From IMG/VR virus record IMGVR_UViG_3300010274_000001, positions 1-41,354 of that record: a stretch of DNA of 41,354 nucleotides, one strand, 5' to 3'. A program made the position numbers and the translations under genes. Position 1 is the first letter of the stretch. Each line of letters opens with the position of its first letter. Below are positions 1-41,354 of this stretch, in pieces. The DNA is from a virus. The notes under the pieces are model-generated. The model made no database searches, was not told where the DNA came from, and saw nothing but the letters and a program-made list of their open reading frames with translations.

Positions 1-107
1 ATATCATAAGATAACTAAAGTAGCTTAAGTAACTATAGTAACTTAGGATAATCTTTTATATCTTTAGTTTTGCTTTTGCTAAAGAAAAACAATAACATAA
101 TAAAAGA
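1..107. repeat. Left copy of the 107-bp exact terminal direct repeat (identical to 41248-41354)
   Basis: Base-by-base comparison of the window start (atatcataagataactaaag...taaaaga) with its last 107 nt. It is either a true DTR or a circular-assembly overlap. Confidence 0.9.
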
Positions 108-147
108 CTATATAATCTAATTTTTTGTGTAAGTTTTAGTTGCTTTA

Positions 148-180
148 CTATTTTTAAGATACTACGTATCTTAAAAATAG
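148..180. repeat. Perfect 15-bp inverted repeat with a 3-nt loop (ctatttttaagatac-tac-gtatcttaaaaatag)
   Basis: The arms at 148-162 and 166-180 are exact reverse complements. It lies in the non-coding region just inside the terminal repeat. Confidence 0.85.
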
Positions 181-239
181 ATATCCCTTTTCTAAGCTTA
201 CTTAACCTTTTATAGTGCATTATGTATCCTCTGTCTATC

Positions 240-306
240 CTAATGCTTCTTTTAGTTTGCTTATGCTTTCTTTAGGCTTCCTTATGCTACCTTATGCCTC
301 CTTTAG
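240..306. repeat. Short-repeat array with CTTATGC x3 (260-266, 281-287, 291-297) plus a CTAATGC variant, interleaved with CTTTAG(G) motifs
   Basis: Direct reading. The CTTTAG/CTAAAG motif also recurs inside the terminal repeat (15-20, 62-67, 79-84). Confidence 0.75.
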
Positions 307-347
307 ACTCCCGATGAGTTGCTGTGTTGGATGCATTTGGTGTGTTT

Positions 348-385
348 GGGGTGCTAGGGGGGGAAAGGGGGGCGCCGAAGGGCGC
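348..385 (+). other. G-rich island with a G-quadruplex-type motif (G4-N5-G7-N3-G6-N7-G3) overlapping a GCGCC-GAAG-GGCGC hairpin
   Basis: G runs at 348-351, 357-363, 367-372 and 380-382. The stem is 372-376/381-385. It is a strong compositional outlier in an AT-rich genome. Confidence 0.6.
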
Positions 386-401
386 ATAGTAGCTTGTAAA
401 T

Positions 402-431
402 TTGCGATACCAAAACATGTCCCATTATATA
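402..431 (+). promoter_or_regulatory. Weak candidate sigma-A-type promoter for the rightward small-protein and capsid genes (TTGCGA-N17/18-TTATAT/TATATA)
   Basis: Hexamer match only. There is no TGn and no conserved upstream box like the early promoters. Confidence 0.25.
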
Positions 432-469
432 CCCTAAATGTACCAAAGTGTACCAAAAGTACCCTAAAG
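429..469 (+). repeat. Four tandem ~10-nt units of GTACC(C/A)(T/A)AA(A)(T/G): ataccctaaat/gtaccaaagt/gtaccaaaagt/accctaaag
   Basis: Direct reading. The units resemble the CCTAAAG-type short repeats that flank the T7 terminal repetition. Confidence 0.7.
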
Positions 470-486
470 AAAGGTTGGTGAGACTT

Positions 487-639
487 ATGCCAGTGACAAG
501 GTGTCCAAATGGTAAGTGGAGGATAGGCAGTGGAAAATGTATGTACCCCTCTAAAGAAGCAGCAGAGAGGGCATACAGAGGCTATCTAGGTGCTAAATAT
601 GCTGGTAATAAAGGTAAAGAAAAGGATAAGAAAGCTTAA
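487..639 (+). CDS. Small basic protein (50 aa), function unknown
   Basis: ATG at 487 follows aaggttggtga. Sequence is MPVTRCPNGKWRIGSGKCMYPSKEAAERAY..., Lys-rich at the C-terminus. The longer track start at 448 lies in the repeat array. Confidence 0.6.
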   Translation: MPVTRCPNGKWRIGSGKCMYPSKEAAERAYRGYLGAKYAGNKGKEKDKKA

Positions 640-772
640 ATAGGACTTAATAAAGCTATATATACTGTGTAATTAGGTTACTGCTAAGCATTGCTGAGGC
701 AATGTGAGGCTAACTGAAGGCACCGTGTATATAGCAAAAGTAAACCATAAAATTAAAAAGGGGGAATAAAGT

Positions 773-1876
773 ATGGCAGAGTTATTTAGACCTATATCAC
801 CTGATAAACAAACTTTAGGCCAAGCACCAACTAATAGAGATAACCTTAAGGACCTTTTTACCTTAGAAGTACTATCATATTTCTATAAAAAGAACATCTT
901 TAGACCACTATTAAGAACTAGAGACATTCCTGAAGGTAATAAGTCTGCAGTGTTCGAGGTTTCTGGTAAGGCAGCAAAAGGTGTCTTATTTAGACCAGGG
1001 GACACTTTGGACAAAAAAGGAGTGCCCCATGCACGCAAAATCATCAACATTGATGGCTTAGTTGTAGCCAGTGACTGGATATTCAAGCTTGATGATTGGC
1101 TAGCACATTGGGATGTAAGGAATGAACATGCTCAAGCTTTGGGAGTTCAATTGGCTGAAGCAGTGGATAGGAATTTATTTGCGTCCGTATTGAAAGCTGC
1201 AGCAACCAACAAAGCGCTGGTGAAGAATCCTGATGGCACTGAAAAAACATTAAGTGGCAAAGTTATAAACATGCCTGATACTTCAGGTATTGTAAAGGTA
1301 TCAGACATAGATTCCAAAGATGACGTTATATTGTTCTTTGAAGCCGTGAGAAAAGCTAGGACAACATTTAGAAAGATGAATGTATACGACCAGGAGTTAT
1401 ATCTTGCAATATCACCTTCAATGTATGAGAAGTTATTTAACTATCTTGACCTAATTTCTGCAGACTACAAGGGTTCTGGTTCTATAGCTGAAGGTGAATT
1501 GCCACGATTGTTTGGTTTTAACATTGTTGAGTCCAATGTATTCTATGAAGGTGAAGGTGATGATAACGATTTGGGTGAACTTGACACAGACACAGGACCA
1601 GAATATAAAACAGCAACCATTGGGGAAGATTGGTCTGGTGACGGTGGGATAAACCACAAAGTTACAGTTAAAGGTGGTGGCTTATTAGCCGTTGCATTTA
1701 CCCGTGATGCTGCTGCTATGGTAAACTTGAAAGATATTTACGTTGAAGAAGACTATGATATCAAAGAGAAAGCCACCTATATCACTGCTGACCTTGCTGC
1801 AGGATTTGACTCCTTCCGCCCAGAATGTGCGATAGCAATAATGGGTAAGGGTGGTTCATTGGTATTACCTAGCTAG
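773..1876 (+). CDS. Major capsid protein, T7 gp10-like
   Basis: KIINIDGLVVASDWIFKLDDWLAHWDVRNEHAQALGVQLAEAVDRNLF parallels T7 gp10 KVITIDGLLTADVLIYDIEDAMNHYDVRSEYTSQLGESLAMAADGAVL. The C-terminal FRPECAIAIM matches LRPEAAGAVV. It has an SD (aaaaaggggg) and is followed by a strong terminator. Confidence 0.93.
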   Translation: MAELFRPISPDKQTLGQAPTNRDNLKDLFTLEVLSYFYKKNIFRPLLRTRDIPEGNKSAVFEVSGKAAKGVLFRPGDTLDKKGVPHARKIINIDGLVVASDWIFKLDDWLAHWDVRNEHAQALGVQLAEAVDRNLFASVLKAAATNKALVKNPDGTEKTLSGKVINMPDTSGIVKVSDIDSKDDVILFFEAVRKARTTFRKMNVYDQELYLAISPSMYEKLFNYLDLISADYKGSGSIAEGELPRLFGFNIVESNVFYEGEGDDNDLGELDTDTGPEYKTATIGEDWSGDGGINHKVTVKGGGLLAVAFTRDAAAMVNLKDIYVEEDYDIKEKATYITADLAAGFDSFRPECAIAIMGKGGSLVLPS

Positions 1877-1889
1877 TTTTAATTTTAAG

Positions 1890-1927
1890 CCCTTCGGTAG
1901 TCATAGAACTATCGAAGGGTTCTTTCC
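1890..1927 (+). terminator. Intrinsic terminator after the capsid gene
   Basis: 12-bp stem cccttcggtagt/actatcgaaggg (one G-U pair), loop cataga, then a T-rich ttctttcc tail. Confidence 0.8.
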
Positions 1928-1973
1928 CTAAACATTCTTTATAACTTTCCTCTATTTATCGTTTTTCCAATTC

Positions 1974-2080
1974 TACCTAAGCGTAGGAGCCCCTAGGAGC
2001 TTTTCAATATCCCTCCATGACGAATTACCTTAGTTGATAGAGTAAAATCGATTGTAGGTTATGCTAGGCACCATAACGTT
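1974..2080 (+). promoter_or_regulatory. Conserved intergenic module, copy A (ahead of the tail/core/terminase gene block)
   Basis: Blocks TACCTAAGCGTAGGAGCCCCTAGGAGC ... TGACGAATTACCTTAG ... GTAAAATCGATTGTAGG are shared with 19376-19486(+), 27641-27747(-) and 34572-34678(-). It ends 55 nt before the gp11-like start codon. Confidence 0.8.
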
Positions 2081-2135
2081 GATATTTTAGTAAGGAATGT
2101 TTAGGGAAAGACATAATCTGAAAGGAGGCTATATT

Positions 2136-4775
2136 ATGACCCGTGAAGAAGCTGTAAAACGTGTTCTATTGGTAGTTGGAGAAAATCCTATTACTGTATC
2201 CCAAAATGATGAAGTTTATCAGATGGCACAGCAGCTATTAGATATGATAACTCTTGATGTATTAGGAATGGGATGGCGTTTTAATACACACTATCTTGAA
2301 GATGGAACGGAGGCAATAGACACTTATGTAGTTGATGTTGATGATTACACTACTGAAGAAGACCTTTTTAATGCTAACTTTGCTGCTATTCCAGTTCACA
2401 TACAGCAAGTTATAGTAGCTAGGACAAGTTATGAATTTTCTTTAGGCTATACTGGTGAAAACTTATTTAGTGAAGACCTTAGTAAGATGTATCTTATGGC
2501 TTTACAGCAAGCTAGAGGCACTGAAGTTATGCTTAGTGCTGAATTGATTGACTTTGAACGCATTTATAAGAACGTAGCTAGCCAGTTATTGAATGAGGAG
2601 GGCTGGTGGTGGAATACTACAGAGACTGGAGAAGACTTTCAGACCAATATACCCTTAAATCTGCCACCAATTGCCGACAGTTATGCTAAAATTAAGGCTC
2701 AAAGGCTATTTCAGGCTTATAATACAGCTAATGTAGAGTTAATGTTAAATCCAACGCCTGAAGAAAAGGAAATATATGCCCAAATGGTTAAGCAAAATAG
2801 GCGACATTTTCTGCGTTCACTACCTGTTGAGGAGTTAAGAGACTCTTATATTAACGAATTAAGGGCTGAAGGGATTACTTCAGCGCTTACATACGATGAA
2901 GCAAGATTCAGTGATGCTCTTGCAGCGTCATATGCTGACATTAAAGCTAAGCGAATGTACATGTTGGTAACCGAAGAAGACAATAGGGAAGCTTATATTA
3001 ATCCTTCACAGGATGAAATTAACCTTTATACACGCTTAAAGGCACGTCAACTAAACAAAGTTAGTCATTTTGATGACCTAGAAGCACTAACACAGGAAAT
3101 AGAAGACCAGCTAAAGAATGAGATAGGCTGGTATTTTAACACTGAGCTGGATGAATTTGGGCAAAAGAAGCTAAAAGAAGTTATAGTATTGCCTGAAGAG
3201 GTTAAAGCATATGCTAAATTAAAGGCACGAAGGTTATTTAATGCTTTCCAGCGTACTGGTGGTGATGCTAATCTTGTAAATACGCCAACGCCTGAAGAAA
3301 CTCAAGCATATCAGCAGCTATGGCTAAAGAATCATAGTTACTGGCTTGAGAGTGAAACTTTGGAACAATTTAGGGATAGCATTATACAGGCTTTAAATTC
3401 CGAAGGGCTTACACAATATTTAAGTTATAGTATTGAAACTAATGGGTTAATAAAACAGTATGCAAACTTAAAAGCTAAAAGATTATATAGCTTATATAAT
3501 TCTATAGACCCTACACCTTTTATTAATGCTACTAAAGAAGAAGAAGATTTATATAAAAGAATATTGATAGAATTAAATAAGCCAACAAAAGTAAATGAAA
3601 GTAATATAGCAGAAGCAGTAGCTTCTTTAACAAAAGTTCCTGCCAATGACCCTTCAATAGTTCATTATGCTCGAATGAAAGCTAATAGGATTAATTATGC
3701 TTATGAAACTGGTAATATGGAATTACTGATAAATATGCCTCCAGAAGAACTTCAAGCATATCAGGCAATACTGTTAAAGTCTAAGCGTGAAAAGTTCAAT
3801 ATAACTTTAGAAAACCTTTATAATGAAATTTTAAACAGTGTGTTAGCTATGTTTCCTAATATCAACGAAACTAATGCTACTGTGGTCGAGTATGCAAACT
3901 TAAAGTCTAGAAGATTATATGCACTGTATACCGAACTAGACCCAAACTTTGCCCAGCAGCCTAATGATGAAACACAATTGTTACAAGAACTTTATAGACA
4001 AAACTTAACATCCGAATTACAGCAAACAACCTATGATGATGTATTAACAGCAATTAGACAACAATTGTTAAATGAGGCTGGTTGGTGGTATAACACATCA
4101 ACCGATGCTGATGGCAATTTAATAACTAGAATACCAGATACATTGCCTGAAATAGTTGAACAGTATGCTGTAGCCAGAGCTAAGCGATTATATAGGGCGT
4201 ATCAGAACAATCAAATGGAACTAATATTGAATCCTTCACCTGAAGAACAAGAGTTGTATTCTAAGATGTTAGAGATGCACAATAGGGTTACTCGTGGTGG
4301 TAAGTCGTTAGAACAACTAAAAAAAGATATATTGACAGAGGTATTATTAGAAGGCTGGAGTTTTAATATTAAAGAACAGCCGTATAGAGAAATTAAAGCA
4401 GCAAATTTAGTATTATTAAAGGCCACTGCATTGTATCCGCAATTAAAAGTATATGTAGATAAAGATAACAAGATTATAGACCATAAAACATATGCTGAGA
4501 TTCCAGAAGAAACTGTAGTTCAAGTTGTACATAAAGTTGCATACGATGAACTGCCTGAGTTATTTAAGTTGTACATTGATATGAAGGCGTCAAGAATGTA
4601 CAACTATTATAACACTATTAATAGTCAAATCAATTCACCACTAGCTTGGGCAAGACCAACTGCGGATGAATTATTGTTGTTTCAGAAACTAAAGACACTA
4701 TATGCTGTAGATATTGAAAATGCGAATATATTAGAAAATGACACACTCCAATATTGGGGGAGGAGATATAGATGA
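2136..4775 (+). CDS. Tail tubular protein A / adaptor (T7 gp11-like), greatly expanded by internal repeats (879 aa)
   Basis: ATG at 2136 follows aaaggagg. The N-terminus VLLVVGENPITVS...AQQLLDMITLDVLGMGWRFNT matches T7 gp11 ILASIGEPPVSTL...[20 protein letters not shown]. The C-terminus ELPELFKLYIDMKASRMYNYY matches [22 protein letters not shown]. There are 8 clear YAxxKAxR(L/M)(Y/F) copies (plus one degenerate copy) and 5 GWxxN copies. Confidence 0.85.
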   Translation: MTREEAVKRVLLVVGENPITVSQNDEVYQMAQQLLDMITLDVLGMGWRFNTHYLEDGTEAIDTYVVDVDDYTTEEDLFNANFAAIPVHIQQVIVARTSYEFSLGYTGENLFSEDLSKMYLMALQQARGTEVMLSAELIDFERIYKNVASQLLNEEGWWWNTTETGEDFQTNIPLNLPPIADSYAKIKAQRLFQAYNTANVELMLNPTPEEKEIYAQMVKQNRRHFLRSLPVEELRDSYINELRAEGITSALTYDEARFSDALAASYADIKAKRMYMLVTEEDNREAYINPSQDEINLYTRLKARQLNKVSHFDDLEALTQEIEDQLKNEIGWYFNTELDEFGQKKLKEVIVLPEEVKAYAKLKARRLFNAFQRTGGDANLVNTPTPEETQAYQQLWLKNHSYWLESETLEQFRDSIIQALNSEGLTQYLSYSIETNGLIKQYANLKAKRLYSLYNSIDPTPFINATKEEEDLYKRILIELNKPTKVNESNIAEAVASLTKVPANDPSIVHYARMKANRINYAYETGNMELLINMPPEELQAYQAILLKSKREKFNITLENLYNEILNSVLAMFPNINETNATVVEYANLKSRRLYALYTELDPNFAQQPNDETQLLQELYRQNLTSELQQTTYDDVLTAIRQQLLNEAGWWYNTSTDADGNLITRIPDTLPEIVEQYAVARAKRLYRAYQNNQMELILNPSPEEQELYSKMLEMHNRVTRGGKSLEQLKKDILTEVLLEGWSFNIKEQPYREIKAANLVLLKATALYPQLKVYVDKDNKIIDHKTYAEIPEETVVQVVHKVAYDELPELFKLYIDMKASRMYNYYNTINSQINSPLAWARPTADELLLFQKLKTLYAVDIENANILENDTLQYWGRRYR

Positions 4776-7672
4776 GCGTATTGAAGACTGATATGATTAT
4801 TCCCAACAAAGGATTAATAAGTGGTGAGCCAGAACTATTAGAGCCAGGTGTACTTACTGATGCTGAAAATGTTATATTACATCCAACATTAGGAATTCAA
4901 ACAAGACCAGGTATATTTACTGATGGAATATTTAGATTAGACAGTGATATAAAAAACATTCGTTTGGTGAAATCATTGAGTGCCAACAAGGATGATTATT
5001 TATTTATCCTTGGTGCTAATACAAATGTTGCACAACCATCAATTTTGTATATTGCCTTAATAGACATTAACAAAAAGTCAATAAAATTTAAGTTATCTAT
5101 AAATAAAAATGTAAACAAAAATTATTATTCTTACTTTATTGATACTACAACAAACGCAATTTTAAATGATGCTAATAAGATTAAATTAACTTTTGAATCT
5201 GGAAAAATTTGGATTGCCAATACAACACAAACTGTAACTTCAACATTACGACTCAGTGAATCCGAAGTTATATCTTTTAAACATAAGATTAATTTTGGAA
5301 AAAATATGAGTGGGGATTTACCAATGATTTATTTAAAAGTTGGCGATGAATATGTATTAATAAGAAGCAATTATACATTAACACCTACTAATGCAAAATC
5401 AGAGTTAATGACTGCAATGAAAAATGAAATTAATCAAATACTATCCAGCTATCCTGGATATACAGTTAGCATTAATGGTGATAATATTGAAATTACTGGT
5501 GGTTCAGGAGTTACACAGTTTATAATATTAGAAAAACAAACACCCGATAATCCTTGGATAGTAAGTGGGATAATACAACCTTCTACGACATATTTATTCA
5601 AGTTTAAACATGGTGATGAATTTGATACATCAGGAATTGGTGGCACTTACTGGGATATATGTAAGTTAAAAGGTAAATTTGTTGGTGACCCAAATGTATA
5701 TACAACATTAACTATAACTCCAGGAAAGGGTGGAGATATAAAGATAAACAGAGGTGGGAAAAGTGTTTCAATAGGTAGTGTTAAAAAGGCAAACGTTAAA
5801 CTTGGAAACAATTTATATGAAACAACTTTTGAATTAACAAGTAGTTTTTATGTTACAGATTTTTATTATGATGATAGAGATTTTTTTGGAGGTTCAGATA
5901 GCAGATGGTATGGATGGTCTGTATGGTATAGTGGACATTTATTAGTAGAAAATTTATCAACATTTATACTTAAAGATGAAAAGTGGCATCATATTAACAA
6001 TCAAGATTATTTAGCTACAAACAATGTAATCAAAAATGAAGTTATAATTAATTATATTAGTGCCCCAGATTCAACTTTATATCATGCTGCTCCAAAAGTA
6101 AATATTACAATTAAAATAGCCAATGAAATATTGTATTCTTCCGATGAATATTTAGATAATTACGGTTATTCATTATATTCAGACACACAACTGATTGATA
6201 TGTTTTATGATAAATACAATTCAATATTTCAAAACTTATCAATTACAATTTCAAAATCTTCAGGTGTTTTAACAATTAATATGCCAAATACTTATTCATT
6301 TATAATAACTTTTCAACAACCTGAGAAAGAAATAAACCTTATATTGGATGATATAGCAAGTACTAAATTTTCTAATGCTGTCTTAGAATTTCAAGAAGCT
6401 TCTTTGCCTTGTTATATTGACATAGATAATTTAAAGTTAGATAGACCACCTTTGTTTAAAACTGGAGCAGTTAATTATAAAAATACAGCAACTGCTTCAT
6501 TACCATCATTTGCAAATAAACACATACAAGATATAAAAATTATTCAAGACCGATTATTTATTCTTAGTGATGAGGCTATAAGTATATCAGAAGTTGGAAC
6601 ACGTGACAAATTTTTCTTGAGTTCGGGTCAAACGTTGGTTGACACAAGTTTTATTGATGCAAAATTTAGTGTAACAAAAGGTACTTTAAAACACTTAATT
6701 TTCCTAAATAAAGAATTTTATATATTTGGTACGCAACAGCAATTTTTATTACATTTTGAAGGTTATATCTCGCCTTTTACAATGCTTATTCAAAATTTAA
6801 CAGACTATCAAATTTCAGATACAACACCAGAAACATTAGGGAATGAAATTTTCTTTGGTAATAAAACAACAGTGTCTCAGGCTTTTGAAAGACACATGTT
6901 GTATTCGTTCTTTGTTCAGCCAAATACATATACAAACAAAGCTGAAAATAAAAGTTGGATGATTAGTGACCTTATGCCAACAAAAGTAAATCAAATTGTG
7001 GCTATTAATGACAAAGTAATTTTAACTTATTCTGAGCCTAATAACAACTTTACTTCAGCAATGGTATTTCATAGATTTACAAACAACCTTGAGGTAATTC
7101 AAGAGGGTTGGACACGGTGGAAATTTCCAACTGATTTAGGATTGTGGCATATTAATTCTGTTGGTGATGTTTTGACAATAAAGGCAGAGCCAACTGGTCT
7201 TCAAGGTCCTAGTGATGCACAATATGTTCTTCTATTTTATAAAATCCCACTTGAGCAAGATGTTGCAAATGCTTTATATGATGAAATTTACACTTCATAT
7301 ACTGGTGAAAAAACTTTAAAAGATATTAAAGCTAAAATATCATTGCCAATTTTTACTAAAGATATTCCACCATATTTGAGGGCAAGGTTGGACTTTGTCC
7401 ACCTAATCTTTGATAAAGAATTCACTGGATATGTCTATTATGGACAGGATGGTGTTATTTCCGAAGTACTTGGAACGATTAATAATGTTATATATGCTTC
7501 AATACCTATTAGAAAATATGCTAGAGGAGCTGAAATAATTATAGAAGCAGCTTCAGTAATTGAAGGTAATCCTAATTTTGAAAATGAAGTTAATTTATTA
7601 GCCAATCCTTTGAATTTGATGGGATTTGGCGCTGAGTTTCGTGTATGGAATCGCAAATATGGTAAATACTAA
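4772..7672 (+). CDS. Tail tubular protein B / nozzle (T7 gp12-like), 966 aa
   Basis: ATGA start/stop overlap with the upstream gene. The N-terminus PNKGLISGEPELLEPGVLTDAENVILHPTLGIQTRPG matches T7 gp12 NLKGGISQQPDILRYPDQGSRQVNGWSSETEGLQKRPP. Its position after the gp11-like gene fits. Confidence 0.8.
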   Translation: MSVLKTDMIIPNKGLISGEPELLEPGVLTDAENVILHPTLGIQTRPGIFTDGIFRLDSDIKNIRLVKSLSANKDDYLFILGANTNVAQPSILYIALIDINKKSIKFKLSINKNVNKNYYSYFIDTTTNAILNDANKIKLTFESGKIWIANTTQTVTSTLRLSESEVISFKHKINFGKNMSGDLPMIYLKVGDEYVLIRSNYTLTPTNAKSELMTAMKNEINQILSSYPGYTVSINGDNIEITGGSGVTQFIILEKQTPDNPWIVSGIIQPSTTYLFKFKHGDEFDTSGIGGTYWDICKLKGKFVGDPNVYTTLTITPGKGGDIKINRGGKSVSIGSVKKANVKLGNNLYETTFELTSSFYVTDFYYDDRDFFGGSDSRWYGWSVWYSGHLLVENLSTFILKDEKWHHINNQDYLATNNVIKNEVIINYISAPDSTLYHAAPKVNITIKIANEILYSSDEYLDNYGYSLYSDTQLIDMFYDKYNSIFQNLSITISKSSGVLTINMPNTYSFIITFQQPEKEINLILDDIASTKFSNAVLEFQEASLPCYIDIDNLKLDRPPLFKTGAVNYKNTATASLPSFANKHIQDIKIIQDRLFILSDEAISISEVGTRDKFFLSSGQTLVDTSFIDAKFSVTKGTLKHLIFLNKEFYIFGTQQQFLLHFEGYISPFTMLIQNLTDYQISDTTPETLGNEIFFGNKTTVSQAFERHMLYSFFVQPNTYTNKAENKSWMISDLMPTKVNQIVAINDKVILTYSEPNNNFTSAMVFHRFTNNLEVIQEGWTRWKFPTDLGLWHINSVGDVLTIKAEPTGLQGPSDAQYVLLFYKIPLEQDVANALYDEIYTSYTGEKTLKDIKAKISLPIFTKDIPPYLRARLDFVHLIFDKEFTGYVYYGQDGVISEVLGTINNVIYASIPIRKYARGAEIIIEAASVIEGNPNFENEVNLLANPLNLMGFGAEFRVWNRKYGKY

Positions 7673-7698
7673 TAAGTTTGAAGGGAGGTATAATTGAT

Positions 7699-8211
7699 AT
7701 GGCTAATCCTTTTGCTACGTATAGAGCAAGCAAACGATATAATGAAGAATTGGCTAGGATGCAGCAGGAACTATGGGATAATCTAAAGATACAAATAGGA
7801 ATGTTATCTGAACAAAGAAAACAAATGTTAGCCAGTGCTAATCAAGATATTGTCCAACGGAAAATGCAAGGTTATCAAACTCAGCAAGCAACTATAGCTA
7901 GACAGTTAGCTATGGGATTAGGTGCTGGTGGAGGCACTTTATCAGCTGTTCAAGGTAATCTTCAGCAAGCGGTAGCTCAAGACGTGGGTATTATTCAGTC
8001 TAATTTAGCTAACTATCTTGCTCAGACACAATATCAGCAACAACTGATGCAAAGGGAAACAATGTACCAATATTCACAGTATGAGTCACAAAAGCGTAAG
8101 CCAGGATTAGATGCTTTAGAAGCCACACTAGGATTGGTAGCAAATATTGCTTCATTAGACTGGAGTAAACTTGGAGACTTGCTGTCTCCATTATTGTTGA
8201 AAGGAGGATAA
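7699..8211 (+). CDS. Putative internal virion protein (gp13/gp14 position), Q-rich, 170 aa
   Basis: ATG at 7699 follows gaagggagg. The call rests on synteny (after gp12-like, before gp15-like) and the Gln/Gly-rich composition only. Confidence 0.5.
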   Translation: MANPFATYRASKRYNEELARMQQELWDNLKIQIGMLSEQRKQMLASANQDIVQRKMQGYQTQQATIARQLAMGLGAGGGTLSAVQGNLQQAVAQDVGIIQSNLANYLAQTQYQQQLMQRETMYQYSQYESQKRKPGLDALEATLGLVANIASLDWSKLGDLLSPLLLKGG

Positions 8212-8215
8212 ATAT

Positions 8216-10678
8216 ATGGCAGCATTGACTACAACAGAACGTTTAGAAACGCCAGAACTTCCTAAAGAAGAAAGTTTTTATAAAGCCACGACACCTAGCA
8301 TGAAGGTATTTGCCCAACCGTTAAGTATGCCTGTAGATGCTAGTGGTGTTTATGGTGTGCAGCAAACATCCAGTGAGATTGCACAGAAGGCTGAGATATG
8401 GTCTTCTTTGGTAAAAACAACAGCTACAATTACACCATTATTGAATAAAATACAAGAAGAGAATAAGCGTGTGCAACAAATAGAAGGATGGATGACAGCT
8501 GCTTCTGGAGGACAGCTGGATGAGAAAGCTTCAAAATCAATGATGCAAGGATATTATCAATACACTGCAGAGTTGGATTATTCAATCTTCAATAGTTCTA
8601 TGCAAGAATATTATCAGCAAAATAAGATGCAATGGGAAAGTCCTGAAGAAGTACAAAAGGGATTAAATGAATTTTTGAATGAATGGCTGCTAGCTAGACC
8701 TTCCAATGATTATTATTTAGAAACATTTCTTCCACACGCATTGGATATTCAACAATCACTAATAAATGATTGGACACAACAAAAGGTGCAACAAATAAAT
8801 GATGATATAGTTGCAACATCAGTGGCTGGTGTTCAAAATAAAGCTGATGCTTATATTCAGGCTGGTTTACAAAAGTTTTTAAATGTTCCAAATATAAACT
8901 TATTTGATAGTAGTTTTGCTTTTGATACATTAGAGATTACTAATGAATTTAATGAATTCTTAAGATTTGGTTTATCAGAAGTACAAAAAGAAGCAAAAGC
9001 AATGAATTTAACCAGACTTGATGTATCTCAAATATATATTAACCGTATTGGTGAACTTGCAGTAGCATATGGTATGCCTGAATTGTTGGATTTTACAGAT
9101 ATTCCAGATGAGAATGGTATTAAACTTAATCAAACAGTATTTTCAAACACAATTAATCAATATAGAACTGAAGCAATGAAAGTTAAACAATCAAAGATTG
9201 AACAGCAATCCAAAGCACAAGAAGCAATGGACAACGAAACTGTTGATTTATTGTACAAACAATGGTATTATGATATTTCTGATTTTTTAAATGCTTCAAA
9301 ATTTGACCCAACTAGCAAAGTAAGATTTGAAAAGTATTTTAGAGAGGAAGTACTTAACAATGAATATTTATATAAATTAAGTGATAGTAGATTTGCTAAT
9401 ATAATAAATATGGCTAATGAAATATTGTATAACGAACACACATATTCTCAAGTAAGTAATGAAAGAACATTGGCTGAATTAGACAATGCGTTCTATAAAG
9501 GCAAATTAACGGAAGAAATGGTTACACAAGAGTTGCTTAGTAATAATTTATCTTTGAAGGATTACCAAAATTATATGAAGAAATTAAATGATGCAAAAGA
9601 ATTGGAAAATAAACAAGTTCAACAATGGTTAAATGCAAAAACTATTGCAGCTTATGAAGTATATGGAATAACAGAGAATGAATGGATACAAGCTTTAAAT
9701 ACCCAAAACTTTAGTCCTGCTGAAATTGATAAAATTACTGGTATAATGCTTTCACAAAGAGAAGCGGAAGCTAAGACATTAGAAGATTATGAGAAACAAA
9801 AACTTATGGAAGAAGAAGCAATGAAAGCAATGCAACGAAAGGAAAACTATTTAAACTTAAAAAACAGATTAGCTAAGAATGAATTCATTAAACCTGAAGA
9901 AATTATAGAAATGTATGCTTCCAATGAACTTGAAGCTACTGATGCTGACAAGTTATTAGGGACTGTTTATTCTATGATAGATGATGTAAAAACGTTTAAA
10001 ACTAGAAATTTTGATAAGATGATTGAAAAAACAATACAAATGTATGCTGGGTCAATTTATGCCACAATATGGAATAGTGAACTTGAAGCTATTTTATATG
10101 AGAAAGCGAATGAACTTGCAACACAATTTTATGAAATAAATGATTTAACCAGCCCTGATATTCACATATTATTCAGAGACCAAGTATTGACACCATTAGA
10201 GGAATACGCACAACAATATACGTCTTCAGGTGAACTTGGACAAAAGACAATGAGTATGGGTGCAACATATGAAGAGATGTTAAAGAGTTTTGAAGAAGAT
10301 AAGAAGAGCACTGAACCATTTTGGAAAAAGGCTTTTAATAAGCTTTTTGGTAAGGAAGAAGAAATTACAACAAATGCTTATATTTCACCTAATGATGAGT
10401 TATATTCTAACATAACCAATTATACATTGCCTGATGTGATTAGAGAATTAGAAACAGCTGGTTTAACAACTATTGATGCCAAAAGTATAGCTTATGATGA
10501 GACTAGAAACTTCATTGTAGAAAAATTGAAAGCTGGAGCAGACCCTGCAAAACTTCAGATTTATTTAGTTACACAAAAAGGCTTTACAGATGCAGAAGCA
10601 CGAAAAATTATAACTGAAGTTATAAAAACTTATGGCGCAGATTTGATGAAGTCTCCGTATGTTCCGCAACAAAAGTAA
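8216..10678 (+). CDS. Putative internal virion / core protein (gp15 position), 820 aa, helical
   Basis: SD aaaggagg. Size and position match T7 gp15 (747 aa). I recognised no catalytic motif. Confidence 0.55.
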   Translation: MAALTTTERLETPELPKEESFYKATTPSMKVFAQPLSMPVDASGVYGVQQTSSEIAQKAEIWSSLVKTTATITPLLNKIQEENKRVQQIEGWMTAASGGQLDEKASKSMMQGYYQYTAELDYSIFNSSMQEYYQQNKMQWESPEEVQKGLNEFLNEWLLARPSNDYYLETFLPHALDIQQSLINDWTQQKVQQINDDIVATSVAGVQNKADAYIQAGLQKFLNVPNINLFDSSFAFDTLEITNEFNEFLRFGLSEVQKEAKAMNLTRLDVSQIYINRIGELAVAYGMPELLDFTDIPDENGIKLNQTVFSNTINQYRTEAMKVKQSKIEQQSKAQEAMDNETVDLLYKQWYYDISDFLNASKFDPTSKVRFEKYFREEVLNNEYLYKLSDSRFANIINMANEILYNEHTYSQVSNERTLAELDNAFYKGKLTEEMVTQELLSNNLSLKDYQNYMKKLNDAKELENKQVQQWLNAKTIAAYEVYGITENEWIQALNTQNFSPAEIDKITGIMLSQREAEAKTLEDYEKQKLMEEEAMKAMQRKENYLNLKNRLAKNEFIKPEEIIEMYASNELEATDADKLLGTVYSMIDDVKTFKTRNFDKMIEKTIQMYAGSIYATIWNSELEAILYEKANELATQFYEINDLTSPDIHILFRDQVLTPLEEYAQQYTSSGELGQKTMSMGATYEEMLKSFEEDKKSTEPFWKKAFNKLFGKEEEITTNAYISPNDELYSNITNYTLPDVIRELETAGLTTIDAKSIAYDETRNFIVEKLKAGADPAKLQIYLVTQKGFTDAEARKIITEVIKTYGADLMKSPYVPQQK

Positions 10679-10691
10679 AGGAGGTATAAAT

Positions 10692-12155
10692 ATGCAATTA
10701 TCCCCAGAGCAAATTGCTACTTTAAATGAAGAAATATATTCAGAATTATTACCAACATATTTAGACTTAATAGACCAACATTTCAAAGAAATTAATCCTG
10801 ATGTGTCAAAGTTAGCTAAACCTGGTACAGAAGAGCGCCAAAAGCAAGAACAATTTATACTAAATGTTTTAAAAATAGCTGATGAAGAAGATGTTGACCC
10901 ATTGTTACTGTTAAATTTATCAGCTACTGAATCAACACTGGGATTAGATAAAGGGAAAATTGGAAATGCATTTCAAATTTATAAAAGTACATGGGAATCA
11001 GCGAAAAGTTATTTTTCCTTACACAAATATTTATTTGAAGATGAAAAATTACCTGATATTTTAACCAAAACCATTGATGAAATTAATGGAAACACCGAAA
11101 ATGAAGTAAAAGCTGCAATTTATGTTTTAAGATATTCAGCTTTAAATGCTTTACATTCTGCTGGAATGAAAGATAATAGAGATGTTATAACTGGAATTTA
11201 TGAACATGCCAATAAAGCACTAAAGGAGCCAGAAAAATCTGACTATGATGCAATATTAAATTTAATGATTGCGACTTATCGTAATGGTGCTGGAAATTTA
11301 TATGGTTCAGATGTTGGAAAAAAATTTCAGAAAGATATTGTTTTATCAGACCCTAGTCTCAAAGGTGATGTTGCTACTGTTATAAAAAATATTAATGAAA
11401 CAGTGCCAAAATATTCTGATATGTTCAAAATTACCACAGCAGATAATTTAGAAACACTGAATGATTATAATACTAAAGTAAGGCCTAATGTTACTGAAAA
11501 AGAACTAATTACTACGAAAGAAGCTGAGGTTACACAAACAAAAACTCAAGAATATATTGCAAAATCAGAAAAATTAAAATTAGCTGAAATACCAGTTGAA
11601 CCAGAAACAATTACACCAGAAGCTGCCGAAACAATTCATCATCCTTTTCAAGCACCAACTAATGTACAATTAACATCTTCAAAAGATACTCTTAAAGAAT
11701 TTTATGAAAATTTAAGCAAAATTCAACAACCTGAAGTAAGTATGGAAGCTGCTAAAGTAGAAGAAACAATTCCAGAGTCTCCAAAGATGCCGACTAGTAA
11801 AGACATATTTTCTAAACCTTTAAGCATAGATTTAAAAGCAAAACCTATACTTTTTAAAGATGTTGTAAAGGAAGTATATAAAGAAGATTTAGAAACTATA
11901 ATATCACAGCAACCAAAATTACCTTCAGAAGCTGTAGATTTTTTATTACTTTCTGCAGTAGAAGAGCCACCTCAGAAAGAACAAACAGTAATAGAAGTTC
12001 CCACTAGACGTACTCCAGATTATGAACAATATGAACCTGAAATATGGCGTTTGAAAATTGGTACTGTTAAACCGCTTGGAGTAAAGAAACAGGAAAAACG
12101 AAAAGCCACCAAACGTACACAGTTATTGGAGCAAAAAATGTATGGGGGTGAATAA
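10692..12155 (+). CDS. Virion-associated lytic transglycosylase (SLT domain) with a Pro/Glu/Lys-rich C-terminal half
   Basis: ATG at 10692 follows aaaggagg. SLT-type motifs are present: LSATESTLG (catalytic E-S), GNAFQIY (GLMQ-like) and IATYRNGAGN (AYNxG-like). In T7 this domain is the N-terminus of gp16. Confidence 0.7.
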   Translation: MQLSPEQIATLNEEIYSELLPTYLDLIDQHFKEINPDVSKLAKPGTEERQKQEQFILNVLKIADEEDVDPLLLLNLSATESTLGLDKGKIGNAFQIYKSTWESAKSYFSLHKYLFEDEKLPDILTKTIDEINGNTENEVKAAIYVLRYSALNALHSAGMKDNRDVITGIYEHANKALKEPEKSDYDAILNLMIATYRNGAGNLYGSDVGKKFQKDIVLSDPSLKGDVATVIKNINETVPKYSDMFKITTADNLETLNDYNTKVRPNVTEKELITTKEAEVTQTKTQEYIAKSEKLKLAEIPVEPETITPEAAETIHHPFQAPTNVQLTSSKDTLKEFYENLSKIQQPEVSMEAAKVEETIPESPKMPTSKDIFSKPLSIDLKAKPILFKDVVKEVYKEDLETIISQQPKLPSEAVDFLLLSAVEEPPQKEQTVIEVPTRRTPDYEQYEPEIWRLKIGTVKPLGVKKQEKRKATKRTQLLEQKMYGGE

Positions 12156-12158
12156 TAT

Positions 12159-15100
12159 ATGCCTATAACTTTAGCACAAAACCAACCAGAAGAACAAATA
12201 AATGCACCAGTTTTAAAAACTGAAGAAGATAAACAACTATCTAAGAAAGAGCAGAAGCAACTAAGTACTGCAATGGGTGTTGTATATCCTATGATGCAAC
12301 CAGAACAAACACAGCTAGAAAAGACTTTATGGCAGATTTCAGATTTTATAACCATTATGTCAGATTCAATCCTTTATAGAACACCGACTTTAGATACAAC
12401 ACTTTCCCCTACAGCCCAAATGGTTGCTTCTTATGCTGGTAGTTTAAGTAGAGATATAATATTGACAATGGCAGGATATACAGCTGTTGATGCTTTAACA
12501 AGAAGTATTAGTGGCATATCATGGGTTAATAAAGCTTTGCGTTCAATGCCTTCGTTAGTCTATGAAGGGATAAGAGGTGCTGCAGCAGGTGCTGTAAAAA
12601 CAGGTTTTAGTAAGATGTTAAATCCTGATATAGATTGGTATTACACAGCAATAAGTGTTGCTGAATATGGCGGTGGTGATTTTTCACGTGAGCTTACTAA
12701 TATAATTTTGAGAAAGACGTCACTTAGTCCAGTAACTAAAGAAATACTAGCATATGCTGCAGATGTTGTTGGTGGGGCTACAGCAGGATTAGCGATACAT
12801 GGAGAAATAGATGACTTTGCAAAAGAAGTTATCAGTGTTCAAGCTGTTGCTATGGGTGTAGTTGATGTTTTACTTAGTGGTGCACTTACTGGAGGTCCTA
12901 AGTTATCGGTTGATGATGTGTATATTAAAGAGTTACAAACAATAAAACAACAATTAAGTGCAGGAGAAATGGACCCTTTTGTAGCATTAAATAATGTTGA
13001 TGCTCTAGCAAAAGTTTATGACTTGGATGCAAAAGCTATTGTGGATAGTTTCGAATATAATTTTAAAGAAGATTTAACAAAAAATGTTGATAAGTTAAAA
13101 GCAGAAATGGTTGAGTCCATAATTTCTAAGAAAGTTGAAGTCACACCTAAAGAAGCTGAGGCTATTTCTAAAGTAGCTGAAAAATTACCTGAAACTCCTG
13201 AAGGTGTACCATTAGTAACTCCAGAAGAAGGAGGACCAATAAATACACTAAGATTAAATACTGAACCTGAAGTTATAAAAGAAGTTTATGACATGGCTGA
13301 AGCTATTGAAGAAGCACAAGGAAAACCAAAGATAACATTTGAAGAAGCTAAAAAGATAGTTGGTGCTGAAGCTGAACCGTTAAAAACTATGACTCCTGAA
13401 GCTTTGGCAGATGAATTAGGAATAGTTTTAGACAATGCTAAAGCACTATCTAAAGCTTTAGAAACCGCACCAACTGAAGTACTAAAATATAGAGATACTG
13501 TAGTTAATTTAGGAACAATTATCCAAAAGTATGCAATAGACTTAAATAATAAGCTTTCACAAGGAATAGAAGTTCCCGAAGCAGACAAAATTAAGCTAAC
13601 AGAATTGTTGACAATCCAACATTCATTGGTTTCTGATGTGAAAAATATATCTACTAAAGTAGCACAGACGTTATCATTAATGGGAGCTGAAGTTGATGGA
13701 AAGTTAGTAGACTTCAGTAACCTTACTGATGCTGATTTATTTAGGTCACAAGATGCACAGTGGTTATATGAGGGAGTAAAGAAAGCAAACATATCAACAG
13801 ATGATTTTGAAGTTTTGGTAGCTAAAATTGCCAATGCAGAAAGCATTGCTGATGTTAATCAAGCGTTGATTAAGTCACCATTTAGTAAACGTTTGATTGA
13901 CTTTCTTGTTGATTATAAAACCATGAATATTTTGACTAATTTTAATACTCACAAACGTAATGTGGTATCACAGGCTGCCAATCAACTATATGATATTATG
14001 GTTGATTATATGGCAGCATTTACAGGAAAAATTTCAGGTAGTGATGCTATAGCTTTTAAAGATGTTAATAACAAACTTTTAGGAATATTAGAAGGAATGA
14101 CTAATGGATTAGCACGACCAGTAGTTGGTGTGAAAGATATGTATGGCATTATGCATGCTAAAGAAAATCCTAGCTCCTTAGATGTTTTAGGACTAATGAT
14201 GTTTAAGCCTCAAGAGTTCAACAAATATCTAGAAATGACACAGATTGAAGGAACTAAAGCTAAACTAGAGCAAGTAGAAACACAAGCACCAATGCATAAA
14301 CTATTTGGTGATGCTGCTGAGAAAAGCACATTTTTAGGATTTTTAGCTGATGTATCAGATTATACTTTAGGTCATATGCGTACTTTTAGTTATGGTATGC
14401 TAGAATTTACAGATAGACCATTTGCCTATGGTGCATATACAGGGGAAGTGAGATTTACATTATCACAGTTATCAAGAATGAATCCAGATATGGAATTAGA
14501 TACCAAAGCTTTAACTAATGCAGCTGTTGAATATCGTGGTGTTAAAAATGTATTTGATAAAGTACAATATTATGCTCAGACACAAAAAGGGCTGTCTTTA
14601 GAAGAGAGTTTAGAATGGACAAAAAATGCATTAATTCAACAGGAATTCAAACCAGAAATTATTGATTATGTTATTAAAGAGAAAACTAATCCTAATGCTT
14701 TAGCCAGCGATACAAATTATAATTTAATAAAGTATTTGGATTCAATAGGGATAGAAAAAGCCACAAAAATGACTTGGAAAAGTGAATTAGAGTTTAATAT
14801 AAACAGAACAATAGAACAAGGTTTAAACAATATAAAACTTTTAAAACTTATTCAACCTTTCTTCCATACACCTGCTGCTATCATTGAAAAGGGTACAGAA
14901 GTTATGGGGGTTAGACCCAGTTTATGGCAGAAAGCTTTTAATAGTAGCAATAAGTTAGACCAACAAAGAGCAATAGGGGCTTTAGCAACATCAGGACTTA
15001 CATGGTTAGGAGCAGTTATGTTGTATTTAGAGGGTAGATTAACACCAACATCACGTGATGAATATGAGCAAAGAATGATGTCTGAAGCTGGTATTCAGGA

Positions 15101-15905
15101 AAATTCAATCAAAATAAAAGATAAATGGGTGAACATTAATACATTAGACCCATACCCTGCTTTTGTGTTTACTACTGCAGCCAATCTTGCTAGAGCTTTA
15201 GAAGAAACACAAGACCCTGAAAAGTATGAAGAATTTACTGATTACGTGCAACAATTTCTTTGGATTAATGCTAACAACCTTATGAATAAAACGTATTTTG
15301 AAAGTTTGGCGGATTTTTTCAATGCTTTAGTAGGGGTTAATCCCGAAAATTATATTAAAAACTTTGCACAGTCTTTTAAACCGTTCTATGGTCTTAATAA
15401 ATATTTTCAGCAAACATTTCAAAAATATTATGTTGATGTTAATGGAAAAGTGATGAAAAATATGCCTCAGTTAGATAGTTATGGGAAACCAATCATACAA
15501 TATGATTACGTAATGGGGCTTAGGGCATCTACAGAAAGTGAATCTCCAATAAGAAAAGAAATGGCAAAACTAGGATATAAGATACCAAGAATGAATAACA
15601 CAGTTGATGGAATTAATTTAGACCCTGAATTGTATTATATGATGTTAAAATATTTGGATGTGGGTTTACATATGGAAGATAAATTAAACAATATTATTTC
15701 TCAAAAATCATATGAGAAACTACCTGATAAAACTAAAATTCAAGTCTTAGATAGTGCTGTTAAGCGATTTCATGAAGAAGCACGTAATTTTGCTAGAAGT
15801 GTACTTGCTAGCCAGGGGACTTATCAGCAGGAAATACTTCAAAAATTTGAACGTAAACAGCAACCAGTAATAAAGCCACCCTGGATAAAAGAGGAGGGAA
15901 AATAA
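12159..15905 (+). CDS. Large internal virion / ejection protein (gp16 position), 1248 aa
   Basis: SD gggggtga. Size (T7 gp16 is 1318 aa) and position fit. It has hydrophobic Gly/Ala-rich segments near the N-terminus and another near residue 990. Confidence 0.6.
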   Translation: MPITLAQNQPEEQINAPVLKTEEDKQLSKKEQKQLSTAMGVVYPMMQPEQTQLEKTLWQISDFITIMSDSILYRTPTLDTTLSPTAQMVASYAGSLSRDIILTMAGYTAVDALTRSISGISWVNKALRSMPSLVYEGIRGAAAGAVKTGFSKMLNPDIDWYYTAISVAEYGGGDFSRELTNIILRKTSLSPVTKEILAYAADVVGGATAGLAIHGEIDDFAKEVISVQAVAMGVVDVLLSGALTGGPKLSVDDVYIKELQTIKQQLSAGEMDPFVALNNVDALAKVYDLDAKAIVDSFEYNFKEDLTKNVDKLKAEMVESIISKKVEVTPKEAEAISKVAEKLPETPEGVPLVTPEEGGPINTLRLNTEPEVIKEVYDMAEAIEEAQGKPKITFEEAKKIVGAEAEPLKTMTPEALADELGIVLDNAKALSKALETAPTEVLKYRDTVVNLGTIIQKYAIDLNNKLSQGIEVPEADKIKLTELLTIQHSLVSDVKNISTKVAQTLSLMGAEVDGKLVDFSNLTDADLFRSQDAQWLYEGVKKANISTDDFEVLVAKIANAESIADVNQALIKSPFSKRLIDFLVDYKTMNILTNFNTHKRNVVSQAANQLYDIMVDYMAAFTGKISGSDAIAFKDVNNKLLGILEGMTNGLARPVVGVKDMYGIMHAKENPSSLDVLGLMMFKPQEFNKYLEMTQIEGTKAKLEQVETQAPMHKLFGDAAEKSTFLGFLADVSDYTLGHMRTFSYGMLEFTDRPFAYGAYTGEVRFTLSQLSRMNPDMELDTKALTNAAVEYRGVKNVFDKVQYYAQTQKGLSLEESLEWTKNALIQQEFKPEIIDYVIKEKTNPNALASDTNYNLIKYLDSIGIEKATKMTWKSELEFNINRTIEQGLNNIKLLKLIQPFFHTPAAIIEKGTEVMGVRPSLWQKAFNSSNKLDQQRAIGALATSGLTWLGAVMLYLEGRLTPTSRDEYEQRMMSEAGIQENSIKIKDKWVNINTLDPYPAFVFTTAANLARALEETQDPEKYEEFTDYVQQFLWINANNLMNKTYFESLADFFNALVGVNPENYIKNFAQSFKPFYGLNKYFQQTFQKYYVDVNGKVMKNMPQLDSYGKPIIQYDYVMGLRASTESESPIRKEMAKLGYKIPRMNNTVDGINLDPELYYMMLKYLDVGLHMEDKLNNIISQKSYEKLPDKTKIQVLDSAVKRFHEEARNFARSVLASQGTYQQEILQKFERKQQPVIKPPWIKEEGK

Positions 15906-15906
15906 T

Positions 15907-16167
15907 ATGGCAGATTTAATAATGGCAATACCTCCAAATGTTTTTCTATGGTTGGTACCTTTTATGTTTATTGTTATTATTATATTCTCTGAGCTGCGAA
16001 ACAAAATGCTAACAAATAGTATTGAGAAGCTTGATAAAACCGTAGAAAAACTATCAAATCTTTTGGATAAACAAGACAAGGCGCTAGACGAAATAACACA
16101 ACGTCTAATAAGGGTTGAAGTGGAGCTAGATACACTGAAGCACAGGGAGCGTGGTAGTAATGCCTAG
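15907..16167 (+). CDS. Small membrane protein with one N-terminal TM helix and a coiled coil; holin or spanin-like candidate
   Basis: Hydrophobic stretch FLWLVPFMFIVIIIF followed by a heptad-like charged region. It occupies the T7 gene 17.5/18.5 neighbourhood, just before the terminase genes. Confidence 0.5.
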   Translation: MADLIMAIPPNVFLWLVPFMFIVIIIFSELRNKMLTNSIEKLDKTVEKLSNLLDKQDKALDEITQRLIRVEVELDTLKHRERGSNA

Positions 16168-16381
16168 GTTATCTAAAGATGAAAAACTAAAAAAGAATTT
16201 AGATGACTTATATTATGACACTGTGGAATATTTATTGGAAAAGGTGCAAAATAAGGAATTGATTGCTACTGATATTACAAACATAATAAGGCTTTTAAAA
16301 GAAACAGGGACTATAATAAATGATAAAACATCTGAAGATAGTTTAGAATATATTGAATTACCTTTTATAGAGGATGAGTGA
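16160..16381 (+). CDS. Putative small terminase subunit (gp18 position), 73 aa
   Basis: It sits immediately upstream of, and overlaps, the large terminase. It is small, acidic and helical. The call is by position only. Confidence 0.45.
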   Translation: MPRLSKDEKLKKNLDDLYYDTVEYLLEKVQNKELIATDITNIIRLLKETGTIINDKTSEDSLEYIELPFIEDE

Positions 16382-18090
16382 TGCCTATGAATAAAACAGC
16401 CTATTATACAGCGCTACAAAAAAACTTCAAAAACTTTCTATACCTAATATGGCATTACTTAAACCTTCCAGCACCAACTAAAAGACAGTATGAAGTAGCA
16501 GATTACCTTCAACACTCTGAGAGCAAACGTAGGATAATAGAAGCTTATAGAGGTTTTGGAAAGTCTTGGATAACTTCAGCATATGTTTTATGGAAGCTAT
16601 TTAAGAATCCTAATGAAAAGATTCTAGTGCTTAGTGCTTCCAGAGATAGGGCGCAGAATTTTACTAACTTTACCCAAAAGTTGATTATAACTATACCAGA
16701 GCTACGCTTTATGGTCCCTCCAGCGTATATGAGATGGTCTTCAACTAGCTTTGACATAAACGGTGCTTTGCCTTCCCATGCGCCCAGTGTGAAAGCTAGT
16801 GGTATCTTTTCACAGATAACAGGTGCTAGAGCTACTGAAATAGTCTTAGATGACGTAGAAACTATTAACACAGTTGAAACCGAAACAATGAGAAATAAGC
16901 TATATACAACACTATCTGAAATAGAAAACATAGTTATGCCAGAAGGATACATAACATACCTTGGAACACCACATAGTATGGATAGTATATATGGACCAAA
17001 CAAATTGCTTTCTAGGGGTTATGATGCCTTTATAGTACCAGCAAGGTACCCTAAAATAGAAGATTTACACCACTATCATGGGAAATTATCTCCATTTATA
17101 CTTCAGGAGTTGATGGAAAATCCCGAGTTAGAAGGACAACCAACAGACAGGTACACTGAAGAGGAATTGACAATGCGTGAATACACTGGTGGGCGTGCCA
17201 ACTTTTTAATGCAATACATGTTGGATACTTTTGAAACAGATGAGAGAAAATATCCATTGCAGCTGAAGAATTTTATAGTAATGGATACAGACAAAATTAA
17301 GGCTCCAGTAAGTATAAAACATTCACTAAAAGATGAGCATAAGCTAAGTGCATACACTAATTTAGGTATTGCAGGAGATGATGGTTTATATATGCCTTCT
17401 AGAGTAGATGAAGAATGGCTTAAATATGATGGCATTTATATGGCTATAGACCCTGCAGGAAAGGGTGTAGACCAGACAGCGTATGTTGTTATAGGGCAGC
17501 TTAACGGAAACCTTTACATTCTTGACCTGGGTGGTCTAGAAGGTGGCTATGATGAAAACACACTAACTATACTAGCACAGAAAGCTAAGGAATATAATGT
17601 TACTAGAATATATATTGAAGCTAATTTTGGGGATGGTATGTTTACAAAGCTATTTCAGCCAATACTGCTAAGATTTCATCAGTGTGTTGTAGAAGAGGTT
17701 AAACAGTTTACCCAGAAAGAGAAGCGAATTATAGATACACTAGAGCCAGTATTGTCACAACATAGGCTGGTTATAGATACCGAAGTTATTAATAGGGAGT
17801 ACAATTTATATCTTAGAAATGATTTATATGTGTACTCTTTATTGTATCAGATGACAAACCTATGTGATATGAAAGATGCACTTAAACACGATGATAAAGT
17901 CGATGTTTTAGCTATTGGTGTAAAGGCATGGCAGCAAGCGTTAGGCTTAGATACTGAAAAAGTTTTAGAGGAATATAAAGAACAGCAACTAATGGAGCTT
18001 TTAAAACGTAGAAGCGAATCTGTTTCAGTGTTTAATAAGAAGAATACATATGCACCAAAAGATGAACGAACGCTGTTTTTAAACTTCTAA
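16381..18090 (+). CDS. Terminase large subunit (T7 gp19-like)
   Basis: Walker-A-like YRGFGKSWITS, a Walker-B-like hydrophobic strand ending in DD (EIVLDDVE), and a C-terminal nuclease-type region (AIDPAGKG...). Size is 569 aa. ATG codons at 16381 and 16387 are both possible starts. Confidence 0.88.
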   Translation: MPMNKTAYYTALQKNFKNFLYLIWHYLNLPAPTKRQYEVADYLQHSESKRRIIEAYRGFGKSWITSAYVLWKLFKNPNEKILVLSASRDRAQNFTNFTQKLIITIPELRFMVPPAYMRWSSTSFDINGALPSHAPSVKASGIFSQITGARATEIVLDDVETINTVETETMRNKLYTTLSEIENIVMPEGYITYLGTPHSMDSIYGPNKLLSRGYDAFIVPARYPKIEDLHHYHGKLSPFILQELMENPELEGQPTDRYTEEELTMREYTGGRANFLMQYMLDTFETDERKYPLQLKNFIVMDTDKIKAPVSIKHSLKDEHKLSAYTNLGIAGDDGLYMPSRVDEEWLKYDGIYMAIDPAGKGVDQTAYVVIGQLNGNLYILDLGGLEGGYDENTLTILAQKAKEYNVTRIYIEANFGDGMFTKLFQPILLRFHQCVVEEVKQFTQKEKRIIDTLEPVLSQHRLVIDTEVINREYNLYLRNDLYVYSLLYQMTNLCDMKDALKHDDKVDVLAIGVKAWQQALGLDTEKVLEEYKEQQLMELLKRRSESVSVFNKKNTYAPKDERTLFLNF

Positions 18091-18106
18091 TGAAGGAGGT
18101 GTAATA

Positions 18107-18850
18107 ATGGCTGCACCAGAGGTGGCTATATACAAATATAGAGATTTGAAACCTTTTCTAGACCCTACTAAAAGATATATTTTAGATGCCATTGGTGAAC
18201 TTCCAGATGATTGCTGGTTTATACATCCAGTGATGTATGAGCCAGAGCCAGGAACTAGTATACGATATTTTTCAGATGAGAGGGTATATAGGCGGGATTA
18301 CTTTAAATGGCTACGATATTTAATTTTTGAAGCTACAGCAAGAATATTTGTCCTTGATATGTATTATGAAGTTCACGGTGATGGAACACTGACAGTAGAA
18401 GAAATAGTTAAGCAAGCGTTGATAAAATTATTGAACAGAGACAATCTTTATTATAATCTCCCAAATAGTCTTGAGTTGAACTTTTTAAAGGTTAAAGCTG
18501 ATGTAGAAGCAATAGGTGAGGTATTAAAGAATACATATAGACCTGATATAGAAGTTGACCTAGACCACCTTTCAGACGTTTTGTATGTCCCAGTAACTGA
18601 GTATGCTTGGGTTGCATTTTACTATGAGCCCACGCCAAACTTCTATGACCCTGAGTCGCCGTTGACGGTTACATCCCAGCGTCCTTTATTTGACCAATTT
18701 GAGAGTCTTTGGTATCTATTAGGAGGTTATGCAGGGACCAACTATTTTTCAGACTTAGCTTACTGCGGTGATGCATTTACTGATGAAGAGTATTACACTT
18801 ATGTGCTTGATGGTGGTGAAGCTTCTTCAGAAGACTATTTAATAGACTAA
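18107..18850 (+). CDS. Hypothetical acidic, Tyr-rich protein (247 aa)
   Basis: Strong SD (gaaggaggtg). No family recognised. The C-terminal YVLDGGEAS resembles the (V/I)(I/L)D(G/C)G endings of the next two ORFs. Confidence 0.65.
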   Translation: MAAPEVAIYKYRDLKPFLDPTKRYILDAIGELPDDCWFIHPVMYEPEPGTSIRYFSDERVYRRDYFKWLRYLIFEATARIFVLDMYYEVHGDGTLTVEEIVKQALIKLLNRDNLYYNLPNSLELNFLKVKADVEAIGEVLKNTYRPDIEVDLDHLSDVLYVPVTEYAWVAFYYEPTPNFYDPESPLTVTSQRPLFDQFESLWYLLGGYAGTNYFSDLAYCGDAFTDEEYYTYVLDGGEASSEDYLID

Positions 18851-18865
18851 AAAGGAGGTGTTGTT

Positions 18866-19093
18866 ATGGCAGTGCGTATTAAGCTTAGGAGAGGCACAAA
18901 AGAGGAGTGGGAACAATATAATCCCATCTTAGCTTTAGGAGAAATAGGGCTAGAATATGTTATTGACCCTATAACATCCAGTATAACGGATTGGACCCTT
19001 AAAGTTGGAGATGGTGTGCACACATGGTTAGAACTTGATTATCCTGAGGTAGGCATTGTAAGTGATTGCATTATTGATGGAGGTGTTGTCTGA
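18866..19093 (+). CDS. Standalone Mtd-N / tail-fibre N-terminal-domain-like mini-protein (75 aa)
   Basis: MAVRIKLRRGTKEEWEQYNPILALGEIGLE...LKVGDGVHTWLELDY matches the fibre N-terminus (MANVIKFKRGTT...GEIAID...IKVGDGLTAWNNL) and the N-terminal motif of Bordetella phage BPP-1 Mtd (QFRGGTTAQ...VHDGATAGG). SD aaaaggaggtg. Confidence 0.7.
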   Translation: MAVRIKLRRGTKEEWEQYNPILALGEIGLEYVIDPITSSITDWTLKVGDGVHTWLELDYPEVGIVSDCIIDGGVV

Positions 19094-19359
19094 TGGCAAC
19101 TAAAATCAGGATGAGAACAGATACATTAGAAAATTGGACTAATGAAAATCCAAATCTTATTAAAGCAGAATTTGCTATTACTAACTTTGAAAGAGTGTTT
19201 CAAGATAGAGAGGCTAACAGAACACAAATAATTGTAGGGGGTGATGGGATTTCATGGAATGATAGTAGACGTTTAAATACAAGAAGTGCGGATGCTGTTA
19301 TAGATTGTGGTGACCTTGCTATAGAAACAATGGATTCCATGAGACATATTAAGGATTAA
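19093..19359 (+). CDS. Second standalone Mtd-N-like mini-protein (88 aa), more diverged
   Basis: MATKIRMRTDTLENWTNENPNLIKAEFAI...IIVGGDGISWNDSRRL. TGATG start/stop overlap with the upstream ORF. Confidence 0.65.
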   Translation: MATKIRMRTDTLENWTNENPNLIKAEFAITNFERVFQDREANRTQIIVGGDGISWNDSRRLNTRSADAVIDCGDLAIETMDSMRHIKD

Positions 19360-19375
19360 TCAGCATTCCATAGGT

Positions 19376-19486
19376 TACCTAAGCGTAGTAGGTCCTACGT
19401 TGATTCAGACATAGCGTTCTGATAGATTATATAGGTTGGAAGGGTAAAATTGATTGTATGGCACATGAGAGCCCTTTATGGGCTTA
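19376..19486 (+). promoter_or_regulatory. Conserved intergenic module, copy B (ahead of the TM-protein and fibre genes), the most diverged copy
   Basis: TACCTAAGCGTAGTAGGTCCTACG ... TGATAGATTATATAGG ... GTAAAATTGATTGTATGG aligns with copies A, C' and D'. It ends with an AGCCC-tttat-GGGCT hairpin, 24 nt before the ATG at 19511. Confidence 0.75.
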
Positions 19487-19510
19487 AAAAATCTAAGGAG
19501 GTAGAGTAAT

Positions 19511-19783
19511 ATGGGAGAAATTTTAACTGCGATACTTAGTATAGGTGGCATGATATTGATAGGATATTTAAAGCCTGAATGGTTAGTAGGGTGGTTATTG
19601 AAGCTGTTGGATAAAAAACTGCCTAGCAAAAGTAATAACATAGAAAATGCTTTAGGAGTCAAAGCTATAGAGACTGGAATATACATAATCAAAGCCCACC
19701 CTGACTCTGATAAGATGAGTGAAAACATAAAAGTTATTGAAGCAAGTTTGGAAGTTTTAAAGGATGAACTAAAAAACCACTAG
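19511..19783 (+). CDS. Small membrane protein (90 aa) with an N-terminal TM helix; holin candidate
   Basis: SD ctaaggaggt. ILTAILSIGGMILIGYL TM segment followed by an amphipathic WLVGWLLKLL. Confidence 0.6.
   Translation: MGEILTAILSIGGMILIGYLKPEWLVGWLLKLLDKKLPSKSNNIENALGVKAIETGIYIIKAHPDSDKMSENIKVIEASLEVLKDELKNH
19771..19777 (+). promoter_or_regulatory. Candidate -1 ribosomal frameshift heptamer A_AAA_AAC, in the correct phase
   Basis: The zero-frame codons are AAA (19772-74) and AAC (19775-77), two codons before the TAG stop. The -1 frame stays open from 19777 to 20016. Confidence 0.35.
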
Positions 19784-19887
19784 TTGCCACTGGATTATCT
19801 AAGGGTCTTCACATAGTTAAGAAGGGCAATGGAATATACTTTTACTATGTTGGAGACTCTAAGGTTCCACCTAAGGCTGAAGAAAAG

Positions 19888-20019
19888 ATGGAGCAGTTAA
19901 CTAAAGATATTTACTTAGCAACGATGGATGAAGAAGATAAAGAAAAGATGGCTCGATGGCAACAGGAATTGGAAGAAAGTTTTAAGAAAGAAACACAGAA
20001 GAATAAAGGAGGTAAATAA
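19888..20019 (+). CDS. Either a small ORF (43 aa, no SD) or the distal part of an 80-codon -1 frameshift extension of the 19511 gene
   Basis: The frame is open from 19768 to 20016 with no ATG/GTG/TTG before 19888. Neither internal ATG has an SD, although nearly every other gene here has GGAGG. Confidence 0.35.
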   Translation: MEQLTKDIYLATMDEEDKEKMARWQQELEESFKKETQKNKGGK

Positions 20020-20020
20020 T

Positions 20021-23000
20021 ATGGCAAACGTAATAAAGTTTAAACGTGGAACTACAGCTAATGTTGCAAAATTAAATGGAGTAGACCTGCCACTATTACA
20101 AGAAGGTGAAATAGCAATTGATATCACTACAAAAACAATCAAAGTTGGAGATGGTCTTACTGCCTGGAATAATCTAAGAGGTATCAACGCTGATACTTTA
20201 GATGGTTTTCATGCTAGTCAAAACGCCGATGCTAATAATGTAGCAGTTAGAAATGCTGATGGCAAATTGGTTGGAGACATCTTAGGCAACTCTGAAACAT
20301 CTACTAAACTTAAGACGTCACGAACATTATCACTCAGTGGTGACGCCACTGGTAGTGCTTCTTTTGATGGTTCGGCAAATGCTACAATAGCAACTACTGT
20401 TAATAATGCTGCTCAAGCTGCTAAACTTACTACAGCTAGAATTATAGCACTCAGTGGTGATGCTTCAGGTAGCACAACTTTTGATGGTTCAGCTAATGTC
20501 ACTATATCAGCTACAGTCAATGATTCAGCCAAAGTAGGAGGATATAGTCCTTCAGAAACTGTTGAAGCTAGTACAGTTCCTGTAAGAGATGCTAATGGGG
20601 CTTTACCAGGGAATATAACTGGAAATGCTGCTACAGCTACAAAATTGGCTACAGCAAGAACTATAGCACTCAGTGGAGATGCTAGTGGCAGTGTCACTTT
20701 TGATGGCACTGCAGATAAGACTATATCTACTACAGTGTCTCAAGCGGCTAAGCTTAAAACACCTAGAACGATAACCTTAAGTGGTGACGTAAGCGGCAGC
20801 ACTAGCTTTGATGGTTCTACAAATGTTACAATAAGCTCTACAGTCAATGATTCAGCTAAAGTAGGAGGTTACAGTCCAGCTACAACAGCTACAGCTAATG
20901 CTGTTGCTGTTAGAGATGAAAACGGTAAATTGGCTGGGGATATATTGGGAAACGCAGCCACTGCTACTTTAGCTGCTGATGCTACAAAATTAGCAACGGC
21001 AAGAACTATATCACTCGGTGGCAACGCTTCAGGTAGTGCCAATTTTGATGGAAGCGCTAATGTTACTATATTAGCAACAGTCAATGATTCAGCCAAAGTT
21101 GGTGGATATAGCCCTTCAACAACTGCTACAGCCAATGCTGTTGCTATTAGAGACGCTAACGGTAAATTGGCTGGAGATATCACTGGAAATGCAGCTACTG
21201 CTACTTTAGCAACCAGTGCAGATAAGTTGACTACAGCAAGAACAATTACACTTAGCGGAGGTGTCACAGGTAGCACAAACTTTGATGGTTCTACTAACAC
21301 AACCATAGTAACAAATGTAACTGGTGACAGTCATTATCATACAATATCAACAATAACAGATATAGCCAATGCTAGTGTTTCGCAAGCTAATAATGCGACT
21401 AAATTAAACAATTATAGCCCGTCTACATCAGCTACACCTAGTACAGTGGCAGTTAGAGATACCAATGGTAAATTAGCTGGAGATATCACTGGAAATGCTG
21501 ATACTGTCGATGGATTCCATGCTAGCCAAAGCGCTACAGCTAATAGCATTGCTGTGAGGGACGCTAGTGGTAAACTAGCGGGCGATATTACTGGAAATGC
21601 TGCTACTGCAACTAACGCTAGCAAGTTAGCAGGCTTACTTCCTTCTACAATTAATGAACCAAACACAGTTGTTGTAAGGGATTCAGATGGTAACATAGTT
21701 GGTGGCACTATTGTTGGACAAATTGATAGCGCAGACAAAGTTGATGGCTTTCACGCTAGCCAAAGTGCTATACCCAATAATGTAGCTGTAAGGGATGCTA
21801 ATGGTAAGCTTCCAGGTAATGTTTTGGGTCATGCTGAAGCTACATATGAAGAGCTAATAGAGCTTTCGGAGGATGTAGATGACGTTATAGGTTTTGCAGG
21901 TTATGAAGGTTCTGGTATATTAGGGTTAGAGTGGGATGTACCTAGTGGAACAGTAAGAAGACTGGGAGCTGCTGTAGGTAAGAATGGTGGCGCAGACTTT
22001 GACCAATATAATATGTATGGTGGGCGTAAGCGCTGTATTTTAACCGATGATGGCGTCCGTCTTGCTTACTATGGTGAGCCCGGATTTACTGAGACAGGTA
22101 AGCTTGAGGAAGAACTTACTATAGGAGGTGTAACTTATCCAGTAGGCACTCCTGTTCAGGTGATGGTGGAACAACCTGTGTTTTGGTATAAGACGGTACC
22201 ATTGAAATTTAAAAAGATACCAGGGCAAGATGGGCTAACTGTCCAAAAAATACGTTACTATATTTCTGATACAGCTAGACCGGGCTTTAAACGACATCCA
22301 GCATTTTATACTAGGACTCCCGATAGAAAACCTGTAAATTATATATATTTAGGAGCTTACGAAGGCTGTACCTATGATAGTTCAACTGGTGAATATCTTT
22401 TGAATGATGAATCTGGAATAGATTTTAACAACGATAAATTGTCTTCAATAGCTAATGCTATCCCAACTTCTACAGCTAATAACTTTTTCAGATTCACTAG
22501 CGCACAACAATTAGTTAAAAATAGAGGTAATGGTTGGCAATTAAATGATATTTTTTCTTTATCAGCAATACAAATATTATTTGCTATAGAATATGGTTCG
22601 TTTGATTCACAAGCAATGCTAGGAAACGGCGTGAATGGTCGTATATCTACCGGGTCTACATCAACATTTGGAAATGTATCTGGTGTAAGCCAGAATAATG
22701 CTATAACTTATAGAGGACAGGAAAATTTATGGGGAAATACTGAAGAATTAATAGACGGAGTAAATATATATGCAACAGGGACAAAAGTTAAAGCATATAT
22801 ATCTTATTATGATTTTGAGGCTGCTAAAGATGCCAAACCTTATTTTGACGTGGGCTTTGATTTGGCTACAGGAAATAATTATATTAGTGCTATAGGTTGG
22901 TCTGAAATATGCGATTTTACATTTTTGCCAACAGAAAACGAAGGTCTTGCAAGTAAACCACTTCATGATGTTTATTTTTCTGCTGTTCAAGCACAAGGTT

Positions 23001-25195
23001 TTAAAGCTTTTTTATTTGGTGGAGGTATTTCAGCAGCTAGAACTGGGCTTTTTTATACAAATTGTTCCAGTGGTTATCTTACATCAGCTTCAGCGTTAGC
23101 CGCTCGTATTATATATGTTCCCACTAATGACCCGACAAAACTGTCTATATCAGATAAAACTATACATCTTATAGGCGATGTTACGGGCAGCACAGCCCTT
23201 GATGAGACCACCAATGTCTTTATAACCACCACAGTAAACAATTCAGCCAAACTAGACGGCAAAAGTCCGTCTACATCAGCTACAGCCAATACAGTCCCAG
23301 TTCGTGATTCCACAGGCAAGCTAGCAGGTGATATAACTGGTAACTCTGCTACAGCTACCAAACTAGTTACCGCAAGGACTATTAGTCTTACAGGAGACGC
23401 AACAGGCAGTACTAGCTTTGATGGTAGTGCTAATGCTAGCATAACTGCCACAGTGTCTCAAGCAGCTAAGCTTAAAACACCACGGACTATATCCCTTAGC
23501 GGTGATGTAAGTGGTAGTACAAGCTTTGATGGTAGTGCTAATGCTAGCATAACTGCCACAGTGTCTCAAGCAGCTAAGCTTAAAACACCACGGACTATAT
23601 CCCTTAGCGGTGATGTAAGTGGTAGTACAAGCTTTGATGGTTCAGCAAACGCTACTATAGCTACCACAGTCAACAATGCTGCCAAATTGAACAACTATAG
23701 TCCGTCTACAACGCCTACAGCTAACTCAATACCAGTTAGGGATGCTAATGGACGATTGGTTGGTGATATAACAGGCAATGCTGCTACGGCAACTTCTGCG
23801 TCCAGTGCTGATACGGCTACTACAGCTACTAAGCTTGCTACAGCACGTACTCTAGCCTTAAGCGGTGATGTAACAGGCAGTGCTTCTTTTGATGGAAGCG
23901 CTAATGCTACCATAAGTGCTACAGTAAACAATGCTGCTCAAGCTGCTAAGTTAGCTACAGCAAGAACTATAACTCTTACTGGAGATGCTAGTGGGAGCTC
24001 AAGTTTTGATGGAACATCCAATGTTTCAATAGCAGCGACAGTTAACAATGCGGCTAAAGTTGGTGGATACAGTCCAGCTACTACAGCTACTGCTAGCACA
24101 GTGGCTGTAAGGGATGCTAACGGTAAGCTTGCTGGGGATATATTGGGAAATGCTGCAACAGCAACTTCGGCAACTAGTGCTACTACAGCAACTAAGCTTG
24201 CTACAGCAAGGACTATTGCACTTACTGGGGATGTTACTGGGAGCACTACATTCGATGGCAGTGCTAACAAAACTATAACTACCACAGTAAACAATTCTGC
24301 CAAAGTTGGAGGATACAGCCCGTCTACGTCGGCTACAGCCAATGCTGTTGCTGTAAGAGACACTAATGGTAAGCTACCTGGCGACATTACTGGAAATGCA
24401 GCTACAGCAACTAAAGCTGATAAGTTGACTACATCCAGAATTATTAGACTTACAGGAGACGTTAGCGGTAGCACACCCTTCGATGGGAGTCGCGATGCTA
24501 CTATAGCTGTTACAGTAGACAACTCTGCAAGGTTAGCAGGGTACAGTCCCAACACTAGCACTGGAGCTAACACAATACCAGTAAGGAATTCTTCGGGAGC
24601 ATTGCCTGGCAATATTTTAGGTAATGCTGCTACAGCTACTAAGCTTGCTACAGCAAGGACTATTGCACTTACTGGGGATGTTACGGGAAGTGCTTCTTTT
24701 GATGGAAGCGCTAATGCTACTATAAATACTACATCTACTATTGCAGGCTTTCCAAAGAGTTCCACTAAGCTAAATGTTGTTACAGGGACACCTAGTGGCA
24801 ATTTAGAAGCCAATAAAATATACTTTTTAGAAACTGGTACACTTTCTTCTGGCACATATTATTTAGAAAAATACATGCCAGTAAATTTAAATTATAGAAT
24901 ATTTGGTACCTTGAATTCAGGTGGTGGCAATACCTCTCTAAGATGGTTAGCTTTAACAGATGACTTAATAGCTTATTCGTATGGGGGTGGTTCTCATTGT
25001 GTGTTTGAAATTGATATTGTTGGTGGCATCGCAATTGGTATATGGCTATTTACCTCTGAAACCAAAATGGCTAATTACAGTAGTGGTATTTTAACAGTCC
25101 CAACTTCAGCTTCTGATTTGCGTTTACGTTTTATAGGGTCTCTTTCTGGTTCGAATTCAGGTTTGCGTATGACAATAACTACCTGGGCAAGATAA
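20021..25195 (+). CDS. Tail fibre, 1724 aa: Mtd-N-like anchor, repeat region, internal C-type-lectin/FGE-like domain, second repeat region, distinct C-terminal domain
   Basis: ATG at 20021 follows aaaggaggt. There are dozens of interleaved repeats of two types: KLxTARTIxLSGDxSGSxSFDGSANxTI and AKVGGYSPSTTATANAVAVRDxNGKLAGDIxGNAATAT. The non-repeat centre spans 21830-23125 and the distinct C-terminus 24738-25192. Confidence 0.9.
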   Translation: MANVIKFKRGTTANVAKLNGVDLPLLQEGEIAIDITTKTIKVGDGLTAWNNLRGINADTLDGFHASQNADANNVAVRNADGKLVGDILGNSETSTKLKTSRTLSLSGDATGSASFDGSANATIATTVNNAAQAAKLTTARIIALSGDASGSTTFDGSANVTISATVNDSAKVGGYSPSETVEASTVPVRDANGALPGNITGNAATATKLATARTIALSGDASGSVTFDGTADKTISTTVSQAAKLKTPRTITLSGDVSGSTSFDGSTNVTISSTVNDSAKVGGYSPATTATANAVAVRDENGKLAGDILGNAATATLAADATKLATARTISLGGNASGSANFDGSANVTILATVNDSAKVGGYSPSTTATANAVAIRDANGKLAGDITGNAATATLATSADKLTTARTITLSGGVTGSTNFDGSTNTTIVTNVTGDSHYHTISTITDIANASVSQANNATKLNNYSPSTSATPSTVAVRDTNGKLAGDITGNADTVDGFHASQSATANSIAVRDASGKLAGDITGNAATATNASKLAGLLPSTINEPNTVVVRDSDGNIVGGTIVGQIDSADKVDGFHASQSAIPNNVAVRDANGKLPGNVLGHAEATYEELIELSEDVDDVIGFAGYEGSGILGLEWDVPSGTVRRLGAAVGKNGGADFDQYNMYGGRKRCILTDDGVRLAYYGEPGFTETGKLEEELTIGGVTYPVGTPVQVMVEQPVFWYKTVPLKFKKIPGQDGLTVQKIRYYISDTARPGFKRHPAFYTRTPDRKPVNYIYLGAYEGCTYDSSTGEYLLNDESGIDFNNDKLSSIANAIPTSTANNFFRFTSAQQLVKNRGNGWQLNDIFSLSAIQILFAIEYGSFDSQAMLGNGVNGRISTGSTSTFGNVSGVSQNNAITYRGQENLWGNTEELIDGVNIYATGTKVKAYISYYDFEAAKDAKPYFDVGFDLATGNNYISAIGWSEICDFTFLPTENEGLASKPLHDVYFSAVQAQGFKAFLFGGGISAARTGLFYTNCSSGYLTSASALAARIIYVPTNDPTKLSISDKTIHLIGDVTGSTALDETTNVFITTTVNNSAKLDGKSPSTSATANTVPVRDSTGKLAGDITGNSATATKLVTARTISLTGDATGSTSFDGSANASITATVSQAAKLKTPRTISLSGDVSGSTSFDGSANASITATVSQAAKLKTPRTISLSGDVSGSTSFDGSANATIATTVNNAAKLNNYSPSTTPTANSIPVRDANGRLVGDITGNAATATSASSADTATTATKLATARTLALSGDVTGSASFDGSANATISATVNNAAQAAKLATARTITLTGDASGSSSFDGTSNVSIAATVNNAAKVGGYSPATTATASTVAVRDANGKLAGDILGNAATATSATSATTATKLATARTIALTGDVTGSTTFDGSANKTITTTVNNSAKVGGYSPSTSATANAVAVRDTNGKLPGDITGNAATATKADKLTTSRIIRLTGDVSGSTPFDGSRDATIAVTVDNSARLAGYSPNTSTGANTIPVRNSSGALPGNILGNAATATKLATARTIALTGDVTGSASFDGSANATINTTSTIAGFPKSSTKLNVVTGTPSGNLEANKIYFLETGTLSSGTYYLEKYMPVNLNYRIFGTLNSGGGNTSLRWLALTDDLIAYSYGGGSHCVFEIDIVGGIAIGIWLFTSETKMANYSSGILTVPTSASDLRLRFIGSLSGSNSGLRMTITTWAR
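23414..23641 (+). repeat. Perfect tandem duplication of a 108-bp (36-aa) fibre repeat unit, 2.1 copies
   Basis: 23414-23521 is identical to 23522-23629, and the next 12 nt match again. Each unit encodes SFDGSANASITATVSQAAKLKTPRTISLSGDVSGST. Confidence 0.9.
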
Positions 25196-25199
25196 ACAA

Positions 25200-25221
25200 A
25201 AGCCTCCCCTAAGGGAGGCTT
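25200..25221. terminator. Bidirectional intrinsic terminator between the convergent fibre and scaffold genes
   Basis: aagcctccc-ctaa-gggaggctt, with T-rich runs on both strands (cttctttctt on +, ttttgttt on -). Confidence 0.85.
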
Positions 25222-25239
25222 CTTCTTTCTTAAGCAGCA

Positions 25240-25941
25240 TTAGTCAAACTTAGATATTAGTGCTCTCTTTTCCACCAGCTCACGATACTTAGGATTCTGT
25301 AGCTTCTTAGTGTCCGTTAGTGCCTCAAACATTTCATGAGGAGAGCTAAAGGGTACTATATCTTCCCTGGTATTAGCACTACCGTCAATGTATCCTCCTG
25401 AAACTTGTTGAGTATTAGCAAGATACTGAGCTTTCAATCCTAATAAAGCCCATTTCATGACCTTAGGGTCTCCAGAAAGCATAAGTGCATTAAACTCCTC
25501 CCTTTCTTCCTTAGACAGTGTTTTGTTTGCCCACTCAGCCATGTTAGTAAATGTACCTTTGCCACCAACGGTATCATAAAGCTTGTCTAAGATAGCGTCT
25601 GCTTCTGAGCGCAGACCTTTGATAGCCAACTGTAGCTCTGTCTTAGTAAACCCTTTGTCTAAAAATGGTTTTAAGTCATCATCGCTAAGATTATCCTTGT
25701 AAATTAGTGATTGCAATTCTGGTAGTATATCATCTATAGCTACCTTAGTCTTCTCTTTCTCTTCCTTTACTTGCGGGGCTTCTTCAGTGGATAGCAAAGG
25801 TTTTACTGGAGCTTCTTTAGCTTCTTCAGGTTTAACTTCTGCTGCTTCTTGAGGCTGAGCTTCTACTGCCTTTTCTTCTTTAACCTCTTGAGCTTCCACC
25901 AATTCTTTACCTTCTTCTAACCCAATTTTTCTTTCCTCCAT
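25240..25941 (-). CDS. Scaffolding protein (gp9 position), 233 aa, acidic E/K/P-rich N-terminus
   Basis: It lies immediately downstream of the portal gene, with ATG at 25941 following ggaggtg. The call rests on composition and synteny. Confidence 0.7.
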   Translation of the reverse strand: MEERKIGLEEGKELVEAQEVKEEKAVEAQPQEAAEVKPEEAKEAPVKPLLSTEEAPQVKEEKEKTKVAIDDILPELQSLIYKDNLSDDDLKPFLDKGFTKTELQLAIKGLRSEADAILDKLYDTVGGKGTFTNMAEWANKTLSKEEREEFNALMLSGDPKVMKWALLGLKAQYLANTQQVSGGYIDGSANTREDIVPFSSPHEMFEALTDTKKLQNPKYRELVEKRALISKFD

Positions 25942-25942
25942 A

Positions 25943-27427
25943 CTACACACCTCCACCTATAATATTTTGTGCTGCTTGCATTTGCAGCATTTGTTGTTGC
26001 TCTGCCATTAATTCTTCCTGAGTCTTAATTAAACCCTGAGCATTTAGACTTAGACTGCTAACAATCTGAGTAAGATATTCATACCAGTTTATATATTGCA
26101 GTGCTGGTTGAATGTTCCCTACAGCGCTAAGAAATGTTAATAGCTTGTTTAATTCAGTTGTCCTAGCCAGTGCTTCAAATCCACTGGTAAGAACAAGTTT
26201 TACATCTTCATCAGGAGGCTGAGGGAGAGTTTTTTGTATCTTTTCTCTAATAAGCTGTAATAATGGCTTTTGTAATTCTTCAGCCAATAGAGTGTAGACA
26301 CCTCCCAACAACGCCTCTAACTCTTCAGTAAGCCTTCTAATCTCTTCAGCGGTAACCCTTTCAGCGCTACGTGGATTGAACACTAGGAACATTTGGTTAA
26401 TACGATTTTCTAGTTGCATTATCTGCTCCTGCGCTGTCTTTAAGTCTGCATAAGAACTAACGCCCATGGTGCCAACATCATCCTTGTTACCAATGATGAT
26501 GTCACCGTTCTTAGCATTCTTTATCAAATTTATATTAGTCTCAGCGCTAGGACGCACAAGAAATATAGTCTTAGCAGCAGCTAGTGCTGAGTTAGTGACC
26601 GCCTTAGAAAGGCTCTCAAGGTTTAACAGGTCTCCTAGTACCTGTTCAACCAGTCCATGTCCATATTCGTTGTTAGTCCAACGCAACACAAGGATAGGTA
26701 ATAGCTTTACCCACTTCCTTGTGTTAGGGACCTCTAGCTCTCCTATTTCTTGCCACATCTCCCACTTACCATCTGTAAGCTTAGCAGCGGTAAAAATGTC
26801 ATACATATCACTGCTTAAGCCTGAAGCTGCACTTTGTATATTAGCTGCTGAAGCTATGTTCTGTTGAGCTATAAAGTCTCTGAGGGCTTTAGGGAGCGTG
26901 TCTTTATCTACAGTTTCCCTAAGGATAACTTCAGTAAGGTTCATAGCTTTATCACGGACTACCACATAGTCTCTCAAATTATACAACTTTAGCTTGTCAT
27001 CTTTAAACCACAGAGCCACGTTTCCTGTGATAATAAGATGTTTCAATGCTTCTGATAACGTATATCTTACTGATAGCTGGTTCAGTTCTTGCATAGTCAT
27101 CTTCTCTAACAGTGTTAGATAGTCCTCAGCAGAGTTTACAACATCTCTAGGCAGTGAAGCCCTTAAAGCTTCATCCAGCTTATATGTGAAAAATCCCCCA
27201 GTGGTAGGAAGCAATGCTAACAATAGTTTTGATGATAAATTGTTTACTCCTCGTGCTCCAACTGATTGCCACGATTGGTACAAAGGCTGATTATCATTAT
27301 TATTTGGTGGAAAAATATATTGGAGTGTTAATGCTGAACAAGTTTCAGCAATGTTCATTAAACTTTGCTTACGCATTGCCAACTTCTGAAACTTACTTTT
27401 CAAAGAAGTTTCCTTCAACTCTTCCAT
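25943..27427 (-). CDS. Portal protein (T7 gp8-like)
   Basis: YQSWQSVGARGVNNLSSKLLLALLP matches T7 YQTPWQAVGARGLNNLASKLMLALFP, and AERVTAEEIRRLTEELEALLGGVYTLLAEELQKPLL matches GERVTAEEIRYVASELEDTLGGVYSILSQELQLPLV. Confidence 0.95.
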   Translation of the reverse strand: MEELKETSLKSKFQKLAMRKQSLMNIAETCSALTLQYIFPPNNNDNQPLYQSWQSVGARGVNNLSSKLLLALLPTTGGFFTYKLDEALRASLPRDVVNSAEDYLTLLEKMTMQELNQLSVRYTLSEALKHLIITGNVALWFKDDKLKLYNLRDYVVVRDKAMNLTEVILRETVDKDTLPKALRDFIAQQNIASAANIQSAASGLSSDMYDIFTAAKLTDGKWEMWQEIGELEVPNTRKWVKLLPILVLRWTNNEYGHGLVEQVLGDLLNLESLSKAVTNSALAAAKTIFLVRPSAETNINLIKNAKNGDIIIGNKDDVGTMGVSSYADLKTAQEQIMQLENRINQMFLVFNPRSAERVTAEEIRRLTEELEALLGGVYTLLAEELQKPLLQLIREKIQKTLPQPPDEDVKLVLTSGFEALARTTELNKLLTFLSAVGNIQPALQYINWYEYLTQIVSSLSLNAQGLIKTQEELMAEQQQMLQMQAAQNIIGGGV

Positions 27428-27608
27428 TCTTATCCTCCTCCTTTAGATTATATAATTCCAAGCAAGCGTCAATAAGTTCACGCTTGCCCGCATACATCCA
27501 TATAGTTCTATCATTATCTGCAATATTTGGACATTTAGGTGGATATAGCTTGTCTAAATATTTCACTAGGTCTTCTGCAGACAATGGGATTCCTATTCTA
27601 TCTTCCAT
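27393..27608 (-). CDS. Hypothetical 71-aa protein, first gene after module C'
   Basis: SD aaaggaggtg. It overlaps the portal start by 35 nt. No family recognised. Confidence 0.6.
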   Translation of the reverse strand: MEDRIGIPLSAEDLVKYLDKLYPPKCPNIADNDRTIWMYAGKRELIDACLELYNLKEEDKNGRVEGNFFEK

Positions 27609-27640
27609 ATATTTTAGTCACCTCCTTTAATTATAATCTT

Positions 27641-27747
27641 AATGCTATACCCTCTTATTGCCCCTAGAATCCATTTTGTTATAGCGACCAAGGTAATCTG
27701 TCATACGACAACACCCAAAGGCTCCTAGGGGCTCCTACGCTTAGGTA
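27641..27747 (-). promoter_or_regulatory. Conserved intergenic module, copy C' (ahead of the 71-aa, portal and scaffold genes)
   Basis: The reverse complement reads TACCTAAGCGTAGGAGCCCCTAGGAGC (27/27 identical to copy A) ... TGACAGATTACCTTGG ... AAAATGGATTCTAGGGGC ... GTATAGCATT. An 8-bp inverted repeat gcccctag (27660-67) / ctaggggc (27725-32) is present. Confidence 0.8.
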
Positions 27748-27769
27748 ACTTTTGTAATCCTAATAAATA

Positions 27770-29647
27770 CTACAAAACATTTGTTTCACAATCTCCTCCA
27801 GCAGAACAGGCAAATGCTGCTGAAGTGTTGCTATGACTTTCTAAGACTGAGCTATCAATAAGAAACTCTGCTTTCTTTTTGGAAGCTTTCCGAAGTTTCT
27901 TTACCATAGAATCATAGGTTTCTTTGTCTATTACTTCATAAGGTGCTTGCGGGAAGGAGTTATTATCTGGTAGGAACGTTATTCCAACAATTTTGTCCGA
28001 ATATTGCTTTAGCCAATCTTCCACTATTTTCCACTCTATATCATCCTTAACCGTGATAGTAGTGGACGGATTATGGTCTGCCCATACCCTTTCCATCATT
28101 AAATAATACTCAATTTGTTCTACTACGTCTCTATCCCTATGGTTAGGATATTCAAGAGGAAATTCCACAACTAAGGTTTCATTGTTATACACATCTTGAA
28201 ACAATTCAAACCCAAAGCTTTTTAGATAGTCCACCAGTGGGTCATTTTTGTTAATTCGTAACCTTCTAATTACATAACGCCCAAAACTGTTATGTAATCC
28301 AGGCGTGGTGCCTAGAATTTGACTGGCTGTGCCACTAGGCTTAACAGTTGTAATGGCTTTTATTTCAGGAAGTCCATATATTTCTGCTACTTGTTTAGCA
28401 TATTCACGAACTTCTCTACGCAAATCTGTTAGTATTCTTTCGGTATTGAAAGAGTGTTCACTAAGTATTGGATGATTTCTTAAGCCTGTTAAAGATACTC
28501 CCAACAAAGGTTCAGTTTCAGCGTTTTGTTTCCATCGTGGGTCTAATACTGCTGTATAATCTGTATTTAATGACTGTAATATTCCAAGTAGTGTAGCCAT
28601 CTTTGCTTTTACAATAAGCGTTTCTTTTGTGTCATCAGGTTCTACATGGACTTCAGTTAAGTTACAGAATTGAAATGGTCGCAAGATTATTTCGCCACAC
28701 GGATTAGTTCCTAAAAATTGTTCATCGTATAAATCCCTTCTAAGTTTAACCCATTGCTTATCTTTAGCATATTTTCGATTAAAAATTCCAGGCTCACCAA
28801 TGTTATTTGCTTTCCAATGGTGTACTAGGTCTTTTACATTAACCTCAGTAGTATTATCTATTGCAATTGAGACATTTGAATATGCCAACCACGGCTCAGT
28901 TTCCCAAAAGCCATCATATTTAAGGTTAAAAGCGTCCTCATAATCAGCTAAAGCTATACAAGCACTCCTGCGGACGCCTCCTGATATGACTGTATTTGCT
29001 ACAAGATTAGCTAGCGTAAATATTTCTTTTGGTGTCCATTGCTTTCCAGGCTTAGTGGTAAATAACTCTATTGTCTTGTCAAAAAGAAAGCGTAAAGGCT
29101 CAGGTCCACTGGCTGTACCTCCAAATGTTTTTAGAGGAGCTCCAGCTGGTCTAATCAAACTATAATCAAATTTAGGTATCATTCCACCTTGAAGATTGTG
29201 GAGCAAAGATAAAAATGCGTCACGCCAACCTTCTTTAGAGTCCCCAACAACAATGGTAATATTGCCTTCTCTAAACTTTGTAGGTCTAGGAGGAAGTTTT
29301 ATGCTAGCCTTTTCAACACTATAGCCTACACCTACTCCTAGCATTAGTAAAATAAACATATCAGCAAAAGCTTCCCATGAATCAAAAATTAGATAACTAC
29401 AATTGTAGATAGCTTCTGGATAGTATGGAAGCGCCCTGCCTGCTGAAGCTAACCCACGCATTGAGCCTAAAATATCTTTGCTTTTAAACAATGCTATAGC
29501 TGTAACATAATCTTTTGCAACTTCAGGTTTAACAAACTGCCAAAAGTGTTCTTCATATCGTTTAACAGCTTCTTCCCACGTTTCCCCAAAGGACTTTGCA
29601 TAAGTTCTTTTAAATACCAAATCACTGTAAAAGCTTGCAATATCCAT
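27770..29647 (-). CDS. nrdJ: Ribonucleotide reductase, class II (adenosylcobalamin-type, NrdJ-like), 625 aa
   Basis: Active-site stretch TNPCGEIILRPFQFCNLTEV, a single-chain size, and a C-terminal redox Cys pair (ACSAGGDC). Confidence 0.8.
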   Translation of the reverse strand: MDIASFYSDLVFKRTYAKSFGETWEEAVKRYEEHFWQFVKPEVAKDYVTAIALFKSKDILGSMRGLASAGRALPYYPEAIYNCSYLIFDSWEAFADMFILLMLGVGVGYSVEKASIKLPPRPTKFREGNITIVVGDSKEGWRDAFLSLLHNLQGGMIPKFDYSLIRPAGAPLKTFGGTASGPEPLRFLFDKTIELFTTKPGKQWTPKEIFTLANLVANTVISGGVRRSACIALADYEDAFNLKYDGFWETEPWLAYSNVSIAIDNTTEVNVKDLVHHWKANNIGEPGIFNRKYAKDKQWVKLRRDLYDEQFLGTNPCGEIILRPFQFCNLTEVHVEPDDTKETLIVKAKMATLLGILQSLNTDYTAVLDPRWKQNAETEPLLGVSLTGLRNHPILSEHSFNTERILTDLRREVREYAKQVAEIYGLPEIKAITTVKPSGTASQILGTTPGLHNSFGRYVIRRLRINKNDPLVDYLKSFGFELFQDVYNNETLVVEFPLEYPNHRDRDVVEQIEYYLMMERVWADHNPSTTITVKDDIEWKIVEDWLKQYSDKIVGITFLPDNNSFPQAPYEVIDKETYDSMVKKLRKASKKKAEFLIDSSVLESHSNTSAAFACSAGGDCETNVL

Positions 29648-29664
29648 GTTTTCATCCTCCTTAT

Positions 29665-30087
29665 TTAGTTTATTCCTGTGCTACCAAATCCATTAGTTCC
29701 TCTTTGCGTAACCCTTTTAGATTGTCCCTGATATAAGCTAATATTTTCAGAAGGTACAGAATGTATTAATGCTTGAGCTATTCTATTACCTCTTGCAATT
29801 GATTGGGGATATTTTGTTGCATTGAATAAAACAACCTTCCATTCACCAGTATAATCAGGGTCTATAACTCCTGTTAAAACTATTAAGCCTTTAGAATTCC
29901 ATCCCGAACGCCCCACTATAGTAGCATATATTGATGACAACGAGACATCCCATGATACACCAGTAGGTACAACGCGTATTTCCCCAGGTTCTAAAACAAA
30001 ATTTTCAGCACTCCTAAGGTCAATACCTACATCACCAGGATTAAATAAAGGTTGTAAATCTTCATCACTGTAATAAATAAATATCAT
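29665..30087 (-). CDS. dut: dUTP pyrophosphatase (trimeric dUTPase)
   Basis: Canonical motifs GDVGIDLRS, GRSGW, GVIDPDYTGE, RIAQ and RGTNGFGSTG. ATG at 30087 follows aggaggt. Confidence 0.9.
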   Translation of the reverse strand: MIFIYYSDEDLQPLFNPGDVGIDLRSAENFVLEPGEIRVVPTGVSWDVSLSSIYATIVGRSGWNSKGLIVLTGVIDPDYTGEWKVVLFNATKYPQSIARGNRIAQALIHSVPSENISLYQGQSKRVTQRGTNGFGSTGIN

Positions 30088-30830
30088 ACTTGTTCTACCT
30101 CCTTTTCTTTTGGTGGTGTCCAAAGTTTTACACTTTTGGTCTTACAGTCATAGTGGTCCTTATCAAGAATAAAAGCCAGCCTTGCTGTCATTAAAGCGTC
30201 ATCATAGGTAAGACCGTGACTCAGATAAGTTTCAACAACAGTTTTCCAATAGTGTTCAGGCTCTACTTCATCCAATAGTTTCCTAGCTTTTACCTTTCCT
30301 ATTCCAGGGACTCCATAATAACCATCACATGGGTCCCCTTGTAACACCTGTTGATAAAAGAAACGTGTAGCTTCTTCAGGAGTAATAGTAAACAATGTAT
30401 CCTTACGCCAGTTATAGTGTGTAGAGGATATTTGTTGCATATCTTTGTCTGTAGAAGCTATTATATACTCTTTATCTCTTTTGGAAACCAATATACCTAT
30501 CACATCATCAGCCTCCAAATTATCTATATACAAACAAGGATATTCAGCTTCCACATATGCTCTAAGCTCTGAAAGCAACTCAGGCTTTTCTTTATCAGCA
30601 CGGTTGAGTTTATAAGTGGAACTTAACTGCTTGCGAAAGTTATTAAATCCGCTGAGGCATACTAAATATTCTCTTGCTTCAGTACGCTGAACCAAATCGC
30701 GTATAAAGTCATCAATGCGTTCTTGAGCAATTATAATATCATCAACAATTAGTTTATCAAACATCTTTTGCTGAGACTTGAAAGCTACTTGAAATAAAAC
30801 AATGTCCCCATCTATTAGTAAAACCTTCAT
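30084..30830 (-). CDS. 5'-3' exonuclease / flap endonuclease (T7 gp6-like)
   Basis: VLLIDGDIVLFQVA, YKLNR, LEADDVIG, ASTDKD, VLQGDPCDGYYGVPGIGKVKA and ARLAFIL...LWTP parallel T7 gp6 ILVMDGDWLVFQA, YKANR, LEGDDVMG, SCDKD, IKGDITDGYSGIAGWG and ARILRF...LWRP. Confidence 0.9.
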   Translation of the reverse strand: MKVLLIDGDIVLFQVAFKSQQKMFDKLIVDDIIIAQERIDDFIRDLVQRTEAREYLVCLSGFNNFRKQLSSTYKLNRADKEKPELLSELRAYVEAEYPCLYIDNLEADDVIGILVSKRDKEYIIASTDKDMQQISSTHYNWRKDTLFTITPEEATRFFYQQVLQGDPCDGYYGVPGIGKVKARKLLDEVEPEHYWKTVVETYLSHGLTYDDALMTARLAFILDKDHYDCKTKSVKLWTPPKEKEVEQV

Positions 30831-30844
30831 GCTCTCACTCCTTT

Positions 30845-32623
30845 CTAATGAGTTTCAGCCCAATTCATACCTATTTTAGCCTCACCATCTAACGGACATC
30901 TAAAGTTATAAAATCTTCCTGCAGCTTTGATAGCTTTGACACCTTCTTCAGCAATAATATTGGCAAGTTCTTTCTTAGCCTGTATCTGCCATTCGTCATG
31001 AATATTGGCTACAAACTCATAATCTTGCCCTGGAATAAGTCCTTTAGACTGCAATGAGTTGTCTAAGATTACCAGCGCTCTTTTCATAACAATGGCACCC
31101 GCACTCTGTAATAGTAGGTTAAGTGCTTTATAAGAGTCTCTAACAAACAATGGGACTCCATCTAGACTCTTAATAAAGCTTCCTTTGGCTTTATTTTGGA
31201 CATCCTCTATCAGTGCTGGTAAACCTTGAATGTTATTTAAAAATTTTTGCTTCAACTTTGCTCCTTTAGACTCTGGTATTTCTGCTATCTGGGCTAGCAA
31301 AGATGTACCAGCGCCATAAAGAAACGCATAAATAAAACGTTTTGCTTGCGCGCGAGTTTTCAAACCTGCCGCTTGCTGGTTATAAGTGTGTATATCTCCC
31401 TGCAGAATTTGGTGAGCATACACACCATTGTCATTGCGTGCTAAATAGTGAGCTAAACAACGCAGTTCTAATCCGCTAGCATCTATCCCAACCAAGCAAT
31501 AGTTGTCATTGGGAGCAATGAATAGCTTTCGAAACTCCGAATCTGTGGGCATTTGAGCAACGTTGGGAGATGAATGTGTCATGCGTCTAGATACAGCGCC
31601 TAGAGTGTTAACGGTACCATGGACCCTACCATCTGCTTTGATGTGTTTCAGCACTCCCTGATTGCCCTCCGCAAGCAATCCTGCTAACTTTTGAAGGTTT
31701 AAATAACGACTAAGTAGTTTTGCTTCAGGATAATCAAGGGAATTCAATACCTCTTCATTAATGATGGGATTGCCTAATTCTGTGAATTTCTGAGGTGTCC
31801 AACTATATTTCTCTTGCAACTTGAGGGCTATATGCTTTCTCGACCCTGGATTAAACTTAACTTTAACTATCTTAGGGTCACCAGCATTAATTCCCTTCGC
31901 TTTATTAGCTTTCTTATACACTCCAACCTGCTCCTCCCAAGGTGGAAAGGCTTTTTGGAGCTCTTTTTCTATATCAGCCATTTCTTTGTAATAGCTTCCC
32001 AAAAGTTCCTTAGCTGCTTCAATATCAAAAGCAAAGCCATAAGCCATTTGTCGTTGTATAATCTTTGCTACTTCTGTTTCCATCAGGAAAGGCTCCCAAA
32101 CATTTTGGATGAGTGGGTATAGAAAGTCAAACAAGACTTTTGTAACCCTCGTATCCTGTCGTGCGTAGTTTAAAAACTCTTCTTGATTCTCAGATGTCAT
32201 AACCCAATCCGTGCGCTGCTCTCCCCATGTATCCTTTAGCTCTCCTAAACGCAATCCCCATGCTTCTAAGCTATGAGAGCCCCTAAGTCTAGGAGGCAGC
32301 TTTAGTTTCCATTGAGGACAGAAACGTTCCTCAAAGTTATACAAGTCTCCAAATAATAACCTTGACATGATTAATGTATCCCAAACTTGTACATCTTCTC
32401 TAGGCTTGAATTGATATAACTTTGCTAGTACTGGAAGGTCAAAGTTGACTATATTGTGCCCAATAAGTATATCATAACTGTTCAACTTGTTCAAGCCTTC
32501 TAAAGGATTTAAGAACGTCATTATCTGTTCAGATTGCATATCAAACACAGTAATTATGTATACTACAGCAGGGTCTAATGAGTCTGTTTCTATATCAAAT
32601 ATAGCCATTGATTGCTTAGACAT
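30845..32623 (-). CDS. DNA polymerase, family A, with a 3'-5' exonuclease domain (592 aa)
   Basis: Exo I FDIETDS, Exo II HNIVNFDLPVL, Exo III YARQD. Pol motif A GIDASGLELR, motif B RAQAKRFIYAFLYGAG, motif C NIHDEWQ. Confidence 0.95.
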   Translation of the reverse strand: MSKQSMAIFDIETDSLDPAVVYIITVFDMQSEQIMTFLNPLEGLNKLNSYDILIGHNIVNFDLPVLAKLYQFKPREDVQVWDTLIMSRLLFGDLYNFEERFCPQWKLKLPPRLRGSHSLEAWGLRLGELKDTWGEQRTDWVMTSENQEEFLNYARQDTRVTKVLFDFLYPLIQNVWEPFLMETEVAKIIQRQMAYGFAFDIEAAKELLGSYYKEMADIEKELQKAFPPWEEQVGVYKKANKAKGINAGDPKIVKVKFNPGSRKHIALKLQEKYSWTPQKFTELGNPIINEEVLNSLDYPEAKLLSRYLNLQKLAGLLAEGNQGVLKHIKADGRVHGTVNTLGAVSRRMTHSSPNVAQMPTDSEFRKLFIAPNDNYCLVGIDASGLELRCLAHYLARNDNGVYAHQILQGDIHTYNQQAAGLKTRAQAKRFIYAFLYGAGTSLLAQIAEIPESKGAKLKQKFLNNIQGLPALIEDVQNKAKGSFIKSLDGVPLFVRDSYKALNLLLQSAGAIVMKRALVILDNSLQSKGLIPGQDYEFVANIHDEWQIQAKKELANIIAEEGVKAIKAAGRFYNFRCPLDGEAKIGMNWAETH

Positions 32624-32641
32624 ACTGTTTCACCTCCTTTA

Positions 32642-34150
32642 CTATGCATGATATACTTCAGTTTCATAAAGCTTTCCTGAAATATACTCTAGCGTTCCCA
32701 TCAATCCAGTATTCTCACCAAATAATCGATTCTTCAGAGCGTACACTTCAGTACGCCTTCTGTCTTCAGGCTGCTTAGCAACAATGTTTCGCTGAAGACT
32801 GATAACATTGTCACTAAGCTGTCCAATGGACCCCGACCCTCTGAAGTCTTTTATAGAAATTTTACCACCCTCTTCAGGGGCTTTACCCCGATAAGCACTA
32901 TTGTTCGAGACATGGCTTATCATGATTACTCCAATATTAGTATTCTCTATAAGACTTCTAAGGCGGGTAAGGAATACGTCGATAGCCTTTCTTTCATCCT
33001 GAATTTCTAGTCCGCTGATAAGGATAGTTAAATGGTCTAAGAATAGAAAGTCTATCCCTTCTGCCTTTGCTAAATATTCTATCTTCTGCAACATATTAAG
33101 AGGGTCAATAGAGCCAAAATGGTCGTAGAACAATAAGTGCTCTTTAAATTTTCCTATGCTTGCTTTCATGGACTCAGGTGGTATTAGCTCTCTATTTAAG
33201 TATAAATCACCAAGAGCAACATTATTGTCCATAGCAACAAAGCCTAACAAGGTTTTGGTAACAGTTTCTTCAAGGGCTATATATGCTATCTTAACACTGG
33301 GATTAAGGATTAGAAGGTCATAAGCAAGCTGTCTCATATAGGTGCTCTTGCCTACTCCTGTACCAGCACCTATCATAGTCAACTCATGCTTTCGAAGACC
33401 CATATAAAAGTTATTGAAGTGATTGAAACCTACCTTGAAGTTTTCATTCTCTGGAGTCTTCATAATCTTCTCTAGGTCCATTTCTTCAACACTGATTAGG
33501 TGGTCTGGGCGATATAGCCTAGCTTGCTTTATATAATTTAAGACAGCATTAGCACCCGAAGCAAGAAACACTTCATTAGCGTCCTTATACGGTGCAGAGT
33601 CTATAATATATACCTTTCCTGGTGGAAGCTGCATTACCAGTTTTTCCACCGCCTGCTGCCCAGCTTTGTCGGTATCAAACCAAAGGTATATCAATTCAAA
33701 CTGTCTTATGAAGTCATAGTTATCAAGAACAGCTTTGGTAGCATTAGCAGCACCATTAGGCACGCTAACTACCAAAAACTGCTTTAACTTTAACTGAGCA
33801 ACTGTAAGACAGTCTATTTCTCCTTCAGTGATAATGAGATATGGCTGCTTCTGATACAAATGCTGCCCAAACAGCTCTACATGGGCAGTGCCACCTCCAA
33901 GCCAAAAGAACTGCTTATCGGGAGTTCGAATGTGTTGCTTACGTTTGCTGCCATAACGGTAATTTGCTACATGCACAATTTGACCGTTATAGCGGCCTAT
34001 GCCATAATCGTAAAAACGGCACACCTCCTCTGATAAGCCACGTTCAGGAATTTCAGCGTAACCATAGGAAATAATATCCTTTACTACTTCATCAGCTTCC
34101 ACACTTTGTTCGCCTCCTTTTGCTGGAACATAGGTGTTGCAGGAAAACAA
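32642..34150 (-). CDS. Primase-helicase (T7 gp4-like): TOPRIM primase plus DnaB-type helicase. The frame opens in the middle of the zinc ribbon.
   Basis: TOPRIM LIITEGEIDCLT and WFDTDKAG. Helicase Walker A GAGTGVGKST, Walker B FLFLDHLT, and the RGSGSIGQLSDNVISL arginine-finger region. Near its start the frame reads ..FSCNTY.., which supplies the fourth Cys of the Zn ribbon. Confidence 0.93.
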   Translation of the reverse strand: MFSCNTYVPAKGGEQSVEADEVVKDIISYGYAEIPERGLSEEVCRFYDYGIGRYNGQIVHVANYRYGSKRKQHIRTPDKQFFWLGGGTAHVELFGQHLYQKQPYLIITEGEIDCLTVAQLKLKQFLVVSVPNGAANATKAVLDNYDFIRQFELIYLWFDTDKAGQQAVEKLVMQLPPGKVYIIDSAPYKDANEVFLASGANAVLNYIKQARLYRPDHLISVEEMDLEKIMKTPENENFKVGFNHFNNFYMGLRKHELTMIGAGTGVGKSTYMRQLAYDLLILNPSVKIAYIALEETVTKTLLGFVAMDNNVALGDLYLNRELIPPESMKASIGKFKEHLLFYDHFGSIDPLNMLQKIEYLAKAEGIDFLFLDHLTILISGLEIQDERKAIDVFLTRLRSLIENTNIGVIMISHVSNNSAYRGKAPEEGGKISIKDFRGSGSIGQLSDNVISLQRNIVAKQPEDRRRTEVYALKNRLFGENTGLMGTLEYISGKLYETEVYHA

Positions 34151-34251
34151 TAGAAGCCATCGGAATAAAGGGCCCCAGCATCACTGGAGCCGCAGTATTG
34201 ACAGGGAATATGAGCTTTAATAAGAATTGTATTTTCTTCTCTAGTTTTCAT
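34084..34251 (-). CDS. N-terminal zinc-ribbon fragment of the primase, in a frame offset by one nucleotide from the main gene
   Basis: HIPCQYCGSSDAGALYSDGFYCF matches T7 gp4 CDNCGSSDGNSLFSDGHTFCYVC. It joins the main frame only if one nt is re-read in the T4 run (+ strand aaaa at 34144-34147). Start candidates are ATG codons at 34251 or 34269-34278. Confidence 0.8.
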   Translation of the reverse strand: MKTREENTILIKAHIPCQYCGSSDAGALYSDGFYCFPATPMFQQKEANKVWKLMK

Positions 34252-34531
34252 CTTCTGTAGTGACTTCATCATCATCATTACCAAACGGTGTTTTTACTAC
34301 TTCTTCAATAATATCTAAAATTCCATCTACAAAGTATTCTTTTTTCTCTGGGTCAATTTCAAGTGCTTCAATTGCTGATTCTATCCAGAATTTGTTTATA
34401 AACGCTAAGTAGGTCAACAACACCTCATATGTGTGTTCATGCGTAAATTCAGCTTCCATAGCCATGTTTTCTAGGTCAATATGAATCACAATGTATTCCT
34501 CACCCAATTTTATCTTTTCATTCTCTTCCAT
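34241..34531 (-). CDS. Hypothetical acidic protein (96 aa), first gene after module D'
   Basis: ATG at 34531 follows aagggggt. It sits where T7 carries gene 3.5, but I recognised no amidase motifs. Confidence 0.65.
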   Translation of the reverse strand: MEENEKIKLGEEYIVIHIDLENMAMEAEFTHEHTYEVLLTYLAFINKFWIESAIEALEIDPEKKEYFVDGILDIIEEVVKTPFGNDDDEVTTEDEN

Positions 34532-34571
34532 AGGTATTACCCCCTTATATATATATATTTTTATTTTTCCC

Positions 34572-34678
34572 AATGCTATGCCCTCTCATTACCCCTAGAA
34601 TCTATTTTACTCTGCCTACTAAGGTAATCTATCAGGACGACCTAAGCAAACGGTCCTAGGGGCTCTTACGATGAGGTA
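34572..34678 (-). promoter_or_regulatory. Conserved intergenic module, copy D' (ahead of the replication gene block)
   Basis: The reverse complement reads TACCTCATCGTAAGAGCCCCTAGGACC ... TGATAGATTACCTTAG ... GTAAAATAGATTCTAGGGGT ... GCATAGCATT. Inverted cccctag (34592-98) / ctagggg (34656-62) is present. Confidence 0.8.
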
Positions 34679-34692
34679 GCTTCTGAAACACA

Positions 34693-35154
34693 CTATCTTT
34701 CTATAAAGTGTTCCAAAAGTTCACGTCGTGTCATGCTACGCGGAAATTCTCTTTCTGGTTCTTCCAACCACTCCTGAGGAACAGTCTTGAATGCATACTT
34801 AAACCCATTTTTCTTGCACCAGTCGCTATACCTTGTAGCAGAGTTCTTATTTATTTTGTTGTCGGTTGAAAAAATGATACGAAGGTCTAAATCAGGATAT
34901 AGCAACTTTACATTCTTCAACTTTGTTCTGTCCTCAGGAAGAAACCAGCCTTTCACCTCCAATGCAATGCCATTAGGTAATACAAAATCTGGTGTATATG
35001 ATGTAAACTTTACATAGTTGAATTTGCGGGGCTCATAAAAAGCTTTTACTCCTCTTTCTTTCAAATCTGCCTCAACCTTCTTTTCGAAAGTTGAGCGTCT
35101 ATAGCGTGGCTTTGAGCCCCAATACTGATATTTTTTCTTCTCAGACATCCCCAC
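34693..35154 (-). CDS. Endonuclease I / Holliday-junction resolvase (T7 gp3-like)
   Basis: SYTPDFVLPNGIALEVKGWFLPEDRTKLKNVKLLYPDLDLRIIFS matches T7 gp3 HTYTPDFLLPNGIFVETKGLWESDDRKKHLLIREQHPELDIRIVFS. Confidence 0.95.
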   Translation of the reverse strand: MGMSEKKKYQYWGSKPRYRRSTFEKKVEADLKERGVKAFYEPRKFNYVKFTSYTPDFVLPNGIALEVKGWFLPEDRTKLKNVKLLYPDLDLRIIFSTDNKINKNSATRYSDWCKKNGFKYAFKTVPQEWLEEPEREFPRSMTRRELLEHFIER

Positions 35155-35177
35155 TAAAATCCCCCCTCTTTAGGATA

Positions 35178-35792
35178 TTAAAAGTCTCCTTCAGAATCAC
35201 CTTGAAACATTTCAAACATTGTATCTAATGATTCCATCTCAGGACTACCAATGGCTTCAAATAATACTCCGCTGTCTAAGCCATCGCCTTTTTTAACTAG
35301 CTGGACAGCGTCTAATCGAAAGCTAATTCCATAACCCCTTGAAGCAGGCATATAATAAGGAATTGCAGTAACTTGAAGGTTTACTGTGTCCCCTCTGTGA
35401 ATTTCTGAGGCTGATAAAGGCTTAACATTGCGGTCAAAAACACGAACAACGTTTTCCTTTATCCTTTCCTGCCCCATAGAGTCTGTAAATCTAAAGATAG
35501 CGTTAGTCTTAGCTTTAATCCGATAAGAGTTATCGTCTAATTCAGTAAAAGGCTCTATAGGAATAATATTTTTTATATTAGGATTAGCCTCCTTTACATA
35601 TTCCATAGCTTTCGGCATTAATTGCTCCCTTACCTGTTTAACAATAGGATTGCTTGGAGCAATGATTCCTTCAACACGATATACCCCGTCTTTGTTCCAT
35701 TTAGTATCAGGGTATTCTAAGTACACCCACTGAGTTAGCACGTCTTTAATCACCAATGGGATTTTAAACTTTTTAACCTTACTATTTGCCAT
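35178..35792 (-). CDS. Single-stranded DNA-binding protein (T7 gp2.5-like)
   Basis: WVYLEYPDTKW..DGVYRVEGII matches YAYIAKPDYG..GVYKVDLTI. The acidic C-terminal tail ends ...GDSEGDF (T7 ends ...EDGDF). Confidence 0.85.
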   Translation of the reverse strand: MANSKVKKFKIPLVIKDVLTQWVYLEYPDTKWNKDGVYRVEGIIAPSNPIVKQVREQLMPKAMEYVKEANPNIKNIIPIEPFTELDDNSYRIKAKTNAIFRFTDSMGQERIKENVVRVFDRNVKPLSASEIHRGDTVNLQVTAIPYYMPASRGYGISFRLDAVQLVKKGDGLDSGVLFEAIGSPEMESLDTMFEMFQGDSEGDF

Positions 35793-35795
35793 ATT

Positions 35796-36437
35796 CTATT
35801 CACTCTCCTTTATATTAAATTGTTTATCAATAACATCTACAGTGGCTTTAAAGACTTCATCTGGAGTCTTATTAGCCACATCTATAACTTCTATTTCAGG
35901 ATATAGTGCTGGTAAGATAGTCGTATACAACGTTTGAGCAGCAGCCTGAATATCCTTCTGAGATTCAAAGAAGTCTGGCTGCCAGTCTCCATCAAACTTA
36001 TGAAAGTTTTCTAAATGTGAATTAATATACACCAACGTTAAGTCTGGTGTATAAAGAATATACCTTTGGAAAAAGTCCGAAAGTTCATTAATGAAGTTAA
36101 CAGTAGTAGGCACATCAGCTCTCAACATTGCTCCCTGATAAGCCAATGTAGAATAAAAATAGCGGTCTAGAAGAACTACATCATAGTATTGGATAGCCGA
36201 AGAAATGTCGTGTTGTCTGTTGTATATATCTAGCCCAAATAACATAGCTAGACTGGCTGGAGAAAAGCTATAGTTCCTGTTCAGACAAAATGCTATTGAT
36301 TGCTTAACAAAGTCTGTTGAAGGAAATGCAAAGATTTTAGTGGTGTAGTATTCATGAGCTAAATAATTAGATAGCTTTAGGCTAAGTGTAGTTTTACCTA
36401 CGCCATCAATGCCTTCTAAACATATTAACATTTTCAT
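35796..36437 (-). CDS. tmk: Thymidylate kinase-like (d)NMP kinase
   Basis: P-loop LEGIDGVGKTT and a DRY motif LLDRYFYSTLAYQG. An Arg-rich LID is not obvious. Confidence 0.75.
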   Translation of the reverse strand: MKMLICLEGIDGVGKTTLSLKLSNYLAHEYYTTKIFAFPSTDFVKQSIAFCLNRNYSFSPASLAMLFGLDIYNRQHDISSAIQYYDVVLLDRYFYSTLAYQGAMLRADVPTTVNFINELSDFFQRYILYTPDLTLVYINSHLENFHKFDGDWQPDFFESQKDIQAAAQTLYTTILPALYPEIEVIDVANKTPDEVFKATVDVIDKQFNIKESE

Positions 36438-36676
36438 AAATAACCCCCTCTTTCCTCATAAAATTTACGTTTCCACAACCTTCTTAAATCTTTTAGAGTC
36501 CCCCACCAAAGGTCACCGTCGGGGCTCATTACCATTATCAAATCCTCCGCCCAGTAAGCGTCTTCGCCAAAACAGTCGCTTACTAATTCTTCTATATCCT
36601 CGGGGATAATAACAATTTCCCCGTTGTGAATAAACGCTTGCCCGCTCCAAATAAGATATTCATCATTTTCATTCAT
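36434..36676 (-). CDS. Hypothetical 80-aa acidic, Trp-rich protein
   Basis: ATGA-type overlaps with both neighbours. No family recognised. Confidence 0.6.
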   Translation of the reverse strand: MNENDEYLIWSGQAFIHNGEIVIIPEDIEELVSDCFGEDAYWAEDLIMVMSPDGDLWWGTLKDLRRLWKRKFYEERGGYL

Positions 36677-36896
36677 TATGTGTCACCTCCTTTTCTTTAG
36701 TATCCTTTTTTGGATGATAGCTGTTCCACTCCCTAACTATGCTTACAAAATCATACAAAGAATGGTATTTCTTATACTTCGGCTGTTTAACAATAATATA
36801 CTTATAATGGTTAAGAATGTTTATTAGGTCATCTAATGGGATGTTTAAATTATCTAATTCTTTTGAATATTCCTTGTTGTCTTTCACACCCTTCAC
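36669..36896 (-). CDS. Hypothetical ~72-75-aa protein, first gene after promoter P3
   Basis: GTG starts at 36896 or 36887 follow aaaggagag. The product is basic and Lys-rich. Confidence 0.55.
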   Translation of the reverse strand: MKGVKDNKEYSKELDNLNIPLDDLINILNHYKYIIVKQPKYKKYHSLYDFVSIVREWNSYHPKKDTKEKEVTHNE

Positions 36897-36923
36897 TCTC
36901 CTTTTTAAGACAATAACAATACT

Positions 36924-36952
36924 ATTATATCATATAAAAGCTGTCATGTCAA
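36924..36952 (-). promoter_or_regulatory. Sigma-A/sigma-70-type promoter P3: TTGACA-N17-TATAAT with a TGn extended -10
   Basis: The - strand reads cctgtctaTTGACAtgacagcttttatatgaTATAAT. The -35 is at 36952-36947 and the -10 at 36929-36924. It shares the upstream box CCTGTyTA with P1 and P2. Confidence 0.8.
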
Positions 36953-36974
36953 TAGACAGGATGTAAATATTTGG

Positions 36975-37355
36975 TTAAAATATTATTTCGAAGATAAGAG
37001 AGTTAAATGAACCATCATGCCATGGCAGCTCCATAGACGCCGAAACAAATTGATGTGTACAGTTATGGAGAGCAGTGACTATCCACCGCTCTCCCTGAAG
37101 CCCCACATAGAAGTCGTACGAAGCGTATCCTAATGGAAAGTAAGGGAAGGTTTCAGGATACACTGAAATAGGGCTCAAATAACTTGCGTCATAGCCAAAG
37201 AAAAGATGATTGTTAAGAAAGAAAAAGGTGTCCTTAGCCCCTATCTCAAACACTGAATGATTTTCTATGTAGGGATAGGTATCTAAAGCAACGCCTATGT
37301 TTGTTACAGATATATAAGCGTTGCCAAAGGTTATACAGTAGAAAGATATTACCAT
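36975..37355 (-). CDS. Hypothetical aromatic-rich protein, probably membrane-anchored. The true start may be a CTG at 37418.
   Basis: The ATG at 37355 has no SD and falls in the middle of a hydrophobic helix (LWNYVLLFLFIFL|MVISFYCITF). The frame is open back to 37421, and GGAGG at 37429-37425 sits 6 nt upstream of the CTG. Confidence 0.55.
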   Translation of the reverse strand: MVISFYCITFGNAYISVTNIGVALDTYPYIENHSVFEIGAKDTFFFLNNHLFFGYDASYLSPISVYPETFPYFPLGYASYDFYVGLQGERWIVTALHNCTHQFVSASMELPWHDGSFNSLIFEIIF

Positions 37356-37407
37356 GAGAAATATAAATAAGAAAAGTAAAACATAGTTCCAAAGATTGTT
37401 ATAGTCG

Positions 37408-37698
37408 TTATTCGTCAGACTTCACCTCCTCTTCTTTTTCATAACGTTCCAATGCATAAGTTAAAAGTTTTTCGGGCTTAAATTCTCGGCTAGTAATAAG
37501 GATAGCTTTATCTTCTAATGTTTTATCAAGGAAATTATCAGGCATAGTACCTGTAAAATGTATAATATGACCTTCAGAATCCATGGCTATCCACCAAGTC
37601 TCTCTAGTAAGATAAGCTAACTTTTCAATCAACATCAATTCTTCTATTAACCTATTCCAGTGTGTTTTTATTAACGCTGCCCAAAACTTATTTTCCAT
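37408..37698 (-). CDS. Hypothetical early protein (96 aa)
   Basis: SD aaaggaggtg. No family recognised. Confidence 0.65.
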   Translation of the reverse strand: MENKFWAALIKTHWNRLIEELMLIEKLAYLTRETWWIAMDSEGHIIHFTGTMPDNFLDKTLEDKAILITSREFKPEKLLTYALERYEKEEEVKSDE

Positions 37699-37714
37699 AT
37701 ACTTTCACCTCCTT

Positions 37715-38104
37715 TTATAATTTTATAACTATAATATCTTCAGAATCATCTTTATTATAACTTATAGTAATATCAAATGAATTCAAATTAATTGAATATT
37801 TATCAACATATTTTTTATTTCTTGCTTGTTCTAATACTTCAACTAAAGCATCCATAATCCCTTTTATAGATATTTCATTATTAAAAATCATGTATAAATT
37901 TATAGCATTAACAATTCTATACCTGAATAACATACCAAAAACATAAAATTTCAAATTTTTTTCATCTAATTCATCAACATATTCCATAGTTCCAATTAAA
38001 CCAGGTTTAAATTCATTATCATAATAGGCTTCTTGTAAAATGTTTAATAAAAAATTTTCAATAATATTTGTTACACAATCACCATCTTTTATATCTATCA
38101 CCAT
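37715..38104 (-). CDS. Hypothetical early protein (129 aa) in a markedly AT-rich segment
   Basis: SD aaaggaggtg. It is visibly more AT-rich than its neighbours, and the protein is rich in N, I, K, Y and F. Confidence 0.6.
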   Translation of the reverse strand: MVIDIKDGDCVTNIIENFLLNILQEAYYDNEFKPGLIGTMEYVDELDEKNLKFYVFGMLFRYRIVNAINLYMIFNNEISIKGIMDALVEVLEQARNKKYVDKYSINLNSFDITISYNKDDSEDIIVIKL

Positions 38105-38120
38105 TTTTGTTCACCTCCTT

Positions 38121-38489
38121 TTAGTCTGCCCATGAAGCAACAGCCCAGTAAAAATGATAAAGAATATCTGAAGCCTTACTTGTTGAAGAATATCGCATGC
38201 TAATTATTTCATCACCATAATGATAGTCTATCCTACTTATTTCATCAAAAAATAGCATATACTCATTTTTGGTTTCTTCAGTTCCCGGAAGTGCTAAATG
38301 ATAAGCCCGATATTCCCAATCTTGACAAAAACAAAGAGAATATCCAGAGTATTTCTCTACCCAGTCTACAACACCTTCATATGTTTTCCCTTGCCATTCA
38401 AATGTTTCATCACTATCTTTACCTTCAACAGCTTTTGTAACACTTTCAAAATCTTCCAAACGTTTTTGAAACATTTCTAAAATGTTCAT
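38121..38489 (-). CDS. Early paralog family X, member 3 (122 aa)
   Basis: It shares RLEDFESV..., FEWQGKTYEG..W..KYSG, YRA..L.L, Y.LFF..I.R.DY.YGDE with 38510-38872 and 39490-39873. Confidence 0.7.
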   Translation of the reverse strand: MNILEMFQKRLEDFESVTKAVEGKDSDETFEWQGKTYEGVVDWVEKYSGYSLCFCQDWEYRAYHLALPGTEETKNEYMLFFDEISRIDYHYGDEIISMRYSSTSKASDILYHFYWAVASWAD

Positions 38490-38509
38490 ACTCTTTCACC
38501 TCCTTATTT

Positions 38510-38872
38510 TTAATAAGCCCATTTTACAAAACTATGATAAAAATGAATTAAAAATGCAAACTCTTCACAATAGGGAAACTCAGTGAAGACTATTTTTTCA
38601 TCACCATATACATAGTCTACTCTAGGTATTTTTGGAAAAAATAAGAAATATTCTAAGTTGCGTTCGTTGGACAACTCAAACCTAATAGCGCGATATATTT
38701 CATCATCACAACAGGACCCTCCCCATCCTGAATATTTGTCTGCCCATTCTTCATAGCTATGATATATCTGTCCGCGCCACTCAAAATCTTCATCCCAAGA
38801 GACATCTTTGGTGGCTTCTAAAACACTCTCAAAATCTTGTATCCTTTTGTGCAACCTATCTACAATATTCAT
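38510..38872 (-). CDS. Early paralog family X, member 2 (120 aa)
   Basis: RIQDFESVLEA..DFEWRGQIYHSYEEWADKYSGW..YRAIRFELS..EYFLFFPKIPRVDYVYGDEKIV. Confidence 0.7.
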   Translation of the reverse strand: MNIVDRLHKRIQDFESVLEATKDVSWDEDFEWRGQIYHSYEEWADKYSGWGGSCCDDEIYRAIRFELSNERNLEYFLFFPKIPRVDYVYGDEKIVFTEFPYCEEFAFLIHFYHSFVKWAY

Positions 38873-38885
38873 ACCTTTTCACCTC

Positions 38886-38972
38886 CTAATCTATCATTTG
38901 CTCATCCACAGAGTTTTCTCTCTTCTCCATGGACGCATAATTTGTTCCTAATTTCAACCAAAATTTCACCAT
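38886..38972 (-). CDS. Possible micro-ORF (28 aa) inside a 176-nt gap
   Basis: aaggaggt, 8 nt, then ATG. Its stop overlaps the SD of the next gene. It is too short to judge. Confidence 0.25.
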   Translation of the reverse strand: MVKFWLKLGTNYASMEKRENSVDEQMID

Positions 38973-39027
38973 ACCATCATACCTCCTTAAGTTATTTCAA
39001 TGCCTTATAGGTAAACTTTAAGAGGTA

Positions 39028-39052
39028 CTGAGGAAGGTTAAACCCTCCTCAG
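39028..39052 (-). terminator. Intergenic stem-loop h1 overlapping the stop codon of the 39049 gene (terminator or RNA-processing candidate)
   Basis: 7-bp stem ctgagga/tcctcag with an 11-nt loop. On the - strand it is followed by a TACCTATAAGG box (39013-39003). Confidence 0.4.
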
Positions 39053-39402
39053 TCTTCCTCATCCTCCCATATTTCTTCTTCTTCTTCCTCAGAAAGACTC
39101 ATAAGATACTCAGCAAAAGTTTTCTCTTCATGCTCTTTTGCTTGTTTGTCAGCTTCTTCTTGAAAAACCTCAGCTAATTCCTCCCAGTCAATTGTAGCAT
39201 CTAAGAAGTCTATAAGCTCCCAATATAAATCATCATCATATTTTGCCATCCAATCGACTAACGAATGAATTTCATCCGTAATTGCCCATTTTAAATCAAG
39301 TAAATGCGCTTTCTCCGCATATGACACCCAATCATAACGCTCGTTTGTCAAATACAAATAAGCCAAATATGTTTCTTTGTTATGCCAGCCTTTATAACTC
39401 AT
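39049..39402 (-). CDS. Early paralog family Y member (117 aa): N-terminal GWxNxET(W/Y) motif, C-terminal IDWEELAEVF motif, poly-acidic tail
   Basis: MSYKGWHNKETYLAYLYL... matches MSYNGWENYETWRTFEYL in 40552-40833. ATG at 39402 follows aaaggaggt. Confidence 0.7.
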   Translation of the reverse strand: MSYKGWHNKETYLAYLYLTNERYDWVSYAEKAHLLDLKWAITDEIHSLVDWMAKYDDDLYWELIDFLDATIDWEELAEVFQEEADKQAKEHEEKTFAEYLMSLSEEEEEEIWEDEED

Positions 39403-39459
39403 CTTAAAAACCTCCTTTAGATTTTTATAATACCTCATAAGGTAAAATATAAAGTAAAG

Positions 39460-39485
39460 CTAGAGAGAGGATAACCTCCCTCTAG
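39460..39485 (-). terminator. Intergenic stem-loop h2 (terminator or RNA-processing candidate)
   Basis: 11-bp stem ctagagagagg/cctccctctag (one mismatch), loop ataa. On the - strand it is followed by a U-rich CTTTACTTTATATTTT stretch and a TACCTTATGAGG box. Confidence 0.55.
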
Positions 39486-39489
39486 CTCC

Positions 39490-39873
39490 TCAGTCTTCCT
39501 CATCTGCTCCTAAAAGTTTAAAATATTCACTCATAATCTCAAAATCTTCTCCATCTAATACTAGAGATGCTCCATCAAACCAGTCAAGGTAATGATATTC
39601 AATCCTTTCTAGTTTTGGAAAATACAAGAAATAATCTTGAGGACCTCCACACGATAATTCAAGTCTCTTTGCGCGGTAGTAATTATCATCATAATATCCT
39701 AGAACATAGTTATTTACCCAGTCTATTATATCTTCATATTCATAATCATTTTCAGTTACTATCTTTTCGTAGTTGTTTTCTTTGAAGTTGCTTAATGCTT
39801 GTTTGAAATCTTCTATCCTTCTTTTCAACTCGTCTTCAATTAATTCACTACATCTTTTGTTTCTATCTCCCAT
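39490..39873 (-). CDS. Early paralog family X, member 1 (127 aa)
   Basis: RIEDFKQAL...YEYEDIIDWVNNY..YYRAKRLELS..DYFLYFPKLERIEYHYLD. SD taaaggaggt. Confidence 0.7.
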   Translation of the reverse strand: MGDRNKRCSELIEDELKRRIEDFKQALSNFKENNYEKIVTENDYEYEDIIDWVNNYVLGYYDDNYYRAKRLELSCGGPQDYFLYFPKLERIEYHYLDWFDGASLVLDGEDFEIMSEYFKLLGADEED

Positions 39874-39887
39874 TATTATTACCTCCT

Positions 39888-40172
39888 TTATTTTAAATTT
39901 GCTTCCTCTTCTAATTCACGTTGATATACCCTTTCAAAGGCTTCCTTAATTTCTTCATATGAGGCCCAGCCAATAGCCGCATATAATAAAAGCTCTGATA
40001 AACTTCTTTCAGGAATGTTATAACTTCTAAGAATTTCTTCAGCCTTTTGCCTCAAGATTTCCTCTGCCCATTTTTTAGATGAAGTTACAATATTAACACA
40101 TTGCCCTTTTGCCTCATCATACAGCTCCCAAAATACAATGTTAGTAATATCATCTCTAAAATTATATAACAT
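39888..40172 (-). CDS. Early protein (94 aa) with the family-Y C-terminal motif (LLYAAIGWASYEEIKEAFERVY)
   Basis: The motif is shared with 39049, 40162 and 40552. It overlaps the upstream gene by 11 nt. Confidence 0.65.
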   Translation of the reverse strand: MLYNFRDDITNIVFWELYDEAKGQCVNIVTSSKKWAEEILRQKAEEILRSYNIPERSLSELLLYAAIGWASYEEIKEAFERVYQRELEEEANLK

Positions 40173-40470
40173 TTATTTCACCGCCTCTTTTCACACGTGG
40201 GACTATAACTTCATTTAGCCAATCGTCTAGTAAAGCTTTGACGATAATTTCATAGTTTGCAGAAGTTATTGCTTTGCTCAACACATCATGAATGAATTCT
40301 TCAGGCTCCCCGCCTAACTCTTTTAATACTATCATTTCAACGTCTTCTTTAAGCGCCTGACTGAGACTTTCGACAAGCTTTTCATAAAAATTTTGCCCCC
40401 ACTCAGTTTTAGCTAAGTATTCATACAATGCTATATCTAGGCTTGAACCCAGTAACCTCCCATATTTCAT
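40162..40470 (-). CDS. Early protein (102 aa) with the family-Y C-terminal motif (VLSKAITSANYEIIVKALLDDW)
   Basis: SD ttggaggtgttaacATG, identical in context to the 40833 start. Confidence 0.65.
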   Translation of the reverse strand: MKYGRLLGSSLDIALYEYLAKTEWGQNFYEKLVESLSQALKEDVEMIVLKELGGEPEEFIHDVLSKAITSANYEIIVKALLDDWLNEVIVPRVKRGGEINVI

Positions 40471-40517
40471 GTTAACACCTCCAAAAGTTTTATAATTCCT
40501 CTTAGGTAGGATATAAA

Positions 40518-40541
40518 GACAGAGAGGCTATCCTCTCCGTC
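40518..40541 (-). terminator. Intergenic stem-loop h3 (terminator or RNA-processing candidate)
   Basis: 10-bp stem gacagagagg/cctctccgtc (one G-U pair), loop ctat. On the - strand it is followed by TTTATAT and a TACCTAAGAGG box (40508-40501). Confidence 0.55.
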
Positions 40542-40551
40542 TATCAAACTA

Positions 40552-40833
40552 TCAAACGTCTAAAAATACGGTTGCTAGGTCAGTAAAATCTATTTCAGAT
40601 ATGGCTTTAGTAAGTAAATCTTTCAAAAAGCTGTTTAAATCCGCCATATCCACCTCTTGCTCAATCAAATCTTTTAAATACAACGCAAGCATTTCAATTT
40701 TTTTGTCTTCTGTTATCTCTTCGTCTTCCTCCTCTCCGAATAATTTATTCTCCGCAAAGTTTTGCCAGTCTACATCATCTAAATATTCAAACGTCCGCCA
40801 TGTTTCATAATTCTCCCATCCATTGTAACTCAT
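40552..40833 (-). CDS. First early gene: family Y member (93 aa), acidic
   Basis: MSYNGWENYETWRTFEYL... with C-terminal LLTKAISEIDFTDLATVFLD. SD atggaggtgttaacATG. It lies directly downstream of P2. Confidence 0.75.
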   Translation of the reverse strand: MSYNGWENYETWRTFEYLDDVDWQNFAENKLFGEEEDEEITEDKKIEMLALYLKDLIEQEVDMADLNSFLKDLLTKAISEIDFTDLATVFLDV

Positions 40834-40865
40834 GTTAACACCTCCATTTGTAATTTTCTAAAATT

Positions 40866-40895
40866 ATTTTAGCATACTCATTTAAGCTTTGTCAA
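40866..40895 (-). promoter_or_regulatory. Early promoter P2: TTGACA-N18-TAAAAT with TGn
   Basis: The - strand reads cctgtttaTTGACAaagcttaaatgagtatgcTAAAAT. The -35 is at 40895-40890 and the -10 at 40871-40866. Confidence 0.8.
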
Positions 40896-40964
40896 TAAAC
40901 AGGATATTAAAAGTTTGTTAAATCTTTCTACACGCTACAATAGTTTTTCTAACTTTCTAAAACC

Positions 40965-40993
40965 AGTATAACACACACAAATAATCTTGTCAA
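40965..40993 (-). promoter_or_regulatory. Early promoter P1: TTGACA-N17-TATACT with TGn
   Basis: The - strand reads cctgtttaTTGACAagattatttgtgtgtgtTATACT. The -35 is at 40993-40988 and the -10 at 40970-40965. It lies about 100 bp upstream of P2, in tandem. Confidence 0.8.
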
Positions 40994-41209
40994 TAAACAG
41001 GGAGTAACAAGCTTGTAAATCATCAATAAAGCTTTGTAACAGTTAAGTAAAACCTACTAAAGTTTAAAAAACTATTAAACACACGATGAATACAGAATTA
41101 CAAGAGGGTTTAATAAATCCTTTATTAGGCTACATAATGTTTTATTAACGCAATATTTACGGGAGTTTTAGAACTTTTTTGAACTTTTGAAGGTCTAATA
41201 TATGAAAGC

Positions 41210-41229
41210 ATATATATATATATATATAT
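41210..41229. repeat. (AT)10 microsatellite, 18 nt before the right terminal-repeat copy
   Basis: Direct reading of atatatatatatatatatat. Confidence 0.9.
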
Positions 41230-41247
41230 CATTAGACTTGCATAAGT

Positions 41248-41354
41248 ATATCATAAGATAACTAAAGTAGCTTAAGTAACTATAGTAACTTAGGATAATC
41301 TTTTATATCTTTAGTTTTGCTTTTGCTAAAGAAAAACAATAACATAATAAAAGA
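41248..41354. repeat. Right copy of the 107-bp exact terminal direct repeat
   Basis: Identical to 1-107. Confidence 0.9.

Follow-up and report, generated by a model that had tools for sequence, protein, structure and literature searches.

The window, i.e., the whole stretch of 41,354 nucleotides analysed here (IMG/VR record IMGVR_UViG_3300010274_000001), is a complete T7-like genome of ~41.2 kb. Its first 107 positions recur at its end (1–107 = 41248–41354), and other assemblies (L132 and L118) span the junction with a single copy of this repeat, so that the map is either circular or terminally redundant. The annotated gene set is that of a T7-like podophage, divided between the two strands (Table 1). 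Neither an RNA polymerase nor a recognisable sigma factor gene was found upon annotation of all the ORFs of at least 200 aa and of all the early ORFs, in agreement with what the initial annotation had reported for the polymerase, and no tRNA or tmRNA was found in the window. Metagenomes often contain T7-like podophages that encode no RNA polymerase, and little is known about the way in which these phages time their middle and late genes with the polymerase of the host.

Regarding the signals recognisable by the host machinery, the sole consensus sigma-70 promoters of the genome are three early ones, which belong to the minus strand (40993, 40895 and 36952) and all fit TTGACA-17/18-TGnTAnnnT. 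The terminator-like hairpin that follows the capsid gene has a stem of 14 bp (z −5.7, −21 kcal/mol), after which comes UUCUUUCCC. The bidirectional terminator at which the two arms converge is also the end of the units that hold copies B and C of the element described below.

Table 1. Coordinates of the genes, signals and module copies discussed in the text
Feature	Position	Strand	Remarks
Capsid gene	773-1876	+	annotation
Intrinsic-terminator-like hairpin	1888-1921	+	3′ of capsid gene, between this gene and copy A
Candidate late promoter TAACTT-N17-TTCCAAT	1942-1971	+	variant of group motif, abuts copy A
Copy A	1961-2080	+	after capsid terminator, before tail-tube A gene (ATG 2136)
Copy A, block 1	1974-2000	+	
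Copy A, block 2	2018-2034	+	
Copy A, block 3	2043-2058	+	
TAAAAT of copy A block 3	2043-2048	+	
Copy A, 3′ part	2059-2080	+	
Tail tube A gene	2136-4775	+	annotation
Nozzle, gp14/15/16-like proteins		+	annotation
TerL gene	16378-18090	+	annotation
Copy B	19363-19482	+	4 nt past stop codon of ORF 19093-19359
Fibre gene (1755 aa)	19928-25195	+	annotation
Bidirectional terminator hairpin	25198-25223		fibre (+) and scaffold (-) arms converge
Exonuclease, dUTPase, ribonucleotide reductase, portal, scaffold		-	annotation
Copy C	27641-27760	-	~10 nt past ribonucleotide reductase stop codon (27770-27772)
Copy D	34572-34691	-	directly past endonuclease I stop codon (34693-34695)
dTMP kinase, SSB-like protein, endonuclease I, primase-helicase, DNA polymerase		-	annotation
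Sigma-70 early promoter TTGACA-17-TGnTATAAT	36924-36952	-	12/12 consensus matches
Small acidic ORFan early genes	40833 down to 36975	-	annotation
Further genuine terminator	39456-39489		
SigmaE/ECF-like motif GAACTT-N16-GTCTAAT	41171-41198	+	only window match; control region

The element in question, hereafter the module or cassette, occurs as four non-coding copies (A to D) of ~120 nt, which align over 120 columns without any indel and share a conserved stretch of ~115 nt. A profile made from the copies returns exactly four matches in the window (nhmmer, E = 1e-26 to 1e-31), and the covariance model scores them at 102–134 bits. These are the same four places at which the initial annotation had located a module of ~107 nt; the positions hold, and the extent needs correction at the upstream edge, where conservation starts ~13 nt further 5′ and includes the invariant T5, C7 and A10. 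No significant fifth or partial copy was found in the window, either with nhmmer --max or with the covariance model with its filters off. A segment of the capsid leader, TAGGTTAC..CTAAGC, was considered as a mini-copy and discarded, its similarity not being significant by a shuffle test, and a small conserved ORF inside the module was discarded as well, given that an ATG exists only in copies A and C and that the peptides are unrelated.

All four copies are oriented like the genes downstream of them, as originally described. Copy B is followed by a 90-aa membrane-like ORF (ATG 19511) and then by the fibre gene, copy C by a 71-aa ORF (ATG 27608), portal and scaffold, and copy D by a 96-aa ORF (ATG 34531), primase-helicase and DNA polymerase. 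The distance from the module to the start codon is 55 nt for A, 24 for B, 32 for C and 40 for D; this interval of 24–55 nt had been assigned to the SD, which actually lies 8–40 nt downstream. On their other side, copies B, C and D begin 0–12 nt past the preceding stop codon, with no terminator-like site in between.

The conservation is concentrated in blocks. The invariant skeleton of block 1, TACCTNANCGTANNAGNNCCTANG, has four exact matches against 0.00 expected from 100 shuffles, and the same figures apply to the invariant skeleton of blocks 2–3. Identity between copies amounts to 17–27 of 27 positions in block 1, 10–15 of 17 in block 2 and 12–14 of 16 in block 3; the near identity of block 1 in copies A and C, already pointed out, covers 31 nt at 97%, and copy B is the most divergent, its block 1b and its 3′ part being unlike those of the other copies. 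The linkers had been called unrelated, and linker 1 is close to random (5–8/17 identical), with the qualification that the linker lengths are fixed. Moreover, the direct repeats are helically phased: TAGGAGC, confirmed at 1984 and 1994, recurs after 10 bp and TACCTwAG after 52 bp. The CCTAGG palindrome is not avoided (4 observed, 4.4 expected).

The module is a lineage-specific, orientation-locked cis element that heads each delayed gene block; it is probably regulatory, and it fits no described family. A search of the whole window against Rfam, on both strands, gave no match at E <= 1.

Its distribution is narrow. Pattern scans of IMG/VR, JGI metagenomes and GTDB genomes, along with protein-guided look-ups, recovered ~35 instances of the module, all in contigs 94–99.5% identical to the window, so that it is limited to one species-level clade from biogas-reactor metagenomes, with the same copy number and the same positions in every strain sampled. 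Part at least of these contigs come from thermophilic biogas reactors (LFRM01; PMC4736482). Matches to the block pattern in bacterial genomes (L135–L137), and ~100 viral matches to a looser version of it, were attributed to chance. Searches of the GenBank phages by DNA, in near and distant modes, gave no relative; the closest cultured phages share ~44% identity in TerL, and the next relatives have portal identities of 59% and 48% and capsid identities of 62–66%. These next relatives are collinear, one-strand and T7-like, and by comparison with them the capsid-to-fibre block of the window is inverted. They do not carry the module. The practical value of the system is limited, as neither a culture of the phage nor a host for it is at hand.

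The comparison with the relatives also bears on whether the module is transcribed. Their endonuclease/primase and reductase/portal junctions consist of gaps of 2–13 nt, which indicates that the modules are clade-specific insertions into plain read-through junctions. Since no terminator separates copies B, C and D from the stop codons before them, and since the relatives read through the same junctions, these three copies must be transcribed; in addition, no terminator lies between the early promoter at 36924–36952 and copy D, so that transcripts from this promoter should pass through the latter.

Because B, C and D are transcribed by read-through, and because a candidate late promoter precedes copy A, our preferred reading, held tentatively and with somewhat less than even confidence, is that the module is a transcribed leader or intercistronic cis element recognised by its sequence. 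A structured 5′ leader RNA had been listed as the second option of the initial annotation, and it fits the context described above. According to this scheme, the host RNA polymerase would initiate upstream, at the consensus early promoters in the right arm and at sigmaE-like late promoters in the left arm, and would then enter the cassette, which would be read in sense, with copy A acting as a 5′ leader and copies B, C and D as intercistronic RNA elements. The conserved blocks, together with the helix that block 1 can form with block 3/4 in copies C and D, may constitute a recognition and processing site, at which endonucleolytic processing, stabilisation of the mRNA or the loading of a factor would make the downstream block independent of the message upstream. 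We infer that the cassette functions as RNA, in a manner of the processing type, through a sequence-specific factor that reads the blocks.

The candidate late promoter in front of copy A is a variant of a motif of the phage group. In the relatives, a bipartite motif, tGAACtt-N15-17-GTC(T/A)AAA, lies immediately upstream of the capsid and tail-tube A genes on the coding strand. Four relatives together have eight such sites, of which seven are intergenic, and six of these seven comply with the strict pattern, the exception being the tail-tube site of L112, which has AAAC instead of GAAC; about 0.5 matches per 41 kb are expected by chance. The motif fits the consensus of E. coli sigmaE, GGAACTTTT ... 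GGTCAAAA (PMC1312014). The single match in the window points to the capsid gene across the circular junction, and both of its elements are kept in orthologues that are only 83–87% identical in that region. As for the variant that abuts copy A, its two elements are invariant in four orthologues, and all six variable sites fall outside both; if active, this candidate promoter would place the start site roughly where block 1 begins, which would make copy A a 5′ leader. The group motif matches the sigmaE/ECF class, whereas blocks 2–3 of the module have neither the AAC of its −35 nor the TC of its −10 element. The GAACTT/GTC(T/A)AA motif occurs in no copy of the module, with B, C and D lacking an AAC at the right distance, and no significant homology connects the module with the tail-tube promoter region of the relatives. 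In this respect, the genome offers two separable candidate layers of control, namely a sigmaE/ECF-like late promoter common to the relatives and a clade-specific cassette of 115 nt inserted at four gene-block boundaries.

Turning to the structure that the module could adopt as RNA, block 3 and the AAUGAGAGG that follows it have their complement in block 1. In every C and D variant, block 1 and block 3/4 can pair into an irregular helix of 20–22 bp (duplex z −2.8 to −4.5), which includes G-U pairs workable on the sense strand only. Copy D is the sole copy whose whole-module fold is significantly stable (z −2.5 to −3.6), and those of A and B are no better than shuffles (z −0.2 to +0.7), all these folds having been computed at 37 °C for a host that is probably thermophilic. 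With regard to the irregular helix of ~20 bp that marks an RNase III-type site, C and D possess it, A is marginal (z about −1), and B does not have it. No fold common to all copies emerged from RNAalifold on 16 distinct variants (consensus −1.2 kcal/mol).

The covariation data come from one species-level clade and from very few independent events, and they are to be read within this scope. Pairs 30–100 and 36–94 of the inner helix show compensatory changes in the B lineage; D_L146, a widespread mosaic, breaks both of them. In the outer helix, as judged by eye, two pairs are A-U/G-C in A-type copies, C-G/U-A in D, and mismatched in B and C, and this covariation requires a register shift of 2 nt in the A-type copies. 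The P1+P2 helix is 78.5% paired with two pairs changed on both sides, a result reached by 2–4 of 500 shuffles and based on few independent events.

Long hairpins in leaders and intercistronic gaps are recurrent in this phage group. The 5′UTR of the capsid gene folds into one in the window (641–750, z −4.5), in L142 (z −4.6) and in L112 (z −2.9), and that of L115 also folds well; the apical stem, which is GCAUUGC/GCAAUGU in the window and GUAUUGC/GCAAUAC in L142, shows covariation. Moreover, L112 has an intercistronic hairpin of 100 nt between two internal-virion genes, closed by a CUCCUAG/CUAGGAG helix (z −2.85). In the capsid-leader hairpin of L112, the 3′ strand agrees at 16 of 17 positions with that of copies C and D, AATGAGAGGGC[A/T]TAG. 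Local alignment of the module with this leader is borderline (p 0.007–0.016), and the covariance model scores none of the relatives' capsid leaders as a significant match; a homology between the two is only suggestive on this sequence likeness. In weighing a function as RNA, we counted in its favour the −10 variants discussed below, which are tolerated, the C/D helix, the leader-hairpin theme and the likeness to the L112 3′ strand, and against it the missing common fold, the pairs broken by D_L146 and the blocks at fixed spacing, which suit recognition of DNA equally well.

The closest parallel is found in T7 itself, whose RNase III sites R0.3 to R18.5 were reportedly described by Dunn and Studier in 1983, with pairs of promoter and R site at the gene-block boundaries; Bs-RNase III sites are also present in the Bacillus phage SP82. 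Like the module, the T7 sites form a related intergenic family of ~60–100 nt, placed in sense at gene-block boundaries of a T7-type genome and inside the read-through transcripts of the host polymerase, and, like copies C and D, they fold into an irregular helix of ~20 bp with an internal loop. Unlike them, the module encloses a 53-nt domain with conserved linear blocks, it shares no sequence similarity with them, and its copies A and B have no long helix. By analogy, the module would be a functional counterpart of the T7 RNase III sites at block boundaries, and if the cassette is indeed a site for RNA processing or stability, this counterpart would have arisen independently.

The strongest competitor of the leader or intercistronic reading, which we consider possible and on the whole rather unlikely, is that the module serves the host RNA polymerase as a promoter region, dependent either on an activator or on an appropriated sigma. 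In such an arrangement, blocks 2–3 would form the core, with TGAyAGATTACC... as the −35-region box, yAAAAT as the −10 element and the start near GATTsT|A; the upstream activator site, with its centre near −63, would be block 1 and its pair of TAGGAGC repeats spaced by 10 bp, and one early phage protein would switch on all four gene blocks. Several features agree with this proposal, beginning with the rigid spacing of the blocks, the helical phasing of the repeats (10 bp and 52 bp) and the lack of an RNA fold common to all copies. Within the window, all four paralogues have AAAAT, so that positions 2 and 6 of the hexamer are always A and T, and all eight substitutions of the most divergent A orthologue avoid blocks 1–3. 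In addition, none of the four gene blocks is served by a sigma-70 consensus promoter, and copy A comes right after a strong terminator, where the relatives have a promoter.

The details of the would-be core elements argue against it. Sigma-70 promoters have TTGACA-like and TATAAT-like hexamers 16–18 bp apart. The consensus scan that finds the three early promoters finds none inside any copy of the module, and the best pair of hexamers, TGAyA and TAAAAT, has a spacer of 20 bp in every copy, as the initial annotation had measured, which is beyond the sigma-70 range. At the position of copy D, two contigs (L147 and L153) have GTGAAAT, hence the hexamer TGAAAT, and six others (L146 and L148–L152) have GTAAAAC, hence TAAAAC. 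These are two independent point changes, seen in several samples, and copies A, B and C keep the A and the T in question. The two variants alter the bases of a −10 hexamer that tolerate change least, −11 A and −7 T. Conservation is strongest in what would be the spacer and the discriminator (ATTA..T..GT and GATT.TA.G) rather than in the hexamers. The late promoter of the group is another motif, which is present in the window and of which a variant precedes copy A, and no module accompanies the capsid gene, which is the archetype of late genes and bears its long hairpin leader instead. Finally, no trans-acting factor was found among the early and unknown proteins with Pfam, PHROGs and NCBIfam, the early proteins being ORFans, and none of the early proteins could be recognised as a sigma, HTH or activator candidate; the AlphaFold model of a basic 75-aa early protein (pLDDT 69.5, no PDB match) is uninformative. 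Given the −10 variants of copy D, the separate late-promoter motif and the capsid gene without a module, the module itself is probably not the late promoter, and the leading hypothesis of the initial annotation, a middle/late promoter built on a GTAAAAT core, is not supported in the form in which it was put.

Activator-dependent late promoters are known from P2 (PP, PO, PV and PF, with Ogr), from Mu (late promoters, with C) and from phi29 (A3, with p4). The module resembles them in being present in several copies, each heading a delayed operon read by the host polymerase, and in its weak or absent −35 and its conserved upstream site at about −55 to −82. It differs from them in its size of ~115 nt, which takes it ~25 nt past the putative start, in the 20-bp spacer, in a −10 that varies among orthologues, in the lack of an activator gene among those found and in leaving the capsid gene unserved. 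If the module were nonetheless a promoter of this kind, it would point to an unrecognised regulator among the ORFan early genes.

Other classes of promoter and signal fare worse. The statement that the module is neither a T7-type nor a sigma-70 promoter is upheld by the missing consensus hexamers, the 20-bp spacing, the absence of a polymerase gene and a layout in separated blocks over 115 nt, where a T7-type promoter would be one contiguous conserved stretch of ~23 bp. Readings of the blocks as sites for sigma-54, sigmaH, sigmaB, sigmaD or sporulation sigmas were examined by eye, and none suits all copies. An intrinsic terminator was also rejected, no terminator-like site being present within any copy.

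A bolder version, which we deem improbable, is that the cassette represents a new class of cis element, whose blocks would be read on DNA or on the nascent RNA by a small early protein, so as to reprogramme the host polymerase at four points of the genome. Were this true, it would amount to a new mechanism of sigma appropriation or of processive antitermination, and to a T7-like class II/III programme in a T7-like phage that lost its own polymerase.

Very unlikely, in our opinion, is a site for processive antitermination of the nut/put type, in which the transcribed blocks, together with a small hairpin, would recruit a phage factor or work directly on the host polymerase, so that the latter passes terminators and pauses across the long delayed operons. 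Antitermination sites of this type are lambda nut and HK022 put, and the module has in common with them the sense orientation, the multi-block composition with short linear blocks at fixed spacing, the location near the start of operons (here up to ~17 kb long) and a phage that relies on the host polymerase; like them, it would act once transcribed. A phage without an RNA polymerase must drive ~25 kb per arm with that of the host, and its genome does contain strong terminators. Against this, no terminator is found downstream of C and D before the one at the end of the arm, the terminator near copy A lies upstream of it, and four sites exceed the need; the module shows no similarity to boxA or boxB, the genome has no N- or Q-like protein, and Rfam returned no match to known antitermination RNAs.

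The last alternative concerns recombination. In genomes whose identity to the window is otherwise 96–99%, the orthologues of the module combine pieces of different copies as mosaics. For instance, linker 1 of B_L036 is identical to that of D at 16 of 17 positions, versus 6 of 17 for its own orthologue, and D_L146 joins a D-type 5′ half to a linker 2 and a block 3 of B type. It follows that gene conversion between copies contributes to the identity of the blocks; the earlier argument that this identity reflects selection rather than recent duplication is weakened accordingly, as gene conversion homogenises too. Such cassettes have a precedent in the promoter-early stem-loop elements (PeSL) of T4-type phages, which are likewise repeated composite intergenic regulatory cassettes that serve as substrates for recombination and flank variable accessory genes (PMC2839356, PMC4122927). 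The module shares with PeSL the recombination and the insertion of adjacent genes and not the fusion of a sigma-70 early promoter with a terminator-like stem-loop, since it has neither of the two; PeSL, in addition, number dozens of copies in hyperplastic regions, in contrast to the four copies at core gene-block boundaries seen here (PMC2839356, PMC4122927).

That the module is mainly such a shuffling cassette, or a selfish repeat, kept by gene conversion and with only incidental regulation, is highly improbable in spite of the mosaics, the PeSL precedent and the accessory genes placed exactly at the 3′ edge of copy D, because none of the four copies departs from the direction of the genes after it, the strains sampled all agree in how many copies they have and where, the blocks are conserved between paralogues whose linkers are randomised, and its absence elsewhere in viral, metagenome and genome collections does not suit a spreading mobile element. 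The cassette is nevertheless a demonstrable hotspot for recombination and for the acquisition of accessory genes. Judging from the contigs compared, the 3′ edge of copy D is where accessory genes insert: L067 and L081 have a gene for AdoMet decarboxylase at this point (Pfam E = 3.5e-39), and L146 has an extra ORF together with a duplicated GCATTGAGAAAAATAAAA junction.

A bipartite motif resembling those read by sigmaE/ECF factors, tGAACtt-N15-17-GTC(T/A)AA, is conserved across this group of T7-like phages without an RNA polymerase gene, where it lies 5' of the capsid and tail-tube genes, and it is probably the real late promoter of these phages. No phage sigma gene is recognisable in the window, which implies that the motif is served by an ECF sigma of the host or by a novel factor.

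Positions of motifs, repeats and inserted genes in the window and in contigs of related phages
Feature	Sequence	Position	Strand	Location
sigmaE/ECF-like motif	window	41171-41198	+
sigmaE/ECF-like motif	L112	12401-12427; 13699-13726
sigmaE/ECF-like motif	L115	12183-12210; 13400-13427
sigmaE/ECF-like motif	L142	1658-1685; 2985-3012
sigmaE/ECF-like motif	L143	2808-2835
CTTATGC-like short direct-repeat array	window	255-300		control region 200-470
G-rich hairpin	window	340-385		control region 200-470
GTACC(A/C)AA short direct-repeat array	window	440-470		control region 200-470
AdoMet_dc gene insertion	L067	1-210		3' of module D
AdoMet_dc gene insertion	L081	1-310		3' of module D
Paralogous acidic early ORFan genes	window	38121-38489; 38510-38872; 39490-39873	-

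The capsid 5'UTR of the window (641-750, plus strand) folds into a hairpin of ~100 nt (-36.6 kcal/mol; z -4.5 relative to shuffled sequence), whose apical 7-bp stem covaries, reading GCAUUGC/GCAAUGU in the window and GUAUUGC/GCAAUAC in the L142 capsid leader; L112 and L115 have similar long hairpins in their capsid leaders. Another ~100-nt hairpin (z -2.85) occupies the gap between two internal-virion-protein genes of L112, the 59% relative (21238-21385), and its 14-bp closing helix, GAAGGCUCCUAGCA/UGCUAGGAGUCUUU, is similar in sequence to the helix GCCCCUAGGA/UUCUAGGGGC of the module, the intergenic cassette that these relatives lack.

Regarding genome layout, the whole capsid-to-fibre block of the window (773-25195) is inverted with respect to L112 and L115, which are collinear, one-strand genomes; as a result, the two arms of the window converge on a bidirectional terminator (25198-25223). 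Its ends carry a 107-nt terminal direct repeat (1-107 = 41248-41354) that is single-copy in the junction-crossing contigs L132 and L118, so the record is a circularised or terminally redundant assembly. The repeat arrays and the G-rich hairpin of the control region may serve as origin or packaging signals, comparable to the short repeats that adjoin the terminal repeats of T7.

In some strains an S-adenosylmethionine decarboxylase gene (Pfam AdoMet_dc, E = 3.5e-39) is inserted between copy D of the module and the next ORF. L146 has a different extra ORF at this place, with a duplicated junction. Relative to the window, the ribonucleotide reductase gene of L035 (= L107) contains an internal insertion of ~985 nt (L035 4919-5904) at the equivalent of window position ~28698, possibly an intron, intein or homing-endonuclease element.

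Over 20189-24761, the gene for the 1755-aa fibre consists of many diverged repeat units of ~108 nt and ~237 nt, in up to 12 copies with 60-87% identity. The three paralogous acidic ORFan genes of the early region repeat one another in DNA sequence at 70-79% identity. The early genes are divided by a strong terminator-like hairpin at 39456-39489.

Follow-up and report, generated by a model that had tools for sequence, protein, structure and literature searches.

A T7 gp11-type tail adaptor of a marine phage, apparently enlarged to nine modules by serial duplication of its own helical core

In tailed-phage virions, few parts are as uniform as the adaptor, in which each subunit contributes one small helix bundle and twelve subunits form the ring. 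A gp11-type ring sits on the portal clip and binds a hexameric nozzle; the T7 fibre sits between the dock of the adaptor and that of the nozzle. T7 gp8, gp11, and gp12 have been co-expressed. The closest known system to the protein described here is T7 gp11 (Pfam PF17212; PDB 6R21, 7BOX, 7EY7, 5MU4, 7Y1C, 8VB4, and 9VVR). In T7-type adaptors, the fibre dock is a β-domain between helices α2 and α3; the acidic α1-α2 loop of the T7 protein binds the nozzle, and the contacts with the portal are made by its dock, its C-tail, and the final part of α4 (PMC6702177). The adaptors of P22 (gp4), Sf6 (gp7), HK97, and SPP1 are four-helix up-down bundles without a fibre dock (PMC6702177).

In this study, we analyzed the complete 41-kb genome of a marine T7-like phage (IMG/VR record IMGVR_UViG_3300010274_000001, positions 1 to 41,354; this whole stretch of 41,354 nucleotides is referred to as the window). 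The portal is encoded at 25943-27427 on the minus strand. The single gp11-type adaptor gene of the phage lies between the capsid and nozzle genes, and gp14 (7678-8211) follows the nozzle gene:

773..1876, forward strand: major capsid protein (Gp10A-like), 5' neighbour of the adaptor gene
2122..2128, forward strand: Shine-Dalgarno sequence AAGGAGG of the predicted adaptor start
2136..4775, forward strand: expanded gp11-type tail adaptor, 879 aa, 102 kDa, pI 4.8
4772..7672, forward strand: gp12-type nozzle, translationally coupled to the adaptor gene

The stop codon of the adaptor gene overlaps the gp12 start (ATGA). The first ATG of the open reading frame would give 2097-4775 and 892 aa; the true start is predicted to be the ATG at 2136, giving 879 aa, because the AAGGAGG lies 7 nt 5' of this ATG and homologues begin MTREEAV. 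The initial annotation had counted from 2097, and its residue numbers thus equal the 879-aa numbering used here plus 13; with this offset removed, all of the motif positions that it cited were found to be correct. No in-frame start inside the gene was preceded by a Shine-Dalgarno sequence of 5 nt or more, and a scan of all six frames of the window found no second adaptor-like open reading frame. In relatives, the adaptor gene is likewise directly 3' of the capsid gene, and 5' of the nozzle gene wherever the contig reaches that far.

The protein matched Pfam Tube (PF17212) at 48.3 bits (cut-off 22.3; E 1.4e-12) and phrog_446 at E 3.3e-16. When models of the 879-aa adaptor and of a 3-module relative were searched with Foldseek, the best matches of both were all T7-type adaptors (probability 1.0), with the P22 and Sf6 adaptors among the weaker matches. 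Long matches in BFVD included A0A516L4P3 and A0A6J5LSM0. Residues 5-52 align with residues 15-64 of solved T7-type adaptors (α1, the GExP loop, and α2 up to GWxFN), and residues 736-825 align with gp11 residues 54-145; helices α3' and α4' of the family bundle follow at aa 806-856, and then, in the position of the portal-embracing C-terminal segment, a tail (aa 857-879) of low pLDDT. The alignments and the PF17212 match bear out the earlier observation of gp11 signatures at both the N and C termini. The protein is therefore predicted to be the phage's single head-to-tail adaptor, a homologue of gp11 (tail tubular protein A). Single-bundle adaptors have about 180-210 aa per subunit, and the canonical-type relatives were 178-271 aa long (n=120 listed), whereas this protein has 879 aa and nine bundle-core modules.

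The chain consists of α1 followed by nine α2-x-α3-α4 modules (U0 to U8), in which x is a full fibre dock in U8 only, a β-hairpin in the GW-containing units, and missing in the others. U1-U7 are internal three-helix units, each equivalent to gp11 α2-α3-α4:

2136..2525, forward strand: U0 (aa 1-130), complete gp11 bundle without fibre dock
2178..2213, forward strand: sole α1-α2 loop of the protein (aa 15-26, GENPITVSQNDE), placed by alignment to PDB adaptors
2526..2804, forward strand: U1 (aa 131-223), type A, with helix a, GWWWN, β-hairpin, YAKIKAQR helix, and NPTPEE helix
2805..3059, forward strand: U2 (aa 224-308), type B, without GW motif or hairpin
3060..3332, forward strand: U3 (aa 309-399), type A
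3333..3581, forward strand: U4 (aa 400-482), type B, opening the U4-U6 block that is tandemly duplicated in a 1102-aa allele
3582..3794, forward strand: U5 (aa 483-553), shortened, GW motif lost
3795..4007, forward strand: U6 (aa 554-624), type B
4008..4289, forward strand: U7 (aa 625-718), type A, matching Pfam Tube 32-53 at E 0.0012
4290..4772, forward strand: U8 (aa 719-879), with α2' and GWSFN, the sole fibre dock, α3' (LYIDMKASRMY), α4' (PTADELLLFQKL), and the C-tail
4368..4535, forward strand: fibre-dock β-domain (aa ~745-800), single copy, predicted strands with pLDDT of about 80-87

In U0, the order of elements is α1, the α1-α2 loop, α2 with GWRFN, a short conserved hairpin (THYLEDGTEAIDT), an α3-like helix, a GYTGEN loop, and an α4-like helix. 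The U0 profile matched canonical full-length gp11 in hhalign at 98.2% (E 3.3e-14) with the dock skipped, and U0 matched Pfam Tube positions 2-51. This module has a net charge of -15 and is 67% identical to that of the orthologue P0047. Residues G15, E16, P18, and D25 of its α1-α2 loop are invariant in the family; the loop corresponds to the one through which T7 gp11 contacts the gp12 platform by means of acidic residues (PMC6702177). U1 is the best conserved part of the protein (74-76% against 5-module relatives), and helices b and c of U5 are closest to those of U1 (Z 19.7). U7 is orthologous, at about 60% identity, to the single internal unit of 3-module relatives, which suggests that it is the oldest added unit. 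U8 lacks both α1 and a GExP loop, and a conserved R-G-x-K turn links it to U7. Its dock β-domain aligns with the dock region of the T7, Kp9, and KP32 adaptors; in the other eight modules, the dock is gone or reduced to a hairpin. The initial annotation had described the repeats as fibre-docking-type helices that could give multiple tiers of fibre attachment. The repeated YAxxKAxR helix proved to be α3 of the bundle and not the dock, and multiple tiers are unsupported, since the dock occurs once and the other units carry a hairpin or nothing in its place. The long collar that it also proposed is one of the two arrangements considered below.

The motif GW[RWYS][FWY]N was found at aa 46, 156, 331, 649, and 740, and YAxxKAxR(L/M/I) at aa 183, 266, 359, 442, 511, 586, 677, and 813, each of the latter being followed by an (N)P(T/S)xEE-type helix; a degenerate first copy is located at aa 89-101. 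Composition-preserving shuffling (n=5000) gave mean counts of 0.0002 and 0, compared with the 5 and 8 observed, and Smith-Waterman comparisons between units gave Z scores of up to 37 against shuffles; the motifs are thus not due to chance. All seven internal units align end to end, with per-unit HMM E-values of 1e-23 to 1e-34. When a profile built from the internal units only was compared with the family's own canonical C-terminal module, hhalign gave a match of 98.3% (E 2.5e-14) that covers α2 and GWxFN, skips the dock, and resumes at α3 and α4. HMM matches of internal units to the canonical module ranged from 1.8e-7 to 5e-11, the HMM of U1-U7 hitting aa 801-853 at 1.8e-7. Against distant canonical gp11 without the family's own U8, the hhalign match was weak (probability 11%, E 0.0028) and fell on the homologous α3-α4 positions; against PDB sequences, the internal-unit profile gave chance-level matches and no adaptor, and in piecewise Pfam scans, U0 and U8 were the sole modules recognized apart from weak matches to U1 and U7. 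Because these direct comparisons were weak, it is the family's own canonical module that ties the internal units to gp11. These data support the earlier claim of an adaptor of 879 aa, expanded about 4.5-fold by its own repeated helical motifs; judged from sequence, the enlargement took place through in-frame serial duplication of the helical core.

A comparison with gp11 homologues in related genomes, as the initial annotation had proposed, recovered relatives with 2, 3, 4, and 5 modules. The whole series comprises 1, 2, 3, 4, 5, 9, and 12 modules, encoded at the same gene position by proteins of 193/203, 271, 362/368, 445, 547/565, 879, and 1099-1115 aa, respectively. The relative P0070, which has 2 modules, shows no linker between them: helix α4 of its first module continues directly into α2 of the next. 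Both the 5-module relatives and allele P0046 lack U3-U6 (four units, U3 being the first). Three alleles with 5, 9, and 12 modules (561, 879, and 1102 aa; the contig of the 561-aa allele ends just inside gp12) are about 99% identical in DNA outside in-register indels, whose breakpoints lie at unit boundaries. In one allele, U4-U6 are tandemly duplicated over 669 nt, with no more than 2 mismatches between the copies; in another, exactly U3-U6 are lost. The flanks are about 99% identical. Beside the 1102-aa allele, the lengths of gp12, gp14, and gp15 are unaltered. Module number changes by in-register recombination between units. Among near-identical strains, most amino-acid differences are located in U2-U5. 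A further match from the search for representatives, P0068 (1335 aa, 17 identical repeats), was rejected as spurious. When the 879-aa protein and a 3-module relative were searched by tblastn against 50,697 phage records, no expanded relative was recovered; no cultured phage with such a relative was found, nor did our literature searches find a published description of an expanded gp11 or tail tubular protein A. As far as the literature was searched, this adaptor appears to be an undescribed form of a known family.

Uncharacterized double-gp11 proteins were also identified in four IMG/VR contigs, L016 (590 aa), L023 (521 aa), L024 (683 aa), and L025 (549 aa), their genes being located 3' of the capsid gene in L016, L023, and L024 and 5' of a nozzle match in L025. 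Like the adaptor in the window, these proteins begin with a gp11 bundle that lacks a dock and end with a module that has one, and the spacer in between varies in length. They differ in that this spacer is a coiled-coil-like repeat rich in E/K/Q/L and is not made of three-helix units derived from gp11, and in that the C-terminal module is a full gp11 that has an α1 and an IGEPPVS loop of its own, a layout that suggests an N-terminal appendage. Marine T7-like phages have thus expanded the adaptor independently in two or more lineages.

AlphaFold2 monomer prediction gave a pLDDT of 64 and a pTM of 0.29 for the full-length adaptor, and 78.8 (locally better) and 0.42 for the 3-module relative. We favour, at a probability of roughly one half, the reading that U1-U7 constitute a copy-number-tunable spacer between the portal, contacted via U8, and the nozzle, contacted via U0. 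By analogy with T7, this reading follows from the sole nozzle-type loop lying in U0 and the sole dock and C-tail lying in U8. Twelve chains would assemble on the portal via U8 and hold the gp12 nozzle via U0; each three-helix module would begin and finish at opposite bundle ends, such that U1-U7 would form stacked tiers or rods of roughly 2-3 nm per module, and the portal-nozzle neck would be lengthened to an extent set by the repeat number. Conservation is consistent with this: the capsid protein, at 64%, is below U0 (67%), U1 (76%), and the N-terminal 50 aa of gp12 (68%), the last of which were 58-68% conserved versus 12-52% over the next 900 residues. Moreover, the acidic U0 resembles the nozzle-facing side of T7 gp11, and the linker-free α4-α2 join in P0070 favours end-to-end stacking. 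Counting against a spacer are that it would pull the adaptor dock and the nozzle dock apart, that the layout of the L016 and L023-L025 proteins is appendage-like, and that several unit junctions hold Pro or Gly-Gly and could be turns instead of continuous helices, in models of low pTM. It is rather unlikely that the adaptor is a cis-concatenated ring stack, in which twelve n-module chains would build an n-tier portal-nozzle tube. If it were, a podovirus would acquire a longer neck or tail, its length encoded directly by the number of repeats in a single gene without recourse to a tape measure or tube protein, and this length would vary in nature (5, 9, or 12 tiers) through unequal recombination.

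A tentative alternative is that the array forms a peripheral collar or whiskers: U8 would make a ring of normal height, with U7 helix c or U0 α1 filling the place of its missing fourth helix, and the repeated modules would project as 12 rods or a skirt, whose conserved U0/U1 tip would bind another partner, for example a host surface layer, the capsid, or the long fibre. Given the low confidence of the predicted arrangement (pTM 0.29-0.42), such a collar is nearly as likely as the spacer. A conserved R-G-G-K turn joins U7 to U8 and could let helix c of U7 double back in place of α1, and the coiled-coil spacer N-terminal to a complete gp11 in L016 and L023-L025 suggests that N-terminal appendages recur. 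Copy number also varies while neighbouring genes keep their lengths beside the 1102-aa allele, the differences among near-identical strains concentrate in U2-U5, and the phage has a very long fibre (1755 aa) in which the T7 gp17 N-domain is not detectable. Against a collar, U8 lacks the nozzle-binding α1-α2 loop of T7, the only copy of which lies at the far N terminus, and closure by U0 α1 would oblige the array to come back to its origin for 1, 2, 3, 4, 8, and 11 inserted units, odd and even alike. Nor would a collar account readily for U0 and U1 being conserved above the capsid protein, or for the acidity of U0, which is like that of the nozzle-facing surface.

Two further explanations concern the gene itself. 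That the long frame is an assembly or annotation artefact, or yields several polypeptides through internal initiation, processing, or fused genes, is highly improbable and was rejected. The near-identical 669-nt repeat of the 1102-aa allele is of a kind that assemblers handle poorly. Against an artefact, the junctions of the duplication and of the deletion can be assembled only from reads that span them, and the duplication recurs in both ENA and JGI assemblies. In the window, the DNA copies are diverged (no more than 81% identical, over stretches no longer than 55 nt), and the same 878/879-aa protein was found in more than 40 independent metagenome assemblies, in agreement with the initial annotation's view that the repeat is not an assembly artefact; the frame stays open across relatives at 50% identity, and the gene has one strong Shine-Dalgarno sequence and no internal start with one. 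Least probable of all is that the middle ~590 aa (U1-U7, aa 131-718) are a foreign helical insert in a normal gp11 with convergent motifs, which the initial annotation had named as the finding that would overturn it: U2-U6 do go unrecognized in Pfam, PHROGs, and PDB sequence searches and match distant canonical gp11 weakly, but the internal-unit profiles match the canonical module (98.3% in hhalign), even the weak match sits at homologous α3-α4, and stepwise intermediates exist among relatives, so this explanation was rejected.

In this phage group, the adaptor fold has become a modular array whose length varies, with the evolutionary series from 1 to 12 modules still visible and length alleles coexisting within one phage population. 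The array may change the architecture of the tail. If it is axial, it would represent a new and very simple way of setting tail or neck length, and the natural alleles would allow the effects of portal-nozzle distance on DNA gating and ejection to be tested; if it is peripheral, it would be a new kind of collar or whisker made of the adaptor itself. In both cases, "tail tubular protein A" is described incompletely when annotation relies on length or profile.

Several known systems offer comparisons. T4 fibritin (wac), which forms collar and whiskers, is an analogy for the peripheral arrangement in being a helical, length-variable appendage at the head-tail junction; it differs in being a separate trimeric coiled-coil protein on the neck, outside the adaptor chain. 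The three-helix repeats of spectrin and α-actinin are likewise tandem modules of about 70-105 aa, in which a helix of one module runs into the next (as in P0070) and module number sets length. The resemblance is architectural only, as whole-protein and piecewise Pfam scans gave no match to the spectrin repeat family; unlike these non-homologous repeats, the adaptor could assemble laterally into a 12-fold ring. U0 resembles the adaptors of P22, Sf6, HK97, and SPP1 in being a four-helix up-down bundle with no fibre dock, but those adaptors are single-bundle proteins to which no sequence relationship is detectable. With T7 gp11, the expanded adaptor shares its position between the capsid and nozzle genes as well as α1 with the GExP loop, α2 ending in GWxFN, the β dock, α3 with Y....KAxR, α4, and the C-tail. 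It departs from T7 gp11 in its size (879 versus 180-210 aa, with the bundle core present nine times), in its polymorphic module number, and in carrying the counterparts of the nozzle-binding loop and of the portal-binding elements in separate modules, about 700 residues apart.

The gp11-type adaptor ORF of the window is translated from position 2136, where a Shine-Dalgarno AAGGAGG lies 7 nt upstream; an upstream ATG at 2097 was rejected as the start. No in-frame start with a comparable ribosome-binding site was found inside the ORF, whose end overlaps the gp12 start via ATGA. Its product (879 aa, 102 kDa, pI 4.8) belongs to a T7-like structural module encoded on the plus strand, which also includes a T7-type large terminase.

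Features of the structural module in the window
773-1876, plus strand: Gp10A-like capsid protein
2136-4775, plus strand: gp11-type adaptor ORF
4772-7672, plus strand: gp12-type nozzle
7678-8211, plus strand: gp14-like protein
12159-15905, plus strand: internal virion protein family match, the sole such match among the further large ORFs
19928-25195, plus strand: repetitive tail fibre, 1755 aa

The 41,354-bp window comprises a complete phage genome. An exact direct repeat of 107 bp at its termini (1-107 and 41248-41354) indicates circular closure or terminal redundancy, and the two ends are joined in an independent contig. Judged by terminase, the closest cultured phages are pelagiphages and other marine podoviruses (~44% identity). 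The capsid and tail genes lie on the plus strand (773-25195), and those for scaffold, portal, ribonucleotide reductase, DNA polymerase and primase-helicase on the minus strand (25240-41354); they are divergently oriented at the window ends and convergent near 25.2 kb. In L002, the contig of a five-module relative, portal, scaffold, capsid and adaptor are collinear on one strand. Because the divergent junction is also present in the independent contig L004, the window lineage carries a real half-genome inversion. Between an 820-aa ORF (8216-10678) and the internal-virion-protein gene lies a plus-strand 498-aa ORF (10659-12155) with no match in Pfam or PHROG; the matching region is one 486-aa gene in L004 and L005, and is split into gene calls of 64 aa and 387 aa in L006-L008, the contigs carrying a 1102-aa adaptor allele. 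The tail fibre has an Mtd_N domain at aa 36-77 and ~14 repeated stretches, with matches to many fibre PHROGs.

Two motifs recur in the adaptor: GW[RWYS][FWY]N in 5 copies and YAxxKAxR(L/M/I) in 8 (mean counts in 5000 shuffles, 0.0002 and 0, respectively). The positions listed in the initial annotation were all correct after 13 residues were subtracted. The protein was divided into nine units.

Units of the 879-aa adaptor
U0: aa 1-130
U1: aa 131-223
U2: aa 224-308
U3: aa 309-399
U4: aa 400-482
U5: aa 483-553
U6: aa 554-624
U7: aa 625-718
U8: aa 719-879

Local alignment of unit pairs gave Z scores of 37 (U1/U7), 25.6 (U3/U7), 24 (U1/U3), 19.7 (U1/U5), 18.5 (U2/U4) and 12 (U4/U6), and of 2.5-7.5 for U8 against every internal unit. 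Aligned end to end, U1-U7 consist of a helix a, an optional GWxxN plus β-hairpin, a helix b (YAxxKAxRLY) and a helix c (NPxPEE..Y). At the DNA level the copies share at most 81% identity, in short stretches, and the same adaptor of 878/879 aa is present in more than 40 independent assemblies; an assembly artefact, already doubted in the initial annotation on account of copy divergence, is thus effectively excluded.

The T7 adaptor is built from a bundle of four helices (α1-α4), a β fibre dock and, at the C-terminus, a helix that embraces the portal (PMC6702177). The adaptor alignments placed the dock between α2 and α3. In sequence searches against solved structures, aa 5-52 aligned to α1, loop and α2 of the Kp9, KP32 and T7 adaptors, and aa 736-825 to the α2 end, dock and α3. 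A U0 profile built from six relatives matched canonical full-length gp11 (98.2%, E 3.3e-14) through α1, loop, α2 and GWxFN, skipped the dock, and continued from α3 into the α3-α4 loop; by this alignment, U0 is a complete gp11 in which a hairpin is all that remains of the dock. A profile of 17 internal units from six proteins matched the C-terminal canonical module (98.3%, E 2.5e-14) over α2 plus GWxFN and α3 plus α4, again skipping the dock, so that a foreign insertion into gp11 is effectively excluded. An HMM from the window's U1-U7 alone matched aa 801-853 at 1.8e-7 and the equivalent region of relatives down to 5e-11. When compared only with distant canonical gp11, the internal units gave a weak match (11%, E 0.0028), located on the homologous α3-α4 segment. 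AF2 modeled helix/hairpin/helix/helix in each unit, with β-strands only at 745-799, and for both the window model and a better model of a three-module relative, the Foldseek matches at probability 1.0 were T7-type adaptors only. Taken together, these matches show that the chain begins with α1 and continues through nine α2-x-α3-α4 modules, of which the last alone has a full dock. The repeated helices had been described as fibre-docking-type; this description does not hold, as the YAxxKAxR helix, the hallmark of the adaptor Pfam family, is bundle helix α3.

Expanded adaptors are rare. When 1.84 billion representatives were scanned in full with HMMER, nine proteins came up at E ≤ 0.001 (eight adaptor-family proteins and one spurious match); a profile search of 5.8 billion proteins yielded six, and tblastn detected no expanded relative among INPHARED phages. 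Among canonical-type relatives listed, 118 of 120 were 178-209 aa. Each gene of the module series lies directly 3' of the capsid gene and, where the contig is long enough, precedes the nozzle gene.

Module series (A, internal unit with GW; B, internal unit without the GW motif)
193/203 aa: canonical (P0069, P0067)
271 aa: U0+U8 (P0070)
362/368 aa: U0+A+U8 (P0066, P0065)
445 aa: U0+A+A+U8 (P0064)
547/565 aa: U0+A+B+A+U8 (P0047, P0048)
879 aa: nine modules (window)
1099-1115 aa: twelve modules (P0001 type)

U7 is the orthologue of the lone internal unit in three-module proteins, and U3-U6 appear to have arisen by duplication of an A-B pair, with DNA repeat spacings of 528/528 and 456/432 nt. Length alleles exist in the population to which the window belongs (~99% DNA identity): in one, U4-U6 are tandemly duplicated over 669 nt with two mismatches, and another lacks U3-U6 exactly, with the breakpoint at two B-unit ends. 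The duplication is seen again in assemblies from ENA and JGI, and both junctions must exist in reads. Beside the 1102-aa allele, gp12, gp14 and gp15 are unchanged in length; the contig of the 561-aa allele stops just inside gp12. When the window was compared with the ~99% identical strains L004/L005, 8 of 11 amino-acid-changing differences fell at adaptor aa 282-526 (U2-U5), mostly in lineage-specific units, and none in U8. From such sequence comparison, the newest units seem least constrained.

In T7, acidic α1-α2 loop residues bind the gp12 platform, and the portal is clamped by the dock, the α4 C-terminal end and the embracing helix (PMC6702177). In the window's adaptor the sole α1-α2 loop is that of U0 (VGENPITVSQNDE; G15, E16, P18 and D25 invariant), and the sole dock and C-tail are those of U8, which is preceded by a four-residue R-G-G-K turn instead of α1 and loop. 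U0 is strongly acidic (net charge -15), like the nozzle-facing side of T7 gp11. Identity to the five-module relative was 67% for U0, 76% for U1 and 68% for the first 50 residues of gp12, and lower for capsid (64%), portal (59%), U8 (48%) and the central gp12 bulk (12-52% per 50-residue block). Across relatives, gp12 aa 1-50 (window 4772-4921) were 58-68% identical, versus 12-52% over the next 900 residues; this conservation parallels that of U0 and U1. The first 50 residues of T7 gp12 are part of its adaptor-binding platform. A three-helix module starts and finishes at opposite bundle ends, and in the two-module relative the α4 of the first module continues straight into the α2 of the second. 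From these distributions, the conservation and the module geometry, we infer a linear array with a nozzle-binding end (U0) and a portal-binding end (U8) at opposite termini. Such an array would be a length-tunable modular spacer, its repeat number setting its length, a reading to which we assign a probability of about 0.5. Stacked dodecameric tiers, an extrapolation and not a result, would be its natural form because each module derives from a ring-forming bundle.

The main rival, rated somewhat less likely than the spacer, is that the array forms a peripheral collar or whiskers. It draws on IMG/VR adaptors of 521-683 aa that were expanded independently, a second lineage whose layout reads more like an N-terminal appendage.

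Expanded adaptors of the second lineage (IMG/VR contigs)
L016: 2965-4734
L023: 2419-3984
L024: 2103-4151
L025: 284-1933

Each of these proteins opens with an N-terminal gp11 bundle lacking the dock. A coiled-coil-like repeat spacer follows, rich in E/K/Q/L and of variable length (about 150-330 aa), and then a full canonical gp11 that has an IGEPPVS loop and a dock of its own. Pfam found three Tube stretches in the two proteins scanned (L016, L024), and the genes come after the capsid gene (L016, L023, L024). Among uncharacterised viral proteins in BFVD, A0A516L4P3 (583 aa) and A0A6J5LSM0 (512 aa) matched the three-module adaptor model full-length at probability 1.0, and A0A516LMG1_2 (761 aa) at 0.84 over 286 columns; by model similarity, these may be further expanded adaptors. 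The T7 fibre is held jointly by the adaptor dock and the nozzle dock, which a spacer would part; however, no T7 gp17 N-domain was detectable in the window's 1755-aa fibre. AF2 global confidence was low (pTM 0.29 for the full protein, 0.42 for the three-module relative), and several unit junctions, with Pro or Gly-Gly in them, may form turns. These points, together with the appendage-like layout, hold the spacer reading at even odds.

A literature search found no description of an expanded gp11. By every testable criterion but one, the 879-aa protein belongs to the gp11/tail tubular protein A family; the exception is single-bundle size, a defining property of that family. In architecture, its three-helix modules resemble those of a spectrin-type rod, a likeness that involves no homology.

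What the first reader, a model, noticed from the sequence alone, without database searches (positions are those of the whole stretch)
21830..23125. C-type-lectin/FGE-like (Mtd-type) receptor-binding domain lies in the middle of the fibre, which looks like two fibres fused
Residues encoded by about 21830-23125 break the repeat pattern. They carry signatures typical of Mtd/FGE-type C-lectin folds:
- GNGWQLNDIFSLSAIQILFAIEYGS
- ITYRGQENLWGNTEELIDGVN (compare the GNVWEW motif)
- a terminal FLFGGGISAARTGLFYTNCSSGYLTSASALAARIIYVP (compare GGSW...G.F......GFR)

Together with the Mtd-N-like N-terminus and repeat region 1 (20190-21830), this forms a complete Mtd-like fibre.

Instead of a stop codon, a second ~530-aa repeat region follows (23150-24735). 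It ends in a different ~150-aa C-terminal domain (24738-25192: ...YFLETGTLSSGTYYLEKY...RLRFIGSLSGSNSGLRMTITTWAR).

One polypeptide with two putative receptor-binding domains in series is unusual. It suggests a gene fusion or a dual-specificity fibre, possibly matured by proteolysis.
Basis: partly seen in the sequence, partly recalled or inferred. Interest (0 to 1): 0.65.

Follow-up and report, generated by a model that had tools for sequence, protein, structure and literature searches.

The report
Phage fibre with mid-shaft lectin domain
A T7-like phage encodes one very long tail fibre that carries a complete Mtd-type (C-type-lectin-fold) receptor-binding module in the middle of its shaft and a second, unrelated binding-type knob at its tip; relatives swap and vary the two modules independently, so the fibre probably reads two host signals.

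Summary
One ORF (19928-25195; probable start ATG 20021) encodes, in order:
- an Mtd_N anchor;
- a repeat shaft;
- a 432-aa non-repeat domain (21830-23125);
- a second repeat shaft;
- an orphan all-beta tip.

The central domain models confidently (pLDDT 89.5). Its only significant PDB fold matches are the DGR variable proteins TaqVP and Bordetella phage Mtd. It is 50-56% identical to a large family of ~590-aa tail-fibre proteins. In that family the domain is C-terminal, with the stop 0-10 aa after "YVP". In 52 of 73 loci tested, the variable region has an adenine-mismatched template repeat just downstream, as in a DGR.

The window has no template repeat and no reverse transcriptase.

The internal architecture is real. 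Three independent contigs (L002, L003, L082) read through the same junction in one open frame.

A contig with a 98-99% identical backbone carries a 58-89% identical mid-fibre cassette and the same tip. Other contigs carry that cassette with an unrelated tip. In the sister clade the lectin half has pN/pS of about 4-5, confined to six loop clusters.

The best reading is a dual-module, probably dual-specificity, fibre. I found no evidence for proteolytic maturation. It is a new variant of a known kind.

The parts
20021..25195 (+). Tail-fibre gene at its probable true start (1724 aa). The mechanical ORF begins at 19928.
   Evidence: ORF list and translation. AAGGAGG lies 8 nt upstream of ATG 20021, and there is no other in-frame SD plus start inside the ORF.
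20033..20158 (+). Mtd_N-type N-terminal domain (PF18454), presumed to attach the fibre to the virion
   Evidence: Pfam E 1.2e-9 to 1.7e-11, above the gathering score. Attachment is inferred.
20190..21829 (+). Repeat shaft 1. It contains KLxTARTIxLSGDxxGSxxFDGS units and VRDxxGKLxGDI units, plus an SHYH (HxH-type) motif at 21329-21340.
   Evidence: Repeat families D1-D8, six A-type units, many PHROG tail-fibre repeat hits.
21830..22450 (+). Central module, N half: a helical neck (aa ~640-656) and a beta-rich body
   Evidence: AF2 model with pLDDT >90 from residue 30 of the domain. Under strong purifying selection against the sister clade, pN/pS 0.12.
22451..23125 (+). Central module, C-type-lectin-fold half, containing six loop clusters (HV1-HV6) that are hypervariable in relatives
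   Evidence: Foldseek hits to TaqVP and Mtd and to SUMF-like and TvpA-like proteins in BFVD. HV clusters; pN/pS 3.8-4.7.
23006..23122 (+). Segment equivalent to the DGR variable region of canonical homologues. Here it is degenerate: the scaffold W is lost and there is no template repeat.
   Evidence: Alignment with canonical ends GGxW...AGxF...R..G.R..YVP. No TR-like copy in the window.
23123..23152 (+). Junction TNDPTKLSIS. In canonical homologues the stop codon sits here; here the shaft restarts.
   Evidence: Stop lies 0-10 aa after the domain in about 70 of 79 loci. The same junction is conserved in L001, L002, L003 and L082.
23126..24736 (+). Repeat shaft 2, from the same repeat family as shaft 1. 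It includes a recent 108-nt tandem duplication whose 90-nt core (23443-23532 and 23551-23640) is identical.
24737..25192 (+). Distal tip domain: an orphan, predicted all-beta, putative second receptor-binding domain
   Evidence: No Pfam, PHROG or PDB hit. The only homologue is in L001. The search of 1.8 billion representatives gave only spurious hits. AF2 gives 10 strands at pLDDT 49.6. Replaced by an unrelated tip in L002 and L082.
20700..24450 (+). Mid-fibre cassette that differs (58-89% identity) from the otherwise 98-99% identical phage L001
   Evidence: blastn and sliding identity profile.

Best explanation
The window is a complete T7-like podophage genome. Its single long tail-fibre gene encodes a modular, presumably trimeric, fibre in this order:
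- an Mtd_N-type anchor;
- repeat shaft 1;
- a complete Mtd-like body (helical neck, beta body, C-type-lectin-fold domain);
- repeat shaft 2;
- an unrelated all-beta tip.

The Mtd-like body descends from a family of terminal tail-fibre receptor-binding modules. In their usual home, prophage-type tail fibres of Firmicutes, these modules are diversified by DGRs. In this lineage the module was taken up without its DGR, and shaft plus a new tip were added where the stop codon normally sits.

Both non-repeat modules behave as host-specificity determinants. The mid-fibre cassette and the tip are exchanged independently between otherwise near-identical phages. In the sister clade, the loops of the lectin face, including the former variable region, change almost only non-synonymously.

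I therefore propose a two-site fibre. The distal tip makes first contact. The mid-shaft lectin-like knob binds a second, probably glycan or surface-protein, ligand. This would add avidity or a second specificity.

Shown: domain identity, architecture, conservation of the architecture, absence of a DGR, cassette exchange, and concentrated non-synonymous change.

Inferred: trimeric state, ligand binding by either module, and the order of binding.
For: Fold:
- The AF2 model has pLDDT 89.5 and pTM 0.90.
- The only PDB matches with E at or below 0.01 are TaqVP 5vf4 (E 1e-6, probability 1.0) and Mtd 1yu0-1yu4.
- BFVD top hits are tail-collar fibre proteins (TMq 0.92), plus SUMF/FGE-like and TvpA-like entries.

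Family:
- 1143 homologues were found, the best at 50-56% identity. They are mostly ~590 aa with N-terminal PF12571 and this domain at the C-terminus.
- The stop lies 0-10 aa after the domain in about 70 of 79 IMG/VR loci.
- P0005 sits after baseplate genes and is followed by an RVT_1 gene. It has a VR/TR pair whose mismatches fall at template adenines.
- 52 of 73 loci have such a template repeat 160-280 nt downstream.

No DGR here:
- No template repeat in the window.
- No reverse transcriptase among the ORFs scanned.

Architecture is real:
- L002, L003 and L082 carry the same junction and continue into shaft 2 in one open frame. L082 and L002 continue into a tip; L084 gives the intact N-terminal part up to the central domain.
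- There is no internal in-frame SD plus start.

Specificity behaviour:
- Window and L001 share a backbone at 98.3-99.0% nt identity and a terminase at 99% aa identity. They are only 58-89% identical across 20700-24450, with the lowest values in the lectin half. They share the tip.
- L002 and L082 have the L001-type central domain but an unrelated tip.
- Sister-clade contigs are 96-98% identical in DNA. Their differences lie in six loop clusters, with pN/pS 3.8-4.7 in the lectin half, against 1-7 differences in the N half.
- The tip also shows clustered non-synonymous change.

Precedent:
- In Mtd the binding sites are formed by the C-type-lectin variable region at the base of a trimer (PMC2408619).
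Against: - No binding data exist for either module.
- The variable-region scaffold in the window is degenerate. The near-invariant W of GGxW is lost, so the classical Mtd-type site may be altered.
- If the shaft leaves from the base of an Mtd-like pyramid, it could partly cover the face that binds ligand in Mtd. No trimer model could be made here.
- Global TM-scores to TaqVP and Mtd are low (0.26-0.43), because several sub-domains are aligned at once.
- Sequence profile searches do not link the domain to any PDB entry or Pfam family.
- The tip model has low confidence, and its fold matches are generic beta-sandwiches with E of 2e-3 or worse.
- The hypervariable pattern comes from metagenome contigs. 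It could be inflated by assembly of mixed populations: L001 is frameshifted exactly at two clusters.
Confidence: 0.6

Rival explanations
1. The central domain is a structural relic. An ex-terminal Mtd-type module became an inert knob, spacer or trimerisation node in the shaft, and only the distal tip binds the host.
For: There is no DGR, and the variable-region scaffold is degenerate with the W lost. The N half is under strong purifying selection, as expected for a structural role. Knobs along long fibres are common (general knowledge of the T4 gp34-37 fibres).
Against: pN/pS is 3.8-4.7 and confined to loop clusters of the lectin half in the sister clade. The mid-fibre cassette is the most divergent segment between two otherwise 98-99% identical phages. 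An inert spacer should not be the hotspot.
Confidence: 0.2
2. The polypeptide is matured by cleavage near the junction, giving two products, or the distal part acts as a removable chaperone.
For: Canonical homologues end exactly at this point. Some fibres are known to shed C-terminal intramolecular chaperones (T5-like RBD2 with IMC; PMC11990801).
Against: No peptidase S74 or intramolecular-chaperone domain, or any other Pfam or PHROG hit, lies in or after the junction. The shaft repeat restarts 7 aa after YVP with no linker. The 690-aa distal part carries its own independently swapped tip, which a discarded chaperone would not need.
Confidence: 0.07
3. The lectin domain is still diversified by a DGR-like or other targeted mutator located elsewhere, for example in the host, a helper element, or an unseen part of relatives' genomes.
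For: The domain family is overwhelmingly targeted by DGRs. The sister clade shows dense multi-nucleotide non-synonymous change on a near-identical DNA background.
Against: There is no template repeat in the window or in L002, L003 or L082, and no reverse transcriptase in the complete window genome. Changes are spread over about 630 nt with invariant adenines between clusters, and they include 3-nt indels. Cluster alleles are reshuffled between contigs, which fits recombination of standing variants.
Confidence: 0.06
4. The long ORF is an assembly chimera created by the repeats, and the true genes are separate.
For: Repeat arrays break assemblies. Close relatives' contigs end at the fibre, and L001 is fragmented into many frames there.
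Against: Both junctions of the central domain are reproduced in independent contigs from different samples, with open frames (L002, L003, L082, L084). The L001 frameshifts fall in hypervariable clusters. Repeat copy number may still be uncertain.
Confidence: 0.03

Closest known systems
Bordetella phage BPP-1 Mtd and Thermus aquaticus TaqVP (DGR variable proteins; PDB 1yu0-1yu4, 5vf4)
   Same: They are the only significant fold matches, and they align over the whole ~380-aa body, not just the lectin sub-domain. The C-type-lectin fold ends in a variable-region-type segment. An Mtd_N domain is present at the fibre N-terminus. Mtd is a phage receptor-binding protein at fibre ends (PMC2408619).
   Different: There is no detectable sequence similarity. 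Here the module is internal. About 560 aa of repeats separate it from the Mtd_N domain, and a further 690 aa follow it. There is no DGR.
PF12571 (tail-collar fibre) plus C-terminal lectin-fold tail-fibre proteins of Firmicute prophage-type elements, e.g. P0005 in L081 (phrog_5302)
   Same: The identity is 50-56% over the full 432 aa, with phrog_5302 at E 2e-64. They share the motifs WGNxW-type loop and GG.W...AG.F...R..G.R..YVP.
   Different: Those proteins are ~590 aa and end 0-10 aa after YVP. They sit after baseplate J/gp48-type genes of contractile-tail elements. Most have a template repeat just downstream, and L081 also has a reverse-transcriptase gene. The window protein has a different N-terminus, is three times longer, lacks a DGR, and belongs to a T7-like podophage.
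T-shaped dual-RBD tail fibres of Wifcevirus, Gordonclarkvirinae and some Tequintavirus phages (PMC11990801)
   Same: One polypeptide carries two distinct, independently varying receptor-binding domains. That paper describes these as the first such example.
   Different: Those fibres have a Gp12-like RBD1 and a T5-like RBD2 with an intramolecular chaperone, placed close together in a T shape. Here a lectin-fold module and an orphan beta tip are separated by about 540 aa of shaft, and no chaperone domain was detected.
T7 gp17 tail fibre
   Same: It is the single fibre gene of a T7-like structural module: Gp10A-like capsid, tubular proteins, gp14, T7-type terminase and portal. The tip is predicted to be all-beta.
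   Different: There is no T7 fibre N-terminal domain hit. The fibre is about three times longer, is built of a different repeat family, and carries a mid-shaft lectin module.

Membership tests
Mtd/TaqVP-type DGR variable proteins (C-type-lectin/FGE fold) | C-type-lectin/FGE-type fold of the ligand-binding domain | tested here: met
   A confident AF2 model. Foldseek PDB returns only TaqVP and Mtd at E of 0.01 or better. BFVD hits include SUMF-like and TvpA-like proteins.
Mtd/TaqVP-type DGR variable proteins (C-type-lectin/FGE fold) | Variable region at the extreme C-terminus of the protein | tested here: not met
   The equivalent segment (aa 1027-1065) is followed by 690 more residues.
Mtd/TaqVP-type DGR variable proteins (C-type-lectin/FGE fold) | Cognate template repeat with adenine-specific mismatches, and a DGR reverse transcriptase | tested here: not met
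   No TR-like copy: the best non-self match has 40 non-A mismatches in 156 nt. No RVT_1 hit in any ORF scanned.
Mtd/TaqVP-type DGR variable proteins (C-type-lectin/FGE fold) | Sequence-level membership (Pfam FGE-sulfatase or DUF1566, or a PDB relative) | tested here: not met
   No Pfam hit for the domain. No PDB hit by phmmer or by profile.
Mtd/TaqVP-type DGR variable proteins (C-type-lectin/FGE fold) | Pyramid-shaped homotrimer with binding sites on its base | not testable with these tools
   Only monomer prediction was available. The property is known for Mtd (PMC2408619).
phrog_5302 / PF12571-lectin tail-fibre family (DGR targets) | Homology of the ~430-aa C-terminal module | tested here: met
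   phrog_5302 E 2e-64 over profile positions 130-544 of 548. 50-56% identity to P0002-P0034.
phrog_5302 / PF12571-lectin tail-fibre family (DGR targets) | N-terminal PF12571 tail-collar domain and ~590-aa length | tested here: not met
   No PF12571 hit. The N-terminus is Mtd_N plus repeats, and the protein is 1724-1755 aa.
phrog_5302 / PF12571-lectin tail-fibre family (DGR targets) | Conserved variable-region scaffold GGxW...AGxF...R..G.R..YVP | tested here: inconclusive
   G397, G406 and the YVP end are kept, but the near-invariant W is absent in the window. The W is present in L003 and absent in L002.
Dual-RBD (T-shaped) tail fibres (PMC11990801) | Gp12-like RBD1 plus T5-like RBD2 with a C-terminal intramolecular chaperone | tested here: not met
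   No such Pfam, PHROG or fold hits. The resemblance is functional only.
T7-type tail fibre (gp17) | T7 fibre N-terminal attachment domain | tested here: not met
   Pfam finds only Mtd_N at the N-terminus. The genome context is T7-like.

The most novel reading that the evidence does not exclude
The fibre is a true dual-specificity receptor-binding protein. Its mid-shaft, ex-DGR lectin module has kept a hypervariable binding face without a DGR. In that case a lytic T7-like phage would diversify two binding modules in one chain, either by cassette and loop-allele recombination or by an undescribed targeted process. This would be a second, structurally unrelated class of dual-RBD fibre, and an example of a DGR target domain kept in use after the retroelement was lost.
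Probability: 0.3. Interest if true: 0.75.

Novelty: new variant of a known kind. Interest (0 to 1): 0.58.

Why it matters
Receptor-binding proteins set phage host range. Almost all described fibres carry one binding module at the distal end, and two distinct binding domains in one chain were first reported only in 2025 (PMC11990801).

This case shows three things:
- A DGR-type lectin module can be moved from a temperate, contractile-tail context into the middle of a podophage fibre.
- It can survive there without its retroelement.
- It can remain the most variable part of the genome.

The natural variants are useful for experiment: same backbone with a different mid-cassette, and same mid-cassette with a different tip. 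They form a ready-made set for testing how two modules in series share the work of host recognition.

Tried and rejected
- Pfam found nothing for the central domain or the tip. PHROG matched the central domain (phrog_5302) but found nothing for the tip. PDB sequence searches found nothing for either, and a profile of 38 homologues found nothing significant in the PDB for the central domain. The link to Mtd is therefore by fold and by family context only.
- Megablast of the fibre against GenBank phages gave no match.
- The search of 1.8 billion representative proteins with the tip gave three hits at E of about 1e-4. They are repetitive, unrelated proteins and I rejected them as spurious.
- Foldseek with the low-confidence tip model gave only generic beta-sandwich or CBM hits at E of 2e-3 or worse. 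I did not use them for assignment.
- The word-index search with the N-terminal anchor found no candidates.
- The IMG/VR scan with the tip found nothing.
- The terminase-based search for relatives returned only three contigs, all ending at or before the fibre.
- I looked for a template repeat, a reverse transcriptase, and an internal SD plus start. All were negative.
- I considered that L001 shows the halves as separate genes, and rejected this. Its frame breaks fall inside hypervariable clusters and repeats, and intact relatives exist.
- L029, L031 and L032 (a 482-aa non-repeat extension) and L058 (116 aa) show that extension after the lectin domain arose elsewhere too. None has a template repeat, and the extensions have no Pfam hit.
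- The exact protein is not on record in the assembly index.
Full report
**Context**

The window is a complete phage genome. Bases 1-107 are repeated exactly at 41248-41354.

Pfam identifies a T7-like gene set:
- Gp10A-like capsid, tail tubular protein and nozzle;
- gp14-like protein;
- T7-type terminase and T7-type portal;
- family A DNA polymerase and T7-type helicase-primase;
- endonuclease I and T7-type SSB.

PHROG adds an internal virion protein (12159-15905) and a scaffold.

None of the ORFs scanned with Pfam or PHROG matched a single-subunit RNA polymerase or a reverse transcriptase. The two arms converge at 25195/25240, and the fibre gene is the last gene of the rightward structural arm.

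**The observation**

ORF 19928-25195 is uninterrupted. The likely start is ATG 20021, 8 nt after AAGGAGG. No other in-frame SD plus start exists inside the ORF.

The N-terminus has an Mtd_N domain above the Pfam gathering score. Two arrays of the same repeat family, with six and eight KLxTARTIxLxGDxxGSxxFDGS units plus interspersed VRD-type units, flank a 432-aa non-repeat stretch at 21830-23125. A ~150-aa non-repeat domain closes the protein.

The only correction is one base of frame for the tip start.

**What the central domain is**

It matches phrog_5302 ("tail protein") over profile positions 130-544 of 548, with E 2e-64. That is the C-terminal four-fifths of that family.

A database search found 1143 homologues. 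The best are 50-56% identical over the whole 432 aa. They are mostly ~590-aa proteins with an N-terminal PF12571 tail-collar domain.

An AF2 model built on 38 of them is confident (pLDDT 89.5, pTM 0.90). It shows a helical neck, a beta-rich body, and a mixed alpha/beta C-terminal half.

Against the PDB, the only matches with E of 0.01 or better are:
- the DGR variable protein TaqVP (5vf4, E 1e-6, probability 1.0);
- Bordetella phage Mtd (1yu0-1yu4).

Both align over nearly their full length. Global TM-scores are modest (0.26-0.43), as expected when several sub-domains are superposed together.

Against BFVD, the top hits are tail-collar fibre proteins (TMq up to 0.92). The list also contains SUMF/FGE-like and TvpA-like entries.

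No sequence-level link to any PDB chain or Pfam lectin family exists.

**The family is a DGR-target family**

The canonical homologues end in a scaffold GGxW...AGxF...R..G.R..YVP. The positions between the conserved residues are highly variable.

P0005 (53% identical) lies directly after baseplate J and gp48-type genes of a contractile-tail element. A reverse transcriptase gene follows it. Its last 120 nt are repeated 174 nt downstream, and the mismatches fall at adenines of the downstream copy.

I scanned 73 loci that carry the domain. In 52 of them a second copy of the variable region lies 160-280 nt downstream, with 17-28 mismatches in 105 nt, nearly all at template adenines. In L004 the copy is instead an identical one 1.8 kb upstream.

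This is the body of a DGR variable tail-fibre protein.

**Position of the domain**

In about 70 of 79 IMG/VR loci the stop codon lies 0-10 aa after the end of the domain. Extensions occur in a few lineages:
- the window's own clade (L002, L003);
- L029, L031 and L032, with 482 further residues;
- L058, with 116 further residues;
- perhaps L061.

None of the loci with an extension that were scanned has a template repeat (L061 was not tested). The window has no template repeat and no reverse transcriptase. In the window the variable-region-equivalent segment has lost the near-invariant tryptophan.

**Is the single-gene architecture real?**

Yes. Independent contigs from other samples support it:
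- L002 carries the same N-terminus (MANVIKFKRG...).
- L002, L003 and L082 carry the same central domain at 68-70% aa identity.
- They carry the same junction, YVPTNDPTKLS.S.KTI.L.GDVTGSTALDETTNVFI, and continue into a second repeat array.
- L002 and L082 continue into a tip.
- All of this lies in one open frame.
- L083 and L084 are partial contigs that end inside the central domain; L084 also carries the same N-terminus.

L001 is split over several frames. Two of its 1-nt deletions sit exactly in hypervariable clusters, and its other genes are intact. I read this as a consensus of a mixed population, not as separate genes.

The second half has no second anchor domain and uses the same repeat family as the first half. 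"Two fibres fused" is better put as "a terminal module that was extended by shaft plus a new tip".

**Behaviour of the modules in relatives**

This is the most informative result.

- Window and L001 are the same phage. The terminase is 99% identical in protein, and 9.3 kb and 5.4 kb of flanking DNA are 98.3% and 99.0% identical.
- Inside the fibre, identity falls to 58-89% between about 20700 and 24450. It is lowest (58-67%) in the lectin half. It returns to 91-100% through the last repeats and most of the tip, dipping to 89% at the tip's 3' end.
- The mid-fibre cassette has therefore been exchanged as an allele.
- Conversely, L002 and L082 carry the L001-type central domain (96-98% DNA identity to L001 for L002 and L003) but a tip with no detectable similarity to the window's.
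- Within the sister clade the DNA is almost identical, except for six short clusters in the lectin half. In window numbering these are aa ~843-853, 899-912, 936-943 (the WGN loop), 983-986, 1015-1022 and 1027-1057 (the old variable region).
- pN/pS is 3.8-4.7 in the lectin half. The N half has only 1-7 differences.
- Between window and sister clade, pN/pS is 0.12 in the N half and 0.55 in the lectin half.
- The L002 and L082 tips differ in the same clustered, non-synonymous way.

**The tip**

It has no Pfam, PHROG or PDB relative. Its only homologue is the L001 fragment P0121. A search of 1.8 billion representatives gave only spurious repeat proteins.

The two-sequence AF2 model has low confidence (pLDDT 49.6) but is all-beta with ten strands. 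Its fold matches are generic beta-sandwiches (CBMs, tailspike C-terminal domains) at E of 2e-3 or worse. I call it a putative beta-sandwich binding knob with an unassigned fold.

**Mechanism proposed**

A trimeric fibre is attached by the Mtd_N domain. The distal knob makes first contact. About 540 aa further up the shaft, an Mtd-like knob uses its lectin face to bind a second ligand, adding avidity or a second specificity.

Avidity through many weak lectin-fold sites is how Mtd works in BPP-1 (PMC2408619).

The shown and inferred steps are listed under Best explanation. The main rival is an inert structural knob. It is disfavoured because the knob's lectin loops are the fastest-evolving part of the locus.

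Cleavage at the junction has no support. No chaperone or peptidase domain is present, and there is no linker.

**What remains unexplained**

I cannot say how the dense, clustered, multi-nucleotide non-synonymous differences arise on a near-identical background without a DGR.

Three features argue against classical DGR action and for recombination of standing loop alleles under strong selection:
- indels in the clusters;
- invariant adenines between the clusters;
- reshuffling of cluster alleles between contigs.

Read-level data are needed to settle this.

**Comparison with known systems and novelty**

- The module is a member, by fold and homology, of the Mtd/TaqVP-type DGR variable-protein class. 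However, it fails the defining DGR features: terminal variable region, template repeat and reverse transcriptase.
- The protein is not a member of the PF12571 family architecture.
- It works like the recently described T-shaped dual-RBD fibres, but is unrelated to them. Those were reported as the first fibres with two RBDs in one chain (PMC11990801).

I rate it a new variant of a known kind, of moderate to good interest.

Noticed in passing
window 1-107 and 41248-41354: An exact 107-nt terminal direct repeat. The window is a complete genome of about 41.25 kb, with either a terminal repeat or a circular-assembly overlap.
   Followed up: partly
window 18866-19093 (+) and 19093-19359 (+): Two small ORFs lie just upstream of the fibre gene. 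The 75-aa product is a stand-alone Mtd_N domain (PF18454, 40 bits, above the cut-off). The 88-aa product has a similar N-terminal motif by eye but no Pfam hit. L001 has the same pair. They may be fibre-anchor remnants or small adaptor or competitor proteins.
   Followed up: partly
window 21329-21340 (aa 468-471, SHYH); L002 has SHNH: An HxH-type motif in shaft 1, of the kind that coordinates metal ions on the axis of the trimeric T4 gp37 and gp12 fibres (from general knowledge).
   Followed up: no
window 23443-23532 and 23551-23640: Two adjacent 108-nt shaft repeat units whose 90-nt core is identical. This is a recent tandem duplication, so repeat copy number is probably unstable or uncertain in assemblies.
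   Followed up: no
window 27641-27757 and 34572-34688: A bipartite intergenic repeat (63 nt plus 42 nt, 81% identical, 6931 nt apart) on the leftward replication arm. These may be regulatory elements or promoters. No Rfam family matched anywhere in the window.
   Followed up: no
window 38121-39873 (-): A run of about five paralogous small early ORFs (120-129 aa) with repeated DNA, including their start regions (repeat families D10, D11, D13).
   Followed up: no
whole window: The structural and replication genes are T7-like, but no single-subunit RNA polymerase ORF is evident. There are no tRNAs. The portal and scaffold genes sit at the end of the leftward arm, apart from the capsid gene.
   Followed up: partly
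L001 8400-13100 against window 20021-25195: In a 39.7-kb contig whose other genes are intact, the fibre gene alone is broken into about 12 small ORFs. Two of the frameshifts are 1-nt deletions inside hypervariable clusters. This looks like a consensus built from a mixed phage population.
   Followed up: partly
L004 (IMGVR_UViG_3300028603_000446), about 6400 and 8225-8329: An identical copy of the 105-nt variable region lies 1.8 kb upstream. P0006 and P0013 are both reported on a 15,644-nt contig, the length of this contig. This points to two tandem paralogous lectin-fold fibre genes.
   Followed up: no
L029, L031, L032 (ORF 6359-9751 in L029): A 1130-aa protein in another lineage. It has a collagen-like N-terminus, then the same lectin module, then a 482-aa extension with three GVATLDS.(A/S)K(V/I)P-type fibre motifs and unknown globular parts. 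It has no template repeat. This is an independent case of a lectin module being extended.
   Followed up: partly
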